Part shown: one piece after another, positions 1-64,000 of the stretch
Layout of the letters: each line of letters opens with the position of its first letter
Numbering within the stretch: position 1 is the first letter of the stretch
IMG/VR virus record: IMGVR_UViG_3300050821_009835
Location: 62,001 to 126,000 of that record
DNA: 64,000 bases
Reading direction: 5' to 3' (one strand)
Made by a program: the position numbers and the translations under genes
Notes under the pieces: generated by a model
Told to the model about the DNA's origin: nothing
The model's input: the letters and a program-made list of their open reading frames with translations, nothing else
Database searches by the model: none

Positions 1-447
1 CCTCAAGATATCCAACCCGCTGATTTTTGGGAGGGACTTCTCTATCGCTTTCATCCGGATGTTATTCATCGTAAGTTAACGGATGTTTTGCGCTATCGAG
101 ATGGCATTGCTAAACCAGGCCCGTACTTCATCACTTCCATTAGTTCGCAAGGGAAGGAAGTTCAAAAATTGCTACAATTGTCTCCACTATTTTCTTATGA
201 AGAAATTGAAGAGCCTGTTAGTGAAGGAATCAAGCGGCGACTAAGGCGTAGCATGGCTCAAAAAACCATCTTAAACAAAATCACACGCCAACGTAAGAAT
301 TTAGGCAAGCCTCCACTGCCTGCCGAAGATATCTTGGCAGAGATTAAGTCACTCTATCGTGACGGTAAGGGCATCACTATTAAACACCAGATCTGTTTGG
401 TGGGTCCTGTTGCTTATGACTTCGTTGCCGCTAAGGTTGCAGTGTAG
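1..447 (+). CDS. Hypothetical protein, 5'-partial
   Basis: Frame 1 is open from base 1 to TAG at 445-447; the next ATG follows at 449. No motif recognised. Confidence 0.7.
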   Translation, partial: PQDIQPADFWEGLLYRFHPDVIHRKLTDVLRYRDGIAKPGPYFITSISSQGKEVQKLLQLSPLFSYEEIEEPVSEGIKRRLRRSMAQKTILNKITRQRKNLGKPPLPAEDILAEIKSLYRDGKGITIKHQICLVGPVAYDFVAAKVAV

Positions 448-448
448 T

Positions 449-1378
449 ATGGCTCTATTTATTGAGAAACCTGTTGCTTGCGTGTTTGACTGGGATAAGA
501 CATTAAGCCCAACCTATCAACAACGTCCCCTCTTCAAGGAATACGGCGTTGATGAAAAGACGTTTTGGGAGCTAACGCATACTCGCACTCGCGCTCACCA
601 ACATTATACTCAGAATCGCTGCTTCGTTGAGCATGAATATCTAAATACCATCCTCGATTACACCCGACGCGGCGTCTTCAAAGGATTGAATAACGCCAAG
701 TTAGAAGAGCTGGGTAAGACCATAGAGGTCTACCCTGGCGTAGAAGACTTTTTTCGTAAGTTGAAGGAAGAAGGTGCCGAACTTTATGTTGTTAGTGGCG
801 GGATTCGCTCCATGCTCAAGGGCATTCCATTTGTCAAAGAAACTGTAACCGAGATTTACGCAGCTGACTTCGCTGACTATGAATTGGACGATTTGGGAAA
901 GAAGATTCCGAAAGAGACAATTCAGTCTATTGTCGTCTCTGTTATTCCCACTGATAAGACTCGCATCATGAACGAGATTTCTAAAGGCTGCGCCCACGGA
1001 AATTTCGATACCAATGCTACTCTTGTTCAAGAGCGACGTCGCATTCCATTTAAACGCATGATCTACATTGGCGACGGAGTATCAGATATCCATGCATTTG
1101 AAACCGTTCGGCGCGACGGGGGATTTGCTGTTGCTGTGTATAATCCTAATGAACCGCAATTTGATCAAGCAGAAATGCTTCGTAGCAATGGTTGGGTAGA
1201 CCTGATTGCTACTGCCGACTTTCGGCCTGGTGCCAGTGCTCACGATTGGGTGCTTCAAAAGGTTCGTCGTATCCGGGATGGTATCAAGAAAGAAGAAATC
1301 GCGGTTAGAGAAGCTGAATTGGAACAGGTTCGGAAAGTCGCGCCGAAATACATTCACGCCTGGTCTAAAGAAGATTAA
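449..1378 (+). CDS. HAD-superfamily hydrolase/phosphatase
   Basis: Motif I FDWDKT (DxD), motif II VVSGG, motif IV IGDGVSD. Start moved to ATG 449 (MALFIEK). Confidence 0.85.
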   Translation: MALFIEKPVACVFDWDKTLSPTYQQRPLFKEYGVDEKTFWELTHTRTRAHQHYTQNRCFVEHEYLNTILDYTRRGVFKGLNNAKLEELGKTIEVYPGVEDFFRKLKEEGAELYVVSGGIRSMLKGIPFVKETVTEIYAADFADYELDDLGKKIPKETIQSIVVSVIPTDKTRIMNEISKGCAHGNFDTNATLVQERRRIPFKRMIYIGDGVSDIHAFETVRRDGGFAVAVYNPNEPQFDQAEMLRSNGWVDLIATADFRPGASAHDWVLQKVRRIRDGIKKEEIAVREAELEQVRKVAPKYIHAWSKED

Positions 1379-1389
1379 TTGGAGGGAAC

Positions 1390-2193
1390 GTGTCGCTATA
1401 TCGTTTGATTAAAGGATTTGTACCGCCTCAAGATTTGGAAGAGGTTATTGCTGAGACCTTTGTATTCAAGAAGGTATACTACACCCCAGAAAATCTTGAG
1501 CACCATATTGCCTATCTTTCGGACGACAAACCCCACCGCACTTCGCATGCTTACGCCGTCTCCTCTCATGTACCAGGACGTTATTTAAGTGCAGAACTTC
1601 CCTATATCAATTTACGCGATAGAGATGATTGGGAAAAATGGCACTTAACTCAACTTTATCGCAATGTTCGAAACGAAATGGGGCTCTGCGAAGACAATCG
1701 CATGCTCTTCAACGTGCAAGAGTATTACGGCGGGTCCGAACATGTACCAATGCATTGTGACGGTGAACTGTTAGAGTTTGATGTCCGCGAAAACGGGTCC
1801 TTGGATATCAAGCGTAGCATCCGACCGGATCTCGTGGCTGTGCTCACGCTGGTCAACGATACGGAGGCCGGGGGGACTCGCGTGCACCCGGTTGACGCGA
1901 TCGACAACTCTATCGTTATTCGCGCTGAAGCTGGAGACCTTCTGATCTTCGACAACGTGAACGCTTTCCACAGCGTCGACGCCTTGACCGGAACCGTGAA
2001 GCGCGACGATGGACTGCTCCGCATGACCATCGGTTGGCGCTCGTTGGGGGACCGCTGCCACTATATGGAGTACGATCGCGTGACCCCAATCAGTAAGGCA
2101 CAAGCTGAGTTGATGACCGAGAAGTGGTATGTGACCGAATGGCCCAAGCAGTGGGAGAAAATCCAAGCGGCAACGCAGAAAGCAGCATTCTAA
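1390..2193 (+). CDS. 2OG-Fe(II) dioxygenase, AlkB-like
   Basis: HxD (MHCDG), distal His (FHSV) and RMTIGWR with AlkB-type RxxxxxR spacing. SD GGAGG upstream. Confidence 0.8.
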   Translation: MSLYRLIKGFVPPQDLEEVIAETFVFKKVYYTPENLEHHIAYLSDDKPHRTSHAYAVSSHVPGRYLSAELPYINLRDRDDWEKWHLTQLYRNVRNEMGLCEDNRMLFNVQEYYGGSEHVPMHCDGELLEFDVRENGSLDIKRSIRPDLVAVLTLVNDTEAGGTRVHPVDAIDNSIVIRAEAGDLLIFDNVNAFHSVDALTGTVKRDDGLLRMTIGWRSLGDRCHYMEYDRVTPISKAQAELMTEKWYVTEWPKQWEKIQAATQKAAF

Positions 2194-2486
2194 TGAGGAA
2201 GATTACCTTCATCATCGCGCCAACCATCCCGAACTCCGAGCGCGAAGCACTTGAGAAGCACATTCTGGAGGCCGGGAACGATCCTGATTACACCGTCGTG
2301 ACCAACTACGAAGTCAAGGCCGTGGAACTTGGGGAGGATGAATTCCTTCTCGCGGCGGCGGACGGAATTCCTCTTGCTGAGGTCATGCTCCTGCGCAGCA
2401 AATTCGACGCAATCAAAGCGGGCGGCGTCCCTCCCGTCATCGTCGTGAATTACGAGATCGATCCTCTGATCATCGCCAGAGCCTAA
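2193..2486 (+). CDS. Hypothetical protein with internal duplication
   Basis: ATG overlaps upstream TAA (TAATG); two similar halves ending VVTNYEV and VVNYEI. Confidence 0.7.
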   Translation: MRKITFIIAPTIPNSEREALEKHILEAGNDPDYTVVTNYEVKAVELGEDEFLLAAADGIPLAEVMLLRSKFDAIKAGGVPPVIVVNYEIDPLIIARA

Positions 2487-2741
2487 ATGGCAAAGTGGAT
2501 TGAATTCGAATTTGCCCCAACACCTCCCGGTCAAAAGACGCAGCGGTTCCTCGTCAAGACCAAGGATGGCGGCGAAATATTGGGCGAAGTAAAGTGGTTC
2601 GGTCGCTGGCGGAAGTATTGCTTCTTCCCGGCACCCGGTACTATCTTTGAAGAGGATTGCCTAGAAGACATTTCTGGATTCCTCAAACAAGTATCCTTTG
2701 AATACAAGCACAGATCGAAAATGAAAGCAGTAACTGCATGA
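2487..2741 (+). CDS. Hypothetical protein
   Basis: Abuts the upstream stop and overlaps the downstream start (ATGA). Confidence 0.7.
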   Translation: MAKWIEFEFAPTPPGQKTQRFLVKTKDGGEILGEVKWFGRWRKYCFFPAPGTIFEEDCLEDISGFLKQVSFEYKHRSKMKAVTA

Positions 2742-3577
2742 ATTACAATGAACGTGACCTCTGGCGTCAAATCTTTATTGATGTCAAAAAGGACGGTAAG
2801 ATTGTCGCTCCGCGTGATAGAGAGATTATAGAGGTTGAAAACTATCACTACGAGCTTCCGCCGTTTGTTCGTTTCTGCACCCTGGTCCCACGTGATTTGA
2901 AATTCGACTATATCCGCGCTGAAACCAACTGGATGCTCCGGGGCGACCCCTATGATCTCAGTATTGGGCAGGCGAGCAACATCTGGCGTAACATCGTTGT
3001 TGACGGCAAACTGAACAGCAATTACGGATATGCTTGGTACACCAAATTTGGTTTCGATTTTGTCGTTGAGCAATTGATTCAAGACAAGGATTCCAGGCGG
3101 GCTAGTACGGTAATTGTGGAACGGGAGCATCTGGACTTACGCCAGAAAGATGTACCTTGCACTGCTTACATCAACTTCCGCATCCGGGAAGACAAACTGA
3201 ACATGAGCGTTCATATGCGCTCTCAGGATGCAGTTTACGGGATGGGGAATGACGCTCCAGCCTTTAGTTTTCTACAAGAGATGGTATTTGTTCTGCTTCG
3301 TGATAAATATTATCCCGATCTCCAAATGGGGACCTATCATCACACATCTGACAGTTTCCACATCTACACTCGTCATTATGAAATGCTGGATCAACTTGTT
3401 GCAGAGGATGTAGCATTCACGTCCACGCCATTCCCTCGCATCCAAGATTCTCAAGAAGTCGATTATCTGCTTTCCAAGAATATCGGACGGCAAACGCTTA
3501 CGGGTACCCCTCCTCTTATTCAGTCAAATTTTAAGTTTGCTAAGTGGTTGGAAACAGGAGAGATAGGGATTTTGTAA
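2738..3577 (+). CDS. Thymidylate-synthase-fold enzyme, dCMP hydroxymethylase type (T4 gp42-like)
   Basis: Glu62 (AETNW), SRRA, catalytic PC141T and RSQDAVYGMGND. Asp172 sits at R+11, where ThyA has Asn177 and T4 gp42 has Asp179. Confidence 0.8.
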   Translation: MNYNERDLWRQIFIDVKKDGKIVAPRDREIIEVENYHYELPPFVRFCTLVPRDLKFDYIRAETNWMLRGDPYDLSIGQASNIWRNIVVDGKLNSNYGYAWYTKFGFDFVVEQLIQDKDSRRASTVIVEREHLDLRQKDVPCTAYINFRIREDKLNMSVHMRSQDAVYGMGNDAPAFSFLQEMVFVLLRDKYYPDLQMGTYHHTSDSFHIYTRHYEMLDQLVAEDVAFTSTPFPRIQDSQEVDYLLSKNIGRQTLTGTPPLIQSNFKFAKWLETGEIGIL

Positions 3578-3621
3578 GGGTTTTTATTCCTTAAAATACT
3601 ACGACAACGGTATTGTTTCTT

Positions 3622-4092
3622 ATGAGGAAACTACTAGCGGTCGCAGTGTTTACTATCGTGTTTCTTTTAGGAACCATCGTCTCCGCTCAGGAAGTGGACG
3701 TAGGTAATCTTCACAAGCTTGCCTTAGCAATTTCTAAAGCAGAAGGGTTCGGGGTAAAAAACACAATCCCTACCCGCTATCACAATCCTGGTGATATTCG
3801 TACATGCCGTCCAGGTCTTCACTATCCTGGTCAAGTGGGGATCAGCCACCACTGCTATGTTATTTTTTGTAGCGACGCTGCTGGATTTTCTGCTTTGGAA
3901 TCCAACCTGCGTAAGATTGCAACTGGTAAATCTGTTTACTATGCACCAGACATAACCATCAATAAGATGGCGCGACTGTATGCCACTAATTGGCACACCT
4001 GGGCTAAAAACGTGGCCAAGAATCTCGACGTTCCTACCGATACTCGATTAGCGGATTTGTTACTAGTTTTCCCAGTGGATCTCGAAAAATAA
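3622..4092 (+). CDS. Secreted lysozyme-like protein (NNPGNI-type motif)
   Basis: Signal-peptide-like N-terminus MRKLLAVAVFTIVFLLG; AEGF...YHNPGDIR...GFSAL motif set. Confidence 0.55.
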   Translation: MRKLLAVAVFTIVFLLGTIVSAQEVDVGNLHKLALAISKAEGFGVKNTIPTRYHNPGDIRTCRPGLHYPGQVGISHHCYVIFCSDAAGFSALESNLRKIATGKSVYYAPDITINKMARLYATNWHTWAKNVAKNLDVPTDTRLADLLLVFPVDLEK

Positions 4093-4126
4093 TGCCCATT
4101 TTTGCGACATTAGAGTATTGAAACTC

Positions 4127-5143
4127 ATGAGCACAATAACAAAGCCCTTCCGTGTTAGTTACTATAACCCATCCCATGTTGTTGACGGGCGAGCACTTCT
4201 TCTGTCCACTGTTGTGGACGCTACCAATGGCGATGAAGCCAAGAAGATTGTAGAAAGCGGCAATACTGCCAAAGCGGTTAAAGCATACCCGTTCTATCGG
4301 ACCTTGAAGCAACCAACACGTAAAACATGGTATATTGTGTCCGGCCCGGACTCACAAGCAACCAAAGATGTCCTTAAGGATCTTACGGGTCAAATAAGCC
4401 ATGACAAACACGACCAATTGATGGATACCTTCACACCCAAGGAAACCACTGCCAGTTCACTTCAGCCTTTAAAGAGCGGCGTGAGATTTCCAGCTTCGTC
4501 TGTGAAGACCAGTGTCTCCCAAGCCAGTAGTCAGATTCCTGGCACTTACCGTTGGCATGGGTCAAAATATCTTGTCGATGGGCGTTGTACAAAACTGGAT
4601 CCTGACGGGCCACAATTGACTATTCAAGAACCCCAGGCTGTTGCTCAGGCTGATGGATATGCAGATCCAGGTTGCACAGTCCAGCCTTCGGTCAAACCTC
4701 CGATTCCTCTCTTTATTATTCAACAGTCGACGTTTCCGGAAACAGTAAACTTCGCAATCGATACGGCCCTTCGCTTAAATCGATCGGTGACGTTCCATTT
4801 TGAAAATCGTGAATTGATCGCATTTCCGGACGGAACTTACATAACTGTTGGGGATACTAGGTCGTATACTGTCACTCCAGAAGTGCCCTCAGAAAAAGCC
4901 TCTAACGAGCTTCAATCAGAAGAAAAGTGTAAGGATGAGGATTGTTGTCTTTGTTATCCTGAAAATGCAGAGAAAGCTAAAACTATTGAGCAGCCCACTG
5001 TTGATGAATCAGTTCCTTTGAAAAGTTTGTTCTCCACAGAGCCCCCGAAGGCGATTGGTTTTTGGTCGACTTGGGGATTAGCAATCGGCTTCGTTGGAAC
5101 TGTCTTCCTCATCCGATATCTGGTTCATCTACTTTCTCACTAG
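4127..5143 (+). CDS. Hypothetical protein with C-terminal membrane anchor
   Basis: Long ORF; hydrophobic C-terminus WGLAIGFVGTVFLIRYLV. Confidence 0.7.
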   Translation: MSTITKPFRVSYYNPSHVVDGRALLLSTVVDATNGDEAKKIVESGNTAKAVKAYPFYRTLKQPTRKTWYIVSGPDSQATKDVLKDLTGQISHDKHDQLMDTFTPKETTASSLQPLKSGVRFPASSVKTSVSQASSQIPGTYRWHGSKYLVDGRCTKLDPDGPQLTIQEPQAVAQADGYADPGCTVQPSVKPPIPLFIIQQSTFPETVNFAIDTALRLNRSVTFHFENRELIAFPDGTYITVGDTRSYTVTPEVPSEKASNELQSEEKCKDEDCCLCYPENAEKAKTIEQPTVDESVPLKSLFSTEPPKAIGFWSTWGLAIGFVGTVFLIRYLVHLLSH

Positions 5144-5228
5144 ATTAAATTCTCACATTCTGGAAACGGGTTCACGTTACAGTAATAAGCTGAGTCGCTA
5201 AAAAAGTTCTCATTGGAGGGAACGCTCA

Positions 5229-5726
5229 GTGGATAATCTTGTCAAATTCAAGCTCTTACACCCCAGTGCAACACTCCCTAAACGTGGTACAGATGGCTCC
5301 GGCGGGTTCGACTTCTTTGTCCCTGAAGATGGCGAATTAGCGCCCGGTGAAAAGAAACTTATATCCTCCGGGGTTGCTCACGATCTCCCACCTTCGATAT
5401 ATCTTCAGAGTTTGATTCCCGATGAATTCGGCAATTCCAGAAAAACTCATATTGAGGTTCGTATACAAGGTATTCTATTCGATCGCTCAGGGCTAGGATC
5501 AAAGAAGGGCATCCGACTTTCCTTCACAGGCCTAATCGACAACGACTATCGTGGAGAGATCAAGTTAAGTATGGAGAATGTCGGTAAAGAGCCCTTCTCT
5601 TGGAAATCCGGGGAGCGGCTTTGCCAAATTGGCTATGCGCTATTATACGCTGGTGATGCTGTGCATACTGACGCACTTGTAGAAACAGCACGTGGTGCAG
5701 GCGGATTCGGTAGTACAGGGAGATGA
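5229..5726 (+). CDS. dut: Trimeric dUTPase
   Basis: All five motifs: GSGGFD, DRSGLG, GLIDNDYRGEI, RLCQ, RGAGGFGSTG; about 20-aa insertion before motif II. Confidence 0.92.
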   Translation: MDNLVKFKLLHPSATLPKRGTDGSGGFDFFVPEDGELAPGEKKLISSGVAHDLPPSIYLQSLIPDEFGNSRKTHIEVRIQGILFDRSGLGSKKGIRLSFTGLIDNDYRGEIKLSMENVGKEPFSWKSGERLCQIGYALLYAGDAVHTDALVETARGAGGFGSTGR

Positions 5727-5730
5727 CAAA

Positions 5731-6006
5731 ATGACGAGGTTACAAACTTTCATCCGTTGGTTGGATGGGTCATCCCCCAACAAAGATTTAGCACCAGAAA
5801 TAAATAAATCGCAGCGAGTTGCGAAAATCCAACTCACAAAATCACACCTCGAGATGCTTGTGAAAAAGAAGACTATTACTCTCAATTTACCCGACGTTCA
5901 GATCCAACTGACCCTATCTAAAGATAAGTCCCCCTCGTTTGATGATTTCAACCTGGATGATTTTAGTGATCTCAAATACATGTTCAGAGATTTCTTTAAG
6001 CGATGA
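5731..6006 (+). CDS. Hypothetical protein
   Basis: ATG 4 nt after the dut stop; ORF track. Confidence 0.6.
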   Translation: MTRLQTFIRWLDGSSPNKDLAPEINKSQRVAKIQLTKSHLEMLVKKKTITLNLPDVQIQLTLSKDKSPSFDDFNLDDFSDLKYMFRDFFKR

Positions 6007-6038
6007 ACTTCCAAATCCCTTTATAGCGAGGGACTTGC

Positions 6039-6629
6039 ATGCAATTCGTAGACATTCGTCCAGATGATCTGCTAAAATTACGGGATGGTTTGGATATTCT
6101 GGATAGAATCAGAGAAGATCCAGATGAACAGCGCAACATATTTTTATACGGCATTAGCACCGACACAGTGCTGTTAGATGCCGCTCGTGAAGCTGTTGCA
6201 AATGATGCTGATGATCCAGCAATTATGGAGGACAATATCACGTTAGGCGAAATTGCTGTGGCTATCCCTCTATCTGGAGATGTGATTTATGCTTTAACAG
6301 GTTCGGGAATGAAACTGGATCGAAGAGGTGAATTTGCTTATCGTAGTGGAGAAGGTGAAGGCGTCCGAACTCTATCTTTTCAATGGTCGAATGTTAAGCC
6401 TGTGGTGACTCTAAAAGACTTTAGTCAGACGGCTTTGGCAAATGACAGTGTTTGGCTTGATCGTTATCTAGCTCAACGAGGGACAAATGCTACTGTCGCA
6501 GTACAGAAAGAAGTTCAAAGAGCCACCCCGGCAACACCACCGCCCGGTGCAGTTGCACCAGCTGTAGCCCCACAGAAGAAACAAACATCTTTGCACATCA
6601 AGAGTATCGTGGAGGATTGGTTAGGGTGA
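6039..6629 (+). CDS. Hypothetical protein
   Basis: SD-like GAGGG upstream; 196-aa ORF. Confidence 0.7.
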   Translation: MQFVDIRPDDLLKLRDGLDILDRIREDPDEQRNIFLYGISTDTVLLDAAREAVANDADDPAIMEDNITLGEIAVAIPLSGDVIYALTGSGMKLDRRGEFAYRSGEGEGVRTLSFQWSNVKPVVTLKDFSQTALANDSVWLDRYLAQRGTNATVAVQKEVQRATPATPPPGAVAPAVAPQKKQTSLHIKSIVEDWLG

Positions 6630-6970
6630 ATAGCACAACCAAACCTCTCGGGCAACGAATTGCTCCTCCGTTGGATGCACCTCCATGTATTTCTACTAAA
6701 CCAGGTTACATGAAAGTCCGACTCTTCTTTCTAACCTCGGAGCCCAAACATATACGAAGTCAGATGCTTAAAAGCGGTTGTGGTGCCAAACCGCCTTTTA
6801 TTGAAGATGTTTGTATTTTGATGCAACGCATGAAAGTATTTCCAAATCTTGAATATTACAGCAATCCGCTATTCCGGCTTCAACTAGCCGGGGTTGTTTC
6901 CTCCACTGCTAAACTCACGGGGTATACCATCCTCGATGGGGATGATGATACCCTTTCCTATGTTGTCTAG
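6626..6970 (+). CDS. Hypothetical protein
   Basis: GTGA overlap with the upstream stop; GGAGG upstream. Confidence 0.6.
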   Translation: MNSTTKPLGQRIAPPLDAPPCISTKPGYMKVRLFFLTSEPKHIRSQMLKSGCGAKPPFIEDVCILMQRMKVFPNLEYYSNPLFRLQLAGVVSSTAKLTGYTILDGDDDTLSYVV

Positions 6971-7132
6971 CTGATTTTCCTTAGACCCCGTAGACTCTAG
7001 ACATAAGAGGTTACGGCACCTATTGCTTTGACGCAAAAAGCATGTTGTTCGAGAGAACGACAATGACCTCCAATTTTCTATGAATCAGTCTTGTTTGCAC
7101 AAACTAATTAACAGCGGCATGGGAAGAAATAA

Positions 7133-7567
7133 GTGAACACAAAACAAGCTGTTGACGCCCTCCTCGCTCAAGTCACCAAACGATTCCCGCATGATCGATT
7201 TGTCCCTGGTGTCTTAATTGCTCAGCTCCCTGCACACCGCAATGACAAAAATCGTCGTGTAATGGACGGCACTAACAAGAAATACAAAATCCCAGCGGGG
7301 CGGCCCTGCGTCTATGGCTGTATTAAACGATTTCACGGTGCTGCGGAAGAGATTGTCCTATCCTACAAGGGTCACTCGGTTTATCAAGTAGCAATGGGCT
7401 TGAGCAAGGAATTGAAGACATTGAAGCTCAAGGAAGAAGTGGCCTCCGAAGCCAACAACTGGAATCCGGCTGGAACTAGTGCGACCTATTGTAAATTCTG
7501 TGGACGTGATACAAACTTCTGTAAACAATATCCTTGCTGGTCATCAGGACGCCCTCGGCCTAAATGA
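7133..7567 (+). CDS. Hypothetical protein with C-terminal Cys cluster
   Basis: CKFCG...CKQYPC at the C-terminus. Confidence 0.65.
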   Translation: MNTKQAVDALLAQVTKRFPHDRFVPGVLIAQLPAHRNDKNRRVMDGTNKKYKIPAGRPCVYGCIKRFHGAAEEIVLSYKGHSVYQVAMGLSKELKTLKLKEEVASEANNWNPAGTSATYCKFCGRDTNFCKQYPCWSSGRPRPK

Positions 7568-7662
7568 CAAACACACAATTTATCGAAGTACTGCTTTGGT
7601 TGTTTGTGATTGGCAATACTACTATGGTTCTTGGGTTTGTACTTCGAGGCTTCGATGTTTAA
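7564..7662 (+). CDS. Small hydrophobic protein (32 aa)
   Basis: MTNTQFIEVLLWLFVIGNTTMVLGFVLRGFDV; overlaps both neighbours. Read by hand, below the ORF-track cutoff. Confidence 0.45.
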   Translation: MTNTQFIEVLLWLFVIGNTTMVLGFVLRGFDV

Positions 7663-8068
7663 TCTTATTTTGTTGCTATTCCCTACATTACTGATTGCTA
7701 CGACGGCGATGTTCATTTTTCGAGGCAAAATCACCATTCTCGAATTTATTAAAGAAGCGAACCCAAATTTATCGCCAGATCTGGCCAAAAAAGTCATGGA
7801 ACAGGTTGAAACGTTCCACTCTACTTTTAGTGCTTCACAAACTCAAATGATCGCTAAGAAACAGGCATATGGGCGATTTCTTAAGACTAACACTGATTCG
7901 CGTATCTACAATGCACTTGGTGCAGTCTTAGGAGCATCCTATCCTCGTATCCATTGCGGCATCCCCGATGGGTCAACAGACGATTACCAAATCCTGACGT
8001 CAGATAAAACTGAAACAGATTTTGCTAAGCATAAAGCTGATGTGTTGCAAATTCATCCGCTAAAATAA
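7655..8068 (+). CDS. Membrane-anchored protein, LemA-like C-terminal part
   Basis: N-terminal TM segment, then IKEANPN...SQTQMIAKKQAY...YPRI...ILTSDKTETDF, resembling phage LemA-like proteins as recalled. Confidence 0.45.
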   Translation: MFNLILLLFPTLLIATTAMFIFRGKITILEFIKEANPNLSPDLAKKVMEQVETFHSTFSASQTQMIAKKQAYGRFLKTNTDSRIYNALGAVLGASYPRIHCGIPDGSTDDYQILTSDKTETDFAKHKADVLQIHPLK

Positions 8069-8116
8069 TCACAGTCTTATTGGGAAAACACGTATTACAT
8101 ACAAGGAGGAGCTACA

Positions 8117-8704
8117 ATGAAATTATCGGAGCTGGGCAGTAAAATGATTCATGCCGTTTGTGAAGAAACTCCTGACAAAGTGGCGCCAACTCCCTCTTTT
8201 CAACCTTTAGTGGCTACTCTTCAACCTCTGTCTTATCAGTCAACTCCGGTACAACTTGGGACGGGAGTAGAGGCCGATCTTTATGATATGCTCAAAAAGA
8301 ACACCAGTCTTGAGCCATCATCTGCTATTCAGAAAGTCTTAAGCCTACAGTCGTCCCTTGAAAAGATCATCCTTGATCCGACTACTCGACTTAAGGCTGC
8401 TTTTGCTACGGCTGAGGCGCAGGGTATTAAAATGACCGATGTAAGTCACGACCTTGATCGTTTGTCTAGCTTAGTGACAGCAGAGTCAACTAAGTTTCAA
8501 ACAAGCATGCAGCATGAAAAAGAAGGAATTGCCGACGACGAGCAACACGCATCGATGTTAGAACAAGACCTACACAGGCTGCGTTCACAGATTTCAGACA
8601 GAAAGTCAAAATTGGACAGAGCTGAAATTGGATTTTCTTCTGCTTTGTCTCGCCGAACTAACGAAGTAGAACAACTGAAGAGCCAGTTTTCAACAATTCA
8701 ATAG
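8117..8704 (+). CDS. Coiled-coil protein of the ABC/OmpA module
   Basis: SD AGGAGG; heptad-rich C-terminal half. Confidence 0.75.
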   Translation: MKLSELGSKMIHAVCEETPDKVAPTPSFQPLVATLQPLSYQSTPVQLGTGVEADLYDMLKKNTSLEPSSAIQKVLSLQSSLEKIILDPTTRLKAAFATAEAQGIKMTDVSHDLDRLSSLVTAESTKFQTSMQHEKEGIADDEQHASMLEQDLHRLRSQISDRKSKLDRAEIGFSSALSRRTNEVEQLKSQFSTIQ

Positions 8705-8716
8705 GAGGAATTAGAG

Positions 8717-9748
8717 ATGGACACATCAACACCCGGTTTAAAGACCTTTTGGCAAAAGCCAGAAGGCAGAGCAGGAGCAGTAGTTTTATTGGCTGCTAGT
8801 GCAGCAGGGATATACGGGTTCGGCCTGGCTCTCCCATTTCTCACTGCCATGCTCGCCGATACCCTCCATATGGCGTACTTGGCCGGGACTTTGTTTGCGA
8901 TCTTTGCGGTCATTTCTAACAACGATTTTCGTTCGGCTGTAAAAAATGGTTTTCAACTTATCATGCGTTGGAGTTTGGGTCGATTGATTGAACTTGATCC
9001 TATCGGTATTGAAAAGAATTACCGAGACGATATGACTCAGGAAAAAGTAAAGTTGGACAAAGGCGTGGAAGGCTGCGCCGGGGCTAAAGAGGGGCTTGAG
9101 CGCAATATTGCCAACAATAACGACGCTATTCAGCATGCCAAGTCTGAAATTTTTCAAACGGATCGCATGATTGCTTCAGAAAGGAACCCGGTTAAACTGA
9201 ACGGTCTGAATCTTAGCAAGCAACGATTTCTTGAAATCATTGCTAGAAAAATGGCCACCAACCAAAACCTGCAGAAGACACTAGACATGACTAACGGTCT
9301 GTATGAACGTTCTCAACGGATGCAGCAGTTGGCTGAATATAACATCGAAAATCTGAATGCCCAGATCGAGAATGACGAGCAAGAGAGAAACGCTATTCTG
9401 GAAGCCTACAAATCTCTCGGTCCTATGCAGAAGTTGATTCGCGGGGAACCCGAAGCACTAAAGACGTTCAATGCTGCCAGAGAATTCGCGGCACGCGACA
9501 ATTCACGGATGCTCGGGGCTATGAAAGATTTCTCAGCCTACTCTGAAAAGTATTTAACGGGTATGGATATCGAGCAAGGTGCCGCTACTGCTGATGCTGA
9601 AAAAATGATTAGTAACATTGAAAAAACAATGCAACTAACCAGTGGGGGTGGTGATACTGTACCCATGGGCATTGTTAGGGCTGACGCTGTTACGGTTCCT
9701 AACTCATCAAAAGCAGTAAGTGGTGATTACCTCGCTTCACTTAAGTAA
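8717..9748 (+). CDS. Membrane-anchored PspA/IM30-like coiled-coil protein
   Basis: Two N-terminal TM helices and a long coiled coil; SD AGGAGG. Family call is from architecture only. Confidence 0.55.
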   Translation: MDTSTPGLKTFWQKPEGRAGAVVLLAASAAGIYGFGLALPFLTAMLADTLHMAYLAGTLFAIFAVISNNDFRSAVKNGFQLIMRWSLGRLIELDPIGIEKNYRDDMTQEKVKLDKGVEGCAGAKEGLERNIANNNDAIQHAKSEIFQTDRMIASERNPVKLNGLNLSKQRFLEIIARKMATNQNLQKTLDMTNGLYERSQRMQQLAEYNIENLNAQIENDEQERNAILEAYKSLGPMQKLIRGEPEALKTFNAAREFAARDNSRMLGAMKDFSAYSEKYLTGMDIEQGAATADAEKMISNIEKTMQLTSGGGDTVPMGIVRADAVTVPNSSKAVSGDYLASLK

Positions 9749-9791
9749 AATTCAAACAAAAGTAAAAATTCAAATAAAAACGGAGATTAAA

Positions 9792-11624
9792 ATGTCAGAG
9801 ATTCACGTGAAGAAATCAGTAAAACTCTGGGTTGGCGGTTTGATTATCGCAGGATTGTTTTTCGGGATACATTACGGGATTATCCCAGTTCCTGCTATCG
9901 GTATTTTGAAGGCAGTTGTTCCACAGAAGGCGAATTTGCCAGACATTTCCGATGCTAAGATTGCTGATGTAAAACCTGAAGTCTTCCCATCCTCAATCCC
10001 TAACGGGTGCCAAGATCCTATCCGCGCTGAAAACTGGGCGTGGAATGCTAATATGGGTTGGAATTACTCCAATGGTGGAATCGATACCACCAAAGGCAGC
10101 ATTGCCGAAAAATACGGCGTCTGTGAACACATTGGACGGCAAGACGACAATGCTCAGATGCAGAATGATCTTCTTGCCTGTGCTAAGGACCTCAAAGAAC
10201 CACATTCAACCGAATGCTCTAACGGGGTTCAATTCATCACCATTATGGGCGATGGGGCAGGAGCATTTCTTGCAACTTTGAACGCTCAGGCTAAAAAGCT
10301 CTGTGCTGACTGTACGGCTGAAATTGTGGGAACTACGGGCTTCAGCAGAGGCGAAGATAAACTAATGGGGCCGCCCTCATGGAAGAATCCGCATTCAATG
10401 GTCGGCGACGGCTTAATTGCCGGGGTTCTTCGTGACGGTGATTGGAACACGGCTCAAAAGTATATTGGAGACAATGGACTTAAGAACAACCCGGATGAGA
10501 AAACATTTGATCCTGACGCGGTTAACTGGGTTAACGCTGGGGATTACGTCAAAGCAGCTGAGATGTATGTTGCCGGATATTGTGAAGACAGAAAAGTCAT
10601 CAAAAACGGCAAACTTACGGGCGAAACTGTCAATGTTTGTGTGAAAGGCGTAGTTACTTGGACGCCAGCCGATGTAACTGCTGCTGAAAAGGGCGGTGGT
10701 CTTCAAAATATCGTTAGCACCGAACAATACCGTTCACAAATGCCGAGTGCTTTAATCGGTATCAAGAAGTGGAATAAAACTCACTCGGACAAACTCGCTG
10801 CTCTACTCGCTGCTGCGCTTGAAGCAGGCGATCAAATTAGAGCTTATCCGAAGGCGCTCACGATCGCGGCTGATATTTCAGCTAAGATTTATGGGGAGCA
10901 AAATGGAGCTTACTGGGAGAAATATTACACCGGGACCACTGAACAAGTCTGCAGCAAACATTTAGAGGACGGCGCTTGCAGAGCAAGCAAGATGGCAGTA
11001 AAACTTGGTGGTAGCTATGCAGATAACATGCATGACGCCCTAGCTGAGTTTGGTGTCGATCCTGGAATGCCTTCTAACAATAACTTCAAGGCTACATACA
11101 CCATCTTCGCAAAGATTGTGGACCAGCAGTACCACCCTCTATTTGAGAAAACTCCTATCCCAGAATTCAAGGATATAGCAACGGCGGCTTATTTGTTACA
11201 AGCCAAGAGTCTTATGGATGATCCTGGCTCCGCCGCCGTCAAACCTCAATATTCGGCTGACGAGCAACCTACGGAGCAATTCGGTGATGTCAACAAAAAC
11301 ATCGAATTTAACACCGGATCAGCCGTACTTACTCCACAAGGGCTAGCAACTGTGGCTGGTATGAAGGATGATCTCGCCATCACTAAAGGCTATATCACTT
11401 TAGACGGCAATACCGATAACACGGGAAACGCTGATACCAACACAAAGCTATCCCTGGCTAGAGCAGAAGCTGTGAAGCTGGCAATCCAAAAAATGGCTCC
11501 TGGCGATTTCCCTTCGGAGCGATTCAGGGTTAATGGCTATGGGCCATCGAAGCCTGTTGCAGATAATTCAACCAACGAAGGACGGGCCAAGAATCGCAGA
11601 GTAGAAGTAATTCTGGCTAACTAA
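9792..11624 (+). CDS. ABC substrate-binding protein fused to a C-terminal OmpA-like peptidoglycan-binding domain
   Basis: N-terminal TM anchor; periplasmic-binding-like core (SRGEDK, DGDWN, VTWTP); OmpA motifs GNTDNTG...LSLARAEAV...GRAKNRRVEV. Confidence 0.85.
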   Translation: MSEIHVKKSVKLWVGGLIIAGLFFGIHYGIIPVPAIGILKAVVPQKANLPDISDAKIADVKPEVFPSSIPNGCQDPIRAENWAWNANMGWNYSNGGIDTTKGSIAEKYGVCEHIGRQDDNAQMQNDLLACAKDLKEPHSTECSNGVQFITIMGDGAGAFLATLNAQAKKLCADCTAEIVGTTGFSRGEDKLMGPPSWKNPHSMVGDGLIAGVLRDGDWNTAQKYIGDNGLKNNPDEKTFDPDAVNWVNAGDYVKAAEMYVAGYCEDRKVIKNGKLTGETVNVCVKGVVTWTPADVTAAEKGGGLQNIVSTEQYRSQMPSALIGIKKWNKTHSDKLAALLAAALEAGDQIRAYPKALTIAADISAKIYGEQNGAYWEKYYTGTTEQVCSKHLEDGACRASKMAVKLGGSYADNMHDALAEFGVDPGMPSNNNFKATYTIFAKIVDQQYHPLFEKTPIPEFKDIATAAYLLQAKSLMDDPGSAAVKPQYSADEQPTEQFGDVNKNIEFNTGSAVLTPQGLATVAGMKDDLAITKGYITLDGNTDNTGNADTNTKLSLARAEAVKLAIQKMAPGDFPSERFRVNGYGPSKPVADNSTNEGRAKNRRVEVILAN

Positions 11625-11628
11625 GACC

Positions 11629-12414
11629 ATGAATGAAGCTTTAGCAATTCTGTCACCTAACCAAGCAGTTTCGAAGCGGGTGTTAAGAACACTGGTGATT
11701 GGACAAATAGTAATCTTTGTCCTTTACTGGGCGTTCTTAACACCCGCCGTAATACCAAAACCCGCTGAAGTACTCGAGTCATTAAAAGAACTTTGGGGTA
11801 ATGGGCTGGTTATGGAGTTGATAACAAGCCTTTCATTGTATGCCGAAGCATTGTTATGCGCAACTGTTTTTTCAATGCTTCTAGCTTACGCTTCAACCAT
11901 AGCATTCTTTAAGCCTGTAGCCAACTTTTGGGCAAAGCTACGCTTTCTCGGGTTAGTGGGGCTGCCTTTTCTTTTCACTCTCTATGTACAAGGAGCGCAC
12001 AACTTAAAACTAGCACTTCTAACATTCTCAATCTCGGTGTTCATGATCACGTCCATGCTTGATGTGGTGGACCTTATTCCGAAGGAAAAATATGACTTGG
12101 CTAGGACACTGAGAATGAACGAATGGCAGGTGCTTTGGGAAGTAGTAATCCTGGGTAGGATTGATGTCTGCTTTGACGTTATCAGGCAAAACGCAGCCAT
12201 CGGATGGATGATGCTCCCTATGATCGAAGGATTGTTCAGATCTGAGGGTGGTATTGGGGTGCTCCTAGATACCCAAAGTAAATATTTCAAACTATCAGAG
12301 GTAGCCGCTCTTCAAATTGCGATATTAATGCTCGGGCTAGGGCAGGATTACTTGATTGGGGTTATAAAGGGCTGGACTTGTCCTTACGCCAATCTGCTTC
12401 TGGAAAGAAGATAA
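11629..12414 (+). CDS. ABC transporter permease (NitT/TauT type)
   Basis: About six hydrophobic segments; EAA-like loop YDLARTLRMNEWQVLWEVVI; SEGGIG. Confidence 0.88.
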   Translation: MNEALAILSPNQAVSKRVLRTLVIGQIVIFVLYWAFLTPAVIPKPAEVLESLKELWGNGLVMELITSLSLYAEALLCATVFSMLLAYASTIAFFKPVANFWAKLRFLGLVGLPFLFTLYVQGAHNLKLALLTFSISVFMITSMLDVVDLIPKEKYDLARTLRMNEWQVLWEVVILGRIDVCFDVIRQNAAIGWMMLPMIEGLFRSEGGIGVLLDTQSKYFKLSEVAALQIAILMLGLGQDYLIGVIKGWTCPYANLLLERR

Positions 12415-12416
12415 CA

Positions 12417-13076
12417 GTGACAGCAAAACTATTGATGATTCTAACTCTCTTTGTTGGCCTTAGCTACGGCCAAGAAGTCATTATGAATCAACCCTCTGCC
12501 GATGTACCAAATCAAGGTGGGGTATTCTTGAGATTTGACTCTTTTTACACGCAGCACCCCGCCTATTTTTCCGGGATATTCAATACGGCGGTGGGATTAG
12601 GTTTTAACGCCGAAACGTCGTTCAACATCGCCGATGCCACTCACGAATCAAGGGTCTTTGTCCCAGGATTTAAATGGCAAGTGTGGAAGAAAAATAACCT
12701 GATAGCTTATGTTGGTGACCAAATCATCGTACCCAACAAAGGTAATGCAGGTAATAATTCGTATGAGGCTGTAGCTTGGTCAACGGGCAATCTAAGATTT
12801 ACGGGTGGTTCGTTTCAGTCTCATAACAGTGTCCAGATGGGCAACAGAGCAGGGGCATTTGCCGGGGTTGAATGGACCACAAGGACATTTAGAAATGGGT
12901 GGACTTTGATGCCAGGCATTGACTGGGCCTCGGGAGCAGGTTCTAACGGGTATTATAGTCCAGGTCTGTCTTTCATGCACAAATCCTTTTTCGTATGTCC
13001 GGGCTACATGATTGGTAACCCTGGAAATAAATTTGGAGCACATCAATCCTTTGTAATGATAGGAGTAACACTATGA
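12417..13076 (+). CDS. Secreted beta-rich protein, candidate outer-membrane barrel
   Basis: Signal peptide (AKLLMILTLFVGLSYG); alternating aromatic/Gly strands; C-terminus SFVMIGVTL. Confidence 0.5.
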   Translation: MTAKLLMILTLFVGLSYGQEVIMNQPSADVPNQGGVFLRFDSFYTQHPAYFSGIFNTAVGLGFNAETSFNIADATHESRVFVPGFKWQVWKKNNLIAYVGDQIIVPNKGNAGNNSYEAVAWSTGNLRFTGGSFQSHNSVQMGNRAGAFAGVEWTTRTFRNGWTLMPGIDWASGAGSNGYYSPGLSFMHKSFFVCPGYMIGNPGNKFGAHQSFVMIGVTL

Positions 13077-13249
13077 AAGCAAATCTGTTAATCTGCACTT
13101 GCGGGGATTGTCTACACTGGGAACTTCTCCAGCAATCAATCGTCTGCAAATCCTGTGGCATAGAATTTCCCATCCCGGGACTCGGCAAATTCATTCAGGA
13201 ACACGTTGACAAACACGATGCTTTGGCCTGGAAAGAACACGAGAGATAA
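13073..13249 (+). CDS. Small Cys-rich protein (58 aa)
   Basis: CTCGDC...CKSC; ATGA overlap upstream, abuts the ATPase start. Read by hand. Confidence 0.6.
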   Translation: MKANLLICTCGDCLHWELLQQSIVCKSCGIEFPIPGLGKFIQEHVDKHDALAWKEHER

Positions 13250-14086
13250 ATGCAGCATTGCCCTTACAATACGGATTGTTCAGGGTGCGTCTCATTTGAA
13301 GACACTCTGCTTGACGTTTCCCATGTTGGCCTTTCCTACGGCGACAAAGTAATTCTTCGCGATGTGGACGTCAAAGTCCAAAAGGTTAAAAGACGTTGCC
13401 ATATTCAAGGGCAGGTTGTAGGTTTCCTTGGCCCGTCGGGTATCGGCAAAACTCAACTTTTCAGAATCATGGCGGGTTTGAACAAACCGACCTCTGGTGC
13501 TGTTTTTGTGAACTCCCATCACGACCCTGTTCACGCCGGAATGGTGGGTGTTGTCTCTCAAAACTACACACTATTCGAGCATCGTACAATTTACGGCAAT
13601 TTGATGCTCGCCGCCGACAAAAAGTACAAGGATGATCATGAGAGGAAAGAAAAAGTAGATAACTATCTCAACATGTTTGAGCTGTACGACAAGAAACTAC
13701 TGTATCCGGCTCACCTCTCAGGAGGTCAACGCCAGCGAATCGCAATTGTCCAACAGCTACTTTCTAGCGACCATTTCATTTTAATGGATGAACCATTTTC
13801 TGGCCTTGATCTCGTAATGCTAGAAAAAGTTTGCAAGTTGATCGTGGATGTTTCGTGCTTAGATGAGCTTAATACTATCATTGTGGTTACCCACGACATC
13901 ACAGCGGCAGCGAGTGTTTCCGATCATTTATGGCTGATGGGTCGTGACGCAGGCTTACCGGGAGCTAGGATTCAAGAAAATTACAACATGGTCGACTTGG
14001 GATTGTGTTGGCAAGAAAATATCACCACACGTCCTGATTTCATCGATTTTGTGCGGACTGTAAAAGAGAGGTTCCGAACGCTATGA
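13250..14086 (+). CDS. ABC transporter ATP-binding protein
   Basis: Walker A GPSGIGKT, signature LSGGQ, Walker B ILMDE, H-loop VTHD. Confidence 0.95.
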   Translation: MQHCPYNTDCSGCVSFEDTLLDVSHVGLSYGDKVILRDVDVKVQKVKRRCHIQGQVVGFLGPSGIGKTQLFRIMAGLNKPTSGAVFVNSHHDPVHAGMVGVVSQNYTLFEHRTIYGNLMLAADKKYKDDHERKEKVDNYLNMFELYDKKLLYPAHLSGGQRQRIAIVQQLLSSDHFILMDEPFSGLDLVMLEKVCKLIVDVSCLDELNTIIVVTHDITAAASVSDHLWLMGRDAGLPGARIQENYNMVDLGLCWQENITTRPDFIDFVRTVKERFRTL

Positions 14087-14229
14087 AAAGAATGATTATT
14101 CTGTCGGTTTTGATCTTAATGGCCCTCTTCGTAATCGTCAATTCATTTTTCGTCGTTAAAACTGGATTGGCTTTGTTTGTCCTGGGTTGTATCGGTGTTG
14201 CAGTATACGTAAGTAGCGGACGAAAGTGA
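14083..14229 (+). CDS. Small two-TM membrane protein (48 aa)
   Basis: MKRMIILSVLILMALFVIVNSFFVVKTGLALFVLGCIGVAVYVSSGRK; ATGA overlap with the ATPase stop. Confidence 0.6.
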   Translation: MKRMIILSVLILMALFVIVNSFFVVKTGLALFVLGCIGVAVYVSSGRK

Positions 14230-14231
14230 TA

Positions 14232-14584
14232 ATGGACATCACGCTCAAGACCGATATTCCCGGCTTCGTGCTAAATCTTCATACAGAAAATGGCAAAGGT
14301 GTCTTATCCTGGATGAAGGATAGAGAAGCACTGATTCGCATGTTTCTCCAATCCAGAAGCTGTTGAGATTCTAGAAAGAGAATTTCGGGCAGATTTAATA
14401 ACGCAATGACAAGAAAATTTGGGGAACCACCGAAGTCCCAGATCTCACTGAGATTGTCTGTATATTTCATGGTAAGCAAGGTAAAAACGCCTTAACCCTA
14501 TTTGTCCCTGGTGAAATCTGTATACATGGAGCAATGATTCCCTACTGTTGCGATATTATGGCAACTTGTACTTGCAAATCATGA
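14232..14584 (+). pseudogene. Possible doubly frameshifted gene
   Basis: Three staggered open frames (14232-14366, about 14335-14409, about 14402-14584). The last lacks an early start yet ends in an ATGA overlap with a 34-codon ORF at 14581. Confidence 0.3.
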
Positions 14585-14713
14585 AAAACGACCTTGATCC
14601 CTTCCATAGAATCTATGGAACATCAGGTGTCCGTCCAATCCCCTTCGAGGAAGAGTCTAAGATTGTGGAATCTTCAAAAAGTTGACTCCGCAACCCAAAT
14701 AGAGGGCTGCTAA

Positions 14714-15421
14714 ATGAATTCACGAATCGCCAAGAAATCACCTGAAGAATCCAGATTCACTCAAATGATGACCGCTCAAGGATGGATGCTTACGGGTGGC
14801 AATAATGTGTGGTTGATCTTCAAGAAAAAGGGCGTGCCTGGCGAGATAGTTGTCACTCGTGGAACTAAAGAATGGGCTTATGATCGTTCTGAAGATGTAG
14901 ACGCTGATCCAGCAGCACAGGGTAAAGGTTTTCAATCTCTGCAAAAGGCTCTACCCACAATTCAGAAAGCCAAAGCTATACACGCTGATTTGGAAGATGA
15001 GGAGACCAATCCTCTTCCTGCTCCTTTTAGGCGAGAAGGACCTAACGTGCAACGCATTACGGGGACAGATCACCAAGGACATGCACAGTTGGGCGATGCT
15101 CAAAATGTTTTAAACTTCCTCCAAGCTAATGGCCCAAAACTCCCACAGCAAGTAGCCGAAGCATTCGGATGGTCGTATGAACAAGCCTATGGGATGCTAG
15201 AACACCTGCGTGCTGAGGGTAAGATAGGCATTAAGCAGATGCGCTATTACGTCAAGCAGGCCAGTCGGTTCCGTTTTAAAAGCAAGATCCTTTACCGCAA
15301 AACCAAGCCAGTCAGCATATTCCAGAGTGAGAACAAAACGATAAAAGAGGGCGGTCCGCAAGGCGACGACATCTCTCGCAAATCTGACGGCGATTACCCT
15401 AAAATGCGTCGCTCACGGTAG
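14714..15421 (+). CDS. Multi-domain protein with winged-HTH-like segment
   Basis: LPQQVAEAFGWSYEQAYGMLEHLRAEGKI; segments bounded by RIAK, KAKA and KQAS. Confidence 0.65.
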   Translation: MNSRIAKKSPEESRFTQMMTAQGWMLTGGNNVWLIFKKKGVPGEIVVTRGTKEWAYDRSEDVDADPAAQGKGFQSLQKALPTIQKAKAIHADLEDEETNPLPAPFRREGPNVQRITGTDHQGHAQLGDAQNVLNFLQANGPKLPQQVAEAFGWSYEQAYGMLEHLRAEGKIGIKQMRYYVKQASRFRFKSKILYRKTKPVSIFQSENKTIKEGGPQGDDISRKSDGDYPKMRRSR

Positions 15422-15433
15422 TATCTAGGCAAC

Positions 15434-15937
15434 ATGAATGTTCAAACAACCTCTGTGCTGCGTCTTGAGAACGCACTCCTCTTAGCAACTAAAGCCCATT
15501 ACGGCCAACTCGATAAAGCCGGGCAGCCCTATATCCTGCATCCAATTGCGGTGATGGAAATGATCCGAAAAGAGTTTGCCGAACACCCCAAAAAGATTCC
15601 AGCGGGTGTGACACTAGACGATCTGCTGATCGCCGCACTACTCCACGACACAGTCGAAGACACTGAAGTTACACTTGACCAAATCGATCAAGAGTTCGGC
15701 CCGGTTGTTCGCGAAATTGTGGATGGTGTGACACGACGTCGTGACTCTTGGAAAGATCATATTGGCGACGAGAATTACATAGATTTCATTTACCGCGCCA
15801 AACGACAGCCCGGCTCGCGGATCGTCAAAACTGCCGATCTTCACCACAACATGAGTCGTATTCATAACTTGCCGCCATCAGAACAAGGCATCTTGAATCG
15901 GTATCTCCGAGCGGAAAGGATTCTGAACGATGAGTAG
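15434..15937 (+). CDS. HD-domain hydrolase, SpoT/Mesh1-like (small alarmone hydrolase type)
   Basis: HYGQ, PYILHP, AALLHDTVEDT, VKTADLHHN. Confidence 0.88.
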   Translation: MNVQTTSVLRLENALLLATKAHYGQLDKAGQPYILHPIAVMEMIRKEFAEHPKKIPAGVTLDDLLIAALLHDTVEDTEVTLDQIDQEFGPVVREIVDGVTRRRDSWKDHIGDENYIDFIYRAKRQPGSRIVKTADLHHNMSRIHNLPPSEQGILNRYLRAERILNDE

Positions 15938-16118
15938 ATTCCTCGTAAGCTACGACCGCACCAAGAAGATCGTAGAAGATACTGAACTCAATGCGGCCTA
16001 TCTTGAGTCTATCATCAAGAAGGATCAAACTCGTTTGGAGATCGCGCTAAAACGACTCTTTCCCAAAGCAGATACCGTCTTTATTCGTCCCGCGCTTACA
16101 GGAGATGGGGATGCCTAA
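15930..16118 (+). CDS. Hypothetical protein
   Basis: Overlaps both neighbours by a few bases. Confidence 0.55.
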   Translation: MSRFLVSYDRTKKIVEDTELNAAYLESIIKKDQTRLEIALKRLFPKADTVFIRPALTGDGDA

Positions 16119-16341
16119 ACTCTTTAGTATTGAATCCCACGATCGTTTTGATAAATTCTTCAATATCATAGGACCGGAAGGGTTCACTCTTCGAGTCGAC
16201 CAAGATGATTTTCCCTCCAAATTAGCTAATAACTATGCTAGGAAAGTTGTTGCAATCCTCAATGAGAATTGGGAAGGTCTGGAGTGTGATAATGCGGGCA
16301 TTCTCTTTCTAGGTAAAAAGACAACAGTACCTGAAAGATAG
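16111..16341 (+). CDS. Hypothetical protein
   Basis: GGAG SD 6 nt upstream of ATG 16111. Confidence 0.55.
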   Translation: MPKLFSIESHDRFDKFFNIIGPEGFTLRVDQDDFPSKLANNYARKVVAILNENWEGLECDNAGILFLGKKTTVPER

Positions 16342-16362
16342 GTATTTCCCGTAGTTTAAACC

Positions 16363-17568
16363 ATGAGCACAATGACTACCCCTGTAGACCAGCGCATTGT
16401 CAACCTGAATCAGCAGCTCATTGAAGCCGCCGACGCTTATTACAAAAAAGCCTCTCCCATTATGTCTGACGTGGCATTCGACGCCAGTGAAAAAGAATTA
16501 AAACAGCTGGTTGCAGCCTACCCTCTGTATGCTTCACTTGCCACCTATCTACAGAAAGTCGGCTCTGACCTGAAGGCCGTTTCTGGTCGCACTCCTCACC
16601 GTATCCCGATGCTGAGCATCGAAAACATGTACACTGAAGAAGATTTCCTCGCTCAGTATGATCGTTTTGGTGGCGTCCCGGTTGTGATTGAACCGAAATT
16701 TGATGGCGTAAGTATTTCCATGACCTACGTGGACGGTGAACTGACCAAGGCGCTGACTCGCGGGGATGGTACCAGTGGCGAGGACATGACCGCGCAGGTT
16801 CGCTGCACCGAAATCCCCACCTCTCTGGGCAAGGTTCTTTCGAGGAGCAACGGCGAGCCCGTGAAGGTCCCCGCGCTGGTTGAAATTCGCGGCGAACTGG
16901 TCATGCACGAAACGACCTTGAAGGCTCTGAACGCCAAGTATGCCGCATCCGGCCAGAAGACCTACGCCAACACGCGCAACCTGACCGCTGGCACGATGAA
17001 GTTGAACCCGGCCAAGTATGCGGACACGATCCGCGAGCGCAAGATCACCATTCGCCCTTGGGACGTTATTGCTGACCAAGTTCCTGACAGCCGCATCGAG
17101 CGTCTCCGCATGATTAAAAATGCGGGGTTCAGCGAACCAGAAGGTATCTTGCTCACCGACCGTAGCCAAGTGATTCCGGCGCTGCGCAAGATGCTGGAAC
17201 TGAATAAAACTGCCGATATCTACCGCGACGGCGTAGTGATGAAGGTCGACAGCGTGAAAACAAGTCGCTCATTAGGACTGGCCTCCAAGTACACAAACTA
17301 TCAGACATGCTTCAAACCGCAAGGTGACAAGGGAGTTACTTATCTACGTGAAGTCGTGTGGCAAGTGGGAAGAACAGGTCGCATTTCTCCAGTGGGAATT
17401 GTAGATCCTATAGTCTTGGCTGGGGCTACTATTACTCGAGTCAATCTCAACAACATTACTTGGATTCGAGCTATGCGGATAAAGCTAGGAAGTCGGATTT
17501 CTTTGCTTCGCAGTGGGTCGGTAATTCCTGTAGTAGAACGAGTCTTGGATGACGATCCCTCAAAATGA
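16363..17568 (+). CDS. ligA: NAD+-dependent DNA ligase, N-terminal part (adenylation + OB domains)
   Basis: YY..D..FD domain Ia, MLSI, EPKFDG (KxDG), RNLTAG, DGVVMK, GRTGRISP, RSGSVIP; stops before the Zn finger. Confidence 0.93.
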   Translation: MSTMTTPVDQRIVNLNQQLIEAADAYYKKASPIMSDVAFDASEKELKQLVAAYPLYASLATYLQKVGSDLKAVSGRTPHRIPMLSIENMYTEEDFLAQYDRFGGVPVVIEPKFDGVSISMTYVDGELTKALTRGDGTSGEDMTAQVRCTEIPTSLGKVLSRSNGEPVKVPALVEIRGELVMHETTLKALNAKYAASGQKTYANTRNLTAGTMKLNPAKYADTIRERKITIRPWDVIADQVPDSRIERLRMIKNAGFSEPEGILLTDRSQVIPALRKMLELNKTADIYRDGVVMKVDSVKTSRSLGLASKYTNYQTCFKPQGDKGVTYLREVVWQVGRTGRISPVGIVDPIVLAGATITRVNLNNITWIRAMRIKLGSRISLLRSGSVIPVVERVLDDDPSK

Positions 17569-18499
17569 AATTCATTCGATGGCCCAGTTCTTTGCAGCGG
17601 TAATACTTCGCCAAATTCTGGGCTTTTTCTAACTGAAATATGTATTCACTCTTTACCTCAAAAATCCAGTTAAGGCGAGGCACGTAGAAATCTGGATAGT
17701 AACGTCGTTCTGTCCCATCCACATCAGTGTAAAAGATAGGTAACAACGAAGTCATTTCAAAATCAAAATCTTCTTCTCGAAATCCCTGTTGTAACAATTG
17801 CTCCAGAACTCCCGATTCATACCCAGCTAGAACGAGTACCCGACCCGATGGCAACCGAAATTTTTTGTGCTGATTCTTAGCCGCTGTAGACATGACCTTT
17901 CTGGCAATTTCATGGTTTTGCATTGGATGCCTTACTCCATAATTTTCAATAAAAGTCGCCACCGATTTTGCCTGTACAGCCTTTGTTTTCAAAGGATGCC
18001 CGCCAAATCTAGAAAGCCAAGTGGCTTGAGTCTTCGCGAGGATCTCTGGCACCTTTGAGGGGTGGTCCATTCCATACTTCTCTACCATAGATTGGTGAAT
18101 AGCATCTTGAACGATTTTGACAGAAAAGGGATTCTCAAAACCGTATCTTTCCAAACAAGTTTGCTTTCCTCTAGCCCGGATCCTTGGATTCTGGAAACCA
18201 ACGTCGTGAGTCTCTCTCATCGTCTTCTGTTTCTCGGCGTCTTTCATCCAGAGATTTCTATCTTTAAGCAACGCGGGGCAGTTTGCGAGGTTGTCCACGC
18301 AACATAATAATTGATTTTTGAATTGGAATCTTGCGATTCCACCACAACCGTAGGCACAAAAACCGGACCCTACATAGAGTTGTGGCTTACTCTTAGTCCA
18401 TGTTTTTCCTTTCAATTTGTCGATCGGACAATGAGCACGATGGGCATTGTGACTTTGGCTATTCTTGAATTCTCTGCCACATTCTGAACAAACTAGCAT
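17471..18499 (-). mobile_element. Homing-endonuclease-like gene (YG.ENP repeats + PD-(D/E)xK) splitting ligA
   Basis: N-terminal C2H2-like motif, repeated [EK][RK]YG..[NH]P units, YYPDFY...IFEVKS; SD AAGGA upstream. Confidence 0.8.
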
Positions 18500-18567
18500 A
18501 CTAATTCCTTTGTTACAAATGGATTAGAAAGCTACCCGATTTTTGAGCATTAGTGGTAGTATTACGA

Positions 18568-19500
18568 ATGATGACCACTACTGAAATTATCCCTCCTAAA
18601 AACTGCCCTGAATGTGGCCAAAAGTTAGATGTCTTTGAAGACAGCACAGAAGATGCAACCGAACACATTTATTGCACCAACACAGATTGCAAAGGTCGTG
18701 TGGTTGGGCATTTTTGCTTCGTGGGCGATCGCGAGGTTTTAGAGATTGACGGCCTTGGGCCGGAACTCTCAGCCAAACTAGTCACGGATGACTATGCACG
18801 AAACGTGGCTGAACTGGTAGAGTTTGCTGACGAAATTAACGATGCCATCACTAAGAATGGTGAAGGGCCAGTTACTAAATCACTCCAGAAAGAGGGTTTC
18901 ACCAGCGCCGTCGTAAAGATGGCGAAGTCGGTTCAACTGGCGAAGCATGCTTCTTGGGAGCGTTGGATTGCTGCACTGGGCATACCGATGGTTTCGGACA
19001 CGCTGGGTAAGATCATCGCAAAGGAGATGAAACTGACCGCTGATGATATGGTGAATCTAGTCAGCAAGTTCCGAGACTTTCTAAATTTGACCATCGCTGG
19101 CGTAGGACCAAGTAAGAAAGCTGCTCTACAGGATTGGCTCAAGACACCAGCTAATATCGACATCATCCAGTCTCTGGCGAAATCTGGTGTCAAGCCGACT
19201 CCGCTGGCTGCACCAAAAAACGTGAATGGACCGCTCAGGGATGTCGTTTTTTGTATCACAGGCGGGTTTCCTAACTTTGGGGAACGTACCGATATTGAAT
19301 CAAAATTATCCTCTCTCGGAGCTACCGCAAAAAGCGGAGTATCTAAAAAAACAAATCTCCTCCTTGTCGGGGAAGATGCTGGCGGCACCAAATTGAATGC
19401 CGCTAAGAAACTAGGTGTACAGCAAGTCGGAGAAGACTGGCTCCAGAGAGTCTATACTGAGCATGGTCTCCAAACTTGTGGTAATAAGTTTCCTATCTAA
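18568..19500 (+). CDS. ligA: NAD+-dependent DNA ligase, C-terminal part (Zn finger, HhH, BRCT)
   Basis: CPECG...CTNTDC, HhH motifs IDGLGP / ALGIP / IAGVGP, BRCT FCITG...VSKKTNLLLVG. Start is ATG 18568 or 18571. Confidence 0.92.
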   Translation: MMTTTEIIPPKNCPECGQKLDVFEDSTEDATEHIYCTNTDCKGRVVGHFCFVGDREVLEIDGLGPELSAKLVTDDYARNVAELVEFADEINDAITKNGEGPVTKSLQKEGFTSAVVKMAKSVQLAKHASWERWIAALGIPMVSDTLGKIIAKEMKLTADDMVNLVSKFRDFLNLTIAGVGPSKKAALQDWLKTPANIDIIQSLAKSGVKPTPLAAPKNVNGPLRDVVFCITGGFPNFGERTDIESKLSSLGATAKSGVSKKTNLLLVGEDAGGTKLNAAKKLGVQQVGEDWLQRVYTEHGLQTCGNKFPI

Positions 19501-20278
19501 TCACAAAATTGAATTTGAATCCGGCCTTCAAACAGGCTTCGCGCTTCCTCAGATTATCTTCTTTCTGAACCATGAACGTCCACATTGATTTAACTTCAAT
19601 GAGCCAATTCTGTTCTGGGATGAAAATGTCTGGATAATACCGCGCCTTCTTACCATTACTTCTAGTGTACCAAATTGCCGGCATCTTTGTCGGATCAGTT
19701 TCTATTGAACAAACGGCTACCCCGCTCTTCAGAAGTTCCTTTAATACTTTACCTTCTGCTCCTTGAAACACAAAAGTTTTGCCCTGCAACTCTACGGTTT
19801 TCTTGCTCAATCGACCTTTCTGGAGAATCCGAAACATCATTGGATTCTGGAAGTGATGAGGGAAGCCGTAGTGTTTCATAAATGTTGCCACCTTCTTGGC
19901 TTGTATATCAGAGTTTTGGCTGGGGTTTTCCACACCATAGTTGGCTTTTAAGGTGGCGCGTATTTTCTTTTGAACTGTCTTTGAAGCAAAGGGATTCTTC
20001 ACTCCATATCTTTCTAAATTAGTGGCGGCAACCCTGTCTTGAAGTTCCTTAGTCTTATAAGGGTGATCAACCCCGTACCTCTCAATATTATGCTTTTTAC
20101 GCTGTGCCTGAACGTCAGGATTTTGATTAGGGTGGGGCACACCAAATCGTTCGGTGCAGGTCTTAATGGTTTTCTTTTGTATACCGGGGCAAGCGTTAGG
20201 AGATGGAGCACAGTAAATAGCCCCATTCTTCATTTGAAACAATCCAGTCCTGCCACAACCTTTACAATTATGCATCAT
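19493..20278 (-). mobile_element. Second homing-endonuclease-like gene of the same family
   Basis: ERYGVDHP / ERYGVKNP / NYGVENP repeats; YYPDIF...LIEVKS; GAGG SD upstream of ATG 20278. Confidence 0.8.
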
Positions 20279-20352
20279 AGGAGTCCTCACTAGATATGCA
20301 GAAAGTTGAATTACCTCTTTCGACGGTAAACACCGTAGTATAAGACAAGGCA

Positions 20353-20664
20353 ATGTACGGTATCTGCCCAACTATCGAAGGATTTCACAGCCGTGAGCCG
20401 CACGAACAATTTGATGGGTGCAGCGGCTGGACGCCTGTGCCGCCGAACCCAGATCAGTCTCTGCGTGAACGTTTTCACCATGTGACGGTACTGGCTGGAT
20501 ATCAGAATGAAGGTCCCAGCCGAATTGTCGCTCAGTGGTACGATTTCCTGATGAATCAGGGGCGTGAAAGCTTTATTAAGATGCTTGAACGTTATGAACG
20601 AAGCAATGGTAACCCCATGGATGATCCTGAACCGGAAGCAAGCCTAAGCAAGCCTATGCTGTGA
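20353..20664 (+). CDS. Hypothetical protein
   Basis: ORF track; preceded by TAGTAT motif. Confidence 0.65.
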   Translation: MYGICPTIEGFHSREPHEQFDGCSGWTPVPPNPDQSLRERFHHVTVLAGYQNEGPSRIVAQWYDFLMNQGRESFIKMLERYERSNGNPMDDPEPEASLSKPML

Positions 20665-20726
20665 ATTTCACAACACGCAAACGGTTAAAAATCAATTTGG
20701 ATTGAGGTAAATTCAGGAGGAATAAA

Positions 20727-21098
20727 ATGTGTTTATCAGTTGTAAAACAAATCATCAAAAAACCTTCTTCTAAGGTTGTCACGGGGTATAAGTCTTTTGG
20801 CTTAAGTGAGGGCGTACGGGGTGCGAAGGCTCTGGAATTTCTTTTTATGGGAGGATTTGTACAAACTGACACTTGGCTAAAAGCGTCAGGAAGAGCTATA
20901 GGCAAACGCAATAAGAAATATCCAGCAGGTTTTCATGTCTATGCTTCCAAAGTCGGGGTCGAAAGAGAACAGGAAAGTATGGCGATTAAAGTAAAAATTA
21001 GAAAAATTGTTGCCCATGGTCATCAAGAAAAAGGAAGCAGACTAAAATGCTACGTGGCGAAAGAGATGTTTGTGAGCTCGGATGACGCTAATTGGTAA
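20727..21098 (+). CDS. Hypothetical basic protein
   Basis: SD AGGAGG; Lys-rich. Confidence 0.7.
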   Translation: MCLSVVKQIIKKPSSKVVTGYKSFGLSEGVRGAKALEFLFMGGFVQTDTWLKASGRAIGKRNKKYPAGFHVYASKVGVEREQESMAIKVKIRKIVAHGHQEKGSRLKCYVAKEMFVSSDDANW

Positions 21099-21131
21099 GG
21101 AGAGCAACTGTTTAGTGGTAAAAGGAGACTT

Positions 21132-21482
21132 ATGACCGACGGCACGACGGCAGCTTTGGGAATTAGCGCGATTGTTGTAGCCTGGCTGACTTGGGGAATA
21201 TGGGATCATTTCGCACACCGCCAACAAAAGAGAGATCAGCTCATTCAACCTCCCTTGACTCCTAAAGAAGAGCTTCAAGCAATCTTGAGCGGCGAAGATG
21301 AGGAAACCGACATTGGAGACATCATCTTCGATGAGGATGGCCAAGTTATGCCGGAATACGTTCAGCCACTTAAAGAGTTGGGAATTAAGATCAGAATAAC
21401 GAACACTTCTGACGGGCACGTAAGTACTGGTGACGACGGAATCTGTAGAACTGGTCCTGGTGCCACATTCTGGTATGATTAG
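21132..21482 (+). CDS. Hypothetical membrane-anchored protein
   Basis: SD AAGGAG; N-terminal TM segment, acidic tail. Confidence 0.7.
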   Translation: MTDGTTAALGISAIVVAWLTWGIWDHFAHRQQKRDQLIQPPLTPKEELQAILSGEDEETDIGDIIFDEDGQVMPEYVQPLKELGIKIRITNTSDGHVSTGDDGICRTGPGATFWYD

Positions 21483-21512
21483 CATGAAACACGAGCATAG
21501 GAGGAGAAAACA

Positions 21513-21692
21513 ATGTTAACAGCTGAAGACAAGGCGTGGCTATCCGATTTGGGAGCACTCATGGTAGCCGCTGTTGTGCAGTCTATGATTGGCACTTTCA
21601 CTTCGCAAATTCAAAGCGACAGATGCAAAGACATACGTCAGTTTGGCCGAACCGGGAAATCCGAATACCAATCTGTTGCTCCAAGAACTTAG
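21513..21692 (+). CDS. Small protein (59 aa)
   Basis: Strong SD AGGAGG; MLTAEDKAWLSDLG...; read by hand. Confidence 0.6.
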   Translation: MLTAEDKAWLSDLGALMVAAVVQSMIGTFTSQIQSDRCKDIRQFGRTGKSEYQSVAPRT

Positions 21693-22321
21693 CACTTCTT
21701 TTCACCATCTCCCGGTGGGACGTCGAAACCGTTAGCTGTTAGTGCAGCCGCGCCTTGCTTCGCTGGCCCTCCACCATAAGCAATTTGATAGTTACCACCG
21801 CCCTCTGGCTGGAACAGTGGGAATCCGAGGAAGAAGTTACCCTGAAACTCCAACCAGAATTGATGCAAAGGATGGTACCCGGCCCCAATCAAAGTCAGTT
21901 TTGCTTCTGCCACAGGCCGCTCTATGTTCGGGGTTGAAGTTGGTTGCATAGCCATGGTAACAAGGTGCGGCCAGATAGGAATATCTACAAGTTCGGACCA
22001 AGTCTTCTGTTTATTAACAAACTGATCCATGAATTTCTCCCAACCCGTGACGTTGTCAAAGATACTCACATCGTTGTGGAGCATGTAAAGAGAATGGCCG
22101 TAAATGAGTGTAGTTTGTACCTTGGGAACAATGAAATTGACTCTGAGAACCGGGGCTAGGCCATACCATTTAATAGACGAACCAGTTCCAGCTAAACCAC
22201 CTTCAGCATCCCATTCAAATCGTTCTCCTTCAGGCATCAATTTGACGCCGAGAATCTTACCTCTGCTCTTTGGGTAAAGAACCTTGGTGTGACGTTCGGT
22301 AGATGCTGGATTGCGGGCCAT
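21689..22321 (-). CDS. Hypothetical protein, probably structural
   Basis: Last gene of the minus-strand baseplate run; AGGAG SD. Confidence 0.6.
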   Translation of the reverse strand: MARNPASTERHTKVLYPKSRGKILGVKLMPEGERFEWDAEGGLAGTGSSIKWYGLAPVLRVNFIVPKVQTTLIYGHSLYMLHNDVSIFDNVTGWEKFMDQFVNKQKTWSELVDIPIWPHLVTMAMQPTSTPNIERPVAEAKLTLIGAGYHPLHQFWLEFQGNFFLGFPLFQPEGGGNYQIAYGGGPAKQGAAALTANGFDVPPGDGEKKC

Positions 22322-22518
22322 TAGGATGCTCCTTTAGCAAAGCTGTCGTATGGTTTGTTTAGCACACCAAAAGGTAGAAATTCAAAAACTTCACCATCGT
22401 TTGAAACTGCCACCAAGAATTCCCATCCAGAATCAAGGCATGCTGCTCCCTTACAGAAAAGAACACCGTAATCCCGGTTGAAGAAATATCGAGATTTCAC
22501 TTCGATGATTCTGCGCAA
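22321..22518 (-). CDS. Hypothetical protein
   Basis: TAATG overlap with the downstream gene. Confidence 0.5.
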   Translation of the reverse strand: MRRIIEVKSRYFFNRDYGVLFCKGAACLDSGWEFLVAVSNDGEVFEFLPFGVLNKPYDSFAKGAS

Positions 22519-22530
22519 TTTCGGCTGAAA

Positions 22531-23301
22531 TCAAAATTGCAGTATCCATTCTATAATTATGTTGATTCCCGCCGGAAGTATAATCGGGGGTGTGGTAATA
22601 TAATTCACCAAAACCACAGAATTCAGATTCGGAACCGGGACACCCTGCGAATTCGGTGGAACAAAATAGGGAGCGGTTAGCATGTTAGTGCCTGTGAAGC
22701 TTCCTGCCGTGTACTGACCACCACCGATAAGCCCCATCTCGCGAATACCCACCCCAATTAAATTATCAGTGGTTGCATTTAAGATGGTTTGGAAACTAAC
22801 CTGCAGAGAAAAATTGGGCAGCGGGTTAAAATTCGAATCCACGAATTGAATCGAAGACAAACCCTTGCGTAGCACTTGAGAGATTAAAGCTGTCTGCTGA
22901 GGGGTTTGAGTAGGCTGCGTTTGTGGTGCCCATGTAGGAGATCCAGTACCGAGTGCAAGCCCCCAGATACCGAAGAGTGGGCCAGTATGATTTGGTTGCG
23001 GGTTTGCTGAGTTAGCGGGTGTCTGTCCAAATTGATAGGGGTTCTGGGGAGTGAATGCTTCACCTGGTGCGTAATTCGAAGCCCAGAAGGCGAAGAGATA
23101 TTTTGTCGTATTTACAATGATGTTATTATCCTGAAAGATAACCTCACCGTTATCCTCACGACGAGCGATGACACGTCCGTGACCTATGGGATTGGAAATT
23201 TGTTCCGCTAAGTTATTACGTTGCGCTTGTTGAGCAGCCCGTGCTGTGTTACCTTCAGAGCCAATTAAATATTTCTGATTATCATCCATTACAGAATTCA
23301 T
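22531..23301 (-). CDS. Baseplate/tail-fibre attachment-like structural protein
   Basis: WGLALGTG...IREMGLIGG pattern typical of tail-fibre proximal domains; structural context. Confidence 0.6.
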   Translation of the reverse strand: MNSVMDDNQKYLIGSEGNTARAAQQAQRNNLAEQISNPIGHGRVIARREDNGEVIFQDNNIIVNTTKYLFAFWASNYAPGEAFTPQNPYQFGQTPANSANPQPNHTGPLFGIWGLALGTGSPTWAPQTQPTQTPQQTALISQVLRKGLSSIQFVDSNFNPLPNFSLQVSFQTILNATTDNLIGVGIREMGLIGGGQYTAGSFTGTNMLTAPYFVPPNSQGVPVPNLNSVVLVNYITTPPIILPAGINIIIEWILQF

Positions 23302-23429
23302 GGTCTATACCTTTCCCGTAGTACCACAAGGAAATCCCAAACAAAATGGAACACCCTAGTGCCATATATGTTGCAACGATCCATAGTAAACCAGATTAGT
23401 AACAAAATGAAGATGTGCAGATCGATCAC
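23298..23429 (-). CDS. Small hydrophobic protein (43 aa)
   Basis: GAGGAG SD, GTG start, MIDLHIFILLLIWFT...; stop overlaps the downstream ATG (ATGA). Confidence 0.5.
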   Translation of the reverse strand: MIDLHIFILLLIWFTMDRCNIYGTRVFHFVWDFLVVLRERYRP

Positions 23430-23483
23430 ATCTCCTCGTGTCCATGGACCCATATCCATTAAAGAATAGTCCTCATTCGTGCT

Positions 23484-25619
23484 TTAAGATTCGAAATCGC
23501 TTTGCACGCCCGTAACTTCATTACTCAAAGGTTCATCTCCATTACGAATAAAATTCCAACGAGTGTAACGATCCGGGACTGGATAATTCTTAGCACGTAA
23601 TGCTTGAAGCGAAGGTCGATCCGTAAACCTCACCATACGTCCGTCAGAAAACTTAACCATCCAGGTTTTGGTTTTCTCTTTGGATTGACAGAGATAGATA
23701 GCCATATCAGCTCCAACGAATCCTTCAGGGAAGTACATATCTGTACCGACTGAGATACTCTTAGGAATCCCGTCGGCAACCTCATAACGCAGATCGTTGT
23801 CAGTCTCCACTGCTACGGCATCGGTAAACTCCGGGGTTTCTGCACTAGAACCCTTCATCATCTGAAACAGCTTATTACGAAAATTATTCCCCAACGATAA
23901 TGTTCCTGAGGGTTTACCACGTTGGTCGTAAACCACCACATACAATGGCTTCGGTTGTGTCTTCAGGGAACGCGACTTGTACTGACGGATAACGCGAGCC
24001 ACATCTCCCAAATCGTTCTTATCGGGCTTCTTAGTGAGAAGTTCCAAATGACGATAGGCGGGTGCCCGCTGGATGAGTTTGCCGGAGCCAGCATATTTGC
24101 GAGTCACCACATGAGCCTGAGGATATTCCCGTTCAAAAGCTGAAACAACTTGAGACAAAAACTCTTCATCTCCAGTCCACCACTGACCTTCAGAACTTTC
24201 ACCAATTGTAATTAAACCGGAAGGAGATATTCTAGCATCTCCTCGAGGAATGCTATCAAACATCCCACCAGAAGTGGGCAAACCCAGTTTTGAGAACCAC
24301 GCTACGTGGCCGAATCGCTTATTCAAATCTGCATTTTTAAAAATCTCAACCTGGCCATTGACAATTGCCCATAGATCGTACCGATTCAATGCTCCCGTGA
24401 CCACTCGCTTTTGTGTCTCGTCGATAAAACTGATGGGCATCTTGAAGGTGCCCTCATAAGTCTTGATCGTCGGATCTCGGCTGACATCGGAAAACTGAGA
24501 CTGAGTGTCCGACTCATTGGTCATGTCTTTGTAGCACTGGAGCACAGCTGCATACAGTTTCACGATCACGTCTTGTTCATACTCCATAGACAACATGAAG
24601 CTGGAAACCTCGTCTAGTAATGCTCGAATTCCCTCGGTGACCATCTCCTGCATGCCCTGAGGATTGTCCTCAACACAGGGGAACTTCAGAGTAAACACTG
24701 TGAAATTGGGGATACCAAGATCCAACTGGAGAGTAACTTCCGGTCGTTCAGCTCGAACGATTGTGATGTTTAGTTCTCCGTTCATCGAGGATAGATAAGC
24801 TGTTTTTGAAGCTACTTTAGTTAATGGAATCTCAGTTGCCCAATTTTCCACTGCACCACCTACTTGTACGGCTTTCACTTTGTCAATCTTCCATGCCTTA
24901 ACAGGATGAACAGCTCCTCTGTGGGCAAGATGAGCGCCGTTTTCTAACAGCCACTTAGACAAATTCTTTGATAGATATTTTTGAAGCTTCTTGCCCACTT
25001 GAGATTGTACAGCAGCTTCTTCTAAACGACGACGCTGTCCTTCTGTCATTTTGTTAGCTAGATAGTCCAATTCCCACTTGATATCATCCGGTGTTTCTGG
25101 TCTATTGACAGGTTGGGCATTTACAATTTGGTCTTTACGTCCATCCAAAAGATATTGCCAAGACTTACGCTGTGCTTCTGTTCCAAGTCCTTTTTTAAGC
25201 TTCTCTTCAAGTTCTTGCTTCTGACGTATATCATCAGTGTATTTTATACGCCAGTACAGCGCCTCGCCTATACTATCCTCATCTGGCACTACATCTCCTA
25301 AAAGATCAGAGCCATTTATAGCAAAAATATAGCCAAATGGATCCTTACCTTCTATGAACTTTGTAGATTTAGATCCAAACATCGAACCGCCCAATGCATA
25401 AATCGCTGCATAACCAAAATTATCTGTCATGTACACCCTGTCCGGCACAGGTGCTTGCATGGCTCGACTCTTTGCTTTCTCAGGCATAGTGATTTCACGA
25501 GGTTGAATACCCTCTGCCATAATTTTTTGCGCTAGATCTTCACGGTCGGTCCCATGATAATATACACGAGCCTTCGCTTCATCGTGGATGGGTGCAGCAT
25601 GTTTTTCCATATGCATCAA
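23484..25619 (-). CDS. Polyvalent protein with N-terminal ADP-ribosyltransferase-like domain
   Basis: YYHGT...VYMTDNFGYAAIYA...PDED; three further unrecognised segments; linkers KHAA, KVASKTAY, RKYAG. Confidence 0.65.
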   Translation of the reverse strand: MMHMEKHAAPIHDEAKARVYYHGTDREDLAQKIMAEGIQPREITMPEKAKSRAMQAPVPDRVYMTDNFGYAAIYALGGSMFGSKSTKFIEGKDPFGYIFAINGSDLLGDVVPDEDSIGEALYWRIKYTDDIRQKQELEEKLKKGLGTEAQRKSWQYLLDGRKDQIVNAQPVNRPETPDDIKWELDYLANKMTEGQRRRLEEAAVQSQVGKKLQKYLSKNLSKWLLENGAHLAHRGAVHPVKAWKIDKVKAVQVGGAVENWATEIPLTKVASKTAYLSSMNGELNITIVRAERPEVTLQLDLGIPNFTVFTLKFPCVEDNPQGMQEMVTEGIRALLDEVSSFMLSMEYEQDVIVKLYAAVLQCYKDMTNESDTQSQFSDVSRDPTIKTYEGTFKMPISFIDETQKRVVTGALNRYDLWAIVNGQVEIFKNADLNKRFGHVAWFSKLGLPTSGGMFDSIPRGDARISPSGLITIGESSEGQWWTGDEEFLSQVVSAFEREYPQAHVVTRKYAGSGKLIQRAPAYRHLELLTKKPDKNDLGDVARVIRQYKSRSLKTQPKPLYVVVYDQRGKPSGTLSLGNNFRNKLFQMMKGSSAETPEFTDAVAVETDNDLRYEVADGIPKSISVGTDMYFPEGFVGADMAIYLCQSKEKTKTWMVKFSDGRMVRFTDRPSLQALRAKNYPVPDRYTRWNFIRNGDEPLSNEVTGVQSDFES

Positions 25620-27550
25620 TTCATTTCTAGACCCTGAAATACATCTGAAGAAATCTCCCAGGCAAGACGTAAACGTGGGGCAACCAGCCCGTTCGGATGA
25701 TTGATATCCCAGTTACTTACTTCTCCCGTTGGAGGCAGCGGCTCCGTAATACTTGGTGTACCCGGCTGAAGCAGCATAATCCATCTATACGAAGGAATAT
25801 AGGCTTGACCAATACCAACCATCCGCCAAGTCAACGTTCCATCTGTAGTCGTGCCATTGACATTGATAGCCCAAGCTGAGACTGAAGCACTGCCGGGGTC
25901 AACTTCAAATTCCCCGTCTACATTGTTCAGCGTAATTGATTCATCAGTAGAAGCCAAACAGGAAAAGACGCCGTTGTTACCAGGATTTGTGAAACCTGTA
26001 ATCGTGAATGTTCTCCCCAGATAGGCATTGTCGCCCCCGCCTGTGATATTACCTAAATAAGTTGTGCTGCCGTTAAACTCCACTTGGCCCTGAGATGATG
26101 TCAATGTGAAATTAAGCGTAGGTGGATTCGGGGTGGAACCAGTCATACCATAGTACCCGCTGGTTCCAAACAACGATGGCGGACTATTCGAGCCTGTGCC
26201 AACGACCATCTGAGTGTTCCCATTTGAATCCATGATGATCTGGCTTTCAAAGAAATTTGTGTCAGGTGCCCAATTTGCTATTCCGAGAACATAGTCTCCG
26301 TTCAAGCCAGGTACATAGGCTGATTGTAGTGTTGGAGTTACAAGCCCAGATCCGGCTTCTGCCGCAGAAGGAACGGGAGCGGGCAATTGCACAACCATCT
26401 TAAATGTTCCCGAGTACGGCGGGTTGCCCACAGAAGGAGGATTACCTGTTCGGATCGTAGTCGTATCGCTGATCTTACCTGTGATATCGAATATGTTCCC
26501 ACCATTTACGCAGCCTGTAATAGTGACTTGCATGCCATCATGGATTGCATAATTAGCATTTGTGTACGTAAAAGTTGCTAAAGTTTCAGTTGCAACCGTG
26601 TTAACAATATTGAACGTGATTTCCGGCAAAGTTACCCATTGGGATTCTGGTATACTCATAAGCGGACCAGAGAATTGGCGTCCGTGAGCGGCAACTGTTG
26701 TTTGAGGATTCACGGGGTTCAAAATAGGAGCTACAATCAACATCGGGTTGAATGGTGGTTCTTCAACAATCCTAAAGATAATCGATAAATTGTCTGCAAT
26801 TCCTGGCTCAGTGGGAGACCACATATCCTGCGGAAAGTAACTAATGTCTTCCGTGTAGGCATCAATGTTATCGTTTTCGCCGAATACTACAATGAATTCA
26901 AGCCCCACATGGGCGGGTTTAGTCAAATCAATGGCTGTATACAATGAACTAACAACCAGCTGAAGCTGATTGAGAGACTCTATGTCTTCCAGCGGATTGC
27001 TTCCGCCCACATTGATAGAAACTTGTATTGCATTACGATCAGACTGATCGTACGGGCTGGGGGGCGGTAATAGAGTTGAGGCATCAGAAGGGATAAATTT
27101 GTAAAGCTCTTGCACAACCACTACAAGGCCAGTGTATGCAAAGATGACATCTTGAATCGCCTTGACCGTAGCACCTTCTTTGTAGGCTTGAAGTAGGGCG
27201 ACAAGCATGTTACGATAGGATAAATCAGATTGTCCGTCCGGGAGATCGAAGACCCCAGTTGAAGGATAAGCACTACTGATAAACAGCGGGTCAGCCCAGC
27301 GACGTTTAATGTCAGATGGAGTTAAATACTGAGGATTTTTAGCGATTAGATCGTAAGCATAGAAATACTCGCATCTAGCAATTTCTTGCGCTACAGCACG
27401 AAGAGCCACGCCCCATATAGATTGATCGTTCCTAGTGGCATAAAAATTGGCCGTGTTGTTGAAGAGGCGTCGAGTACTAGCATCTTCATACAATAAAAGA
27501 TCAGTTCTGTTCGGGGTGTATAAGACATCAGGTTGAACGTATTTAGTCAT
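25616..27550 (-). CDS. Baseplate wedge / tail protein I-like protein
   Basis: LQAYKEGATVKAIQDVIFAYTG...TKPAHV N-terminal domain, then T/S/N/P-rich beta domains; GGAG SD at 27550. Confidence 0.6.
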   Translation of the reverse strand: MTKYVQPDVLYTPNRTDLLLYEDASTRRLFNNTANFYATRNDQSIWGVALRAVAQEIARCEYFYAYDLIAKNPQYLTPSDIKRRWADPLFISSAYPSTGVFDLPDGQSDLSYRNMLVALLQAYKEGATVKAIQDVIFAYTGLVVVVQELYKFIPSDASTLLPPPSPYDQSDRNAIQVSINVGGSNPLEDIESLNQLQLVVSSLYTAIDLTKPAHVGLEFIVVFGENDNIDAYTEDISYFPQDMWSPTEPGIADNLSIIFRIVEEPPFNPMLIVAPILNPVNPQTTVAAHGRQFSGPLMSIPESQWVTLPEITFNIVNTVATETLATFTYTNANYAIHDGMQVTITGCVNGGNIFDITGKISDTTTIRTGNPPSVGNPPYSGTFKMVVQLPAPVPSAAEAGSGLVTPTLQSAYVPGLNGDYVLGIANWAPDTNFFESQIIMDSNGNTQMVVGTGSNSPPSLFGTSGYYGMTGSTPNPPTLNFTLTSSQGQVEFNGSTTYLGNITGGGDNAYLGRTFTITGFTNPGNNGVFSCLASTDESITLNNVDGEFEVDPGSASVSAWAINVNGTTTDGTLTWRMVGIGQAYIPSYRWIMLLQPGTPSITEPLPPTGEVSNWDINHPNGLVAPRLRLAWEISSDVFQGLEMN

Positions 27551-28191
27551 TAGGATCTCCCCATGACCCAACCATCTGCACTGTGGCTTTCTATGTCCCC
27601 CGGTTTTATCAATAGACTGAAAATGCCATTATTGACCCATTTTCTTCCAAGAATAGGGTTTTTTCGACGACTGTTACCAAGACCGATTTTTCGTCCGTGT
27701 TCAGCAGTTTTGGGAATTCCTTTGAATCTTTTCTTGGCTATAGCAGCCCGCTCTTTTCGAAGATGAGGATTTTTAGCCCACCATTTTGTTTGTCCCTCTC
27801 TTATTTTTTGACAGAATTCTTCTGATCTTGGAATATCAGTTAAGGCAGTACGAATTTTCTGCTTGGATAATTCAGTATGGGAACGCCCCGCAAAACTGGG
27901 GATATCCTCACCTCCCATTGTTATGTTGTATCCAATCTCTCTGTCATACGACTGATGAAGAACGATAAAAAAGGTTTCCATCGCGCAGAGCTCTTTAAAA
28001 CTACCCGCTTTGTGTAATGTTTCTGTTCTAAACCCTTCTGGCCCATAAAATCGCAAGGCTTGATAAAAATAACCAGGAGTGCCAATTCGTGCGCAACATT
28101 GGTGCTCTTTCCAACGAGTCTCTTCAGATTTAGTTGTCCTGCCAATATACACCTTGCCGTTAATCACGTTTGTTATCTTATATATTAGCAT
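27550..28191 (-). mobile_element. GIY-YIG homing endonuclease with NUMOD3-like repeats
   Basis: LIYKITNVINGKVYIGRT; GYN; HTELSKQKIR, KTAEHGRKI. Confidence 0.9.
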
Positions 28192-28253
28192 AATTCAACC
28201 CCCTGCTAGGAGTGTATAGAATATCGGGTTGTACATACTGTTGAGTCATTGGT

Positions 28254-31200
28254 TTACGAGGCTGTTTCGTATAAAAGTGTTAGCGAGCCCGGCACTAAAA
28301 ATTCCGTACTGCTCATCACGATATCCTTAGCTCCCCCCTGGTTAAATGTTTGGTACGTACATATGTAACTCCGCAAACCAGGATTTGGCACCGCAGGCTC
28401 CGTAATCAAAATGCGCAGTGCATAGCTAGGAATAGGCGTTGTAGCGTTAATTTGATCATTCAAGCCAATGATATAGAATGAAGGAACAGTGGAATTTGCT
28501 AGAAAATCCTGAACACTAACAGCACGACGATATTCTTGACCTTGATATAACAATCCAACAGCAGCACCAGGTAAACCGCCGCTAGGAATTGTATTATCTG
28601 GCAAAACTGGTCCGGCTGTAATAAAAGCGTTCAATGGAACTTGTTGATTTACGAATTCTGGATCTTTGGAAAGCGGGAGCCAGGTTGTATCTGTTGGGAT
28701 AATTATCCCAATGTCGTATGCTCCATTAGCTTTAGCCAGCGTTATAAGCGGCACTTGGACATTTTGAACACCTGTAACCGATTGAATTGCGCTCACGATA
28801 TTCGATTGATACAACGCTCCTACAGCGTTATCCATCGCAATATCGATAGCTGTACGAATGTTAGGATCTACTGTAGCAGCATCGGCGCTGGTCTGTAATT
28901 CAACCGTTGCCGTGACGTTCACCTGGTTAGCAACCATAGCTTTCACAAGAACAGAAGCCCCTGCAGCCTTGGGTAAAGCCAATGTGTTCGTTAAAATCTG
29001 AACGAAAGATGGGTATTCTGTGGAGACATCAAATGTTTCATTGCAGAAGTAAGAAACCTCTACCGTACCTCCATCTGGAATAGTGCCTGTCAAGATGCGT
29101 GTAAGTGTAGCCTGGCCTGATGTAGGGTCGACTGTAAGCGTAAAGTCGATGTTCTCTATTTTTACAATGTCTCCCACTCCATCATTGTAGGTAACCTTGA
29201 TGTAGCGAGAATCGTGCGGGACCTGGGCAGCAATAAGCGTGCTGTAGCCCAGGAACGTAGTTCCAGAGTAAACTGAACCCGCTATGATGGAAGCGGGCAA
29301 ATTCAAACTTTGATCCGTGTTATACACTGCACCATCTAAAGTCAATTTCGTCCCTGGAGTAACATCATCGCTGGCAAACTCATAGCTTTCGGGGAGCCAG
29401 GTATCGTATACAAAACCAAGATTGTTCAACGGGGTAGCAATGGACCCATTGAGCGTTTGTTGTTCTTGAGACACGAAGGTGAGCTGTTCCGCCAGTACAA
29501 ATTTGTTGTAGGCTACGACCACAGTCTGGCCTGTGCTTATGGTTGTATAGTTTGCCGCCCCGGAATCGGGTGCTGGCCCATATGTTCCCGCGTAGTTATA
29601 GGTTGCTGTGAACCCGGTATAGCTTGGGGCAGTACCAACCAAAGCTAGTACAGTAACTGACACACCATTGAGAAACACTGCATTCTGAATATTCGCAAAT
29701 GTAACGGTTTCTCCTGGCACCAAATTACTCACAGGGCAAGTTGCCGTAAGTATGTTGCCAGTGATACCGATTTGCGTAATATTCATCTTCTGCTGCAGAA
29801 CATTCAGCGCATACTGATGATACGGGCCAAAAGCAGTGATGCTGTAATCCACACCAAATACATAGAGTTGCGAAAGATCCGAAGAGCGAACAGAGAGTAT
29901 GTTTTGTGGGGTGCCATTGGAGTTGATGGGCACATCCATGGCTGAATCGATTAAGACTGGACTTGTAGTGTTTGCAACGATATTGGCTGTAACAGGAGCA
30001 GAGATGTTAGAATCAACCTCTACTGTGTCACCTGCGTTTTGAGACAAGCCATTCAAAAAGAAATTAGATGTATGAATTAACTGCACGTCTCCCGGAGGTA
30101 CGAGTCCAGTTGGGCCATTACCCGTAACTGAGTTTACAGACTGTATGGGCTGAATTACCGGGATGTGAATTAGCGGCGATTCTTCACGAGCGAACAAGCT
30201 AAATGAGTAGTTGCTGCCCAGCCCAGAGATTAGTGCAGTAACAGCGGTTAAGTTCGTTGCTGGTTGTCCTGCAATGAGAAGAGGGACTCGAACTTCACTG
30301 ATCGCGCTGCCATTGATCTGATAGCACAGTTCGTTAGGGTTCAAAATAATGTTGCCGTTGACATTGTCAAACTGCGCGGTTTCAACCCCCAAGTAAAATG
30401 GGCTTACTCCTGTGCGATTAACTTGTAGTTGAACCGCTGTATATGGCAAATATGCTAAGGTGCTAAATCCATTAAGACTAAATTTCAGCTGCTGGGCATT
30501 CAGCAAAGTAAGAGGACAATAAGTGGACAATGAATTGAATGTTCCTGTATTCTGATAAGTGAAGAACACTTCTTCTTCCTGGTCAGAAGTTTGCGTTCCT
30601 TCCACGTAAATGTCTACACAGCCGAAAACATGCTTCTGACGTACCGGGTCCCAATCACGCAGCATCTCTAAGTCGCCCGCTGCTACAACTAAAACATCAA
30701 CAACTCCAGGAGTTGCTCGAGCAGCCTTTTTGTACCCGTATCGTGTTCCAGAGTCAAAACCTGCTACCAATGCATCAGCAATACGAGCCGCGAAATTAGC
30801 ATTGCTCTCGTTATCCGTTCCGAAAGCAAATGAGACTTCATTGGTGACGCTCCATCCACCCGGCCCACCGCTGGCGATAACTCGAATAGTCCCCTCCCCC
30901 ACGTTAGTAGCACTGCCTGTAGAAGTGGAATTCGCTGGTATAGTAACTTCCCAACGACCTTCCTGCGGATTGTAATAGGAACTAGCTGTCGCCGGGGTAA
31001 TAGTTCCCGAACCTGTAGTCTGGAAGTTGAGCGCCGGGGTCTGAGCATCAGCTACAGATGATAGTGTAACCCCTACAGGGAACGTGGTGCTTGTGGTAGG
31101 AACTGAGTATGTGAAAAAAGTTACTGTGCCTGTGGAACCTGCTGCGGAAAGTCTCGTTAACCCGGCATCCTCCCCAAGAATGTCAAACTGTTTGCTGATT

Positions 31201-32957
31201 AAATTTTGAGTATCGGTCGCACTCAGGCCGTAAGCGCGAGCAATCTGTTGCTTAAAGGGCGATTGATTGAATGGGTCGCTGATCCCGTTACCACTTACAT
31301 TGTCTATGTAACTAATGGCAGAGATAGAAACAGAGCAGCGAGCAAACCATTCACGAACTGATTGATTAGCAAGCTCTAAAGCAATCGGATCGATCATGAG
31401 GTCTCGCGCTTCGCTACGTGGTGTCAAATCTAATGCAGGATACACCTTGTTGATGGAAGCAATGAGACGACCAGCGATATCTTCCTTCCGTTGTAGGGCA
31501 AGAAAATCTGTTGGTTGTACAAGCCTTAGATTTACAAATCCACAAGTAATTGGGCCATTCTGTTGGGATTCATAGATAGTCTGTGTGTTTGGATCCTGAA
31601 TAACCGTGCTTATCAAAGCGTAGAATTCTTGGTTAGTTAAATTGCTAAAATATGTTAACGGGATATCCACGGAAGAGTAATTCACGGTCTGTGTAGATTC
31701 AGTGGTCGTGATGACGGTCTGATTATCGTTGACCAGTGTAGAGGAATTTGAAGAAATTACAACATTCGCTTCACGAGTTTGGTTATTAACCAAGTTTCCA
31801 TATTGAATGTAAGGTGGATCGATGCCTGCTGGATCCGTGCTCACCATCAAGCGAACGCCAATGAATCCTTGGTACGTGGGAAGCTGCCACTCAATACGGC
31901 AGGAGTTTAGCCCTTTGTAAGATTGGAAAGCAGAAGGAGGGGCGATAACAAGCGCGTCACTGGTCTCATAGTATAGAAGTTGGAACTTAAAAATCGGTGT
32001 AATGGCAAGCGCACCTTCATTTTCCCATTGCACACCTGCCACTGTCGGATCGTTAGTAATGCCATCCAGAGTTTGATTCCAAGTTGGTTCCGTAGTACCT
32101 GAAGTTCCTGCCTGTACAACAACTTGCACATTTCCATTAGGATCAGCCAAACGCTGCCCAAGATTATACGTCGTACTAGCAGTCCAAGCAACTGTTGGAT
32201 CATAATTACGACCGATGATCTGGACAAATGTTAAAGGTTGAGTTGGATCCACAGGGATAGAAGCCATGAAAGTGTTCTGATTTGTCCAAGTCGCTGTACC
32301 TGAGTCAGATATATTGCTCAAGGAAGATGTTGCCACTCCTGCTGTATCGGGAACGCCTGAAGCGTTGTTAACGGTGATCATATTCCCAGCATTTGCAACA
32401 ACCGTGAAAGTGCCGTTGTTTTGGGGCTGCGGAAAATTTGAGAATTTAAATTGAAGCCCGACTAAATAGTTAGTGCCAAAGGTCTGAGGTGGACTTCCAC
32501 CCAAAGTGTATACAGTAGTTCCGTTAACAGCTGCCGCTACAGAAGCAACAATCAGATTCGTTGCTGGGAGCGTATAGCTGGCAGAGAGTGAATCAATGTT
32601 TGATTGAAGTACCGTTAACTGCTGCCCGTTTAAAAACGACTCGTCTGTACCTGCAAGCGTGACTACAGTGTTCGGTTGTGGAAATGCTGCATTAGCAGGT
32701 AAAGTGAAACCCACGGTTAAAACATTATTCACAATTTCAACAGAAGTTACAGATGCTGAAACTGGAGTTGGCACTGCACCCTGATTGATGTATGTTGTAT
32801 TGTAGATGCTAAATTCTACTTGACTGGTACTAAGATCTGTAAGGATAACATAAGGGAGAACAGTCGTATCTATGGACAATACACCTGGCGCAGGAATGCC
32901 TGTTAAAGCTGGGACGACAATGATCAACGGGGCTAAAGATGGCGCTGGTGTTGGCAC
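28254..32957 (-). CDS. Large baseplate J-like protein
   Basis: GLTRL.AAGSTGTVTF, GTDNESNANFAARI, GTRYGYKKAARATPGVVDV; long insertions. Confidence 0.8.
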   Translation of the reverse strand: MPTPAPSLAPLIIVVPALTGIPAPGVLSIDTTVLPYVILTDLSTSQVEFSIYNTTYINQGAVPTPVSASVTSVEIVNNVLTVGFTLPANAAFPQPNTVVTLAGTDESFLNGQQLTVLQSNIDSLSASYTLPATNLIVASVAAAVNGTTVYTLGGSPPQTFGTNYLVGLQFKFSNFPQPQNNGTFTVVANAGNMITVNNASGVPDTAGVATSSLSNISDSGTATWTNQNTFMASIPVDPTQPLTFVQIIGRNYDPTVAWTASTTYNLGQRLADPNGNVQVVVQAGTSGTTEPTWNQTLDGITNDPTVAGVQWENEGALAITPIFKFQLLYYETSDALVIAPPSAFQSYKGLNSCRIEWQLPTYQGFIGVRLMVSTDPAGIDPPYIQYGNLVNNQTREANVVISSNSSTLVNDNQTVITTTESTQTVNYSSVDIPLTYFSNLTNQEFYALISTVIQDPNTQTIYESQQNGPITCGFVNLRLVQPTDFLALQRKEDIAGRLIASINKVYPALDLTPRSEARDLMIDPIALELANQSVREWFARCSVSISAISYIDNVSGNGISDPFNQSPFKQQIARAYGLSATDTQNLISKQFDILGEDAGLTRLSAAGSTGTVTFFTYSVPTTSTTFPVGVTLSSVADAQTPALNFQTTGSGTITPATASSYYNPQEGRWEVTIPANSTSTGSATNVGEGTIRVIASGGPGGWSVTNEVSFAFGTDNESNANFAARIADALVAGFDSGTRYGYKKAARATPGVVDVLVVAAGDLEMLRDWDPVRQKHVFGCVDIYVEGTQTSDQEEEVFFTYQNTGTFNSLSTYCPLTLLNAQQLKFSLNGFSTLAYLPYTAVQLQVNRTGVSPFYLGVETAQFDNVNGNIILNPNELCYQINGSAISEVRVPLLIAGQPATNLTAVTALISGLGSNYSFSLFAREESPLIHIPVIQPIQSVNSVTGNGPTGLVPPGDVQLIHTSNFFLNGLSQNAGDTVEVDSNISAPVTANIVANTTSPVLIDSAMDVPINSNGTPQNILSVRSSDLSQLYVFGVDYSITAFGPYHQYALNVLQQKMNITQIGITGNILTATCPVSNLVPGETVTFANIQNAVFLNGVSVTVLALVGTAPSYTGFTATYNYAGTYGPAPDSGAANYTTISTGQTVVVAYNKFVLAEQLTFVSQEQQTLNGSIATPLNNLGFVYDTWLPESYEFASDDVTPGTKLTLDGAVYNTDQSLNLPASIIAGSVYSGTTFLGYSTLIAAQVPHDSRYIKVTYNDGVGDIVKIENIDFTLTVDPTSGQATLTRILTGTIPDGGTVEVSYFCNETFDVSTEYPSFVQILTNTLALPKAAGASVLVKAMVANQVNVTATVELQTSADAATVDPNIRTAIDIAMDNAVGALYQSNIVSAIQSVTGVQNVQVPLITLAKANGAYDIGIIIPTDTTWLPLSKDPEFVNQQVPLNAFITAGPVLPDNTIPSGGLPGAAVGLLYQGQEYRRAVSVQDFLANSTVPSFYIIGLNDQINATTPIPSYALRILITEPAVPNPGLRSYICTYQTFNQGGAKDIVMSSTEFLVPGSLTLLYETAS

Positions 32958-33764
32958 TTAATTGTTCCCTCCTGGTGTATAATATTGTAAGCTCTTTGTT
33001 GTAGACAATTGAAAACCCAACGGCTGTGTCGTATTTGTTCCATACGAGGACACTGCAAGCGATACATCTACTTGCGTTGGATTGACCGAGTCCAATACCG
33101 CTACCACATTGGTGATGTCCTTCAACATCTCAAAAGGATCCATGTTCTGACCTACGAGTGTTCGTTGAGCCGATTGAATCTGTTGAATGTATCCTAGCGA
33201 TGTTGTGATGGCGTTTGCAATGTCAGCATCCGTTATAGAAACACCGAACTTCTGCCCAATATAACTCTTGATAGGACAAGTATACTGAGGATAAAACGGG
33301 CAAGTAGATGTCAGAATGAATCTTAAGCATTCCTGGACAAGTTTATTTGTTCCCCAGATATGAAGCAACGAACCATTAGAAGCAACAGCATAGTCATTTA
33401 ATTGCCCGTTCCCATTGCATTTGATACAAAAAGGTTGAAATGTGAAATAATCAACCTCGATCAATGGGACAATCAATCGTATTTGCTTGTTAAATAGAAT
33501 CTTCTTGAAAACAAATTGATTACCAGATTCGATTCGATTGGGATCCAACAGAAGTGTGTACCCATAGATTGGATCATCTGGATCCACTAATTCTCCACTG
33601 ATGAAAAGCTGAAGAGCATTGGAAGAATTCACAGGTGCTCTCATATTTATGGTGGTATTCGAAGCCAGATGCAGAGTTCGGAAGTCGTTCTGATCCACGA
33701 TGTAACGTTCTCTAGACTGAGAATGATCGCAGGGTGCAAGGGCAGTATTTAGATCGTAGGACAA
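32958..33764 (-). CDS. Baseplate wedge gp25-like protein
   Basis: Directly upstream of the J-like gene; KLVQECLRFILT...YPQY; likely TTG start after a G-run SD. Confidence 0.55.
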   Translation of the reverse strand: MSYDLNTALAPCDHSQSRERYIVDQNDFRTLHLASNTTINMRAPVNSSNALQLFISGELVDPDDPIYGYTLLLDPNRIESGNQFVFKKILFNKQIRLIVPLIEVDYFTFQPFCIKCNGNGQLNDYAVASNGSLLHIWGTNKLVQECLRFILTSTCPFYPQYTCPIKSYIGQKFGVSITDADIANAITTSLGYIQQIQSAQRTLVGQNMDPFEMLKDITNVVAVLDSVNPTQVDVSLAVSSYGTNTTQPLGFQLSTTKSLQYYTPGGNN

Positions 33765-33837
33765 ATGACCCCCGCGCATGTTGTATCAGTGATTTTCATT
33801 TCGTTAATGTAATCAACAGCTCGTTTTCACGATTTCG

Positions 33838-34560
33838 TTATGTGTTGACTGTGGCTGGTTCCTTGATTAAAATGGGTGTCTGTGGTGTAGAATGATTCAT
33901 TCTCTCAAGTTCCCATTCTGTCGGAGCATCAAACTGATGAACACGGAATCGCGGCCCGTTTGCAGCCCCTTGCCCATATGTATCAGTTTGATCATTAACG
34001 AGAACGGCCTGATACTGATTTTGAGCAAAATAATTGCTGATGCTATTCAGCAAAGCTGTAATCGTAGGCATCTGAAAACTGCTAGTCGTTGGAGTTGACG
34101 AGGTTACAGCATCGTTGGCAAACTGAGCATTATCCTCATTCTTTTCAATCATAGTTCGAACATGATTCATCCAGAACCAAAGTTCGTCATCTCGTTGAAA
34201 TTGAGGCTTCAAGTATTGTTTTAGATATGTCATGACGGTCATTGGAATATGGTCATCACGATAAGCGTAATTGAAGTGCCCGTATGGACCTGGTTTCCAT
34301 GCTTCTTTCTGGAAAGCTGTGGTCAATTTTTGATCATTGAGCGTGGCTGCATACTGTTCTAGAACACCTGCCATCTTACGAAGTTGTTGGGCGCGAATCT
34401 GATAGTGTAACTGGATTCCCGCCTGGCCATTGTTTTGAATAGGAGGAAATTTTCCAGCCCGAGCGTTCACCCAAGACTGGAGATTCCCAAATTGAGTTTG
34501 AGACATATGCCCCAAAAAATTGAATGGTGGGCCAGGAAGGGCATAAACGAACTTAGTCAT
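33838..34560 (-). CDS. Hypothetical structural protein
   Basis: GGAG SD before ATG 34560; baseplate operon context. Confidence 0.6.
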   Translation of the reverse strand: MTKFVYALPGPPFNFLGHMSQTQFGNLQSWVNARAGKFPPIQNNGQAGIQLHYQIRAQQLRKMAGVLEQYAATLNDQKLTTAFQKEAWKPGPYGHFNYAYRDDHIPMTVMTYLKQYLKPQFQRDDELWFWMNHVRTMIEKNEDNAQFANDAVTSSTPTTSSFQMPTITALLNSISNYFAQNQYQAVLVNDQTDTYGQGAANGPRFRVHQFDAPTEWELERMNHSTPQTPILIKEPATVNT

Positions 34561-34577
34561 AAAATCTCCAGAAACGA

Positions 34578-37500
34578 TTAGACTTGGTTTAAGCCAGGGG
34601 TCCAATAGACAGGGTTCATTTGTAACCCGTTTTGATCCACACAAGTGAAGCCTAAATAAGCATTAAATGCAGAAAAAGTCAAATACTCCCCTGAATACAC
34701 CTTAAAAAACACTGTTTCGCCGTTCACTTGCCCAGTATAGGAATTAATCAATACTCCGCCACCCGTTGAATATTGTGTTCCACCCGGCTTACGAGCTAAA
34801 AAGCCCACAGTGTTGCTAACATTTGTAAAATTATAGACTGTCGCTGTGAGTGTTCCACCCCAAGTATCAGGACCGTTCTGAGTTTGATCATAAACAAAAC
34901 TATAAAATTGAGGAGGAATCAAATTATCACCAGTTAAAGTGATCGTAGCAATAGTAGCATTATTAACATAAAGGAAATTGTTCCTTACAAAAGTGTTTAC
35001 TCCACTTAGCCGAGTTAGATCGCCTTGAATCGTGGCAATCATGCTCGCGTTAGTCGTAGTTCCAGAAAGCGGCAGAGTTGCATTTACAGTCCAACCTATT
35101 AAAAACCCAGCCCCATTCTCTACTGGGGTGATGCTGTTTGTCGTAATTCCCCCACTCCAAGTAACGGTGATACCGATTGTGTTGTTGGTACCCGAACCTG
35201 TACCCTGTTGCTGAGGTGATAAAGGTTTAGTGAGAGTAATCGAAAAATTGATAGTAGAGCCATCAGCCACGTGAGTAGTCGGAGAAACACCTGCAACGAA
35301 TGGTGACGGGTTAGCCAAGTAGTCTACTACCACCCCGAGCGATAGTCCTCCTTGACCCACAGGAAATACGTCGTAGGATTTATTGGAACTGTCAAACCAA
35401 GCTACATCTTTAGCAGAAATAGTGAGGTTGGTGGAGGCTATACCAGAAACAATCGCACCGCCGTTGTACCCGAAAACAAACGTAGGTTCATTACTATTTC
35501 CCGCTGGAGCAGAAACCGATAAGAGACCTGAATAAGCCGTGTTATTGCCGGAAAGGCTGAGAGAAGCTGTGGCTGCAGTTGGGTCATCGACCACTTGGGG
35601 GAAAATAAATCCCTGGAGCTCCAGTGAACCCGATGTACGTTCCAAAATAGGGATATATGGCGCCCCGTTCTCAGTAGGAAGAGCAGGAAATAGGGTTAGC
35701 GCGGAGCCATGATTGTACACAGTCCATTTAAAGGTCTGTGAAACAATGATTTGACCTTCTGTCAATGTAAGAACAAAACTGTAGTTACCTGGAGCTTGAT
35801 TAAAACCAGTTCCAGATAAAATAATGGCAGCTGCTCCAGGCACTGAAACACCATTGATGGTTCCCGGCGTTTGTGGTGTTGCTGTGACATTAGGATAATT
35901 TACAGAAGCCTGCAAACCGGATGATGACTTGGTTGTAACCCCTGTTGCTACAACAACAAAGGACTGATTAGGGCGAGTTGTAATGCTACCCACTGCACCG
36001 TTGTCAACATAACCCAAGAAGAAATTAGAAGTACCGTCTTCAAAGTCAATCCCGGACAATAGAGCGAGAGGTGCGGATACAGTGAATGTAAAAGTACCAT
36101 CGGTGTATGCACCAATATTATCTGTTACACGAATAGTGACAGGCTTACTGTAACCTGTGTCATTAGTGGTGCCTGAAACTAGTCCTGTTGTGGAACTATT
36201 TGCTAAAATGGTCAATCCAGTGGGTAATTGATTTTCAGATAGCGGGGAAATACCCCAAGTATACGGGGTGTTTGGATCACCTGCCGCAGCGAATGTCATA
36301 GAGTACGCCTGCCCTGACAATGGTTCATTGGCATTCAACTGAGCCTGCGTTGTTGTAATGGTCAACCCTGCTGCTTGAGCCGTTAAAGATAATGGAGTTG
36401 GAACAGAAGTATTCGCCGGGGACAAACTGTCAGATGCAACAAAGTAGATTGTGTTTGTCCAAACGATATTCGTAACACCCGAAATCACACCCGAACTAGA
36501 AAGAGTAAGACCTGTAGCAATTCCACCAGAAGTCGGGATAGTGGACGGATTAATGTACCCTGGAGTCATCGGGCTAATGACCCAAGTGTACGGTGTTACT
36601 CCACCTGTAGCTGTTAGCTGGAAACCTGTATTCTGATACGAAACTGTATCAATTGCGTTAGGGAGACTGGTTGTGGTGATAGTCACACTGTTAGGATTTG
36701 TGCTCAGCATCAAAACAGCCTCTGCTGTATTGCCAATAACATCAACTGCGACAACTCGTACCGGATAACTAGTCAGGAAAGCTCCTGTATAGTTTCCTGA
36801 TATCGTAGCTGTGCCGCCCGTCCCATTTACCTGCAGTGTTAACCCAGTAGGAAGCAAATTTGGATAAGTAGAAGATGGAGCAATTTCCCATTGAACAGGG
36901 GTTACAAATGTTCCCTCCGCAATCAGTGTTCCTTGATATGCGATACCACGCGATATCTGATTTACCCCACTGGAGTTAATCGTGAATGTCCATACTCCTG
37001 TACGAATGGTGAAACTCTCATTGACTGGGCCATCAGCATGGCTGTCGTTCAACGTAATAATAACAGGCGTCGGGCTATAGGAAGTCCCGGGCCATGTCCC
37101 ATAAAACCATCCTCCACCAGGAGGAGTAGTCGTTTCAGTAGCCGGGGGATTTGGAGCCGTTGCCGTAAATGTGATGCCACTAGGCAATGCTATATTGTTC
37201 ATCTGCCAAGTGTAAGGCGGGACGCCTCCTGCTCCCTGAACCTTAAAAGAATACCCAGTTGGATCATTCGTAACTGTAGCAATTTGATCTGTAACAATTC
37301 GCAGATTGTTGTTGTAAGTTAAGTCGAGTGCAGCTGTAGTTGTTGCTCCTCGTGAATCTGTCAATATAAAAGTGATGTTTCCCAAGTCTGTGGGGCTTGC
37401 ACCTGGGGGCGAGGCGAGGGTTCCAGTCAATTTTCCAGTTGAAATATTCAAGGTCAAACCAACAAAATTACCCACTGTCGGGGCTGCAATACCCCCACTT

Positions 37501-40481
37501 ACAGCCCAAGAGCCATTAACCATATCGCTGGCACCCCAAGTGTAAGGTGGAACGCCGCCAAATGCAGCAAGGAAAGTAGTATAGAGTTGTGCACTAATCG
37601 TAGGCAATGATTGAGTTAGAATAACCAACGGCACAACAAAATCCACTGAGACACGGTAGTAAGCATAGGCTGTCCCATTATTCGCTGAAGTTGCCGCAAA
37701 CCACACGTCAAAATAGCCCGCTTCTACTGGAGTTCCAGTTACAATAACGTTAGTCCCATCTGTTGAAACTGACAAACCTAGCGGCAATGCATTAAGCAGG
37801 TTATAAGCATTGAAAGTTGAAACACTCGTGATTTCAATGTTTGGGGATGTAAAAACCTCGATACCAGTTGGGGGACTTCCTGCTCCATAAGTCGTTCCGA
37901 AAACCAAGTCATCTAACCCGCCGTTGTTGATTAGTGAGAATGCACTAGCCACCGTAGACCAATTGATTGTAATTGTGCCATGTATTAAACCAGAGGAATC
38001 TACATAATTTATAACACTTGGCCCGGAGGCTACCCCAAGCAGATAGCCATAAATTAAGCCTGTGTTTGAATCTAAAGATAGTCCCTCTGGTAAAGAAGAA
38101 CTCGCTTCTACTTCTGCAGTCAATGGGATAGAAACAGGAGGACTACCAAGAGCCACAAATGGAGTGAAGGACGAGATTACATCCGGTGTAGGAGAATTCA
38201 GATTAGGCTTACGTGGATTTAAGCCTACAAAATCCCCAACGACATAAGGGTGAGTATAAGTCGTTATGCTCCCAACATCGTCCGAGGCAAATGGTGAAGA
38301 ATTATTATGGGCCAGCAAAGTATATGGGCGAGAAATCTGAGCAATTTGCTGCAAACCCTGCAGCATCTGTAGCGGGAAACGTAATTCGGTGTTCTGGTAA
38401 AGTGCTGGAGGGCCATTAACGGTAGCAACACCATCATTTAGGACAGTGGGGCTACTAGCAGGAATAATAGAACCGTCCAACCCATTGGAAAGAGAAAGTG
38501 CAACTGGGTTTAGAGTAAAACCTTGTAAATCGCCCACAATGATGATATCTGCTGTGCTAACGTCATTAAAACCCCAATAATAATTGAAGAATGCCTCGGC
38601 CATGCGTAAGTCGCTAATTTGTTGACCAACCACATAGCTTAGACCTGTCAACGGGGAGTTGTTTCCCTCACTATCTACGATAGCCCCCGCTGCGAATGCA
38701 ATATTATGGACCCCCACTGCTGTTACTGGAATGGGATTAGGCGGTGAATCATTGACATTACCCGCACGAAATTCCACTCGGCCATCACTAAAGAATTTTT
38801 GTCCTGGGTCTACGTATGTATCTCCCGGTAAGAAACTGGAAGGATGGAACGTATACGGAGAGAAACCTCCAAATACCGCAACTGCCATAACAAAGTCTTG
38901 CTGTGGAAAAATGCGTTCTTGATCAATCACCGGGGCAAATTGGAGGGGTGCCGGGGACAACGTAATCGTGTATGTTTTAGTTGCTACCGCACCAATAGCA
39001 TCCGTAACTTGAACTGTCGCTGTAAAATTGATAGAATAGTCCGTTGTAGAATTATAAGTACATGGAGTTCCATTTAGCAGCCCTAATGAATTGATGCTCA
39101 AACCAATAGGCAAAGCTCCAGCCGCAATAGACCAGGTGTACGGTGCCAAGCCGCCAGTAAAAGCAATTTGTTGACTATATGGAGTAAGCACTTGTGCATT
39201 TGGAATGGTGGTCGTAGTAATAATGAGATCCGTCGCAATGGTCATAGGCAACGTAGTCTCGGCAATAAATGGCGGTGTTCCAGAATCCATGGCCGCAAAA
39301 TTAACTTGGAATGTCCCTAATTCCACGGCTGTACCAGAAATGGTACCATCGATACTCATCTGTAAACCCGGAGGTAAAGTACCATCATTAAACCAGCTGT
39401 ACGATGGAAGACCCCCTATGGCTTGCATTTTAAACTGAGGCATAGGTTTACCCACAATTACTGAAGGCAATGTTGTAGTAGTGACGGTGGCTGGGCTTGC
39501 AGTAGTGGTTGGAGTAACTTGCAGAATCTCTTCTGGGACAATAAGTTCCTTTGCGTGGGGACGTCCTTCAAGCGGGAACACATCTCCAGCCATAGAACCC
39601 AATTCTGAACTTGCATTAGAAAATCGAGAAACAAATGGAGCTAACTTCAACTCGTTGGTTACTGTATCGCGAACTAAAGTGCGGGCAATAACAGCATAAG
39701 GTTCTGGTTGTACAACCCCACCCGTACCAACAATTTCAAATTCTGTCTGACCCCCAAATCCCAATGTTCCTGTAAGTGAGCCCTGTGACGCCTGTTGGGG
39801 ATTGAACTGCACATCAACCACGAGAATGGGCAAAGATAACGAGCGGAGCAATTTTACAGGTGGAATGAATGAAGAATAGTCATTCCAGGTCTGCACAATA
39901 ATATTGAACGATCCAGCTGTGGTAAAAGATTTTGCTGCAGAACGACTGGAAAGAGGAAGCGGCCCAGTGGATGTATTATCTGGCCAAAGAATTTGCCAAA
40001 AATTAGCTCCTGCTCCTGTTTCTGGATAGTCTGGTCCTAAAGTTACGGTAACTGTCTGGCCCAGCTCTAATGTTGTGTTGTTAAGTGTAACATCTGTAGC
40101 TTGAAGTGATGTTGGAAAAAGCAAAAGAGCAGGGGAGCCATTCGGGTTTAACGTGGAAACATTCCACAACGGGCTGTTTGTATAGTCAGAGTTGGCATTC
40201 TCTGCCTGCATGTTCATGCCATAATCGCCCGCAGACAATTGTGTTTGATAAATGCGAGCTGATGGTTCAGAACCAGGGAATTCTAATCCAGTTGGTTTAT
40301 GTCCATTGACTAATTGGAGCACACCAGGTGGAGTGAATGGCGGCCCTTCTACCCAAATATTCCAGTTGAGGTAATCATTGTATCCTTGAGGAATAGCAGG
40401 GGGATTCCAATTAACAACCAGGAAGAAATCCTGGTCAATAGTAGCGATTGCCGGGGAAACTGGAAGTTGTGGGGTTGCCAT
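34578..40481 (-). CDS. Giant putative-Ig (He_PIG-like) repeat protein, tail fibre/adhesin
   Basis: Repeats of I.TT.LP...G..Y...GG..PY.W...LP.GL.....G.ISG; 1967 aa. Confidence 0.75.
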   Translation of the reverse strand: MATPQLPVSPAIATIDQDFFLVVNWNPPAIPQGYNDYLNWNIWVEGPPFTPPGVLQLVNGHKPTGLEFPGSEPSARIYQTQLSAGDYGMNMQAENANSDYTNSPLWNVSTLNPNGSPALLLFPTSLQATDVTLNNTTLELGQTVTVTLGPDYPETGAGANFWQILWPDNTSTGPLPLSSRSAAKSFTTAGSFNIIVQTWNDYSSFIPPVKLLRSLSLPILVVDVQFNPQQASQGSLTGTLGFGGQTEFEIVGTGGVVQPEPYAVIARTLVRDTVTNELKLAPFVSRFSNASSELGSMAGDVFPLEGRPHAKELIVPEEILQVTPTTTASPATVTTTTLPSVIVGKPMPQFKMQAIGGLPSYSWFNDGTLPPGLQMSIDGTISGTAVELGTFQVNFAAMDSGTPPFIAETTLPMTIATDLIITTTTIPNAQVLTPYSQQIAFTGGLAPYTWSIAAGALPIGLSINSLGLLNGTPCTYNSTTDYSINFTATVQVTDAIGAVATKTYTITLSPAPLQFAPVIDQERIFPQQDFVMAVAVFGGFSPYTFHPSSFLPGDTYVDPGQKFFSDGRVEFRAGNVNDSPPNPIPVTAVGVHNIAFAAGAIVDSEGNNSPLTGLSYVVGQQISDLRMAEAFFNYYWGFNDVSTADIIIVGDLQGFTLNPVALSLSNGLDGSIIPASSPTVLNDGVATVNGPPALYQNTELRFPLQMLQGLQQIAQISRPYTLLAHNNSSPFASDDVGSITTYTHPYVVGDFVGLNPRKPNLNSPTPDVISSFTPFVALGSPPVSIPLTAEVEASSSLPEGLSLDSNTGLIYGYLLGVASGPSVINYVDSSGLIHGTITINWSTVASAFSLINNGGLDDLVFGTTYGAGSPPTGIEVFTSPNIEITSVSTFNAYNLLNALPLGLSVSTDGTNVIVTGTPVEAGYFDVWFAATSANNGTAYAYYRVSVDFVVPLVILTQSLPTISAQLYTTFLAAFGGVPPYTWGASDMVNGSWAVSGGIAAPTVGNFVGLTLNISTGKLTGTLASPPGASPTDLGNITFILTDSRGATTTAALDLTYNNNLRIVTDQIATVTNDPTGYSFKVQGAGGVPPYTWQMNNIALPSGITFTATAPNPPATETTTPPGGGWFYGTWPGTSYSPTPVIITLNDSHADGPVNESFTIRTGVWTFTINSSGVNQISRGIAYQGTLIAEGTFVTPVQWEIAPSSTYPNLLPTGLTLQVNGTGGTATISGNYTGAFLTSYPVRVVAVDVIGNTAEAVLMLSTNPNSVTITTTSLPNAIDTVSYQNTGFQLTATGGVTPYTWVISPMTPGYINPSTIPTSGGIATGLTLSSSGVISGVTNIVWTNTIYFVASDSLSPANTSVPTPLSLTAQAAGLTITTTQAQLNANEPLSGQAYSMTFAAAGDPNTPYTWGISPLSENQLPTGLTILANSSTTGLVSGTTNDTGYSKPVTIRVTDNIGAYTDGTFTFTVSAPLALLSGIDFEDGTSNFFLGYVDNGAVGSITTRPNQSFVVVATGVTTKSSSGLQASVNYPNVTATPQTPGTINGVSVPGAAAIILSGTGFNQAPGNYSFVLTLTEGQIIVSQTFKWTVYNHGSALTLFPALPTENGAPYIPILERTSGSLELQGFIFPQVVDDPTAATASLSLSGNNTAYSGLLSVSAPAGNSNEPTFVFGYNGGAIVSGIASTNLTISAKDVAWFDSSNKSYDVFPVGQGGLSLGVVVDYLANPSPFVAGVSPTTHVADGSTINFSITLTKPLSPQQQGTGSGTNNTIGITVTWSGGITTNSITPVENGAGFLIGWTVNATLPLSGTTTNASMIATIQGDLTRLSGVNTFVRNNFLYVNNATIATITLTGDNLIPPQFYSFVYDQTQNGPDTWGGTLTATVYNFTNVSNTVGFLARKPGGTQYSTGGGVLINSYTGQVNGETVFFKVYSGEYLTFSAFNAYLGFTCVDQNGLQMNPVYWTPGLNQV

Positions 40482-40487
40482 CTATTT

Positions 40488-43400
40488 TCACACGCCTGTC
40501 ACAATACTTGAGGAATCATCAGTTGTAATTCCTCCCAAGAATGGATTAGTGAGCACTGTACGTTGTAGCGCAGAGTTTACTTGAACTACAGCAGATCCAT
40601 TCGACTGCCAATCTGAGTTACATACAATACTAGAACTAATCTCTGCTTCTGCTATCACTATGGAATTAGAAACGCCATTTTCATTAGCCGTTCCGTGTGT
40701 CTGTAACGTCATATTAGACTGTCGTTCGGCTACAAAGAATGTACCAGGTGACGATGCACCTGAAGTTACTATCAATTCTGGGTTAGAAACTGTTAATTCT
40801 GATCCTGTAACGATAAAGCCTGTGGCACTATCGCCTAGACTTATCGAACAGGCTGTCAGAATTATTCCACAGCCCTGCTCAAAACCACCCGCCTGTACAT
40901 TATTCTGCCAAGTGCAATTTACGAATTCAATATCAGAATTTATTCCGTAAACTGCAGGGTTTGTGAATCCCTGAAATTGAAGATTATTAAAGATAACGCG
41001 AGTTGAATCCACAAAAAATGCGGAGGTGGGGCCGTTGCCAAATCCCGTAAAGGCCGAGGCATCAATAACAACTGGTTGAACCGAATTAGGCGCTGTAGAA
41101 ATTACAAAACGCCCTGAACCTTGAACTGTGAAGGCTATGTTAGCCAAAGCATACCAATTGGTTTGAACAATAGTCCCATCCCCCAAGGGAATTTGAGTTA
41201 AAAACGAAGAATTGTTAGGGGTAATTGCGTAGGGAATTCCTGTATAGATCAATTGAATTGAGCACGGGTCACGTAGTACAGGGGGGAAGAGTGCCATGGC
41301 AGCACCAATAGTTTGCAAAGCAGCAGCTTCGGTTAAACCATTGTTGCTATCGTTGCCATTGGCATTATTAACATAGATGATAATCGGGGCAGACGTTGTC
41401 TGCAAATTTTGACCTAATACAGTTTTAGGCGTTGGAGGCTGGATAGCAAAACCAAAATGCGGGATTGCCGTTGCCCAACCACGTTTACCAGCCGTCAAAA
41501 ATTGAATTTCCTTGCGAATATCATGATTCACTGGGACGATAAAGTCATTAGAGTGCAGAGGAGCCAGGAATGTGTCTTCGACGTTGGCTGCTCGCATGGT
41601 ACTGAAATTATCGTCAAAAATCGTTTCTAACGGGATGTTCTGCAGATCACCGTCATTCCAAGAAATCTGAGATGGGAGAGTTGTAATAATCGGCAATTCA
41701 CGATTATACGGGTAGACATCCTCCAAACCCACTACAGGTGCAGCACCTGTTCCATTCGTGGTAATTAAGGCATCGTTTTCATTGTACAAAATTTCGTAAT
41801 TGCGATTAGCAACACCCTCGCCTTGGTATGGAACATACTGAGATTCTACGATCAAAGTGGAATTTGGGTCGAAAGCTGGGAGTAAAGATGCTACAAAGAA
41901 AAACTGCTGAGTCAACAGATTTACGCTAGCTGGACAGACTACAGTAACCACACCGTCATTGAAACTAGCACTGCTGCATTGAAGTGCAGTGAAACCCGTG
42001 ACAGGAGAATCCAAAACCCAAATGAATGCAACAGTTTCGTTCCCGCTAATGCCTCTTAAGATGGCATTGTTGGAAGCCAAAACCACTGTGTTAGTGTTTG
42101 TGTTTATCGGATCATACGCAATAGAAGCTACCGACACTCGGTTGTCCATAGGAAAACCTGCAATGCCAGTAACGTTACCAACTAAGACTGTTTCTTCAAT
42201 TGTAAGAGCACCCTTTACTGGTGCATTGTAGGCTAATTGACAGGTGTTTTCCCCAATAAACGAGAACACTATCGTAGAAGTTGTGATATTGATTCCCGAA
42301 ATCGGGGAAATGCTAACCACCAATTCATCGGGTCCTGTAGCTGATATTGTTAAATTTGTGATATTATAGAAAGTTCCAGTAGTAAGATCCCAACATTGCG
42401 TGCAATACCACCCGCCTACCTGATCACTAATGGTATCACGAGGGATCACAAATGTTGCAATAGTTGAACCCCCGACAGTAAAGAGTGTAGCCTGAGACCC
42501 TGGTATTTGAAGCCAGATGCGCGTCCCAAATACAACATTGCTATATTCTGGGTTGATGGCCAGAAAATTAGAACATACAATACCCGCCGCAGCCGCAGCA
42601 GAACCTGGCAACGGGGGTAGAATAGGCTGAGGGTTTTGAATCTCATAAGCAGAAATACCATATACCGGGAGTGTTTCACCCGCTACCGCATCTATCAATT
42701 CCCCACCATTTACAGCAAACGGCACAACACGTAGGTCAATTCCGGAAGAAGCAGGATATTGAACACTGAGTGTGACGTACAGTGGGTTAGAAGCTGGGTC
42801 AAATGGAGTCCCGGTTAATGATTTGACAAAAGAAACTGTCACGGCCTTAGAACTCAAACCCGAGAAGCCCAGTTGTCCTTGCAATAAATTGACTGGGATG
42901 AAAGTTCCGTTAATACCGTTTGTAAGCGCAGTCACGGCGACGTCTGTAATGGTGGCATTGGATGTCGCTGGTAATGTGATTGTAAAGGAATCCCCCAGGA
43001 TCCACGGACCGGAAGGATTGCCTGTACCCGTGCTTTTTGAGCTGATAGGAAAAGCCTGCGTAGTCATGAAAGTACGCTGATCTGTACTAAAGCCGTTGGA
43101 GAATCCGTCAAATTGACCCACGGTATCAGCATTGGTAACAGCCGTAGGAGAAACAGCCATTGTATAGGAGAGAGTTGATCCCAATGCTTGCGGAGAATTT
43201 CCCGGCGCAACACCACGAGAAATGGCATAGCGTGAAGCACCTGTAATGATATCGGTGAAACCTTCTGCCATAATCTTGCGAAGATCCCAACCTTCCACAT
43301 TGACTGTGCTGCGTGTATCCACGCAATCATCAGGAAAAATTTGATCAGCTAGTTTACCATCGAAACGACCTGAAACACCATATGCTAGTAGACCTGAACT

Positions 43401-44333
43401 TGAATTACCCGGCACAGCACAACCAAAGGGGTTGGTGGATAGGGAGAATGGCCCAGAATTACGCTGAAAGACAACTGCAACAGGCATGGCGTAGCTATAA
43501 CCATCCATAGTTCCTAATGCATTATTGACGTTGCCATCACCTGCACGCCAAAGTCCCGTGTCGCCGTTAATTGCAGCCACATTGGGAGTAGAACCACCCA
43601 TATTAGCATAGGTGTAAATAGAGATTGGTTGAGAATTACTTGTCTGTGGGAAAACTGACAACGGAACATTATAAACAGATGTATCAACCGTATCTGCGTC
43701 CAACCCGAACTGATATGTAGAAAAATTGTAAGCCAGAGAAACAGGCTGAACATTCAAGCGCCATTGAATTTGCGCTCTTTCTGTTGTGAAAATACCTTGA
43801 AATGGATCCAGCGTATCGTCTGGGAGCGACTCAGCTTGACTAGGGTCAGGTGAGACATTCCCGTAAGGAAAGAAGTAGTTTTGCCCTGTGATAGGATCCG
43901 TGTAATAGCCTTGCCCTGTTTCAGGGTCTAACGCTTGATACCAAAGTTCCAAAAATACAACATAGATACTGGCAGGTTCAGCCAATGTACCGGCAGTCCA
44001 ATATTGTGGAGCGGGTAAAATCACACGATTCGTAGTTGGGTCAGCCGACTGAAACCCGGTAATGGTGACAACTTCATTATTGAAAAGAACGTCAAACGAT
44101 GGGATCAAGAATATACTGCTCGAGAATGGCTGAAATTGCATCGGGGAGTAGAGGATCGCCCCAGAAGTTGTTTGATCTGCCAGAAGACGCGTGCGTTTAG
44201 AATCCGCAAGGTCTTGCATAAGATTTAAATCAGCATCAGAAATCTCATTATCATGGAGGGCAACCACTGTTATAAGTGATTTGCCGGTTGGGTCCAATGT
44301 TCGTGAAACGTTAGATGGATAAAGGATTTGCAT
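40488..44333 (-). CDS. Tail/baseplate protein with C-terminal beta-helix (pectin-lyase-like) domain
   Basis: IYVNNANGNDSNNGLTEAAALQTIGAAM followed by beta-helix-like repeats; GGAG upstream of ATG 44333. Confidence 0.6.
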   Translation of the reverse strand: MQILYPSNVSRTLDPTGKSLITVVALHDNEISDADLNLMQDLADSKRTRLLADQTTSGAILYSPMQFQPFSSSIFLIPSFDVLFNNEVVTITGFQSADPTTNRVILPAPQYWTAGTLAEPASIYVVFLELWYQALDPETGQGYYTDPITGQNYFFPYGNVSPDPSQAESLPDDTLDPFQGIFTTERAQIQWRLNVQPVSLAYNFSTYQFGLDADTVDTSVYNVPLSVFPQTSNSQPISIYTYANMGGSTPNVAAINGDTGLWRAGDGNVNNALGTMDGYSYAMPVAVVFQRNSGPFSLSTNPFGCAVPGNSSSGLLAYGVSGRFDGKLADQIFPDDCVDTRSTVNVEGWDLRKIMAEGFTDIITGASRYAISRGVAPGNSPQALGSTLSYTMAVSPTAVTNADTVGQFDGFSNGFSTDQRTFMTTQAFPISSKSTGTGNPSGPWILGDSFTITLPATSNATITDVAVTALTNGINGTFIPVNLLQGQLGFSGLSSKAVTVSFVKSLTGTPFDPASNPLYVTLSVQYPASSGIDLRVVPFAVNGGELIDAVAGETLPVYGISAYEIQNPQPILPPLPGSAAAAAGIVCSNFLAINPEYSNVVFGTRIWLQIPGSQATLFTVGGSTIATFVIPRDTISDQVGGWYCTQCWDLTTGTFYNITNLTISATGPDELVVSISPISGINITTSTIVFSFIGENTCQLAYNAPVKGALTIEETVLVGNVTGIAGFPMDNRVSVASIAYDPINTNTNTVVLASNNAILRGISGNETVAFIWVLDSPVTGFTALQCSSASFNDGVVTVVCPASVNLLTQQFFFVASLLPAFDPNSTLIVESQYVPYQGEGVANRNYEILYNENDALITTNGTGAAPVVGLEDVYPYNRELPIITTLPSQISWNDGDLQNIPLETIFDDNFSTMRAANVEDTFLAPLHSNDFIVPVNHDIRKEIQFLTAGKRGWATAIPHFGFAIQPPTPKTVLGQNLQTTSAPIIIYVNNANGNDSNNGLTEAAALQTIGAAMALFPPVLRDPCSIQLIYTGIPYAITPNNSSFLTQIPLGDGTIVQTNWYALANIAFTVQGSGRFVISTAPNSVQPVVIDASAFTGFGNGPTSAFFVDSTRVIFNNLQFQGFTNPAVYGINSDIEFVNCTWQNNVQAGGFEQGCGIILTACSISLGDSATGFIVTGSELTVSNPELIVTSGASSPGTFFVAERQSNMTLQTHGTANENGVSNSIVIAEAEISSSIVCNSDWQSNGSAVVQVNSALQRTVLTNPFLGGITTDDSSSIVTGV

Positions 44334-44389
44334 TACAATGTAAACTCCGGAAGCGATTTTTCTTTCACTAAGTAGGGAGAAGTCATTCG

Positions 44390-45049
44390 ATGTCCACAAT
44401 TCCTATTCCACAACCCGTGCCTTCCAGTTCCTACGATTATATTCACCAAGATATCGTAGCAACAGCTCTTATTCTTCCCACAGAGAATGACAGTTTCTAT
44501 AATCCAGTAGCAAATCTACACACAGGGTTTGCTTTTGATGGGAGGCTCTATAGAGCAGGAGTTCCTATTGCTTCAGGAAGCCCACCTACATACACTCATG
44601 CAACATGGTGGACTGAGTACACTTCTCTTCCAAACCCTTATCGGGGAGATCAAGCCAATTTCCCGGCAACCGGGTTACTCCTGCTATCACCCGTTTCCCT
44701 TACGATTCTCGATCAGAGCAACCAGGCACTCCCAATGTGGATGCAATTTCTACTATGCGATTCCTTTATGTTTGCTAATGATTTTTCCACTGGGAACTCA
44801 AATTACCCCAATCCTTTATTGAATGGATGGAACCCAAGCGGTGTAACTTACGCTGACGGAATAGTTTCTGTTATCTATACTCCTGACATTGGAGCGTATT
44901 CCGTGGATGCTGAGGCTGCGGGGTCGCCACCATCTTTAGTTGGACCATTCACGATACAACCTGGTGCCGTTGGAAGCGGCCCCAATATGGTTCTTTCCAT
45001 TGATTTTTCTCACGACTGGGCATACTTGGATGTCCCTGTTGCCAGTTAA
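44390..45049 (+). CDS. Hypothetical protein, structural-like composition
   Basis: Lone plus-strand ORF; GGAG SD; P/S/T-rich. Confidence 0.65.
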   Translation: MSTIPIPQPVPSSSYDYIHQDIVATALILPTENDSFYNPVANLHTGFAFDGRLYRAGVPIASGSPPTYTHATWWTEYTSLPNPYRGDQANFPATGLLLLSPVSLTILDQSNQALPMWMQFLLCDSFMFANDFSTGNSNYPNPLLNGWNPSGVTYADGIVSVIYTPDIGAYSVDAEAAGSPPSLVGPFTIQPGAVGSGPNMVLSIDFSHDWAYLDVPVAS

Positions 45050-45118
45050 TCCGGTAACTTTTACCGTATTCTTTTCGCTGTTTTGTTGAGATTTCTGACC
45101 TAATCGACGCGCATTTAG

Positions 45119-45143
45119 CGGCGAATAGAAACTCTATTCGCCG
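45119..45143. terminator. Perfect 11-bp hairpin between convergent genes
   Basis: CGGCGAATAGA-AAC-TCTATTCGCCG; overlaps the stop codon of 45134..45499. No clear U-tract. Confidence 0.55.
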
Positions 45144-45499
45144 TAATCATCAGTAAAACCTTCTGGGATTGGAGGCATAGGAATCGTTTGATCCTTCATT
45201 GAATGAGTACAATCTCCCTGATAAGCAATCATACCATTGGTCACAATGTAATGACAGGTGAACGGGATTGTGTGGCCAGCAGCATCACGTTCCCACTCTC
45301 CAGTCCAAACCCCATCTTTCCATTGACGTTTAAAACCAGACTGGCGAAAACTAGGAGTAAATGTGGGATTTTCTAGGTCTCCATTGAACTTCCAACTATC
45401 AGGGAGAGGATGCATTTCTCCACAGGCAGGACACCAATGAAAATAACCTTCTGAACAACAGCCTGCTGCGCGTCGAAGTTTGCTACTGACCTGCCCCAC
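45134..45499 (-). CDS. DUF6527-like Cys/His protein
   Basis: HWCPACGEMH...WKFNGDLENPTFTPSF...CHYIVTNGMI...DCTH. Confidence 0.65.
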   Translation of the reverse strand: MGQVSSKLRRAAGCCSEGYFHWCPACGEMHPLPDSWKFNGDLENPTFTPSFRQSGFKRQWKDGVWTGEWERDAAGHTIPFTCHYIVTNGMIAYQGDCTHSMKDQTIPMPPIPEGFTDDYGE

Positions 45500-45915
45500 T
45501 AGCGACCCCCGTTTCCCACAACACGTTTTACAGCCATCTTTCCATGACGAGCTAGAGCGGTGTTTAAAGCCGGGGTCTCTCCTTTATTAAATCCTCCAGC
45601 TCCATCCCCAAGAGTACGACCTGAGGATGGCTGATATATAGAAGGCCCGCGTAAGCCACTGCCACCACCTGCGGAACCAAACTCAAATTCTTCGCTTGCA
45701 CCTGAAATTTCTCCCAGCGGGCCTACTGAGCCATACTGAAATTTCGGGGTGTCGGCACGTTTGATGCGGGTAGCCCCGACGCCCCCAGATGTCTCCAGCC
45801 CAACCTCGAGAGCAGCTTCCACTTCATCTGCAGTGGCAATTTCCTCTGCTTGGATGGCAACTGTATCCGCCCAATTGATTGCTTTACGGCCTGCGAGAGA
45901 AGAATGTTTGCGCAT
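45499..45915 (-). CDS. Hypothetical Gly-rich protein
   Basis: Between the polyprotein and the DUF6527-like gene; stop overlaps the downstream GTG start. Confidence 0.65.
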   Translation of the reverse strand: MRKHSSLAGRKAINWADTVAIQAEEIATADEVEAALEVGLETSGGVGATRIKRADTPKFQYGSVGPLGEISGASEEFEFGSAGGGSGLRGPSIYQPSSGRTLGDGAGGFNKGETPALNTALARHGKMAVKRVVGNGGR

Positions 45916-45923
45916 ACTAGAGG

Positions 45924-48900
45924 TTAGAAATTAAGGAGATCAGCCTGCTTCAGTGCTTTCAGAATCGCATCAGCATTCGGCGGTAGAGTAACAATTAAAG
46001 TGCCTTCGTCGTTTCCAGTCATATAGACTTTTCCATCTTTCTCTCTAAGGCGTGGGTCAAAGATGTGATAATCGTCAGCAGCATCTATCCCTTTACCTGT
46101 GCTCGGGAAGAACACATACTTGAATGTATCTACAGTAATGAAAGCCCAAGGGGATAAAGTGTCTTTCTGCCCAGTAGAGGGAATACTAATCGTTGCAACC
46201 TGCTTGGCCAAGCTGACCGGGAGATAAACTCTACCCGACTTAGACATGAAATAGAGAAACTCCTGGTCCGGATGCTCTTTCAAATAAGTACCCACCTGCT
46301 GAGCCTCTTGTTCTGCTCCCTTGCTATACCGTTTTTGAGCTTTTTCTTTTCCCACAGCAGGTAGTATCTCCATACCCGCCTGTTCAATTTCAGACAATGG
46401 CACAACTATACCGCCCGAGCTTTGATATTGGAGAGTATAGCTACCTGCAGGAAGTGTCACTACTTGAGCAGAGTAAGTTCGGCGAGTGATGCTAGACCCT
46501 GTTTGTAGAAGAACTGGAACAGGCTGAGTAATCTTTATCTTGGTGCGAGGAAGAGCGGCGTCTGGCACCTGATTTAATCTTTTTCCAATTTCATCTGTGT
46601 ATGAGACAAACGTGCTCTTCTCTTTCGAGATAGTTGGTAGAGGGAGTCCCGCATATTGTTCAGCCGTTATCTGTTCAATGTTTGGAGACCACATTAAACC
46701 GGAACCAGCCTTGTATTTGTATGGTTTCAGATCTACCCCCAATGCAGAAGCCTGTTTTTCAAATTCAGCCATCCAAGAAGGATTAGGTAACCCATAGAGT
46801 TGTAAACCCGCTAGCATACTAGATCTACGGATTTGTTGCTCATCCACAGCTGCTTTGTAGAACGAGAATGAAGCTGTTTTTCCGACCTCCTTGAACAGTT
46901 TCGGGTCCCAGAACACTTTGTGCTGATCTTTGTATTTTCCAGTGTTCACGCATTCCGTCTTACCTGGGCCTTCCGTATGGGATACAACTGTTTCTGCAAC
47001 GGGAGTACCATCAAAAGTAAAAACGAGCTTCTCCCCTGGCAAGCAGACGATGGGATGACGGAACGCCCAGAATTCTAGATTACCTTCAGGCGGTTCTTCC
47101 CAAAAATGTTCACGAGACGCCTTGGGAACTTCGATCTTGAAAGAGCGTTTCGTCATCCGCCCTGCCTTTTTAGAAGACTCCTTCGCGAGTTCCGCAGGAT
47201 CTAGATCCAACTTAAAAATCTCCACATGATCCGGCGTGAAGACTACACCCGGGATCTTCTTCCAGCTGTAACCGCCCCCGGTTTCATAGACGTTATGCGG
47301 AATGTCCACAGCATAAACTTCTTTACCGAACTCATTGTCCATGTAGACTATGACATAAGCATGATCATCACCCGGTTGTCCGCCTTCGGTCACGCTGCAC
47401 TCAATCGGGACCCGATCATAGACGACCCCGGTTATGGCCTGAGCGATCTCGTCACAGATTCCACCTGTTCCGTTCTCAGGATCCTCACCTGCTTCATTCT
47501 GGTCCCAAGCATCATAGATCTTCTGCGCTTCCGCTGCCATCTCCAGTGTAGCTTCTTGCAAGTAGTGAAGAAGCACAGTCCGGTTACGGGTGGCGGTATG
47601 CTCAAGGCATCCTCCGGACAGGCAAGCGACGCAGACCTTCGCAGCGATCCGAGAAGATGCGGCAGTCTTATGAGACAGAAACTTCTGCCACTCCACGCCA
47701 AATTCCTGAAGTGGGAGATTATCCGGCAGCTCTGTTAGCCAAAGATACAGAGCAACCGGGTCGACGTCCTTGGGCTTGATCACGTCATAGTGGTTGTCCA
47801 TGACACGAATGAGGCCGTTCTTGAGAGAAAGTCCGACGACGTTACCGAAAGTCACGCGCTGAAGTTCTCTATCAATGTCCGCGTTTGCAGTTTTGGAAGC
47901 ACTAAATTTTACAAATGCCTTATCCTGAATCTGCCTACCGTAAGCAATATCGTCCAGTATAGCACCGTCGTAACCTTGTTTCTGGAGTACCCGAACCAAC
48001 TGACTCACTTCCGTGCCGTGAAGATTGCTATCGAAAATCGAGGCAGGCGTATTCATCTCATTGTTAATGCCCAATTTAGAAGCTTCCGCTACGATGACAT
48101 CCCAAGGTGCAGGATTACTAATGGATATTTCTCCCTCGTTTAATTGCCCGCCCGTTCCGAAACGATCATTGTACATCTCAACATAGGACTCTGCCATTTC
48201 CTTGTTAGGAGTCCAATAAGTCACGGCCCCGCCTGGTTTGCTGTTGCCTCCGTTATACATCTTTGAAGCAATTTTGGACGCCAAGGTTAAGCTGTAATCC
48301 TTCTGCCCATGCGTTGCGCTGGGTGTCTCTTCAACTGGATGAGTCTTTTTCAAATCCTCCCAAATCTTTCCAGATTCTCCAATGCGATAGTTGGCTGGAC
48401 TCTCTACTTTCTTGACACCGTGTTCTTTGAGAAAGTCAAACCCCATCCTATAGAGGTAGGAGCCATATCCCTGCCGACGAAAATCGTATTCAACCCAAAC
48501 ATTATGGACAGCTGCGACAGTCCCTGGAGAATACACAATAAATTGAATCTTGCCAATGTAGACGCCCTGGAGATTTTTAGCCTCGAATGTATGGATTATT
48601 GCCCCAGACTTGACTCCAGCCTCTTTCTCAGTATGCTCAATCTGAATTTCTGAAGGATTTGCCGGCGCGGTTGCAGTTTTTCTGGTTCCAATGTATGCTT
48701 GGATGGTTTTATCACCGCGCATCTTAGCCGCATCCCGACGATGATAGCCGTCAACGACGTATTTATTGCTGCCAATAACGATTGGGGGTAGCGCGGTCTT
48801 GCGTTGCGAGTATCCCCAAGCCACTGGAGGATGTTTACCCTGCCCCCAATGGATGCTGGGATCATTAATATCTATGGTCTGAAGAACGTACTCATCTGCT

Positions 48901-51374
48901 TCAGCTATCCATTCTGGATCTTCAAATGGTTTTCGTTCCCACCCCTTTTTATGGAGAGAGTTAACATACTCGAGCATTCCATCGGGGGTTAATAAACTTG
49001 GATATCGTTCATCGTTCTCCTTAGCTCGTTTGTTTTCTTTGCGCCCCCAAATTTCGATCGGCAGATTCCTTCCGATTATCAAAGCCGCTATAGCACGATG
49101 TTGTCCATTCAAAATAACCAAACGACCATCCTTTAACCGAGAAACAGGCACAGGCGGAGGGATGCTTCCCGCTTTCCACATATCCGCGTATTCTTGAGCT
49201 TTTTGTTTACTTCCCTCTGGGTTGTTTAATTCTTCTTGCGTATAAAGTTGACTTGGGTCCATTGAAGTCGTTTCTAGAAGTGTCAAACGACCGGCCTCAA
49301 ACTCCAACAAATCGTTGAAAGATTCATCTGTCGGCTCCATGTATTTTAAAGAATCATGACCCGAATGGAAAGCTGCTTGTTTATGACTTCCAAACGGAAC
49401 CCCATTACGCGCTCCATTGGCTCGAGAGAGCACGAGAGAGCCGCAGGAGAAGGAGATACCCTGCGCCCAATCTGACCCCTCGTACTTGTGAGCAACCTCT
49501 GGCTTCACGTAAGCGATAGTTACATGGGGTTTATAGGGAAAATCATCTTTACGATTTCCTATAGCAGAATCGACCAATTCATGGAGGACATGTAAATCTG
49601 CAGCATGAGCTTCGGCAACAATAGGAACTCCTCCGGCTTCAGATGCTGTAAAAGCATGCATTTTACCCAATACGACAGAAAAATTGTGCTGCTCACCTAC
49701 AGCCCAGGCCAGTTTTTCTAGATTCTCTTCCACACCAAACTTTACCGTAATGTGAGGATCATCTTCAATCCCCTTCACATCTAGATCCTCGGCAGGTATA
49801 CGGCGGGCTACAGCGAAGACATCGTCTCGTGCTGGACCAGATAATCCGATAATCACAAGAGGCTTCTTATCCTTGCCCAAATACTTAGCCATTCTGAGGT
49901 CGTAGCCCATCCTGCTGTTGCTGAAAGCAATTCTGACATCAGGGTATTTTTCGCGCAGACGCTCAAGAACTGGACGTATCTTAGTCTCCCCTTCAGAAGA
50001 GAAGGTGGAGATTTTCAATTCATGACGACCAGAATCTTGTACAAACTTTACAGCAGCTTCGAGTAACTGGCGAGCATACCCTCGTCCTTCATAACCTTTA
50101 CGAGTCGTGATATGCATTAACCAAAACTGATCTGGATTGTTTGGGTTAGGGTAGAGTTCACAATCTGCTACAATCTTGCCATCGTCAAGGATATCAAAAT
50201 GGGGTTCCTGACGAAGATCAGAATGACGAAGATACATTGTCTCTTCCATCAAACGGTTGTCTTCTTGCTGGAATTTGCGAATCTGTTCACCCTTCATGAA
50301 AACAGGTGGAGAGGCTGCGGTTTTAGCTGCGGTTACAGTCTTTAATTTATCGGGAGGATTTTGCCAAGCACCCCCATTTTCTTTCCACCCGATAATCGAG
50401 ACTGTAGTACCCTCTATTAAACGAATTTCTGCTTCTTCAGGGGCAGCTAGATTGCAATAAGCTGTTGCCAACCAGTCAACCTGACCTGGGACAACTGTTC
50501 CTTTAAAAACTAAAGCTGCACCCCCCATAGCATTGTAAGGCTGGGCTGCATTTTCTTCCCAAGACCAAAACTTACCGAAATTATCTGGATTTATCTGATT
50601 TATGGAAGCAGAAATAGCTCGATAAACGGGTAACCGATTTGTCCTGGCGAGCTCCTTAAGATGCTCTTCAACAGGGGCATAGGAAAGTTCTAGAAACTGC
50701 TCTGCTGCAACCTCGAGTTGCTCTTCGGGTAAGTTTTGATTGATATTATTTTCCCGAAGATACTGATGAAATTCTCCAGAAGGAATTGTATCCCAAAAAC
50801 CGCCGTAATTTAAGACTTGATCAAAGCTGGGAACACCCGAGGCTGCTTTAGATTCAATCCCAAACTCCTCGGGCATCATCAATTCAAGAGGGATAAATGA
50901 TTGAGTCCCTTTCTGCTTCTCAGGCTGATTGACATATCCGTTAGTCTCTTCTACGAAAGTTTCGTCTCGTCCGGGAGTCTGTTTGTGGGTTGCGGTCTTC
51001 CTAGATTCCCGAATAGGACTTCCCATTTCCGTTTGATAGATGTTAATCCGTTTTATCAATTCTTTAGGAATTTTCTTACCGGGGTAAACCCAAGTTACAT
51101 TATCCTCTAAAAGGACTATTCCCTCCTCCAACTTAGAAGGGTCTACAACAACGATAGCAATTTCATCAACCTCAGCATATCTGGATCCCCAATGAGCAGC
51201 ATAATCTAAATCCTCAGCGAAGTAGATCCCTCCGTTTGGGACATAAAGACCGTCGCGCTTGATTTTTTCCACATTTTCCACCGGGGTGCCATGGAAAATT
51301 TCTGGGGGGAAATACTTAGCGACGACGCCTTTTGGCGCGACACTTAGCCCCGGCTTTTGCAACAAAGGATTCAT
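45924..51374 (-). CDS. Giant polyvalent protein (about 1816 aa): ART x3, GNAT x2, 2H phosphoesterase, ParB-like x2, papain-like, unknown domains
   Basis: FHGT; YRA...FWSW...EEAE; GYEGRGYA; HITV/HVTI; NGQHR; DGYHR; FRRQGYG; YNG...YWT...GYDG; GICD...DHAY...VDI. Start uncertain (51374 or 51392) and overlaps the JAB gene end. Confidence 0.85.
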   Translation of the reverse strand: MNPLLQKPGLSVAPKGVVAKYFPPEIFHGTPVENVEKIKRDGLYVPNGGIYFAEDLDYAAHWGSRYAEVDEIAIVVVDPSKLEEGIVLLEDNVTWVYPGKKIPKELIKRINIYQTEMGSPIRESRKTATHKQTPGRDETFVEETNGYVNQPEKQKGTQSFIPLELMMPEEFGIESKAASGVPSFDQVLNYGGFWDTIPSGEFHQYLRENNINQNLPEEQLEVAAEQFLELSYAPVEEHLKELARTNRLPVYRAISASINQINPDNFGKFWSWEENAAQPYNAMGGAALVFKGTVVPGQVDWLATAYCNLAAPEEAEIRLIEGTTVSIIGWKENGGAWQNPPDKLKTVTAAKTAASPPVFMKGEQIRKFQQEDNRLMEETMYLRHSDLRQEPHFDILDDGKIVADCELYPNPNNPDQFWLMHITTRKGYEGRGYARQLLEAAVKFVQDSGRHELKISTFSSEGETKIRPVLERLREKYPDVRIAFSNSRMGYDLRMAKYLGKDKKPLVIIGLSGPARDDVFAVARRIPAEDLDVKGIEDDPHITVKFGVEENLEKLAWAVGEQHNFSVVLGKMHAFTASEAGGVPIVAEAHAADLHVLHELVDSAIGNRKDDFPYKPHVTIAYVKPEVAHKYEGSDWAQGISFSCGSLVLSRANGARNGVPFGSHKQAAFHSGHDSLKYMEPTDESFNDLLEFEAGRLTLLETTSMDPSQLYTQEELNNPEGSKQKAQEYADMWKAGSIPPPVPVSRLKDGRLVILNGQHRAIAALIIGRNLPIEIWGRKENKRAKENDERYPSLLTPDGMLEYVNSLHKKGWERKPFEDPEWIAEADEYVLQTIDINDPSIHWGQGKHPPVAWGYSQRKTALPPIVIGSNKYVVDGYHRRDAAKMRGDKTIQAYIGTRKTATAPANPSEIQIEHTEKEAGVKSGAIIHTFEAKNLQGVYIGKIQFIVYSPGTVAAVHNVWVEYDFRRQGYGSYLYRMGFDFLKEHGVKKVESPANYRIGESGKIWEDLKKTHPVEETPSATHGQKDYSLTLASKIASKMYNGGNSKPGGAVTYWTPNKEMAESYVEMYNDRFGTGGQLNEGEISISNPAPWDVIVAEASKLGINNEMNTPASIFDSNLHGTEVSQLVRVLQKQGYDGAILDDIAYGRQIQDKAFVKFSASKTANADIDRELQRVTFGNVVGLSLKNGLIRVMDNHYDVIKPKDVDPVALYLWLTELPDNLPLQEFGVEWQKFLSHKTAASSRIAAKVCVACLSGGCLEHTATRNRTVLLHYLQEATLEMAAEAQKIYDAWDQNEAGEDPENGTGGICDEIAQAITGVVYDRVPIECSVTEGGQPGDDHAYVIVYMDNEFGKEVYAVDIPHNVYETGGGYSWKKIPGVVFTPDHVEIFKLDLDPAELAKESSKKAGRMTKRSFKIEVPKASREHFWEEPPEGNLEFWAFRHPIVCLPGEKLVFTFDGTPVAETVVSHTEGPGKTECVNTGKYKDQHKVFWDPKLFKEVGKTASFSFYKAAVDEQQIRRSSMLAGLQLYGLPNPSWMAEFEKQASALGVDLKPYKYKAGSGLMWSPNIEQITAEQYAGLPLPTISKEKSTFVSYTDEIGKRLNQVPDAALPRTKIKITQPVPVLLQTGSSITRRTYSAQVVTLPAGSYTLQYQSSGGIVVPLSEIEQAGMEILPAVGKEKAQKRYSKGAEQEAQQVGTYLKEHPDQEFLYFMSKSGRVYLPVSLAKQVATISIPSTGQKDTLSPWAFITVDTFKYVFFPSTGKGIDAADDYHIFDPRLREKDGKVYMTGNDEGTLIVTLPPNADAILKALKQADLLNF

Positions 51375-51861
51375 AGTTCTTCTTTCGTTCAACTGCTAAT
51401 GGACGAAGGCACGGCCAATAGCTCACAACCGTCTTCCGCCTACTACCATCTTTTGGAATTTGAATAGCACAAACAGCCAAAATCGATTCTTGCGTGTTCA
51501 AACTGTCCCGGATATCGTGTTCGCTTAAAACCGCGTCGTCGCAATCGGGGTGAGTATGAATCGTCCCCAAGAACTCGAGTTTGATTCTTCGACCAGATAC
51601 AGAGTCATAGATCTCCGTGTCCTTGGCATCATCCTCATGCCGATCTAGTTCTAGGTCTTCATCAATGCAGACTACTTTACGAGTGTTGGTTTCCTTTTTA
51701 TTGATGTCGCATTTAATGAAGGCACAAATGTACACTGTGTCTCCACGGACATAACCCCATAAAGCCGAAATGGTTTCTTTGGGGGCATAACGCAACGCTC
51801 GCCGACGAAAGCGCCCTTCTTCCCTGCCGTCAACAACGACTTTCAAGAAAGGTGCGATCAT
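51316..51861 (-). CDS. JAB/MPN+ metalloprotease
   Basis: Catalytic E (KETIS) and HxHx7Sx2D motif (IHTHPDCDDAVLSEHD); SD AAGGA. Confidence 0.85.
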   Translation of the reverse strand: MIAPFLKVVVDGREEGRFRRRALRYAPKETISALWGYVRGDTVYICAFIKCDINKKETNTRKVVCIDEDLELDRHEDDAKDTEIYDSVSGRRIKLEFLGTIHTHPDCDDAVLSEHDIRDSLNTQESILAVCAIQIPKDGSRRKTVVSYWPCLRPLAVERKKNYESFVAKAGAKCRAKRRRR

Positions 51862-51870
51862 CTTAGTTCC

Positions 51871-53448
51871 TTAGTTTAAAATACTATTCACCATGGTCGT
51901 TACTCGACCTTCTGTTTCGCCCCGGCGCTCACATAACTTCTGCAAGCGAGTTTTCTTTGCTTTCTTGACTTTAATCTCAAAATCCTCGCTCGCTGTAAGA
52001 TGATACCGCGCTGCAGCAAGCCTACGTTTTAAATGAGCCACTACCCCTGTTTGTAACGGGCAGCCCGTGCGACGCTCAATCTCTCCTTGCAGTTCGTCAA
52101 TGCTTGATTCGCCCGCACCAACCAATGCTCCCAGCATTTCCAGAATCTGAACTTCAGCCTCAGACAACTGGCCCATGCTCGGCTTATAGCCCAAGTCATG
52201 GTTCACCTCTTGCAAAGCATGCATCAGAATGGAAGCAGCCTGAATTTCTACAACCGTGCCCTCATACCAAACAGTATAGTGGAGTGCTCGATAAATCTGA
52301 CCGTCTTCTGGATCAGCATCGCGTGGAAATTCCTTTACGGGTCTGGCCTGTTCAAAATTTGATTCAATGATCGCTCGAACCTTTTCTTGATCATGAGGGA
52401 AATACAATGCTACACGTACCCCAGCCAGGTCCTTAATGTCTTGCTGAATTGCTGCCAAATCCTCATACTGATTTTTGTTGTTACGATTCATTAGCTTATC
52501 ACGCAAACTTCTCGTACGTTTGGCACGGCTGGTGACCAGCGCCTTAATCTTGTCTGCTTGGAATATATCCTCAAGAAACTCTTGCACCTCCAAAGCCACG
52601 TGTTCGTAAAACTCGAAATCGTAACTATCGAGGAACCGCATAATGAGCTTGGGAACACTGGCAGAAGTCTTCAAAACAGTTCCTATGGAATCTGATCCTC
52701 CATCATGCTTTAACGCTTGTCTTATTCGAGAATCAAAATTAATCGGGTATTCGGTGAGTTCGTATAATTTCTGTACCATAGCGGTTAAAACTCCCGCATG
52801 TTGTAGATCTTTTGCTACTTCATATCGACCCAATCGCGTTCTTCCAGAAATAATTGTATAGGGTAACTGTCCGGCTGTTCTCCCTTCCAACAGTGCAGTC
52901 AATACTCCCGAGGTCTTGTATTCTTCTTCTGAAATGATGTAATTCGAAAAATGCAATTTACTGATAAGTTCAGGATTATAGACACCCTTCAGATGCTGAT
53001 CTGCACCCGTCTTATTCACCTGATTTTGATTCTCTGCGACAGCGTCAAAGAGATACTTGAGAGGAATCTCGTCAATGTCCCCAAGATTCTTGTCTCCCCA
53101 CATATCGGTGTAGCATTTCTCTGCGCTCAAGAGATCCGGGAAGCCAAGGAACACTTTGTATTCGTCAAATTCACCTTTATCGTCAAGTTGTTCAACAGCA
53201 TAGGCATATTCAGCCGATTCATCTTCTCCGACATACACATCCACTGGTTCTTGATCCCCGGATCCAGAAGTGGCGGGAATATATCCATAATCTGCCAACA
53301 TTTCTTTCTCCCAATGAGTTCCATCGGGTAAATCTCCCTCTCGAATTCCTCCCTTTGGGGTTTCGATGATTATCGGCAGCCCCTGGTAAGAAGACGGTCG
53401 ATTAACGTCTCCGCTTGCTCTCTTAAGGAATGTAGCAGTCAAACTCAT
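51871..53448 (-). CDS. Polyvalent protein: pyrophosphatase-like domain + RelA/SpoT nucleotidyltransferase (small alarmone synthetase-like)
   Basis: IETPKG...DYGYI...D.EPVDVYV (PPase fold); RAKRTRSLRDKL, DLAGVRV, YRALHY, VEIQ, EVNHDLGYK (RelA/SpoT). Confidence 0.85.
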   Translation of the reverse strand: MSLTATFLKRASGDVNRPSSYQGLPIIIETPKGGIREGDLPDGTHWEKEMLADYGYIPATSGSGDQEPVDVYVGEDESAEYAYAVEQLDDKGEFDEYKVFLGFPDLLSAEKCYTDMWGDKNLGDIDEIPLKYLFDAVAENQNQVNKTGADQHLKGVYNPELISKLHFSNYIISEEEYKTSGVLTALLEGRTAGQLPYTIISGRTRLGRYEVAKDLQHAGVLTAMVQKLYELTEYPINFDSRIRQALKHDGGSDSIGTVLKTSASVPKLIMRFLDSYDFEFYEHVALEVQEFLEDIFQADKIKALVTSRAKRTRSLRDKLMNRNNKNQYEDLAAIQQDIKDLAGVRVALYFPHDQEKVRAIIESNFEQARPVKEFPRDADPEDGQIYRALHYTVWYEGTVVEIQAASILMHALQEVNHDLGYKPSMGQLSEAEVQILEMLGALVGAGESSIDELQGEIERRTGCPLQTGVVAHLKRRLAAARYHLTASEDFEIKVKKAKKTRLQKLCERRGETEGRVTTMVNSILN

Positions 53449-53633
53449 TGGAATCCCAATCTTACAGTAAAAATTATGAGGGGGTTTAGAAAATCCTCTC
53501 TAATTGAGTGTGCCGTATATGTTGGATCTCCGACAGAAGCGGTATTACATTCACGTCGCGAGTTTTAGAAACGATCCCGTTAGTTCGAAAATCATGGGAC
53601 TTCTAAACTAAATAGAAGCACATTTCACTCAAC

Positions 53634-55286
53634 ATGAAATGCGGAGGGAACGCTATTTTGAGCAAAAAAGGTACGTTATCCCCAGAAATTCTTCAACCCA
53701 TTCTTGACGCCTATAACGCAAACGGCGGGAACATATCAGCAACGGCCAGAATGTGTGGTGTCAGTCGTAAAAAAGTTTATACAGCCCTCCGTCAAACGGG
53801 TGGTATCAAACGAAGTGGGCATCGTCCGACATTAGCTGCAGGAACTGTCTCTGGCGTCACTCTCGTTGTTAATCCCCTCCCGTCCAAAGACCAGATTAAG
53901 CGATACATCCTTACATCAGCCCAGAATAACACTTATGTCCATGATGATGTTTGGAAAAATATCCTTGCACTTGCAGAATACTACAACGCCGAATTGTACG
54001 TAGGCAGTTTTTCCTACGACAAAAATGCATATGGGCCTCTGGCTGTAAAAGCAGATACCTACGATGCGGGCGATCAAAAAGAACTATGGTTTGATCCGAA
54101 AATCGAAAAGCATCGCAAGGATAAACGCATTGAACTAGGCAATGGATTATGGTGGTGCGGCGAGATGAATGTTCTTCCAACTGCTAATGACCCGCTGGAA
54201 GGCTTGGAAGTCTACTCCGGGCGCAAGTCAGCAATCTTCCCCCATGCTAAAATGGCGATGCGTTCCATTGCTACAATGAAGGGTGAAGGCACCAAATTCA
54301 ATTACACCACGGGAACCGTCACCAAGAAAAATTATATTCAGAAGAAAGCCGGGCTCAAAGCCGAATTCCACCATGTTTACGGCGCTTTACTAGTCGAGGT
54401 TAACAGCAACGGCAATTGGTGGGTGCGACAATTGGAGGCCGATGGGAACGCTCGCATCCAAGATTTAGCTGTACTCGCGAATAATGGCCAGGTCACCGAG
54501 GGACATCGTATTGAAGCAATAACTTGGGGGGATATCCATGCTACGATCATTGAACCTTCAGTGATGAAACAAAGCATGGATATGCTCCGCATTCTAAGAC
54601 CAAAATACCAGTTCCTTCATGACATCATGGAAGGTGCCTCAGTTAATCACCATAATGAGAAAGATCCCTTTGAACGGCACAAAGCATACATTCGTGGGTT
54701 GGATAACATAACAACTGAAGTAACACGCACTCGAGCAGTTCTTGAAGAGTATGTTAAGAACGGCGGCCCCGATATTCAGACTCTCGTCGTCGATTCTAAT
54801 CACGATAATTGGTTCTATCGCTGGTTAAAGTCCAATGATCCCCGTAAGGGAAATCCCTGTAATGCTATCCTTTACCACGCAGGCAGTTTAGCTGCGCTGT
54901 ATGCCATTGAAAAAGAAGATAAAAAATTCAACATGACAGAATGGCTGTTTCGACGTTTCGGCGTGCCAAAACAAATCCGCTTTCTTGCTACAGATGAATC
55001 CTTCACTATCTGCAACAAGAAGATTGAGTGTGGTATGCACGGGCACCTTGGGCCTAATGGCGCAAGAGGAACTCCTCAAAATCTGTCTAAAGTGGGTCGG
55101 AAATCTATAACTGCACACACCCACAGTGCAGGTATATACGATGGAAATTATGTAGCCGGAACTAGCACTCAACTCGACATGGGCTATAATCATGGCCCTT
55201 CTAACTGGTCACACTCAGACGTACTGACTTACCCATCTGGCAAACGCTGCATTGTTACGAAATACGCTGGTAATTGGAGAGCGTAA
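53634..55286 (+). CDS. HTH + calcineurin-like metallophosphoesterase, T5 A1-like nuclease candidate
   Basis: HTH GGNISATARMCGVSRKKVY; ILTSAQNN; WGDIH, HD, SNHD, MHGH, AHTHS. The A1 likeness is from recollection. Confidence 0.65.
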   Translation: MKCGGNAILSKKGTLSPEILQPILDAYNANGGNISATARMCGVSRKKVYTALRQTGGIKRSGHRPTLAAGTVSGVTLVVNPLPSKDQIKRYILTSAQNNTYVHDDVWKNILALAEYYNAELYVGSFSYDKNAYGPLAVKADTYDAGDQKELWFDPKIEKHRKDKRIELGNGLWWCGEMNVLPTANDPLEGLEVYSGRKSAIFPHAKMAMRSIATMKGEGTKFNYTTGTVTKKNYIQKKAGLKAEFHHVYGALLVEVNSNGNWWVRQLEADGNARIQDLAVLANNGQVTEGHRIEAITWGDIHATIIEPSVMKQSMDMLRILRPKYQFLHDIMEGASVNHHNEKDPFERHKAYIRGLDNITTEVTRTRAVLEEYVKNGGPDIQTLVVDSNHDNWFYRWLKSNDPRKGNPCNAILYHAGSLAALYAIEKEDKKFNMTEWLFRRFGVPKQIRFLATDESFTICNKKIECGMHGHLGPNGARGTPQNLSKVGRKSITAHTHSAGIYDGNYVAGTSTQLDMGYNHGPSNWSHSDVLTYPSGKRCIVTKYAGNWRA

Positions 55287-55298
55287 GTATTACTAGGC

Positions 55299-56018
55299 AT
55301 GAGCACTTTTCAGATTATTAGATACGGTGCTGATCCCAGCGAAAACCCCACACCTAGTGAAAATCCCAGCCTAGACATTCCCAGCCTAGATTTAAACCAT
55401 TGGCTCCGACGCTATGAAACTGATAGCGTAGAGGGTAAACGTTCTGTACAAGAATGGGCGGCGGAATACAAGAAGTTTCCAGCGGATCGTAAAGACTCAA
55501 TAAACAAGGAAGTTCTTAAACAATGGGGGACTCTACCATTCTATGGCGATCACTGTTTTGGTCTCATCGTAGATGGCGAAACCGTTAGTTATTTTACTGC
55601 TCGATTCAGTTCAAAGAAATCCAAAAACGCTTGGGGGCGGTATATCGTTTGGCATTTCGCGTACACTCCTGAGGTATATCGTCGTCGAGGATATGCTTCG
55701 CAATTAGGGATAAATATCCAAAATCTAGCTCACGCCTGGGGATACAAACGGGTTAAATCGATTTGCCAAACTTACCTTGGGTTCCGTTTGCATTTGTCGT
55801 TGGGCCAGGATTTCTGGGGGATGGATAAAAAGAATGGAACTTTAGTTGTAGATGCAGCTTTGAGTCCAAAAGACGAATTCCCAGACGGCATCCCTATAGA
55901 AGCCCGTGCAGCAATAGGAGCACACAAACTTAACAATCAAGAGTTAACCAATATCCTGCTTGCGCACCCCTATTCAATATCGCCTCAAGAACTGGCAACT
56001 GTTCCTTGGCAAACTTAA
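55299..56018 (+). CDS. GNAT-like acetyltransferase
   Basis: FAYTPEVYRRRGYASQL acetyl-CoA loop. Confidence 0.65.
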   Translation: MSTFQIIRYGADPSENPTPSENPSLDIPSLDLNHWLRRYETDSVEGKRSVQEWAAEYKKFPADRKDSINKEVLKQWGTLPFYGDHCFGLIVDGETVSYFTARFSSKKSKNAWGRYIVWHFAYTPEVYRRRGYASQLGINIQNLAHAWGYKRVKSICQTYLGFRLHLSLGQDFWGMDKKNGTLVVDAALSPKDEFPDGIPIEARAAIGAHKLNNQELTNILLAHPYSISPQELATVPWQT

Positions 56019-56031
56019 TTAGAAAATCATC

Positions 56032-56256
56032 ATGGAATTAGAAATTCTACATCCAGATCTTCGGAAGATTAATTTCGGAATCTATGAATTATGTCAGGAC
56101 ATGCGCATTCTTGGGAGGCACGTCGTGCGCCCCGTCATCATCCAAAAAGATGGAATAATCTCATACCCGGAAGACTGGAAAGACTACCCACTCGGGGGTC
56201 AATGCCCCGGTTGGAGATGTCAAGCAAGCGAATCTCTTATCTGTTACAAATTATAG
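56032..56256 (+). CDS. Hypothetical protein
   Basis: ORF track; converges on 56244..56960. Confidence 0.5.
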   Translation: MELEILHPDLRKINFGIYELCQDMRILGRHVVRPVIIQKDGIISYPEDWKDYPLGGQCPGWRCQASESLICYKL

Positions 56257-56960
56257 AACCCAAGTTTTCTAACTTCTGCCTCTGCTCTAATGGCGTGAAC
56301 GCACTTCCCGTCAAACCCACAGACCACGCAACGTTTTCCGAAAGGGATGTCATTAGCATTCGCCAGCCCGTTATTGCGAAGTTCCTTTTTGGAAAGCTGA
56401 CGCTTGGTGCTGATGTTCTCAGTCCATCTCACTTTGATGAACTCTACCCCGTTGATTTCCATGCGATCCAAAGATCGTTCGACAAGCCAAGGGTCGGCTT
56501 TTCCAACCTCCGACCAACCCTCGTGTTTAATGCTGTAATTCTCTTGGAAATACCAGATACCATCAATCTTGTCGAAAGATCTGCCATCCTTGAGATCATA
56601 GTGCGTTACGGGTTTCTCAGACTTATCGCGAGGAACGGGATAGGCGTAACAAAGTATTCCGGTCCAAGGATGAACATAGTGCTCATCGGACAGTGCAGTC
56701 ACACAGCCACGATGATCGGAATAGACAGTTCCTGTTTCAGCCCCAATCCAACAATGCTGATAGACGTGCCAGTCAAGATTATCACGGAATCTATAGCCAG
56801 CAAATGAACGGGAATCGAACTCAGAACAGAGTTCGGAATAGACATCGTCCCAGAGTCGCCCCAAGCGGGACGTTAAAAGACGATCGAACGGATAGGGGGA
56901 ATGTCCACGCCCGTGACGGCGAGACCCCTTAAGATAGTCCTTACGGACACCATTACGCAT
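56244..56960 (-). CDS. Conserved phage hypothetical protein
   Basis: SD GAGGAGG; LLTSRLGRLWDDVYSEL segment resembles a recalled uncharacterised family. Confidence 0.7.
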   Translation of the reverse strand: MRNGVRKDYLKGSRRHGRGHSPYPFDRLLTSRLGRLWDDVYSELCSEFDSRSFAGYRFRDNLDWHVYQHCWIGAETGTVYSDHRGCVTALSDEHYVHPWTGILCYAYPVPRDKSEKPVTHYDLKDGRSFDKIDGIWYFQENYSIKHEGWSEVGKADPWLVERSLDRMEINGVEFIKVRWTENISTKRQLSKKELRNNGLANANDIPFGKRCVVCGFDGKCVHAIRAEAEVRKLGFYNL

Positions 56961-56980
56961 AGATTTGTGCCTCCTCGCAC

Positions 56981-57004
56981 TTAGTGCTTATCTATAAACG
57001 TCAT
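56981..57004 (-). promoter_or_regulatory. 7-codon upstream ORF (MTFIDKH) with strong SD
   Basis: AAGGAGG-ACATC-ATG...TAA; the stop lies in hairpin GCAC-TAA-GTGC, whose arm alternatively pairs around the downstream SD. Confidence 0.45.
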
Positions 57005-57293
57005 GATGTCCTCCTTGTTAAAGAAATTGGGGGAGTTACCGCCCTTTGTCACTGAATCCCACTCGACTAGAGCGGTAGTTGCTCCCATGGTAATTATACT
57101 GACAGCTACAATATTTCGGCTAATTTCTCACCTTCAAAATTATTTTCAACACCTTGCCTCTAAACCATCCAAGGCAGCTATGAATTACGAGCAGTAGTCT
57201 CAACAACAACTCCCGTGTGCGTCCCATCTCATGCAGTCTCCTTGGGGGGCATAATTTCTTCCCTCACTAATAGGACGTGAGCTAAAGAACACT

Positions 57294-57794
57294 TTAAAGA
57301 GTTTTTGTCATGATCACAGCAGACTTGCCTTTATCGTACCAGTCTTTTTCAAAACCAGTGATACGATAGCCTAGTTTGAAATACATCAACTGCGCAGGAT
57401 TTTCTGTGTAGACTTCGAGTCGAAGCGTTTTAATCCCGCGCATTTCATAATATTGCTCACAAGCAGTGATTAAACGGGTTGCATATCCTCGACCCCGGTA
57501 ATTTTCTGGGACTTCAACAGTGAGGATACAAGCTTTACCACGAAAAACCTTGGCAATAAGGAAACCCACGATGCGGTTTAAACGCTGGGTAGTTTGGATA
57601 GAACCAAAACTACGAGGCGTGATTATATTTTCAACAAACTCATCTTCTATAATCCAAACGTTGTTTCTGTTTAATTGTGAAGTGAATTCAGTTTTGCTCC
57701 AACGAAACGGCGGCTTGAAACATTCTTTCTCCATTTCATAGAGAAGAGGAATTTCCTGTTGACAAAATTCGTTTTTAATGCGAGGATTGTCCAT
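57294..57794 (-). CDS. RimI-like GNAT acetyltransferase
   Basis: ILTVEVPENYRGRGYATRL; N.AQLMYFKLGY. Confidence 0.88.
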   Translation of the reverse strand: MDNPRIKNEFCQQEIPLLYEMEKECFKPPFRWSKTEFTSQLNRNNVWIIEDEFVENIITPRSFGSIQTTQRLNRIVGFLIAKVFRGKACILTVEVPENYRGRGYATRLITACEQYYEMRGIKTLRLEVYTENPAQLMYFKLGYRITGFEKDWYDKGKSAVIMTKTL

Positions 57795-57798
57795 AATC

Positions 57799-58254
57799 TT
57801 ACTTGAGTTCTGCGTGAGTGTGTTTCAAATCCTTAGGCAACGTACAATTAGAGTCAGCGCATTCTGGCGCAACAGCAGGAACCGGGAGAACGGTGTCAGA
57901 ATCAGCCTCTTTTAGTTCATAGCTAAAGACGTAGCGATCAGCTTCTTCGAATTTAGTGGTACCGTCTGGCGTTTCGATCTTAATAAGAAGTTTTTTGTTT
58001 TTAAAAGATTCGATCTTTTCTTTAGTGACTTCGGGCTTTCCACCCAATTGATCGATCAACCCGGCGCAAAGTGCAGACAAACGATTGTTTTGAAGCACTA
58101 CAGCATTATAGCGATTGAGGAACGGCGCGATGACACCGTTGGGATCTTCCTTCATCTGCCTGTTCTCTTCTACAAGACGAAGGTAGTCGGTGTAAAGAGC
58201 TTTGTTGTACTGGTGTTTGAGTAACTTCTTTTGTTTTAGAATTCCTCTTCCCAT
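57799..58254 (-). CDS. Hypothetical protein
   Basis: ORF track; tight operon packing. Confidence 0.7.
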   Translation of the reverse strand: MGRGILKQKKLLKHQYNKALYTDYLRLVEENRQMKEDPNGVIAPFLNRYNAVVLQNNRLSALCAGLIDQLGGKPEVTKEKIESFKNKKLLIKIETPDGTTKFEEADRYVFSYELKEADSDTVLPVPAVAPECADSNCTLPKDLKHTHAELK

Positions 58255-58595
58255 TATTTCACCCTACCGCGTATTTGACCGGGTCGGAGAGCTGACCCTG
58301 TCTCTTTAGGCGTAACCTGCCCAACGCGCACTGGCGATCCTTTGAGTGGTGGAAGTCCTGCTTGAACAGCAGCATCGGTGGATTCCAATTCAGGATCCTT
58401 AGTTACTTTTACAGCGTTGTTAACCGCACCCTTTGGTTGAACACCAATTTGACGATCTAAAATTGGGCCAGCGTTGTACTCACCCATGGTTGGATTGTCA
58501 AGGCTACGGTAAGTCAATTCACCGGACTTAACATACCGTTCTCCCAGTGCTTCAAACTGTTCTCCGACTTTCATATCTGCGAATTTCTTTGCCAT
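58254..58595 (-). CDS. Hypothetical protein
   Basis: TAATG overlap with the downstream gene. Confidence 0.7.
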   Translation of the reverse strand: MAKKFADMKVGEQFEALGERYVKSGELTYRSLDNPTMGEYNAGPILDRQIGVQPKGAVNNAVKVTKDPELESTDAAVQAGLPPLKGSPVRVGQVTPKETGSALRPGQIRGRVK

Positions 58596-58607
58596 GATTA
58601 ACCCTCT

Positions 58608-58898
58608 TCAAACGATACTGTTTCTCTCACGAAAGATGGGAATATCAGCCATCATCTTTAACACCATTTCGCGGACATTGATCGGGAAATCTTCATCATC
58701 CATAAACAGGACTGCAATCTCTAACCCGCAATCAACAAGATCGATGCCCACCTTCCGTAGTAAACGCAATTCCTCCTCTGTTGTGTTGGTATCTTTAACG
58801 GCTGCGTCGTATCTATCCGACCACTCCCGTGTTAGCTGTTGAAGCTGAAGCGCCTTCTTCATCTGCTCCCGAACTTCCGGGTTGTCCTCGTCGATCAT
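58608..58898 (-). CDS. Hypothetical protein
   Basis: GGAGG upstream; ORF track. Confidence 0.7.
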   Translation of the reverse strand: MIDEDNPEVREQMKKALQLQQLTREWSDRYDAAVKDTNTTEEELRLLRKVGIDLVDCGLEIAVLFMDDEDFPINVREMVLKMMADIPIFRERNSIV

Positions 58899-58902
58899 TA
58901 GC

Positions 58903-60645
58903 TTAGCCTCCCACCGATGCTGCTGGCGTCATTCCACGATCCGCTAAGAACTTTGCAGCTAACTTTTTGATAAAACCAGATTCCACTGAAAGTTTTGTCA
59001 CGAGATCCTGATTTGGATCCCGAATACCTTCCGCTTGTTGCTTTTTAACACCTAAGATGTCGCTCATAAACGGGTCAGATCCTAATGTAGAAATCAGATA
59101 GTAAGCAGTCATCGGATCTAGTTGCCCATCCCGAGCAAACCTACCAATATTCTGCTCGTGTACCCCAGGTGACCAATCCAATTCGCCGAAGACACCTATA
59201 TGACTGACCGCTTGAAGACCGTCCAACCCAGCCCCGGCGCGGAGGGAAATGACGAAAACTTTTGATTCGCCCCGTAGGAATTTTTGTTTGCTGATTTCTT
59301 TTTCTTTCGCGTCCTCTGAACCTGTAAACAACACAGGATTGAGATTGCGGATATTCCGACTCTTGTCTCCTTTGAGCTTCTCCATCCAGATGTCATAAAC
59401 AGCTCGATGCCATCCGAAAAGAATTACAGGCTCATCATCTTGTTCTACGAGGAAACGAACAAATTCAGCTACGAAGGGAGCTTTGGCAATTCCTGTAGCT
59501 TGTCGCATCCTCATATCAAACTCACCAGATGCTTGCATGCGTTGGCCCTTGTATGCATCATGCTGTTGAAGAATGATTTTCGCCAGATTGATGGCATCGC
59601 TTTCCATCTTCATAATAACTTCTGGTGCAGCGTCAATGTAATGGGGTACAACGGTTACAGGGGGCAATTCACGACCAACTTCTTTACGAGTGCGGCGGAG
59701 CATAAGACCAGCATCGCGGGCATAAATGCCAAACGCTTTAGTATCCTTGATCTTGGGCTTCTGATCATCATATTCGCACCACTCACGTTGAAATTCAGCC
59801 CAATCTCCTAGGGAGTCGGGCAGCAATGCGTCAATAACAGAGAAGATCTCGCCCCCGTAATTGTAGATTGGCGTTGCACTGAGGCCCAGGCGAAAATTCA
59901 TCTTATTGGCTATATAAGATGCGGCGATGTATTTCTTGGTGCCGCGATGCCTCAATTCTTGACATTCATCGAAAATGACGGACTTGCAGATAGCCCCCAA
60001 TGTCTCCTGCCAGCCGTTCAATTTGTGATAATTTGTAATAACGACGTCTGGCATACGTCCGGTTATCTTGTTACATAGATCATAGGGAGTGGATTTCTTC
60101 AAAATGTGACATTCAAGATCTGTGAATTTGGCAACCTCGTCCCGCCATTGAAATGGCAGGTGGGTCAGCGTCACAACCAACGCAGGACGTGTTCGAGGGT
60201 CCGTCATACCCGCGACCCCAACAGCCGATTTTCCAAGGCCAACGTCGTCTGCGAGGAGGAGCCCCCCAGCAGCCAGCCACATTGCCGTGGCTTGCGCCTG
60301 ATATTCACGCGGCGGGAGCTTCATAGGGAACTCCTGCTCCACGCACCCCATATGGAGTATCTTTTCAACTAGCGATTCGCGCTCTGACCATTTAATCGCA
60401 CGACCGAGGAGTTCGGTCTCCGTTGTAGTATTTTCAAACTCCAAAGGATATCGTTGAATAAACCATTTCAAATCAAAAGCATTCTCAGGAGTTGCGGACA
60501 AAGTCAGGGTACTATTGCCACGAAGACCGCTGTGAGTGTGAATTTTGGCAAAGACCCGCTTTAAACGGATTGCGACATGTGGCTGGCAATCGATCTCGAA
60601 GTGTTTCTTCTTGGGATGAAAATGTATGGAGCCATAAGTCTTCAT
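58903..60645 (-). CDS. SNF2-family (SF2) helicase/ATPase
   Basis: LADDVGLGKS, DECQ, LSATP, MLRR, SLRAGAGLDGLQ, QNIGRFARDGQ; ATGA overlap at 60645. Confidence 0.92.
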   Translation of the reverse strand: MKTYGSIHFHPKKKHFEIDCQPHVAIRLKRVFAKIHTHSGLRGNSTLTLSATPENAFDLKWFIQRYPLEFENTTTETELLGRAIKWSERESLVEKILHMGCVEQEFPMKLPPREYQAQATAMWLAAGGLLLADDVGLGKSAVGVAGMTDPRTRPALVVTLTHLPFQWRDEVAKFTDLECHILKKSTPYDLCNKITGRMPDVVITNYHKLNGWQETLGAICKSVIFDECQELRHRGTKKYIAASYIANKMNFRLGLSATPIYNYGGEIFSVIDALLPDSLGDWAEFQREWCEYDDQKPKIKDTKAFGIYARDAGLMLRRTRKEVGRELPPVTVVPHYIDAAPEVIMKMESDAINLAKIILQQHDAYKGQRMQASGEFDMRMRQATGIAKAPFVAEFVRFLVEQDDEPVILFGWHRAVYDIWMEKLKGDKSRNIRNLNPVLFTGSEDAKEKEISKQKFLRGESKVFVISLRAGAGLDGLQAVSHIGVFGELDWSPGVHEQNIGRFARDGQLDPMTAYYLISTLGSDPFMSDILGVKKQQAEGIRDPNQDLVTKLSVESGFIKKLAAKFLADRGMTPAASVGG

Positions 60646-61049
60646 GGACGTCGGTAGAATCCCCATTTAGCGGCTAAATCGTTAGCTGCTTTTTCTTGTG
60701 GACGATCTTCCCAGGGTATATCTGTATCGTACTCTTTATCCTGTTTCCTAGTATGATGACCCAAGTACCCATGAGCAAATTCATGAGCAATAGTAAATTC
60801 GATTTCTTCCTGAGTTTCTAACTCTAAATCTTTAAGATTTAAGAGAATGATATCCTTATAACCACGACACGCAAAAGAAACACCATAGCAATCCGTCGCC
60901 ACCACAAGAACATTGCCATGCTTGTAACAAACCTTTCGAGGAATGCGTTTAATCACATTGACTAAGCCCTTTAAAACTTTAGGGTAGCGATCTCTATCAA
61001 AATCAGCAAGATGGTGACATTCAAACTCTTTCCAACTCATGACCTTCAT
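60642..61049 (-). CDS. HExxH metallopeptidase (IrrE/ImmA-like)
   Basis: TIAHEFAHGYLGH...EKAANDLA. Confidence 0.75.
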   Translation of the reverse strand: MKVMSWKEFECHHLADFDRDRYPKVLKGLVNVIKRIPRKVCYKHGNVLVVATDCYGVSFACRGYKDIILLNLKDLELETQEEIEFTIAHEFAHGYLGHHTRKQDKEYDTDIPWEDRPQEKAANDLAAKWGFYRRP

Positions 61050-61079
61050 ATCAGATGGAATACTCCTCAGTCTGGGGAA

Positions 61080-61265
61080 TTAAATGAATGATTTCCATTC
61101 TGCATTCTTCGCAAACGAATGCAACTGCGGCCCACTGCCCATTCCTGGGGATTCATAGAGCCACTTAGCAGGCATACTGTGCGCTGGTTCATCGGTGCGG
61201 TAAGAGCAGGACGGACGCATAGAAGAACTAATGGAAATCTTTTCAGGGATAAAGTCTTCAGTCAT
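61080..61265 (-). CDS. Hypothetical protein (doubtful)
   Basis: ATGA-type overlap with the upstream nuclease stop; no motif. Confidence 0.35.
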   Translation of the reverse strand: MTEDFIPEKISISSSMRPSCSYRTDEPAHSMPAKWLYESPGMGSGPQLHSFAKNAEWKSFI

Positions 61266-61621
61266 AAATTCAGAAGATAGACTACACGCAAAAGTTTACC
61301 CTTCATCCCTAAGGGCAAGTTTTGGTGAACGTGTCTGGTTGTTACCAGGATAACCGCTTCAATCTGATCCGAGTCCATGTAATGCCAAAGCTGCCGCGTT
61401 ACCGTCCCGAGCGCACCATCTATCTTAACTTCAATACCGATTTTCTCTTCGGGAAGGAGGAAATCAATGCGCTGTTTCGGGCCGAGTTTGACTTCTTTCT
61501 TGAACTCCAAACCCGTTTCGGTCAGCACCTTAGCAATTCCGGCCTGAAGCTCCCATTCGTTGTTGTAGGAGAATTGGTGCTGTTCTAGAGCTTCAACAAT
61601 GAGCTTAACAGTAGATTCCAT
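61262..61621 (-). CDS. PD-(D/E)xK nuclease
   Basis: NEWELQ...EV...RIDFLL...IGIEVK. Confidence 0.8.
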   Translation of the reverse strand: MESTVKLIVEALEQHQFSYNNEWELQAGIAKVLTETGLEFKKEVKLGPKQRIDFLLPEEKIGIEVKIDGALGTVTRQLWHYMDSDQIEAVILVTTRHVHQNLPLGMKGKLLRVVYLLNL

Positions 61622-61678
61622 ATTATCCCATACCTAATTCATTGAACAACGCCGTAGAATATAAATGGAGGGAACAAC

Positions 61679-61945
61679 ATGGAACTCGAAAGTCTATACA
61701 ACGCAGTTCGAAGCAACAAATACGAGACCAAGCTGTCCTATAAGACTGATCGTGCAGCAGCTCGAGTTGATCAAGACCTTCTGCTTTTGAAATTCATGAA
61801 TGATTTACGAGTAGCTTTGAGGGGTGAGGGCGTGCCCGATCAATATATTGCCAAGGTCGCTTCACTTGCTTGGCAAGAAGGGCATTCGTTTGGTTTTTCT
61901 GAAGTCCTTAATCATGCAAGCAATTTAACCGAAATTTTCCAGTAG
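61679..61945 (+). CDS. Hypothetical protein
   Basis: TAGAAT box and GGAGG SD upstream. Confidence 0.7.
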   Translation: MELESLYNAVRSNKYETKLSYKTDRAAARVDQDLLLLKFMNDLRVALRGEGVPDQYIAKVASLAWQEGHSFGFSEVLNHASNLTEIFQ

Positions 61946-62038
61946 CGGGTTCAATCCCCGACGCCTCGAGCCGACCAGCTTAAACTGGTCTCTCATCATA
62001 GGCAGTGGGCCGCAGTTGGGCGGTGCTCTGGAAGTAAG

Positions 62039-62067
62039 TGAGGGATAGGCTAATAACCTATCCCTCA
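62039..62067. terminator. Intrinsic terminator-like hairpin between convergent genes
   Basis: TGAGGGATAGG-CTAATAA-CCTATCCCTCA, 11-bp perfect stem, followed by T-rich bases on +. Confidence 0.7.
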
Positions 62068-62076
62068 ATTTGTTGA

Positions 62077-62961
62077 TTAAATGAGCGATAGAGCCGTTCC
62101 GCATTGAGCGCAGAACTTCTTATCGCCCTTAGATTTCTTACCACAGGTTTGACAAGTTGACCTAGTTTTGACAGTGACAGCTTTCGCTACAGGTTCTCCA
62201 CCTACCGCACCCCGCAGTTTAATCACGATGACTTCAGTTTGTTCGTGGCATGCGAAATCAGACGCATGGCAGAATTGCTGATTACTTTCGCTTCCCGGCA
62301 CCGTAATACCGCTGTCATCAACGTTATCACCCCCAGACTGAGAGGAAGCATCTGCGGAATTGAACGCCATCATGTTGGTATTGCCATTTTGCATGGCACC
62401 GATATTTCCAGAAGTCGCTGAGTAAGAAACGTTATCCGAAGATCCTACAAAGCCAGAAGTAGACTGCCCAAAGCCAAAAGACCCGCACCAGATTGGATCC
62501 CATGGATAACCCCAAGGACGCGGATAATAAGGCCTGTTCCAAGGCCAATAATAATCATAGTAATCGTGATAGTGAGTCCGTGTAATATGAACATCCTGAG
62601 TCGTAGCGACCTTTTCTGTCCTGTATTCAATACGAACCAGCCCATCGTCGGCCTTTAGCCCACGATGCTTTTCGATCTGCTTGGTACGAGGGATGAATTT
62701 GAAGCGGTTACCCGATTGCAGATTTCCGTTGCGGATGTAACGTTCCAATTCAAGAGACTGATTCGGTCCGATGATAAGCCAAGTACCTTCGGTAGCATCT
62801 TGTCCATCTACGAGAATTTTTACTTGAATGCGTTTAGAGTTGAGGTTCTTGAGTAGAATAGAATATTCTGAACCGAAGGGAATACTAACAGTGTTGTCGG
62901 TGTCACGTAAGACTTGACCGCCAACTTTAATGCATGCAACTAACTTCTGAAAATACACCAT
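62077..62961 (-). CDS. Hypothetical protein with C-terminal zinc ribbon
   Basis: SD AAGGAG; Y/W/P-rich linker; CQTCG...CAQCG. Confidence 0.75.
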   Translation of the reverse strand: MVYFQKLVACIKVGGQVLRDTDNTVSIPFGSEYSILLKNLNSKRIQVKILVDGQDATEGTWLIIGPNQSLELERYIRNGNLQSGNRFKFIPRTKQIEKHRGLKADDGLVRIEYRTEKVATTQDVHITRTHYHDYYDYYWPWNRPYYPRPWGYPWDPIWCGSFGFGQSTSGFVGSSDNVSYSATSGNIGAMQNGNTNMMAFNSADASSQSGGDNVDDSGITVPGSESNQQFCHASDFACHEQTEVIVIKLRGAVGGEPVAKAVTVKTRSTCQTCGKKSKGDKKFCAQCGTALSLI

Positions 62962-63092
62962 GGTGTTCTCCTTGTACAGGACGCACCCACTAGGACGTCC
63001 AGATTGAAAGTGGGTTGGATTTAACAGCTTGGCGGTTTTCTCTCCGCCATTAACTAAATACTAGAAGTTGTAGATTCGGGATAAATTAGCGA

Positions 63093-64000
63093 TCAGATTA
63101 GAAACACTTGAACTTGTAAATTGTTCAAACAAATGGTTACTGCAGCTGCACCTGTATTGATTAACTGGATCGCAAAGCCAAAATTGGAATCATTGATGAA
63201 TGTGCTTGTGACAATCCCACCCCAGTTGTCAGTTGGTCCTCCAATTACTTCTTTAAGAACTTGTGAGGTCCAGGGAGTGTTCAAAACTCTACTGGCATAA
63301 GAACCATAAGGGCCGTATAATTGTACGCTCTGAGTAAAGATTGTTCTGGAATTATCGGGATAACGGCTATAAAATTTCTGAAAAGAAATCTCTATCCCAG
63401 CTACAGTTTTGTTTGTGGGAATTTCAAAGTTAAAACCAGAGACAGGGATCGTTACAGAATCATTACCCGCCAAACCTATAACAACCCAGTTTGAAGAAAC
63501 CTCATCTGTTAGAGAATTTGAGATGTTGTTAAGACCGCGAACACTGGACAATGAGACAGACTGCTTCACTGCTGTGGATTTGTTTCCTGAATTTACCAGC
63601 ACTACAGAAGAGATAACTCCCTTCAAAACAGAAATCCCAGCAACATAAGCAGAAGTTGCCCCGGATTCCGTGGTTCCTGATCCAGAACTAATACCAATTG
63701 AAGCCCCAATCAAGACCCCCTTCGCACCCAGTTTTGCCGTATGGGTAATCCGACCAACAGCACTTCCTATTAGGATTCCTGGAGAATGAAGCAGAGCAGT
63801 TTCAGTAGCAAGCCCGGTAGAATTTCCGAGTAGTGCGCCCTTAGCTTTTAAGTCACTAAGGCAAAAAACAAAGCCTGTAATAGAGCCGCGAAGCCGCCCA
63901 GTATCCTGGGTGACACCAGTTACAGTTGAGGTAGCAATTAGAAAACTCGATAATTTACCGAGTGCCTTTATAAGAGCAGTTTCACTTGCCGCTCCCACTC
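63093..64000 (-). CDS. Structural protein, 5'-partial
   Basis: Open to the window edge; G/S/T-rich; GFNFEIPTNKTVAGIEI beta-sandwich-like C-terminus. Confidence 0.6.
   Translation of the reverse strand, partial: VGAASETALIKALGKLSSFLIATSTVTGVTQDTGRLRGSITGFVFCLSDLKAKGALLGNSTGLATETALLHSPGILIGSAVGRITHTAKLGAKGVLIGASIGISSGSGTTESGATSAYVAGISVLKGVISSVVLVNSGNKSTAVKQSVSLSSVRGLNNISNSLTDEVSSNWVVIGLAGNDSVTIPVSGFNFEIPTNKTVAGIEISFQKFYSRYPDNSRTIFTQSVQLYGPYGSYASRVLNTPWTSQVLKEVIGGPTDNWGGIVTSTFINDSNFGFAIQLINTGAAAVTICLNNLQVQVFLI

What the first reader, a model, noticed from the sequence alone, without database searches (positions are those of the whole stretch)
45134..51861. Polyprotein is bracketed by a JAB protease and a DUF6527-like protein
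Seen: a complete JAB motif gene overlaps the polyprotein start, and a DUF6527-like gene (PTFTPS...CHY) lies two genes downstream. No E1, E2 or ubiquitin-like gene is visible in the window. Known: JAB enzymes deconjugate in type II CBASS (Cap3) and Bil systems. My recollection, which needs checking, is that DUF6527-like proteins occur in bacterial ubiquitination-like operons, possibly as Ser-His peptidases. Inference: a phage anti-ubiquitination pair that strips host Ubl or CD-NTase conjugates from virion proteins, or proteases that mature the polyprotein.
Basis: partly seen in the sequence, partly recalled or inferred. Interest (0 to 1): 0.62.

Follow-up and report, generated by a model that had tools for sequence, protein, structure and literature searches.

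The report
Two unpaired peptidases flank phage polyprotein
A giant soil phage has two small, apparently active protease genes on either side of a huge multi-enzyme protein it probably delivers into the host, but the two proteases occur separately in other phages, so they are not a matched anti-ubiquitin pair.

Summary
Window 51316-51861 (-) encodes a 181-aa JAB/JAMM metallopeptidase with a complete motif (E29, H102, H104, S113, D116). It overlaps the start of an 1822-aa multi-domain polyvalent protein. Window 45134-45499 (-) encodes a 121-aa DUF6527 protein, one gene further on. The phage protein keeps the dyad (S50, H83). No E1, E2 or Ubl was found in the 265-kb virus record.

The pair idea does not hold. 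The closer JAB relatives always sit beside an InPase gene, and in the six contexts with enough downstream sequence beside a giant effector or NUDIX gene. One is the cultured jumbo phage Tunturi_5, which has no DUF6527 at all. DUF6527 is a roaming single gene in 281 sequenced phages and at prophage edges, without this JAB or a polyvalent protein nearby.

My best reading has two parts:
- The JAB is the trans-acting peptidase of the polyvalent-effector cassette.
- DUF6527 is an independent orphan BubE-like (iso)peptidase, plausibly a counter-defence against host Ubl conjugation.

Both substrates are inferred, not shown.

The parts
51871..53448 (-). 525-aa protein with an N-terminal polyvalent-type InPase domain (residues 20-131) and a RelA/SpoT nucleotidyltransferase domain (307-423). 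It is the first gene of the cassette.
   Evidence: Pfam InPase 101.4 bits and RelA_SpoT 52 bits. PHROG matches fall inside large virion and DarB-like proteins. An InPase gene is adjacent to the JAB gene in all 8 closer contexts.
51316..51861 (-). 181-aa stand-alone JAB/JAMM (MPN+) zinc metallopeptidase with a basic C-terminal tail. Its last 59-77 nt overlap the polyprotein ORF in the +1 frame.
   Evidence: PF14464 27.4 bits against a cut-off of 25. ESM Atlas model matches Prok-JAB and CSN5 clusters at TM 0.69-0.72. 178 representative relatives at E <= 1e-3, the 150 listed all 91-203 aa.
51514..51558 (-). JAMM metal-binding motif H102-x-H104-x8-S113-x2-D116. The general-base Glu E29 lies at 51775-51777.
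   Evidence: Codons checked. E29, H102, H104 and D116 are invariant and S113 is at least 90% conserved in 80 sequences. Kept in 144-149 of 150 representatives.
45924..51392 (-). 1822-aa polyvalent protein. TTG at 51392, with a likelier ATG start at 51374. Domains: a weakly ART/Tpt1-like N-terminus, GNAT (378-462), 2H/LigT phosphoesterase (517-656, weakly Acb1-like), ParB-like (691-782), a second GNAT stretch, and several unassigned domains. No HExxH zincin is present.
   Evidence: Pfam, PHROG and NCBIfam matches. No HExxH. Homologous giant proteins follow the JAB in L005, L006, L007 and Tunturi_5.
46872..50999 (-). Span holding the recurrent K-T-A linker motif. KTA lies at residues 132, 357, 865, 905, 1167, 1242 and 1505. 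Variants are KQA 671, KIA 1040 and KKA 1408. Most fall between the recognised domains; KTA 865 lies beside what looks like a second ParB-like motif.
   Evidence: 7 KTA against 0.53 expected. They are 7 of only 35 in about 323 ORFs of the genome. The motif is also enriched in homologues: 4 against 0.55, 3 against 0.41, 4 against 0.22.
45499..45915 (-). 138-aa Gly-rich, low-complexity protein with no family match. Its TAG stop overlaps the GTG start of the DUF6527 gene by one base.
   Evidence: No Pfam, PHROG, PADLOC or NCBIfam match. Weakly conserved counterparts sit directly upstream of DUF6527 in L007 and L005. Junction read.
45134..45499 (-). 121-aa phage-clade DUF6527 (BubE-like) protein. 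Putative Ser50-His83 dyad at 45350-45352 and 45251-45253. Putative zinc ligands C23, C26, C82 and C97 or H99.
   Evidence: PF20137 30.2 bits and phrog_3362 E 5.6e-20. Ser and His are invariant across 25 Bub-type and phage-type sequences and in 34 close homologues. AF2 model pLDDT 88.7, all-beta. The only fold match is the DUF6527 cluster, TM 0.69/0.76. Codons checked.
44390..45049 (+). 219-aa ORF on the opposite strand, convergent with DUF6527. It probably marks the end of the cassette's transcription unit. This is context, not part of the system.
   Evidence: ORF list. No family match. A terminator-like hairpin at 45052-45066 lies directly after it, though such sites occur at chance frequency in the region.

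Best explanation
The 8.3-kb minus-strand unit from 53448 to 45134 is a polyvalent-protein cassette of a soil jumbo myovirus. The record is 265 kb, and the same JAB protein stands on a 340-kb contig. Polyvalent proteins are giant multi-enzyme proteins that, on Iyer et al. 2017's account, phages deliver into the host with their DNA. The cassette carries two small stand-alone peptidase genes with intact active sites, but they are not a pair.

(1) The JAB is a JAMM zinc metallopeptidase of a family found, where contexts could be read, in phage-like DNA. Its closer relatives always sit next to an InPase gene, and where enough sequence follows, next to a giant multi-domain effector or NUDIX gene. 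I infer that it is the cassette's trans-acting peptidase. It would process or activate the InPase-RelA/SpoT protein and the 1822-aa polyvalent protein. Those proteins lack the embedded zincin domain that is proposed to do this job in other polyvalent proteins. They carry a recurrent K-T-A motif between domains.

(2) The DUF6527 protein belongs to a divergent phage clade of BubE, with the Ser50-His83 dyad and a zinc knuckle. It moves as a single accessory gene through hundreds of unrelated phages and prophage ends. I infer an orphan (iso)peptidase, most plausibly used to undo host ubiquitin-like conjugation of the Bub or Bil type, or to cut some other target.

Shown: the genes, motifs, fold, gene neighbourhoods and independent distributions. 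Inferred: both substrates, virion delivery, and cleavage at the K-T-A linkers.
For: JAB active site and family:
- The motif is complete and conserved family-wide.
- The fold is classic JAB/CSN5-like, TM about 0.70.
- There is no RadC match at E <= 0.1.

JAB neighbourhood:
- An InPase gene is adjacent in all 8 contexts whose JAB scores E <= 1e-37 against the family profile, or is a close relative by the word search. These are the window, L005, L007, the ERZ1759910 contig, L042/43, L044/45, L054 and Tunturi_5 gp271-273.
- None was found in the 4 readable contexts at E >= 1e-33.
- The neighbouring giant proteins carry the phage-type polyvalent domain set: GNAT, 2H, ParB, ART-PolyVal, NUDIX, RelA/SpoT and InPase. 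This matches Iyer et al. 2017, PMC5512222.
- Those giant proteins have no HExxH.
- KTA is enriched 7 against 0.53 expected, and also in homologues.
- The cassette lies next to baseplate and tail genes.

DUF6527:
- BubE is a Ser-His peptidase that removes BubA conjugates.
- Genuine type II Bub operons were recovered: BubBD lies upstream in 8 loci. So were type I operons, with BubCD in L057 and L058.
- The Ser of the PS motif and the His before the aromatic residue are invariant across both clades.
- The confident all-beta model matches only the DUF6527 cluster.

Independence of the two genes:
- DUF6527 is in 281 phage records, in unrelated contexts.
- It sits at prophage edges next to a lysin or an integrase.
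- The JAB is in 1 phage record.
- Tunturi_5 has no PF20137 match at E <= 1.
- No E1, E2 or Ubl was found in the record.
Against: Against the JAB as a processing peptidase:
- Characterised JAMM enzymes cut after the C-terminal Gly-Gly of a beta-grasp domain. The K-T-A linkers look nothing like that, and no Gly-Gly lies at a linker.
- The JAB persists next to a small single-domain InPase (174-203 aa) and a 227-aa NUDIX gene in L044/45, where there is no polyprotein to cut.
- Virion packaging of these proteins is inferred from the literature and gene position only.

Against DUF6527 as a BubE-like deconjugase:
- The phage clade is far from BubE. It has CPxC in place of CxCxC, a 15-35-residue insert between Ser and His, and an extra C-terminal D-C-T-H...G-Q-x-V-x-L-P motif.
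- It lacks the hydrophobic extension of BubE.
- Its own profile does not retrieve BubE at E <= 10.
- BubE activity in vitro is very weak.
- DUF6527 of any type was seen in only 17 of 401 sampled Pseudomonadota genomes, so Bub is a rare target for such a common phage gene.

General: no prohead protease was identified, so a conventional protease for the linkers cannot be excluded.
Confidence: 0.5

Rival explanations
1. JAB and DUF6527 act together as a phage anti-ubiquitination pair. They would strip host Ubl or CD-NTase conjugates from virion proteins, mirroring the two peptidases (BubC JAB and BubE) of type I Bub operons.
For: - Both peptidase families of type I Bub operons are present, and both have intact catalytic residues.
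- No E1, E2 or Ubl is encoded, so any Ubl substrate would be the host's.
- The two genes stay within a few kb of each other in three related contigs: the window, L007 and L005.
Against: - The distributions are independent: 281 phage records against 1. Tunturi_5 has the JAB cassette and no DUF6527. L042 and L044 show none nearby.
- In L005 the DUF6527 gene is on the opposite strand, in another operon.
- The phage JAB profile scores only 12-16 bits on BubCD.
- PADLOC JAB models give only E 0.009-0.045.
- The co-location therefore looks like synteny by descent within one clade.
Confidence: 0.1
2. Both proteases mature the polyprotein, cutting at the K-x-A linkers to release the individual enzymes.
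For: - The K-T-A motif is strongly enriched, lies mostly between domains, and is conserved in homologues.
- The polyprotein has no embedded zincin.
- Iyer et al. 2017 argue that polyvalent proteins need a processing peptidase.
- Both genes lie in the same strand block.
Against: - DUF6527 is common in phages whose read contexts show no polyvalent protein nearby: RcapMu, 9NA, Kuttervirus, Paella, and prophage edges. It is absent from Tunturi_5, which has one.
- The known specificities of both families are for a Ubl C-terminal Gly, not K-T-A.
- An unidentified prohead or host protease could cut the linkers, or the motif may not be a cleavage site at all.
Confidence: 0.12
3. The JAB is not a protein peptidase here. 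It works with InPase and NUDIX on a nucleotide-derived substrate, for example removing an amino-acid or peptide moiety from a nucleotide signal, as part of a signal-destroying counter-defence module.
For: - The most persistent neighbours are InPase and NUDIX, even as small single-domain genes coupled by 4-nt overlaps (L044/45, L054).
- Iyer et al. note that the JAB fold is shared with enzymes that act on nucleotides. They also note that polyvalent-type InPase associates with NUDIX and GNAT, and probably acts on nucleotide-like substrates.
- The cassette also holds RelA/SpoT and a 2H phosphoesterase weakly like Acb1.
Against: - The family has the classic JAMM peptidase motif, including the Ser.
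- Its fold matches CSN5-like JABs rather than RadC.
- No JAMM enzyme with a non-peptide substrate is established.
Confidence: 0.13
4. Phage DUF6527 has a role unrelated to Ubl. It could be a head-assembly accessory or a peptidase that cuts a specific host or phage protein.
For: - It lies between terminase and portal in RcapMu, and directly after portal in 9NA.
- The phage clade has its own conserved features: an insert and a C-terminal D-C-T-H...L-P motif.
- Bub operons are rare.
Against: - Elsewhere it sits among early or accessory genes or at prophage ends. It has no constant neighbour. That pattern is typical of accessory or anti-defence genes rather than assembly genes.
- The BubE dyad is strictly kept.
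Confidence: 0.15

Closest known systems
BubE (DUF6527/PF20137), the Ser-His peptidase of bacterial Bub ubiquitination-like operons (bioRxiv 10.1101/2024.11.21.623953)
   Same: - Pfam match above the cut-off.
- Invariant Ser (PS motif) and His (before an aromatic residue), aligned with BubE S92 and H102.
- A Cys-rich zinc knuckle.
- A compact all-beta fold with no PDB homologue.
   Different: - No E1, E2 or Ubl partner.
- CPxC...C-H instead of CxCxC...C-x-x-H.
- A 15-35-residue insert between Ser and His.
- An extra conserved C-terminal motif, and no hydrophobic extension.
- It is phage-borne and stands alone. The phage-clade profile does not retrieve BubE.
JAB/JAMM deconjugating peptidases of bacterial conjugation systems: Cap3 (type II CBASS), BilC and the BubC domain of BubCD
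   Same: The same Prok-JAB family and a complete E...HxH...S..D motif. It is a small soluble enzyme.
   Different: - It is not next to any E1, E2, Ubl or CD-NTase.
- PADLOC JAB models match only at E 0.009-0.045.
- The family profile scores 12-16 bits on BubCD.
- Its constant neighbours are InPase and polyvalent or NUDIX genes.
Phage-type polyvalent proteins with an embedded zincin (MPTase) domain, such as P1 DdrB and N4 vRNAP-like proteins (Iyer, Burroughs, Anand, de Souza and Aravind 2017, PMC5512222)
   Same: - A giant multi-effector protein with GNAT, 2H, ParB, ART-like, RelA/SpoT and InPase domains.
- It lies beside virion genes.
- The need for a processing peptidase is the same.
   Different: - No HExxH domain lies inside the protein.
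- A separate classic JAB gene sits beside it instead.
[quoted passage not shown]
Lambda tail assembly protein K (JAB fused to NlpC/P60) and RadC
   Same: Both are JAB-fold proteins that occur in phages and mobile elements.
   Different: There is no NlpC/P60 domain, no PHROG match and no position inside a tail-assembly module. There is no RadC Pfam match at E <= 0.1.
Deubiquitinases and deISGylases of eukaryotic viruses (from general knowledge, not tested here)
   Same: The concept is the same: a virus carries a conjugate-removing peptidase without the conjugation machinery.
   Different: The folds and hosts differ. For the phage enzymes no substrate is known.

Membership tests
JAB/JAMM (MPN+) metallopeptidases, Pfam PF14464 | Profile match above the curated cut-off | tested here: met
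   27.4 bits against 25. The Tunturi_5 homologue scores 38.2 bits.
JAB/JAMM (MPN+) metallopeptidases, Pfam PF14464 | Catalytic motif: Glu, then H-x-H-x(n)-S-x-x-D | tested here: met
   E29, H102, H104, S113 and D116 are present. They are kept in 144-149 of 150 representatives.
JAB/JAMM (MPN+) metallopeptidases, Pfam PF14464 | JAB (deaminase-like) fold | tested here: met
   The ESM Atlas model matches Prok-JAB and CSN5 clusters at TM 0.69-0.72. My own AF2 model was too poor to use, pLDDT 43.7.
JAB/JAMM (MPN+) metallopeptidases, Pfam PF14464 | Peptidase or isopeptidase activity | not testable with these tools
   Needs an enzyme assay.
Cap3 / BilC / BubC deconjugases of defence systems | Match to the defence-system JAB models | tested here: not met
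   PADLOC JAB models give E 0.009-0.045, 12-14 bits. The family profile scores 12-16 bits on two BubCD proteins.
Cap3 / BilC / BubC deconjugases of defence systems | Operon with E1, E2 and a Ubl or CD-NTase | tested here: not met
   No ThiF, DUF6791 or Multi_ubiq in the 265-kb record. The neighbours are InPase and polyvalent genes.
RadC clade of JAB | RadC profile match | tested here: not met
   No RadC family is listed at E <= 0.1.
Lambda K-type tail assembly protein | JAB fused to NlpC/P60 inside the tail-assembly module | tested here: not met
   The 181-aa protein holds a JAB domain only, and no PHROG matches.
DUF6527 / BubE | Profile match above the curated cut-off | tested here: met
   PF20137 30.2 bits against 23.6. 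The match covers profile positions 3-51 of 63. Relatives match positions 3-62 across the insert.
DUF6527 / BubE | Ser-His catalytic dyad (Citrobacter BubE S92 and H102) | tested here: met
   Window S50 and H83 fall in the two columns that are invariant across 14 Bub-type and 11 phage-type sequences. Ten of the Bub-type loci were checked to have BubBD or BubCD upstream.
DUF6527 / BubE | C4 zinc site (CxCxC plus a Cys before the His) | tested here: inconclusive
   The phage clade has C23-x2-C26, C82 and C97 or H99. C97 is Ser in some members, while H21, H30 and H99 are invariant. No coordinates were available to check the geometry.
DUF6527 / BubE | Compact beta-sandwich fold without known structural homologues | tested here: met
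   AF2 pLDDT 88.7, all-beta. No PDB match at E <= 0.001. The only Atlas match is the DUF6527 cluster, TM 0.69/0.76.
DUF6527 / BubE | Encoded in an operon with the Bub E1, E2 and Ubl | tested here: not met
   None in the record. The phage-type loci lack BubBD.
DUF6527 / BubE | Hydrophobic N- or C-terminal extension | tested here: not met
   The protein begins directly with the first strand, which aligns with the BubE segment I-S-L-K-F-R. It ends in a short acidic tail.
Phage-type polyvalent proteins (Iyer et al. 2017) | Several unrelated effector domains in one polypeptide of a phage, drawn from the typical set | tested here: met
   GNAT (two stretches), 2H, ParB-like and a weak ART/Tpt1-like domain. 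The neighbouring gene has InPase and RelA/SpoT.
Phage-type polyvalent proteins (Iyer et al. 2017) | Embedded zincin (MPTase) processing domain | tested here: not met
   No HExxH in the 1822-aa protein or in most homologues.
Phage-type polyvalent proteins (Iyer et al. 2017) | Packaged in the virion and delivered to the host | not testable with these tools
   Only the position beside baseplate and tail genes is known. No proteomics exists for Tunturi_5.

The most novel reading that the evidence does not exclude
Phage-clade DUF6527 proteins (phrog_3362) occur in at least 281 sequenced phages, including Salmonella Kuttervirus and 9NA, and in many prophages. They may be a widespread family of viral de-conjugases that strip host Bub- or Bil-type ubiquitin-like modifiers from phage proteins. 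That would make them the bacterial counterpart of viral deISGylases. Separately, a classic JAB may have replaced the zincin domain as the processing enzyme of polyvalent effector cassettes in soil jumbo phages.
Probability: 0.25. Interest if true: 0.8.

Novelty: new variant of a known kind. Interest (0 to 1): 0.5.

Why it matters
Bacterial ubiquitin-like conjugation (Bil, Bub, type II CBASS) is a newly recognised arm of anti-phage immunity. In the paper library searched here I found no report of a phage-encoded enzyme that reverses it.

A strictly conserved BubE-type Ser-His dyad, in a small gene scattered through hundreds of phages that lack any conjugation machinery, is a concrete and testable candidate for such a counter-defence.

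The conserved InPase-JAB-polyvalent triad, together with the K-T-A linker motif, gives a handle on an open question from Iyer et al. 2017: how giant polyvalent effector proteins are cut into working parts. A cultured model phage, Tunturi_5, is available for this.

The finding also corrects the tempting idea that the two flanking peptidases form one system.

Tried and rejected
Searches and models that gave nothing usable:
- Megablast of the locus against phage records gave no match.
- A pattern scan of viral contigs with the JAB found nothing.
- AF2 of the JAB with 11 sequences gave pLDDT 43.7, which is unusable.
- PDB sequence searches with both proteins gave only chance hits.
- Foldseek of the DUF6527 model against the PDB found nothing at E <= 0.001.
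- hhalign of the phage DUF6527 alignment against one BubE aligned only the N-terminal half, E 0.19. The dyad equivalence rests on the 25-sequence MAFFT alignment and the Pfam model.
- The promoter and terminator scan gave counts at chance level.
- Prohead protease families S77 and S78 gave no match in the record.
- Relatives cannot be drawn for a virus record.
- Complex prediction of the InPase domain with the JAB returned no verdict. This is neither support nor evidence against.

Ideas considered and dropped:
- The 138-aa protein as a Ubl precursor, because it ends in G-G-R. It is low-complexity, and the ending is not conserved in L007 or L005.
- A programmed frameshift fusing the JAB to the polyprotein. 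The downstream frame is +1, so a simple -1 slip cannot reach it. I saw no shift-prone site by eye. The overlap varies from 35 to 89 nt in the close relatives. It falls to 0-4 nt in the more distant relatives L042 and L044.
- The conserved M-G-Q-V-S-S N-terminus of DUF6527 as a lipidation-like signal. It is the first strand of the fold and aligns with BubE.
- Apparent long DUF6527 fusion proteins in high-GC genomes. These are open-frame artefacts upstream of the true start.

No alternative genetic code was used.

Full report
WHAT IS THERE

The window is part of a 264,912-bp single-contig IMG/VR virus record, estimated 78% complete. The identical JAB protein also occurs on a 340-kb contig. A baseplate wedge gene and giant fibre-like ORFs lie just downstream, so this is a jumbo myovirus-like phage.

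Five genes run head to tail on the minus strand:
- 51871-53448: InPase + RelA/SpoT protein, 525 aa.
- 51316-51861: JAB, 181 aa.
- 45924-51392: multi-domain protein, 1822 aa.
- 45499-45915: Gly-rich protein, 138 aa.
- 45134-45499: DUF6527, 121 aa.

A convergent plus-strand ORF (44390-45049) follows, so this block is probably its own transcription unit.

THE JAB

- Pfam Prok-JAB matches just above its cut-off, 27.4 against 25 bits.
- The JAMM residues are all present: E29, H102-x-H104, S113, D116.
- A whole-library profile search found 178 representatives at E <= 1e-3. The 150 listed are all stand-alone proteins of 91-203 aa.
- Among 150 of them the five catalytic positions are kept in 144-149.
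- The ESM Atlas model matches Prok-JAB and CSN5 clusters at TM about 0.70.
- RadC does not match. No PHROG matches. PADLOC's defence-system JAB models match only at E 0.009-0.045.

The gene ends 59-77 nt inside the polyprotein ORF, which is in the +1 frame. The overlap recurs in close relatives at 35-89 nt. It disappears in more distant ones. I read it as overlapping genes, not as a frameshift site.

DUF6527

The Bub preprint (10.1101/2024.11.21.623953) shows three things about DUF6527, which it names BubE:
- It is a Ser-His dyad peptidase with a C4 zinc site.
- It cleaves BubA-GFP.
- It removes BubA-target conjugates.

To compare the window protein with real BubE, I recovered Bub operons from bacterial genomes:
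- A Bradyrhizobium locus has Multi_ubiq, DUF6791-ThiF (BubBD) and DUF6527.
- Seven further loci have BubBD directly upstream of DUF6527.
- Two loci have a Prok-JAB-ThiF fusion (BubCD) upstream, which marks type I Bub.

In a MAFFT alignment of 14 Bub-type and 11 phage-type sequences, two columns are invariant. One is the Ser of the P-S motif (window S50). The other is the His before an aromatic residue (window H83).

The phage clade differs from BubE in four ways:
- It has CPxC instead of CxCxC.
- It has a 15-35-residue insert between Ser and His.
- It has an added conserved C-terminal motif.
- It has no hydrophobic extension.

The AF2 model is confident (pLDDT 88.7) and all-beta. It has no PDB neighbour, and its only Atlas neighbour is the DUF6527 cluster.

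The GTG start at 45499 is right. The N-terminus it adds is almost invariant among homologues, whereas the 93-aa gene call on record would drop the CPxC knuckle.

NO CONJUGATION MACHINERY

ThiF, DUF6791 and Multi_ubiq give nothing at E <= 1 in the whole record.

ARE THE TWO A PAIR? NO

The JAB's constant companions are an InPase gene and, where the contig runs on, a giant effector or NUDIX gene. An InPase gene is adjacent in all 8 closer contexts:
- the window;
- L005, L007 and an ENA contig;
- L042/43, with InPase, JAB, a 1252-aa protein and an 840-aa NUDIX protein;
- L044/45, with a small InPase, JAB and a small NUDIX, coupled by 4-nt overlaps;
- L054;
- the cultured Acidobacteriota jumbo phage Tunturi_5. 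There gp271 is the JAB and gp272 is InPase-GP88. gp273 is a 1489-aa protein with NUDIX, ART-PolyVal and GNAT domains.

More distant JAB relatives lack the InPase neighbour.

The complete Tunturi_5 genome has no DUF6527.

Conversely, tblastn finds DUF6527 in 281 of 50,697 phage records, while the JAB is found in one. The DUF6527 contexts are unrelated to one another:
- between terminase and portal in RcapMu;
- directly after portal in 9NA;
- between topoisomerase and DexA in a Kuttervirus;
- among small accessory genes in Parshik, KLER1-1 and Arthrobacter phage Paella;
- at prophage ends, next to a lysin or an integrase.

Within the window's own clade DUF6527 stays near the cassette in the window, L007 and L005. 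In L005 it is on the opposite strand, in another operon. The bracketing is therefore real, but it is best explained as synteny by descent.

THE POLYPROTEIN

It fits the phage-type polyvalent proteins of Iyer et al. 2017, PMC5512222. It has GNAT, 2H phosphoesterase (weakly Acb1-like), ParB-like and a weak ART/Tpt1-like N-terminus. InPase and RelA/SpoT are in the neighbouring gene.

That paper proposes an embedded zincin domain as the enzyme that cuts such proteins into working units. It knows JAB only as RadC domains in conjugative elements. Here there is no HExxH.

The motif K-T-A occurs 7 times against 0.53 expected. These are 7 of only 35 occurrences in about 323 ORFs of the genome, and most fall at domain boundaries. 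Homologues show the same enrichment.

HOW IT MOST LIKELY WORKS

Shown:
- Two catalytically intact orphan peptidase genes are present.
- An InPase-JAB-polyvalent triad is conserved.
- A phage clade of BubE is independently mobile.

Inferred:
- The JAB processes or activates the cassette's proteins in trans.
- DUF6527 is an (iso)peptidase that acts on a host Ubl conjugate or some other target.

Weak points:
- Known JAMM and BubE enzymes cut after a Ubl C-terminal Gly, not at K-T-A.
- The JAB persists beside single-domain InPase and NUDIX genes. That keeps alive a rival reading in which it acts with them on a nucleotide-derived substrate.
- No prohead protease was identified.
- A co-folding test of the JAB with the InPase domain gave no verdict.

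NOVELTY

Both families and the polyvalent concept are known. The following I did not find in the library:
- the classic-JAB variant of the polyvalent cassette;
- the K-T-A linkers;
- the recognition that a large phage family (phrog_3362, function unknown) is a BubE clade with the dyad intact.

The claim is moderate, and both halves can be tested in culturable phages.

Noticed in passing
window 46872-50999 (-), residues 132-1505 of the polyprotein: K-T-A, with K-Q/I/K-A variants, recurs between domains. It occurs 7 times against 0.53 expected, and these are 7 of 35 in the whole genome. The polyvalent proteins of L007, L005 and L042 show the same enrichment. It may be a protease site or a linker signature.
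   Followed up: partly
window 51316-51392; L005 3466-3554; L006 702-736; L007 7315-7373: The polyprotein ORF always starts inside the 3' end of the JAB gene in the +1 frame, with a 35-89 nt overlap. The JAB's overlapping tail is a conserved, very basic peptide. More distant relatives (L042, L044) have a 0-4 nt overlap instead.
   Followed up: partly
window 49425-49841 (-), polyprotein residues 517-656: The 2H/LigT phosphoesterase domain gives a weak sub-threshold match to the anti-CBASS protein Acb1 (PF23474, E 0.004, 17.3 bits against a cut-off of 27). This hints at cyclic-nucleotide degradation.
   Followed up: no
window 51871-53448 (-): InPase is fused to RelA/SpoT. The RelA/SpoT part also matches the PADLOC candidate defence protein PDC-S33 (E 4.3e-7). 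Two K-T-x-A-like stretches (residues 146 and 260) lie between its domains.
   Followed up: no
window 45134-45499 (-): The public gene call for this protein (P0013, 93 aa) starts at Met29 and drops the CPxC zinc knuckle. The GTG start at 45499 is supported by a nearly invariant N-terminus in homologues.
   Followed up: yes
window 53634-55286 (+): A 550-aa protein divergent from the cassette matches phrog_1745, 'DNA transfer protein', very strongly (558.8 bits).
   Followed up: no
window 44390-45049 (+): A 219-aa ORF with no family match is wedged between the cassette and the tail-fibre-like 1303-aa gene, on the opposite strand. A hairpin plus T-run follows at 45052-45066. It overlaps the TTG start proposed for the 1303-aa ORF by 10 nt.
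   Followed up: no
L023 11357-12724 (Bradyrhizobium G001:C205): A type II Bub operon has a group II intron reverse transcriptase/maturase gene lying between the Ubl gene (bubA) and the E2-E1 fusion gene (bubBD).
   Followed up: no
L042 2154-3461: In one relative the InPase protein carries an N-terminal extension with an HExxH motif at residue 118. A zincin and a JAB may therefore coexist in some cassettes.
   Followed up: no
L050 14001-14486 (Tunturi_5 gp271): The JAB homologue of the cultured phage is annotated 'minor tail protein' and the InPase-GP88 protein 'minor head protein'. Both labels look like transfers from PHROG categories rather than evidence.
   Followed up: partly

What the first reader, a model, noticed from the sequence alone, without database searches (positions are those of the whole stretch)
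45924..51374. 1.8-kaa 'string of effectors' polyprotein punctuated by a [K/R]-x-A linker
Seen: at least 11 unrelated modules in one ORF. These are ART-like (51311-51020), R-S-E ART (50645-50390), GNAT (50210-49940), 2H phosphoesterase (49865-49400), two ParB-like (49280-49040, 48890-48689), GNAT (48605-48335), ART-like (48266-47900), papain-like (47645-47195) and unknown modules. Nearly every boundary carries RKTAT, SKAAS, KTAAS, HKQAA, RKTAT, SKIAS, SKTAN, HKTAA, SKKAG or GKTAS. Known: polyvalent conflict proteins exist in phages, and prohead proteases cut packaged proteins at short motifs (T4 gp21 and phiKZ gp175 cut after Glu). Inference: this is a head-packaged polyprotein cut at K-x-A into a cocktail of host-takeover and anti-defence enzymes, with a protease specificity unlike the Glu-directed ones.
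Basis: partly seen in the sequence, partly recalled or inferred. Interest (0 to 1): 0.88.

Follow-up and report, generated by a model that had tools for sequence, protein, structure and literature searches.

The report
Punctuated effector polyprotein of jumbo phage
A 1,816-residue protein of a 340-kb soil phage strings about 13 independent enzyme modules together, separated by a short Lys-x-Ala-Ala/Ser signal that also brackets the phage's own head-maturation protease; this suggests the string is packed into the virus head and cut there into a cocktail of host-takeover and anti-defence enzymes.

Summary
The ORF is real: 45924-51374, minus strand, 1,816 aa. It is a polyvalent protein in the sense of Iyer 2017. 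Two GNAT domains, a 2H phosphoesterase and a ParB-like domain are confirmed by HMMs. The ART-like and papain-like labels are not confirmed.

The K-x-A linker is real and far from chance. K[TAQIK]A[ASTNG] occurs 11 times against 0.98 expected, and it is 12 times denser than in the other 42 window ORFs. It sits where homology blocks with relatives begin and end, and in narrow pLDDT dips between confident domains. Its codons vary freely, so selection acts on the protein. In 34 independent relatives KTA is the most over-represented tripeptide (104 against 17).

The window lies on a 340,335-bp contig whose head module I reached. There the head-maturation protease homolog carries the motif on both sides of its catalytic core (4 against 0.26 expected). 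The scaffold-like protein has 6, the capsid protein has one at residue 19, and the neighbouring genes have almost none. The same pattern holds across the clade, in cultured phage Tunturi_5 and in Bacillus phage G gp19.

The prohead-protease reading is therefore well supported by computation. Cleavage and packaging remain untested. It is a new variant of a known kind.

The parts
45924..51374 (-). Polyvalent polyprotein gene (1,816 aa plus stop)
51000..51374 (-). Module 1, aa 1-125. Possible H-Y-E type ART (FHGT motif); the label is weak.
   Evidence: Sub-threshold PARP 0.018 and Tpt1 0.034 hits
50988..50999 (-). Linker motif K126-T-A-T
50850..50987 (-). Module 2, aa 130-175. Short peptide, 89% identical in P0002, with the motif on both sides. 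Function unknown.
50838..50849 (-). Linker motif K176-A-A-S
50325..50837 (-). Module 3, aa 180-350.
   Evidence: No Pfam hit. Homologous modules occur in P0109, P0018 and P0105.
50313..50324 (-). Linker motif K351-T-A-A
49875..50312 (-). Module 4, aa 355-500. GNAT acetyltransferase.
   Evidence: Pfam PF00583 1.4e-15; pLDDT 64-86
49383..49868 (-). Module 5, aa 503-664. 2H (LigT-like) phosphoesterase.
   Evidence: PF13563 4e-6 and weak Acb1 hit; TIGR02258
49371..49382 (-). Linker motif K665-Q-A-A
49032..49370 (-). Module 6, aa 669-781. ParB-like.
   Evidence: phrog_1033 8.3e-12
48681..49031 (-). Module 7, aa 782-898. Second ParB-like module (DGYHRR motif).
   Evidence: Read from the sequence. 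Homolog P0010 1890-2000, 1.2e-45.
48669..48680 (-). Linker motif K899-T-A-T
48276..48668 (-). Module 8, aa 903-1033. Second GNAT.
   Evidence: PF00583 1.6e-7
48264..48275 (-). Linker motif K1034-I-A-S
   Evidence: Homology with P0010, P0008 and P0004 starts exactly here
47895..48263 (-). Module 9, aa 1038-1160. Unknown; the 'ART-like' label is not confirmed.
47883..47894 (-). Linker motif K1161-T-A-N
47670..47882 (-). Module 10, aa 1165-1235. Unknown.
47658..47669 (-). Linker motif K1236-T-A-A
   Evidence: Lies in a segment with pLDDT <50
47172..47657 (-). Module 11, aa 1240-1401. Widespread Cys/His alpha+beta domain (GGICD...GDDHA...VDIP); papain/transglutaminase-like at best.
   Evidence: 656 representative proteins at E<1e-10; pLDDT >90; no significant fold match
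47160..47171 (-). Linker motif K1402-K-A-G
   Evidence: 5-residue pLDDT dip at aa 1404-1408 between two confident domains
46881..47159 (-). Module 12, aa 1406-1498. Beta-rich domain, weakly ASCH/PUA-like; also occurs as a stand-alone ~120-aa protein.
46869..46880 (-). Linker motif K1499-T-A-S
   Evidence: pLDDT dip at aa 1500-1510. P0002 and P0003 end just before this point.
45927..46868 (-). Module 13, aa 1503-1816. Two sub-domains of unknown function. Stand-alone homologs P0014 and P0038 carry a short N-terminal leader followed by KQAAS.
51871..53448 (-). First gene of the operon: InPase + extra module + RelA/SpoT (525 aa), with degenerate linkers NKTGA (~aa 146) and LKTSAS (~aa 258)
51316..51861 (-). 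Prok-JAB (JAMM) peptidase gene, 181 aa. It overlaps the polyprotein start by 59 nt.
45499..45915 (-). Gly-rich 138-aa protein of unknown function, conserved in position
45134..45499 (-). DUF6527/BubE-like protein, 121 aa, with invariant Cys cluster, Ser50, His83 and His99. Last gene of the operon.

Best explanation
The gene encodes a polyvalent effector polyprotein of a 340-kb myovirus that belongs to the clade of Tunturiibacter phage Tunturi_5. About 13 independently folding modules, each of which also exists as a free-standing protein or in other orders in relatives, are joined by a four-residue signal, K-[T/x]-A-[A/S/T/N/G].

I propose four steps.
1. The protein is made late and incorporated into the prohead as one chain.
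2. The phage's head-maturation protease (the 299-aa phrog_18299 homolog on the same contig) recognises K-x-A-[A/S]. It cuts at every linker, just as it trims its own N- and C-terminal extensions and degrades the scaffold-like protein.
3. The released small modules stay trapped with the DNA.
4. They are ejected into the next host, where they act as a ready-made set of acetyltransferases, a 2',3'/2',5'-phosphoesterase, ParB-like and ART-like enzymes and others.

Shown here: the modular anatomy, the non-random motif selected at protein level at the junctions, its conservation across relatives, and its co-occurrence in the protease flanks, the scaffold-like protein and the capsid N-terminus of the same genome and clade.

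Inferred: that the motif is cleaved, where the scissile bond lies (possibly after Ala, as in herpesvirus assemblin sites), that the protein is packaged and ejected, and what the modules target.
For: Motif statistics in the ORF and against the rest of the window.

Junction placement.
- BLASTP block edges with P0002 to P0004 fall at motif positions.
- Module homology in relatives starts or ends at the motif K.
- HSP ends lie within 8 aa of a motif in 49 of 137 cases against 15 expected for this protein, and in 430 of 2257 against 121 expected in 34 independent relatives.
- In the good AF2 model the sites at aa 1402 and 1499 sit in 5-11-residue pLDDT dips between domains with pLDDT ~90.

Independent replication. 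KTA is the top over-represented tripeptide in 62,970 aa of relatives, 104 against 17.2 expected. The logo is K-T-A-[A/S] with unconstrained flanks.

Level of selection. Synonymous codons vary freely at the motif.

Not a property of the modules. Free-standing homologs carry the motif at background frequency, 0.51 per 1000 aa.

Acts in trans. The motif also sits at the InPase|RelA-SpoT junction of neighbouring genes in L004 and L008.

Same genome. A 38-mer of the gene maps to contig Ga0210388_10000011, which carries the head module L097. There the counts are protease 4 against 0.26 expected, scaffold-like protein 6 against 1.65, capsid protein one site at aa 19, and the remaining genes about zero. 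The protease is 61% identical to Tunturi_5 gp331, which matches phrog_18299 'head maturation protease' at 3.8e-13.

Clade. Counts are protease 82 against 9.4 expected, scaffold-like 147 against 43.2 and capsid 49 against 7.1. The controls give 3 against 6.0, 3 against 5.2 and 0 against 1.6. The motif lies before the protease core in 32 of 38 sequences and after it in 28 of 38.

Tunturi_5. Observed against expected: head module 18 against 3.7, polyvalent proteins 28 against 6.8, tail 14 against 8.4, non-structural 7 against 4.3.

Phage G. gp19 has 4 against 0.26 expected, flanking the core; both ends of the portal carry a site.

Precedents. Polyvalent proteins are predicted to be injected (PMC5512222). 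One was detected in phi24B virions (10.64898/2026.04.10.717836).
Against: - There is no experimental evidence of cleavage or of virion presence for this protein or any clade member. The Tunturi paper has no virion proteomics.
- The fold and catalytic type of the protease are unknown: there was no Pfam hit for the Tunturi_5 homolog gp331 and no PDB sequence hit for the family.
- The capsid site lies in a segment that is conserved as a whole, so it need not be a cleavage site.
- Background proteins in Tunturi_5 already show about 1.6-fold excess of the pattern.
- Two junctions in the polyprotein lack a canonical motif.
- The polyprotein has no recognised head-targeting domain such as MuF. Its operon lies beside tail and baseplate genes, not head genes.
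- The operon conserves two other putative peptidases (JAB and BubE-like) whose roles are unexplained.
Confidence: 0.62

Rival explanations
1. The linkers are cut by a peptidase encoded in the same operon: the JAB/JAMM protein upstream or the DUF6527/BubE-like protein downstream. Cutting would happen in the cytoplasm of the producing cell or after co-injection, much as the JAB domain of BubCD cuts the BubAB fusion.
For: Synteny is conserved. JAB lies directly upstream in the window, L004, L005 and L008, and the BubE-like gene lies two genes downstream in the window, L004, L005 and L006. The JAMM motif is intact. A Ser and several His residues are invariant in the BubE-like proteins. BubE is a Ser-His protease, and the BubCD JAB domain cleaves a fusion protein (10.1101/2024.11.21.623953).
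Against: Known JAB and BubE substrates end in a ubiquitin-like fold with a C-terminal Gly. No such fold or Gly is present at these linkers. P0127 has 13 motif copies, yet neither peptidase lies within 10 kb of it. This rival also does not explain why the same motif brackets the head protease and fills the scaffold-like protein in the same genome and clade.
Confidence: 0.1
2. The polyprotein processes itself. The embedded Cys/His (papain-like) module cuts the K-x-A linkers in cis or in trans, as in RNA-virus polyproteins.
For: It is the best-conserved module (72% and 60% identity in P0002 and P0003). It has a Cys at a helix N-terminus followed by His and Asp on successive strands. One relative weakly matches Transglut_core.
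Against: There is no significant structural match to any peptidase. The module is common as a 120-200-aa free-standing protein that carries no motif. Several giants that carry it have no motif at all, namely P0043, P0050, P0065, P0068, P0146 and P0152. P0004 has junction motifs but lacks the module. Motif-bearing head proteins are encoded elsewhere in the genome.
Confidence: 0.07
3. The motif is not cleaved. It would be a conserved linker with another role, such as a docking or packaging tag recognised by scaffold or portal, or simply a preferred flexible spacer. The protein would then act as one 200-kDa chain.
For: N4 vRNAP and several plasmid polyvalent proteins are transferred uncleaved (PMC5512222). 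No cleavage data exist for this protein.
Against: A four-residue core with free flanks recurs at nearly every junction. It also lies at both ends of the protease core, where autoprocessing is the known behaviour of prohead proteases. That pattern is what protease sites look like. A spacer would not need a fixed Lys and Ala.
Confidence: 0.15
4. The motif is a by-product of a conserved DNA linker that promotes cassette exchange between modules.
For: Modules are clearly shuffled among relatives, with break-points at the motif.
Against: Codons at the motif use AAA and AAG, all four ACN codons and all four GCN codons, in about genome-wide proportions. No DNA word is conserved.
Confidence: 0.02

Closest known systems
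Polyvalent proteins of phages and conjugative elements (Iyer, Burroughs, Anand, de Souza, Aravind 2017, PMC5512222)
   Same: Many unrelated conflict domains sit in one polypeptide: GNAT, 2H, ParB-like and ART-like here, with InPase and RelA/SpoT next door. Domains are extensively shuffled between relatives. The element is a phage. Delivery together with the DNA is predicted.
   Different: That work predicts processing mainly by embedded zincin-like MPTase domains, or by C-terminal assemblin-like domains. None is found here. The paper never uses the word 'linker' and describes no inter-domain signal. Here a defined K-T-A-[A/S] signal marks nearly every junction and is shared with the head-maturation machinery.
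Prohead-protease processing of head-internal and ejection proteins: T4 gp21, phiKZ gp175, SPN3US gp245 (PMC5694885, PMC10052503, PMC7411985; the motifs themselves are from my own knowledge)
   Same: A short consensus recurs in the protease itself, in scaffold or internal proteins, in the capsid protein and in packaged proteins, and is absent from tail proteins.
   Different: Those enzymes cut after Glu (L/I-x-E, S/A/G-x-E, A-x-E). Here the conserved residues are Lys and Ala and no Glu is involved. In those phages cleavage mostly removes propeptides. Here it would dissect one chain into more than 10 enzymes.
Herpesvirus assemblin sites, (V/L/I)-x-A then S (my own knowledge, not tested here)
   Same: A small residue pair, Ala followed by Ser or Ala, lies at the centre of a four-residue site used during capsid maturation.
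   Different: Position P3 is Lys here rather than an aliphatic residue. I could not determine the fold of this protease or the scissile bond.
T4 Alt and the T4 internal proteins (my own knowledge)
   Same: An ADP-ribosyltransferase and other small proteins are packaged in the head, trimmed by the prohead protease and injected to modify the host.
   Different: In T4 each is a separate gene product with its own targeting leader. Here many modules would share one chain.
BubAB fusion cut by the JAB domain of BubCD, and the BubE Ser-His protease (10.1101/2024.11.21.623953)
   Same: A JAB peptidase gene and a DUF6527 gene flank a fusion protein that needs cutting.
   Different: There is no ubiquitin-like fold, no E1 or E2, and no C-terminal Gly at the junctions. 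In the phage these two genes are more likely counter-defence deconjugases.

Membership tests
Polyvalent proteins (Iyer 2017) | Two to 15 unrelated domains in one polypeptide, encoded by a phage or plasmid | tested here: met
   13 modules. The context is a jumbo phage with baseplate J, He_PIG fibre proteins and a T5 A1-like gene.
Polyvalent proteins (Iyer 2017) | Domain repertoire of conflict enzymes (ART, GNAT, 2H, ParB, InPase, RelA/SpoT and others) | tested here: met
   GNAT twice, 2H and ParB-like within the protein; InPase + RelA/SpoT in the adjacent gene; ART-PolyVal in relatives.
Polyvalent proteins (Iyer 2017) | Mosaic shuffling of the same domains among relatives | tested here: met
Polyvalent proteins (Iyer 2017) | Embedded processing peptidase (zincin-like MPTase, or C-terminal assemblin-like domain) | tested here: not met
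   No such Pfam hit at E<=0.1. The C-terminal module has no assemblin-like fold match. This feature is common in the family but is not obligatory.
Polyvalent proteins (Iyer 2017) | Transfer into the recipient cell together with the DNA | not testable with these tools
   Needs virion proteomics or an ejection assay.
Substrates of a prohead (head-maturation) protease | The same short motif occurs in the protease's own flanks, in the scaffold and in the capsid protein of the same genome | tested here: met
   L097: protease 4 against 0.26 expected, scaffold-like 6 against 1.65, capsid protein one site at aa 19. Clade-wide results.
Substrates of a prohead (head-maturation) protease | The motif is depleted in tail and non-structural proteins | tested here: met
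   Window ORFs 0.48 per 1000 aa. Tail block of the P0127 phage: 1 copy in 12,102 aa. Tunturi_5 tail 14 against 8.4 expected, compared with head 18 against 3.7.
Substrates of a prohead (head-maturation) protease | Observed cleavage at the motif in mature virions | not testable with these tools
   No proteomics exist for the clade.
Glu-directed prohead proteases (T4 gp21 / phiKZ gp175 type specificity) | Glu at the position before the cut | tested here: not met
   The logo is K-T-A-[A/S], with no Glu preference at any position from -8 to +11.
Assemblin-fold serine proteases (S21, S77, S80) | Assemblin fold with a His-Ser-His triad | tested here: inconclusive
   The protease family matches phrog_18299 only. 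There was no Pfam hit for the Tunturi_5 homolog gp331 and no PDB sequence hit for the family.
Ubiquitin-like fusion processing by JAB or BubE (Bub, Bil, CBASS type II) | A beta-grasp Ubl ending in Gly immediately before the cut, with an E1/E2 partner | tested here: not met
   There are no E1, E2 or Ubl hits in the operon, and the junction residues are K-x-A-[A/S].
Papain-like or transglutaminase-like cysteine peptidases (module 11) | Papain-like fold with a Cys-His-(Asp/Asn) triad | tested here: inconclusive
   The order and secondary-structure context of the conserved C, H and D residues fit. Against that, Foldseek gives at best NlpC/P60 with probability 0.10, E ~0.7. The Pfam scan found no family for the module itself; one member has Transglut_core at 1.4e-3.

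The most novel reading that the evidence does not exclude
A large, mostly uncultured clade of soil jumbo myoviruses may use a head-maturation protease with a Lys-x-Ala-Ala/Ser specificity. The clade has at least 161 IMG/VR contigs and includes Tunturi_5; the protease family reaches Bacillus phage G. This would be a specificity class not described for phage prohead proteases.

The clade would have turned that site into a grammar: any enzyme module inserted between two K-T-A-A signals of a packaged polyprotein is automatically packaged, released as a separate protein inside the capsid and injected. That would explain both why these effectors are fused and why their order is so freely shuffled.
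Probability: 0.5. Interest if true: 0.82.

Novelty: new variant of a known kind. Interest (0 to 1): 0.72.

Why it matters
Polyvalent proteins are thought to be the first proteins a phage delivers into a cell. How a 200-kDa chain of a dozen enzymes becomes active has been an open guess. A defined cut signal, shared with the head protease, scaffold and capsid, gives a concrete and testable mechanism. It also offers three practical gains:
- a way to predict the mature products from sequence alone;
- a sequence tag for finding packaged proteins in thousands of uncultured jumbo-phage genomes;
- a candidate protease and site pair with a new specificity.

A cultured relative, Tunturi_5 on Tunturiibacter psychrotolerans X4BP1, carries the same arrangement, and phage G carries the same motif pattern around its protease. 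The prediction can therefore be checked with one virion mass-spectrometry experiment.

Tried and rejected
1. Near-identical or related cultured phages. Megablast found nothing. tblastn of the whole protein found only a 5% match in Tunturi_5. The useful link to Tunturi_5 came later, through relative P0127.
2. PDB sequence searches with the protein, with the profile of module 11 and with the protease profile all found nothing.
3. Foldseek of the C-terminal model against PDB and BFVD gave no match below E = 0.018 (BFVD) or 0.3 (PDB). There were only weak ASCH/PUA-like hints for module 12.
4. AF2 of aa 1-1200 with a 7-row alignment gave mean pLDDT 46. That is too poor for a linker test or a fold search. 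Only the GNAT, 2H and second GNAT domains are moderately confident.
5. A propeptide-like SERKIASGV at the start of the 1,303-aa ORF was rejected. The homolog in L012 shows the real start is the downstream Met.
6. A programmed frameshift joining JAB to the polyprotein was rejected. The two frames would need a +1 shift and no -1 geometry is possible. Both frames are conserved, so this is simple gene overlap.
7. A DNA recombination linker was rejected on codon variation.
8. The promoter and terminator scan of the operon gave nothing above shuffles.
9. Walking the JGI copy of the contig failed because no DNA was served. Walking the P0127 contig reached only tail genes. The head module was finally reached through the Tunturi_5 capsid protein.
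10. The literature gave no report of a K-x-A cleavage motif in the papers retrieved by these searches.
Full report
**The object.** The finding's coordinates hold one intact minus-strand ORF, 45924..51392. The first ATG at 51374 gives 1,816 aa. The exact protein is on record on a 340,335-bp contig. A 38-mer of the gene matches once in the JGI metagenome collection, on contig Ga0210388_10000011 of that length. No cultured phage is close at the DNA level. The window has phage hallmarks:
- a baseplate-J protein of 1,567 aa;
- a 1,967-aa He_PIG Ig-repeat protein;
- a T5 A1-like gene;
- a split NAD-dependent ligase;
- several homing endonucleases.

**Modules.** HMMs confirm two GNAT domains, a 2H/LigT phosphoesterase (with a weak Acb1 hit) and a ParB-like domain. 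A second ParB-like module is supported by its DGYHRR-type motif and by homologs. The N-terminal module has only sub-threshold PARP and Tpt1 hits.

The 'papain-like' module is a very widespread domain, with 656 representative proteins at E<1e-10. It occurs free-standing at 120-200 aa or inside giants of up to 5,005 aa. It carries conserved GGICD, GDDHA and VDIP motifs and a confident alpha+beta model. It has no significant structural or profile match to any peptidase. I count 13 modules. Every module that has homologs is found elsewhere as a separate protein or in a different order.

**The linker motif is real.** All ten quoted linkers are present.
- K[TAQIK]A[ASTNG] occurs 11 times against 0.98 in 3,000 shuffles, none of which reached 11.
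- In an unbiased scan, KTA is the most over-represented tripeptide, 7 against 0.53.
- The other 42 ORFs of the window (16,503 aa) have 0.48 copies per 1000 aa, against 6.06 here.
- The motif marks 10 of 12 junctions.

**The motif sits at junctions.** Homology blocks with P0002 to P0004 begin and end at the motif: 126-179, 350-677, 1033-1158, 1158-1405 and 1407-1497. Module matches in more distant relatives start at the motif Lys. HSP ends lie within 8 residues of a motif 3.2 times more often than expected in this protein, and 3.6 times more often in 34 independent relatives.

In the well-supported AF2 model of aa 1158-1816 (93-row alignment, mean pLDDT 72), KKAG-1402 and KTAS-1499 fall in 5- and 11-residue confidence dips between domains with pLDDT near 90. 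KTAA-1236 lies in a low-confidence stretch. The one off-junction match, K1540, lies in a confident helix. The model of aa 1-1200 was too poor to add much.

**It is a conserved signal selected at protein level.**
- In 34 large relatives (62,970 aa, each from a different 50%-identity cluster, excluding the four closest), KTA is again the most over-represented tripeptide, 104 against 17.2. TAA comes next, 88 against 25.
- The logo from 126 sites is K-T(59%)-A-[A 53% / S 29%], with essentially free flanks.
- Codons at the motif use all synonymous choices, so a DNA recombination linker is excluded.
- Free-standing homologs of the modules carry the motif only at background, 0.51 per 1000 aa. The motif therefore belongs to junctions, not to the domains.
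- It also occurs at the InPase|RelA-SpoT junction of the neighbouring gene in L004 and L008, and in degenerate form (KTGA, KTSAS) in the window's own 525-aa protein. That points to a protease acting in trans.

Relative P0127 led to Tunturiibacter phage Tunturi_5, a cultured 308.7-kb myovirus (PMC11924767). Tunturi_5 shares the tail block with the window phage, namely proteins of about 1,246, 1,969 and 1,239 aa. It has several polyvalent proteins with KTAA/KAAS at their junctions. Its head module contains gp331, gp332 and gp334. gp331 matches phrog_18299 'head maturation protease' at 3.8e-13, and gp334 matches a major head protein family at 2e-43.

The Tunturi_5 capsid protein retrieved 161 IMG/VR contigs. 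One of those capsid proteins is encoded on Ga0210388_10000011, the window's own contig, at 259,980-280,939. In that head module:
- the protease homolog (299 aa, 61% identical to gp331) has the motif at aa 7, 35, 41 and 266, which is 4 observed against 0.26 expected;
- the 744-aa protein between protease and capsid gene has 6 against 1.65 expected;
- the capsid protein has LLKTAGGRQ at aa 19;
- a 597-aa protein upstream of the protease has two near its C-terminus;
- of the remaining genes, nine have none and three have one or two.

Across the clade:
- proteases have 82 sites against 9.4 expected;
- scaffold-like proteins have 147 against 43.2;
- capsid proteins have 49 against 7.1;
- three control families from the same loci have 3 against 6.0, 3 against 5.2 and 0 against 1.6;
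- the protease sites are positionally conserved in otherwise variable segments just before (32 of 38) and just after (28 of 38) the invariant core.

In Tunturi_5, composition-corrected ratios are 4.8 for the head module, 5.1 for other unassigned virion-region proteins, 4.1 for polyvalent proteins, 1.7 for tail proteins and 1.6 for non-structural proteins. In Bacillus phage G the distant homolog gp19 (27% identity; annotated as head maturation protease in 10.1101/2024.12.16.628780) again has four sites flanking its core. The phage G portal has one site near each end.

Prohead proteases that trim their own ends, digest the scaffold and clip packaged proteins at one short motif are established behaviour for T4 gp21, phiKZ gp175 and SPN3US gp245. 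That statement rests on my own knowledge and on PMC5694885, PMC10052503 and PMC7411985, retrieved.

**Mechanism proposed.** The polyprotein is incorporated into the prohead as one chain. The head-maturation protease cuts it at each K-x-A-[A/S] linker. The resulting set of small enzymes is ejected with the DNA.

The fusion would make sense because one packaging event loads many enzymes. The cutting would make sense because separate small modules can leave through the tail and act independently.

The steps that are shown and those that are inferred are listed under the best explanation. I put 0.62 on the full mechanism, and considerably more on the narrower claim that the motif is a proteolytic processing signal.

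**Rivals.**
- The operon keeps a JAB/JAMM peptidase gene and a DUF6527/BubE-like gene around the polyprotein in several relatives. BubE is a Ser-His protease, and a Bub JAB domain cuts a fusion protein. However, their known substrates are ubiquitin-like tails ending in Gly. P0127 has 13 sites and neither gene nearby. Neither peptidase explains the motif in head proteins. They look more like counter-defence deconjugases.
- Self-processing by the Cys/His module is unlikely, for the reasons given in the rival list.
- An uncleaved linker or docking tag cannot be excluded without proteomics.

**Comparison and novelty.** The protein meets the definition of a polyvalent protein (PMC5512222). That paper has no 'linker' term and proposes embedded zincin or assemblin-like peptidases, which are absent here. 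Processing of packaged proteins by prohead proteases is known, but with Glu-directed sites. This logo has no Glu. With its Ala followed by Ser or Ala it is closer in spirit to herpesvirus assemblin sites; that comparison is recalled, not tested. I found no report of this motif. I therefore rate it a new variant of a known kind. It is testable at once in Tunturi_5 and, for the protease and portal, in phage G.

Noticed in passing
window 51316-51861 (-) and 45134-45499 (-): A JAB/JAMM peptidase gene and a DUF6527/BubE-like gene bracket the polyprotein, and this arrangement is conserved in relatives. Together with the InPase-RelA/SpoT gene and the 2H/Acb1-like module, this looks like a phage arsenal against ubiquitin-like conjugation (Bub, Bil, CBASS type II) and against nucleotide-signalling defences.
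   Followed up: partly
window 51316-51374: The JAB gene and the polyprotein overlap by 59 nt. The overlap is the same in L004 and L005, and both reading frames are conserved. No -1 frameshift geometry is possible.
   Followed up: partly
window 50850-50987 (aa 130-175): A 46-residue module flanked by the motif on both sides is the most conserved part of the N-terminal half: 89% identical in P0002, with a shared FIPLELMMPEEFGIE stretch. It would be released as a free peptide. Its function is unknown.
   Followed up: partly
window 16363-19500: An NAD-dependent DNA ligase is split into an N-terminal ORF (16363-17568, +) and a C-terminal ORF (18553-19500, +). A homing-endonuclease ORF lies on the opposite strand between them (17471-18499).
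   Followed up: no
window 19493-20371 (-) and 27550-28191 (-): There are further homing endonucleases. One of them is of GIY-YIG type and is inserted in the baseplate operon, right after the 1,567-aa baseplate-J gene.
   Followed up: no
L013:17270-19336 (Tunturi_5 gp224): The GenBank annotation 'portal protein' appears to be wrong. The protein has two GNAT domains and ParB-like similarity, and it matches polyvalent proteins P0105 and P0127.
   Followed up: partly
P0014 and P0038 (stand-alone homologs of aa 1503-1816): Both begin with a short leader (7 and 14 residues) followed by KQAAS, like a T4-style capsid-targeting leader with a protease site. Tunturi_5 gp348 has three KTAS sites in its first 75 residues.
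   Followed up: partly
L101 (Bacillus phage G gp14 portal and gp19): The K-x-A-[A/S] pattern flanks the core of the phage G protease homolog and lies at both ends of its portal, although the protease is only 27% identical. The specificity may be a property of the whole phrog_18299 family.
   Followed up: partly
window 359-15937 (+ strand block): This block holds auxiliary-looking genes: a HAD phosphatase, a thymidylate synthase, an OmpA-domain protein of 634 aa, an ABC-transporter ATPase-like protein and a permease-like protein.
   Followed up: no
window 46881-47159 (aa 1406-1498): This module gives repeated weak ASCH/PUA-like structural hits in PDB and BFVD (probability 0.2-0.84). In Tunturi_5 gp203 the module is fused to a NUDIX hydrolase.
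   Followed up: partly
L097:3920-5713: The 597-aa protein just upstream of the protease in the window's genome has two motif copies within its last 40 residues (DKTAACP, VKTASGC). It is possibly the portal or an ejection protein with a C-terminal trim site.
   Followed up: no

What the first reader, a model, noticed from the sequence alone, without database searches (positions are those of the whole stretch)
49400..49865. Acb1-like 2H phosphoesterase embedded in the polyprotein
Seen: two HxT motifs (HITV at 49754, HVTI at 49526) with EDDPHITVKFG and YKPHVTIAY. Known: T4 Acb1 is a 2H phosphoesterase that destroys CBASS cyclic oligonucleotides, and 2'-5' RNA ligase-like enzymes share the fold. 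Inference: if virion-delivered, it would neutralise nucleotide second messengers before phage transcription starts.
Basis: partly seen in the sequence, partly recalled or inferred. Interest (0 to 1): 0.62.

Follow-up and report, generated by a model that had tools for sequence, protein, structure and literature searches.

The report
2H phosphoesterase in phage polyvalent protein
A giant multi-enzyme protein of an uncultured jumbo phage does contain an intact 2H phosphoesterase module, but this kind of module was described in 2017, it is no closer to the anti-CBASS enzyme Acb1 than to ordinary RNA cyclic phosphodiesterases, and its substrate is untested.

Summary
Window 49389-49865 (- strand) encodes a 2H phosphoesterase domain with both HxT motifs, at residues 510-668 of one 1,822-aa open frame (45924-51392). 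The window is part of a 264.9-kb IMG/VR jumbo-phage record.

The fold is secure: PF13563 scores 33.9 bits, the AlphaFold2 model has pLDDT 93.7, and every PDB match with Z of 6.7 or more is a 2H protein.

"Acb1-like" is only partly right. The Acb1 Pfam score is 22 bits against a cut-off of 27. The best structural matches are ThpR/LigT cyclic phosphodiesterases (Z 15-16) against Acb1 at 13.0-13.6. Profile comparison with T4 Acb1 and with E. coli ThpR is a tie. The Acb1 lid and three of its five base-contact residues have no conserved counterpart.

The domain belongs to a large phage clade (2,145 cluster representatives). Most members sit inside giant "polyvalent" proteins or are fused to portal, MuF or InPase domains. 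Iyer et al. (2017, 2022) described this class and already proposed injected degradation of immune nucleotides.

Virion delivery and substrate remain inferences. RNA-end healing is the main rival; a separate Pnkp-Rnl1 cassette in the same phage weakens it. Verdict: a new member of a known kind, of modest interest.

The parts
49389..49865 (-). 2H phosphoesterase domain (P0001 residues 510-668)
   Evidence: PF13563 33.9 bits on the excised piece. AlphaFold2 model pLDDT 93.7, pTM 0.87. VIA-align Z 13-16 to solved 2H proteins, then a drop to Z 3.5 for non-2H chains. Limits agree with the solo homologue P0009.
49746..49754 (-). First catalytic motif His547-Ile-Thr549 (DPHITVKF)
   Evidence: Read directly. 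In alignment A2 the His is present in 73/73 family members and the Thr in 71/73.
49518..49526 (-). Second catalytic motif His623-Val-Thr625 (YKPHVTIAY)
   Evidence: Read directly. His 73/73, Thr 72/73, flanking Tyr620 70/73 and Tyr628 71/73.
45924..51392 (-). Polyvalent protein gene (1,822 codons from TTG 51392; 1,816 from ATG 51374)
   Evidence: Single open frame. Modules recur in shuffled order in other 2H-bearing giant proteins. The database copy P0002 is 1,816 aa.
50007..50261 (-). GNAT acetyltransferase module 1 (residues 378-462)
   Evidence: PF00583 E 1.4e-15.
49047..49322 (-). ParB-like module (residues 691-782), directly after the 2H domain
   Evidence: phrog_1033 E 8.4e-12. The relative P0005 has a faint ParB_N hit after its own GNAT and 2H modules.
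48402..48575 (-). GNAT module 2 (about residues 940-997)
   Evidence: PF00583 E 1.9e-7 on piece 860-1010.
47892..48275 (-). Module 1040-1167, probably an ART of the polyvalent type
   Evidence: phmmer E 7.9e-5 to the region of P0026 that Pfam calls ART-PolyVal (E 9e-21). No direct Pfam hit in this protein.
51000..51392 (-). N-terminal module 1-131, weakly ART-like
   Evidence: PARP E 0.021 and Tpt1/KptA E 0.041, both below cut-off. Language-model neighbours are viral proteins of 100-136 aa, one cluster carrying PARP. The single-sequence fold failed.
51871..53448 (-). Upstream gene: InPase + RelA/SpoT nucleotidyltransferase (525 aa)
   Evidence: PF18823 E 4.6e-29 and PF04607 E 1e-13. The same neighbour is found in four related contigs.
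51316..51861 (-). Prok-JAB metallopeptidase gene; overlaps the polyprotein ATG by 59 nt
   Evidence: PF14464 27.4 bits. An H-x-H...S-x-x-D motif is present. The gene is conserved in L019, L020 and L021.
45134..45499 (-). BubE/DUF6527-type Ser-His peptidase gene downstream
   Evidence: PF20137 30.2 bits and phrog_3362 E 5.6e-20. Conserved downstream of the polyprotein in three relatives.

Best explanation
Window 49389-49865 (-) encodes a catalytically intact 2H (double His-x-Thr) phosphoesterase module. It is one of about nine modules of a 1,816/1,822-aa 'polyvalent' effector protein of an uncultured jumbo phage.

Identity (confidence about 0.95). It is a member of the phage clade of 2H domains described by Iyer et al. 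2017. These domains live mostly inside giant multi-domain proteins, or fused to portal, MuF or InPase domains.

Chemistry (inferred from the superfamily). Catalysis is metal-independent. The two histidines act as acid and base. Either a ribose 2'-OH attacks the neighbouring phosphodiester to give a 2',3'-cyclic phosphate, or such a cyclic phosphate is hydrolysed.

Role (inferred; this is what the confidence figure refers to). The polyprotein is made with the tail/virion genes. It is probably packaged, and possibly cut at recurrent K-T-A-[A/S/T] linkers. The 2H module then acts in the newly infected cell on a nucleotide-type host alarm signal (cyclic oligonucleotide, or a 2'-5'/3'-5' linked oligonucleotide), probably together with the conserved neighbouring InPase phosphohydrolase. 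This is functionally Acb1-like without membership of the Acb1 family.
For: Fold and active site
- PF13563 33.9 bits.
- Model pLDDT 93.7.
- All 21 PDB representatives with Z of 6.7 or more are 2H proteins; the next scores Z 3.5.
- The domain carries all 4 invariant and 14 near-invariant family residues.

Clade
- phmmer finds 2,145 cluster representatives at E<=1e-3.
- Of the best 150, 59 are longer than 1,500 aa and only 17 are 250 aa or shorter.

Virion and effector link
- Homologues include Portal_Mu-2H-MuF (P0008), 2H-MuF (P0068), and proteins with ART-PolyVal, GNAT, ParB and SprT-like domains.
- The gene is co-oriented with and adjacent to giant tail/baseplate genes.
- InPase-bearing PHROGs are annotated as minor head or virion proteins.

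Nucleotide theme
- An InPase+RelA/SpoT gene lies immediately upstream in the window and in four related contigs.
- InPase and 2H are fused in two-domain proteins P0081 and P0113, and are neighbours in the split form L017.

Kinship with Acb1
- Acb1 7t26 is the top hit of the family profile against PDB sequences (E 5.9e-5).
- Y-x-P-H-x-T-[LI]-[AS]-Y is shared with Acb1, whereas ThpR has Arg at the last position.
- The invariant Phe581 aligns with the base-stacking Trp74 of Acb1.
- Clade members P0010, P0011, P0081, P0113 and P0013 pass the Acb1 cut-off. E. coli ThpR does not hit the Acb1 model at all.

No link to RNA ligases
- None lies next to the 2H gene in seven contexts examined.
- The phage has its own Pnkp-Rnl1 healing and sealing cassette about 70 kb away.

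Prior prediction: PMC5512222 section 20; PMC9503650 section 3.4.5.
Against: - No biochemical test exists for this clade; I found none in the literature.
- The nearest solved structures are RNA/nucleotide 2',3'-cyclic phosphodiesterases, not Acb1.
- The Acb1 score is below its cut-off.
- The Acb1 lid (residues 145-152), Glu141, Trp147 and Tyr12 have no conserved counterpart. The chain runs on into a ParB-like module instead of ending.
- This phage record shows no MuF domain and no portal fusion. Packaging of this particular protein is therefore inferred from class and gene position only.
- The record is about 78% complete and the host is unknown, so it is unknown whether the host has CBASS, type III CRISPR or similar systems.
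- The phage encodes three RNA ligases, so an RNA-repair role is not excluded.
Confidence: 0.42

Rival explanations
1. RNA end-healing enzyme of the ThpR/LigT type. The module opens 2',3'-cyclic phosphate ends left on tRNA or mRNA by host metal-independent anticodon or toxin nucleases, so that the phage RNA ligases can reseal them.
For: The best structural matches are drCPDase, TT0787, P. horikoshii LigT and E. coli ThpR (Z 15.3-16.2, 148-159 residues aligned). The size and the C-terminal beta-hairpin ending in P-[LF]-G resemble ThpR rather than Acb1. LigT_PEase scores 25.4 bits against a 23.3 cut-off. The phage record encodes three RNA ligases. PMC7824862 section 3.4.9 proposes this role for jumbo-phage 2H enzymes.
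Against: A complete Pnkp (kinase + HAD phosphatase) lies beside an Rnl1-type ligase at G000:C1 about 36.8-39.5 kb. That cassette already provides healing and sealing, and it is about 70 kb from the 2H module. No ligase or kinase is adjacent to the 2H gene in any of seven contexts. Iyer et al. report that this 2H clade never associates with RNA ligases. The Arg that follows motif 2 in ThpR is a near-invariant Tyr here. The module's partners are effector-type modules (ART, GNAT, ParB, InPase).
Confidence: 0.25
2. Offensive RNase of the Usb1 type. The injected module trims or cleaves host RNAs, leaving 2',3'-cyclic phosphate ends, as part of host shut-off.
For: Usb1 structures score Z 14.4-14.7 over 160-162 residues. 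Iyer et al. prefer this or messenger degradation, because the 2H-MuF and 2H-portal fusions parallel the fusions of PBECR RNase domains. The neighbouring RelA/SpoT module suggests interference with host translation or transcription.
Against: Sequence identity to Usb1 is 10-13%, and no Usb1-specific feature was tested. The two-domain InPase-2H fusions point to a small phosphorylated substrate rather than bulk RNA. There is no RNA-binding module next to the domain.
Confidence: 0.15
3. Processing of ADP-ribose 1'',2''-cyclic phosphate, or another NAD-derived product, made by the ART-like modules of the same polyprotein. This would follow the KptA/Tpt1 plus cyclic phosphodiesterase logic.
For: The N-terminal module gives weak PARP and Tpt1/KptA hits (E 0.02-0.04). 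Module 1040-1167 is related to an ART-PolyVal region. The plant Appr>p cyclic phosphodiesterase 1fsi is the second-best PDB sequence hit of the family profile (E 1.2e-4). The 2H-KptA link is established biochemistry (PMC9503650 section 3.4.5).
Against: The KptA score of 13.8 bits is far below the 26-bit cut-off, and the record holds no other KptA. The N-terminal fold could not be modelled (pLDDT 35.6). The CPDase Pfam model matches only 3 of 73 clade members. ART and 2H modules are not consistently adjacent among homologues.
Confidence: 0.08
4. A true orthologue of Acb1: same family, same lid-closing mechanism, and the same substrate range of adenosine-containing cyclic di- and trinucleotides.
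For: Acb1 is the top PDB sequence hit of the family profile. hhalign probability to T4 Acb1 is 90%. The second motif is shared, and the Trp74-equivalent aromatic residue is invariant.
Against: The Pfam Acb1 score is 22.3 against a cut-off of 27. The alignment is limited to Acb1 residues 42-119. The Tyr12-equivalent column is Ser in 45 of 73 sequences. The Phe107 equivalent is shifted by one position. No Glu141 or Trp147 lid is present, and nothing is conserved after P-[LF]-G. The structure ranks below ThpR, Usb1 and YjcG.
Confidence: 0.07

Closest known systems
2H phosphoesterase domains of phage polyvalent proteins (Iyer, Burroughs, Anand, de Souza, Aravind 2017, PMC5512222; restated in PMC9503650)
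   Same: The domain sits inside a phage protein of more than 1,000 aa, together with GNAT, ParB-like and ART-like modules. InPase and RelA/SpoT are encoded next door. Homologues are fused to portal and MuF. There is no adjacent RNA ligase. The proposed roles are the same (RNase, or degradation of immune nucleotides).
   Different: Nothing essential differs. This is a new combination and order of modules in a metagenomic jumbo phage. Here the cassette is flanked by JAB and BubE-type peptidase genes, and the modules are separated by a K-T-A-[AST] motif. My term searches of PMC5512222 and PMC7824862 did not turn up either feature ('JAB' had no occurrence in PMC7824862), but I did not read either paper in full.
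Acb1 (T4 gp57B, Erwinia phage FBB1; Pfam PF23474; PDB 7T26/7T27; Hobbs et al. 2022, PMC9117128)
   Same: 2H fold (Z 13.0-13.6, 135 of 137-140 residues aligned, rmsd 2.9-3.1). HxT/HxT tetrad. Y-x-P-H-x-T-[LI]-[AS]-Y around the second His. An invariant aromatic residue (Phe581) at the Trp74 position. Phage origin.
   Different: Below the Pfam cut-off (22.3 against 27 bits). About 20 residues longer, with a ThpR-like helix insert and C-terminal hairpin. No counterpart of Tyr12, Glu141, Trp147 or the 145-152 lid. Embedded in a polyprotein rather than a free protein of about 150 aa.
ThpR/LigT RNA 2',3'-cyclic phosphodiesterases (E. coli ThpR 5LDM/4QAK, T. thermophilus TT0787 1IUH, D. radiodurans CPDase 5H7E)
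   Same: Best structural matches (Z 15.3-16.2). Similar length. The C-terminal hairpin is shared. LigT_PEase is marginally above its cut-off. hhalign probability is 88.5% over 109 columns.
   Different: Only 15-20% identity. Arg after motif 2 is replaced by Tyr. The setting is a viral effector context rather than a cellular housekeeping gene. There is no link to ligases.
2H phosphodiesterases of eukaryotic viruses (rotavirus VP3 C-terminal domain, MHV ns2, torovirus polyprotein 1a, penguinpox cGAMP PDE)
   Same: 2H modules that destroy host immune nucleotides (2'-5' oligoadenylate, 2'3'-cGAMP). Some are embedded in viral polyproteins (PMC9503650 section 3.4.5). From my own knowledge, not from a tool result, rotavirus VP3 is a virion-packaged multi-domain enzyme. 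Z 10.1-13.1.
   Different: Distant in sequence (12-17% identity). Different hosts and signals. The resemblance is one of strategy, not of subfamily.

Membership tests
2H phosphoesterase superfamily | Two H-x-T/S motifs, each preceded and followed by hydrophobic residues, on the two lobes of an internally duplicated fold | tested here: met
   His547-x-Thr549 and His623-x-Thr625. P-H-[IVL]-T-[IVL] occurs twice against 0.0056 expected. Both His are 73/73 in the family alignment.
2H phosphoesterase superfamily | The 2H alpha+beta fold | tested here: met
   Model pLDDT 93.7. All 21 top representatives in an exhaustive PDB comparison are 2H proteins (Z 6.7-16.1); the next is Z 3.5.
Acb1 (PF23474) | Score at or above Pfam's gathering cut-off (27 bits) | tested here: not met
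   22.3 bits on the excised domain, 17.3 on the whole protein, 21.8 in the six-frame search. T4 Acb1 scores 202 bits as a positive control.
Acb1 (PF23474) | HxT/HxT catalytic tetrad (His44, Thr46, His113, Thr115 in T4 numbering) | tested here: met
   Aligned by hhalign to His547, Thr549, His623 and Thr625.
Acb1 (PF23474) | Aromatic residues stacking on the bases (Tyr12, Trp74, Phe107, Trp147) and the adenine contact Glu141 | tested here: not met
   Only Trp74 has a conserved counterpart (Phe581, 73/73). The Phe107 column is Asp, with a Phe one position later (43/73). The Tyr12-equivalent column is Ser (45/73). Glu141 and Trp147 lie outside the alignable region, and nothing is conserved there. 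The test is sequence-based; the model was not superposed residue by residue.
Acb1 (PF23474) | Free C-terminal lid (residues 145-152) that closes over the ligand | tested here: not met
   The chain continues into a ParB-like module. The segment after P-F-G has pLDDT of about 59 and no conservation. A lid could arise only if the protein were cut here, which was not tested.
Acb1 (PF23474) | Cleavage of 3'3'-cGAMP and other adenosine-containing cyclic di- and trinucleotides; protection from CBASS | not testable with these tools
   Needs enzyme assays and phage challenge.
ThpR/LigT (PF02834 LigT_PEase) | Score at or above the cut-off (23.3 bits) | tested here: inconclusive
   24.8-25.4 bits on the excised domain but 19.7 on the whole protein. 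No single stretch passes in two of the three scans. E. coli ThpR scores 79 bits.
ThpR/LigT (PF02834 LigT_PEase) | H-x-T-h-h-R: basic residue five positions after the second His | tested here: not met
   Tyr628 in 71/73 sequences, as in Acb1. ThpR has Arg130.
ThpR/LigT (PF02834 LigT_PEase) | Functional or genomic coupling to RNA ligase, kinase or KptA in phages | tested here: not met
   None is adjacent in seven contexts. The phage's Pnkp-Rnl1 pair lies about 70 kb away.
Phage-type polyvalent proteins (Iyer et al. 2017) | Many unrelated enzymatic or effector domains in one polypeptide, shuffled among relatives | tested here: met
   The protein carries two GNAT modules, 2H, a ParB-like module, ART-like modules and several unknown modules. 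Each module recurs at different positions in other 2H-bearing giant proteins.
Phage-type polyvalent proteins (Iyer et al. 2017) | Phage-specific domain set (2H, InPase, RelA/SpoT, ParB, ART) and linkage to virion genes | tested here: met
   InPase+RelA/SpoT lies next door. Tail and baseplate genes are downstream on the same strand. Homologues carry Portal_Mu, MuF and ART-PolyVal.
Phage-type polyvalent proteins (Iyer et al. 2017) | Packaging in the virion and injection with the DNA | not testable with these tools
   No MuF or portal fusion is found in this record. Virion proteomics is needed.

The most novel reading that the evidence does not exclude
The 2H module and the InPase phosphohydrolase may form a two-enzyme unit that is delivered with the virion. 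They are fused in P0081 and P0113, are neighbours in the window and in four related contigs, and are separate adjacent genes in L017. In this reading the 2H module is released from the polyprotein at the lineage-specific K-T-A-[AST] linkers by the flanking JAB or BubE-type peptidases. The unit would then dismantle a phosphorylated host immune nucleotide in two steps, before any phage gene is expressed. Candidate targets are a 5'-triphosphorylated or 3'-pyrophosphorylated oligonucleotide, or a cyclic oligonucleotide. That would be the first pre-packaged anti-signalling enzyme system in a phage.
Probability: 0.15. Interest if true: 0.65.

Novelty: new member of a known kind. Interest (0 to 1): 0.3.

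Why it matters
All characterised phage enzymes that destroy immune nucleotides (Acb1, Apyc1) are free proteins made after infection. If a 2H module carried in the virion did the same job, the phage would be protected from the first second of infection. Thousands of polyvalent proteins in metagenomes would then become candidates for the same role. That idea is already in print, and this window adds one more example rather than a test. Its practical value is as a well-delimited, high-confidence construct (residues 505-680, or the GNAT-2H-ParB unit 357-905) for the missing biochemical assay. It also records a conserved InPase-JAB-polyprotein-BubE cassette.

Tried and rejected
- phmmer of the single domain against PDB sequences gave nothing at E<=10. 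Only the family profile reached PDB entries.
- Megablast of 9 kb around the gene against 50,697 phage records found no match. tblastn of the domain found only 12 weak hits (26-34% identity).
- The word-index protein search found only 7 long and 3 short relatives. This left the subfamily open, so I used the one exhaustive representative search.
- The single-sequence fold of the N-terminal module 1-135 failed (pLDDT 35.6). I did not use it for any search.
- Searches of the phage record for RtcB, ART-PolyVal and MuF were negative. The KptA search gave only a sub-threshold 13.8 bits at the polyprotein's own N-terminus. The record is about 78% complete, so absence is weak evidence.
- Literature searches found no experimental work on this clade: BCSR5 phosphodiesterase, Acb1 with 'polyvalent', Acb1 with 'MuF'.
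- I considered and rejected reading the sub-threshold Acb1 hit as membership. The same model also gives sub-threshold hits in 4 of 14 control cellular genomes.
- I considered and rejected treating the Z-score order as proof of ThpR function. Acb1 is shorter and almost fully aligned, and a shared fold does not give the substrate.
- Not used: read laying, the look-up of sequencing runs and complex prediction. No binding or expression claim is made.

Full report
**Where the window lies.** The window is bases 62001-126000 of a single 264,912-bp IMG/VR virus record. The record is linear and CheckV rates it about 78% complete. It is an uncultured jumbo phage. GC content is an even 44-48% and the window holds no tRNA gene. 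No phage record in the collection is similar at the DNA level.

**Observation.**
- The finding lies inside one open frame, 45924-51392 on the minus strand. It has 1,822 codons from a TTG, or 1,816 from the ATG at 51374, which is the start of the database copy P0002.
- Bare H-x-T occurs six times in the protein against 2.3 expected. The full form P-H-[IVL]-T-[IVL] occurs only at these two places, against 0.0056 expected.

**What it is.**
- Pfam places the excised piece in 2_5_RNA_ligase2 (33.9 bits, cut-off 27). LigT_PEase is marginal (25.4 against 23.3) and Acb1 is below its cut-off (22.3 against 27).
- An exhaustive phmmer search of 1.84 billion cluster representatives found 2,145 relatives at E<=1e-3 and 402 at E<=1e-10. 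I ran it because the word-index searches returned only ten relatives and left the subfamily open.
- Of the best 150 relatives, 59 are longer than 1,500 aa (up to 6,158 aa), 45 are 601-1,500 aa, and only 17 are 250 aa or shorter. The domain sits at very different positions in them.
- In an alignment of 73 domain copies (A2), His547, His623, Gly541 and Phe581 are invariant. Thr549, Thr625, Tyr620, Pro622, Ala627, Tyr628 and Tyr637 are nearly so. The window's copy carries all of them, so I predict it is active.
- With this alignment AlphaFold2 gives a confident model (pLDDT 93.7, pTM 0.87).
- In a comparison with 48,161 PDB representatives that does not depend on Foldseek, the 21 best chains are all 2H proteins (Z 6.7-16.1). 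The next chain scores 3.5.

**Acb1 or ThpR?** Four tests were applied.
1. Pfam: the domain is below the Acb1 cut-off. The Acb1 model also gives sub-threshold hits in four ordinary cellular genomes, so a 22-bit hit is not specific.
2. Structure:
   - The best matches are D. radiodurans CPDase (Z 16.2), T. thermophilus TT0787 (16.1), E. coli LigT/ThpR (15.7) and P. horikoshii LigT (15.6).
   - Next come human Usb1 (14.7), B. subtilis YjcG (14.3) and Acb1 from phage FBB1 (13.6 apo, 13.0 with product; 135 residues aligned, rmsd 2.9-3.1).
   - Below those are MHV ns2 (13.1), the Burkholderia phage BCSR5 enzyme (11.8) and the penguinpox cGAMP phosphodiesterase (11.0).
   - Foldseek gives the same order.
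   - Among predicted viral structures, the best matches are a fragment of a giant uncultured-phage protein and '2'-5' RNA ligase' proteins. Entries named Acb1 appear at ranks 28 and 48.
3. Profile against sequence: hhalign of A2 with T4 Acb1 gives probability 90.4%, E 1.4e-6, over 77 columns that cover only Acb1 residues 42-119. With E. coli ThpR it gives 88.5%, E 2.7e-6, over 109 columns. This is a tie. The family profile against all PDB sequences also gives a near tie: Acb1 25.8 bits, plant Appr>p CPDase 24.8, BCSR5 Acb1 24.2, drCPDase 23.3.
4. Acb1-specific residues, as defined in PMC9117128:
   - The catalytic tetrad is present.
   - Trp74 corresponds to the invariant Phe581.
   - The Phe107 column is Asp, with Phe one position later.
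   - The Tyr12 column is mostly Ser.
   - Glu141, Trp147 and the 145-152 lid have no counterpart. After the conserved P-[LF]-G nothing is conserved, and the chain runs into a ParB-like module.

Two points favour some kinship with Acb1. The motif Y-x-P-H-x-T-[LI]-[AS]-Y is shared with Acb1, whereas ThpR has Arg at the last position. In addition, several clade members pass the Acb1 cut-off (P0010 34.3 bits, P0011 37.9, P0081 33.6, P0113 33.5, P0013 27.5), whereas E. coli ThpR does not hit that model at all.

My reading is that this is a distinct phage clade of the 2H superfamily. Its catalytic core resembles Acb1 and its C-terminal half resembles ThpR. The window's copy is not a member of the Acb1 family as defined.

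**The host protein.** P0001 carries these modules:
- a weakly ART-like N-terminal module (1-131);
- a module of unknown function (132-356) that recurs in 21 other 2H-bearing giants;
- GNAT (378-462);
- the 2H domain (510-668);
- a ParB-like module (691-782);
- a second GNAT (about 940-997);
- a module (1040-1167) related to an ART-PolyVal region of P0026;
- three further modules of unknown function.

Each module recurs in other 2H-bearing proteins in a different order. Homologues include Portal_Mu-2H-MuF (P0008), 2H-MuF (P0068), SprT-like-2H (P0014) and 2H with ART-PolyVal (P0026). This is the 'polyvalent protein' class of Iyer et al. 2017. [quoted passage not shown] They also propose that the 2H domains act either as RNases or by degrading nucleotides of host defence systems. 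The 2022 survey repeats that 2H domains fused to MuF or portal are probably packaged and injected to counter oligonucleotide signalling.

**Context.**
- On the minus strand the gene order is: InPase+RelA/SpoT (51871-53448), Prok-JAB peptidase (51316-51861), the polyprotein, a 138-aa ORF, and a BubE/DUF6527 peptidase (45134-45499).
- After one plus-strand ORF come genes of 1,303 aa (no family hit), 1,967 aa (Ig-like He_PIG repeats) and 1,567 aa (baseplate J and tail protein).
- The order InPase+RelA/SpoT, then JAB, then 2H polyprotein, then a small ORF, then BubE recurs in related contigs L019 and L020. It recurs partly in L021 and in the contig of P0004.
- In L017 the same theme appears as separate genes: InPase, SprT-like peptidase, solo 2H.
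- InPase and 2H are fused in the two-domain proteins P0081 and P0113.
- A 69%-identical solo copy (P0009) lies among very small ORFs in short metagenomic contigs.
- This phage record has no MuF domain. Packaging of this protein is therefore inferred from its class, from its neighbours and from fused homologues. It is not shown.

**RNA repair as a rival.** The record encodes two Rnl2-type ligases and one Rnl1-type ligase. The Rnl1-type gene (G000:C1 about 38376-39491) lies beside a full Pnkp with kinase and HAD phosphatase domains (about 36754-37761). That cassette supplies healing and sealing by itself, and it lies about 70 kb from the 2H module. No ligase lies near the 2H gene in any of the seven contexts examined. 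This weakens the end-healing role but does not exclude it. That role is what PMC7824862 suggests for jumbo-phage 2H enzymes in general.

**Mechanism and weights.**
- Shown: the fold, the intact active-site residues, membership of the polyvalent-protein clade, and the conserved InPase and peptidase neighbourhood.
- Inferred: metal-independent two-histidine catalysis on a phosphodiester next to a 2'-OH, or on a 2',3'-cyclic phosphate; packaging and injection; the substrate.
- I put degradation of a host nucleotide signal at about 0.42, ThpR-like end healing at 0.25, a Usb1-like RNase at 0.15, Appr>p or NAD-derived substrates at 0.08, and true Acb1 orthology at 0.07.

**Verdict.**
- It is a new member of a known kind, of modest interest.
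- The most useful by-products are a clean construct definition for an assay and the passing observations: the K-T-A-[AST] linker motif, the conserved JAB and BubE flanks, and the InPase-2H coupling.

Noticed in passing
window 45924-51392 (-); P0001 residues 132, 351, 357, 905, 1167, 1242, 1505: A K-T-[AV]-[STAN] motif (mostly KTAA, KTAS or KTAT) recurs 7 times between the modules of the polyprotein, against 0.23 expected. There is only one loose match in the other roughly 17,400 aa of window ORFs. Among 110 long 2H-bearing homologues it occurs 80 times against 16.6 expected (permuted controls 7-22), concentrated in the nearest relatives. In P0014 and P0015 it directly follows the 2H domain; in this protein that place reads SHKQAAF. 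These are probably proteolytic processing sites or a linker signature.
   Followed up: partly
window 51316-51861 (-) and 45134-45499 (-); L019, L020, L021: The polyprotein is flanked by a Prok-JAB metallopeptidase gene and a BubE/DUF6527 gene. BubE is the Ser-His peptidase of bacterial Bub ubiquitin-like conjugation operons (bioRxiv 10.1101/2024.11.21.623953). The JAB gene overlaps the polyprotein's ATG by exactly 59 nt in the window, in L019 and in L020. These genes could process the polyprotein, or could strip host ubiquitin-like tags from phage tail proteins.
   Followed up: partly
window 51871-53448 (-): A 525-aa protein joins an InPase domain (E 4.6e-29) to a RelA/SpoT nucleotidyltransferase domain (E 1e-13). 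It is conserved immediately upstream of the cassette in four related contigs. InPase is also fused directly to the 2H domain in P0081 and P0113.
   Followed up: partly
outside the window: G000:C1 about 36754-37761 and 38376-39491; also C1:208331-208783 and 233043-233567: The phage has a T4-like RNA repair set: Pnkp (AAA_33 kinase + HAD_PNKP phosphatase) beside an Rnl1-type ligase, plus two Rnl2-type ligases elsewhere. A peptide deformylase gene lies just upstream of Pnkp.
   Followed up: partly
window 27550-28191 (-): A GIY-YIG type homing endonuclease gene (phrog_314, E 1.3e-27) is wedged between large tail-region genes.
   Followed up: no
window 53634-55286 (+): A 550-aa protein with an N-terminal helix-turn-helix matches phrog_1745 ('DNA transfer protein') almost end to end (E 2.5e-167). 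A divergently placed gene of 539-558 aa, whose family I did not check, lies near the cassette in related contigs L019 and L020.
   Followed up: no
window 40488-44399 (-), 34578-40481 (-), 28254-32957 (-): Three giant genes lie downstream of the cassette. One is 1,303 aa with no family hit at all. One is 1,967 aa with four He_PIG Ig-like repeats. One is 1,567 aa with baseplate J/wedge and tail-protein matches.
   Followed up: no
P0001 residues 132-356 (window 50325-50999, -): This module has no Pfam family but is the most widely shared one apart from 2H. phmmer finds it in 21 of the 157 other 2H-bearing proteins, at varied positions.
   Followed up: no
L002 1045-1560 (+): A stand-alone 171-aa copy of the 2H domain (P0009) is 69% identical to the window's. 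It lies in a run of ORFs of 48-78 aa in short metagenomic contigs (listed in 62 blocks of the collection). The same module therefore exists both free and embedded.
   Followed up: partly
L016 6001-6519 (+): The solo 2H protein P0011 passes the Acb1 cut-off. It lies between a large terminase gene and a T4-type portal gene that is interrupted by two inteins.
   Followed up: no
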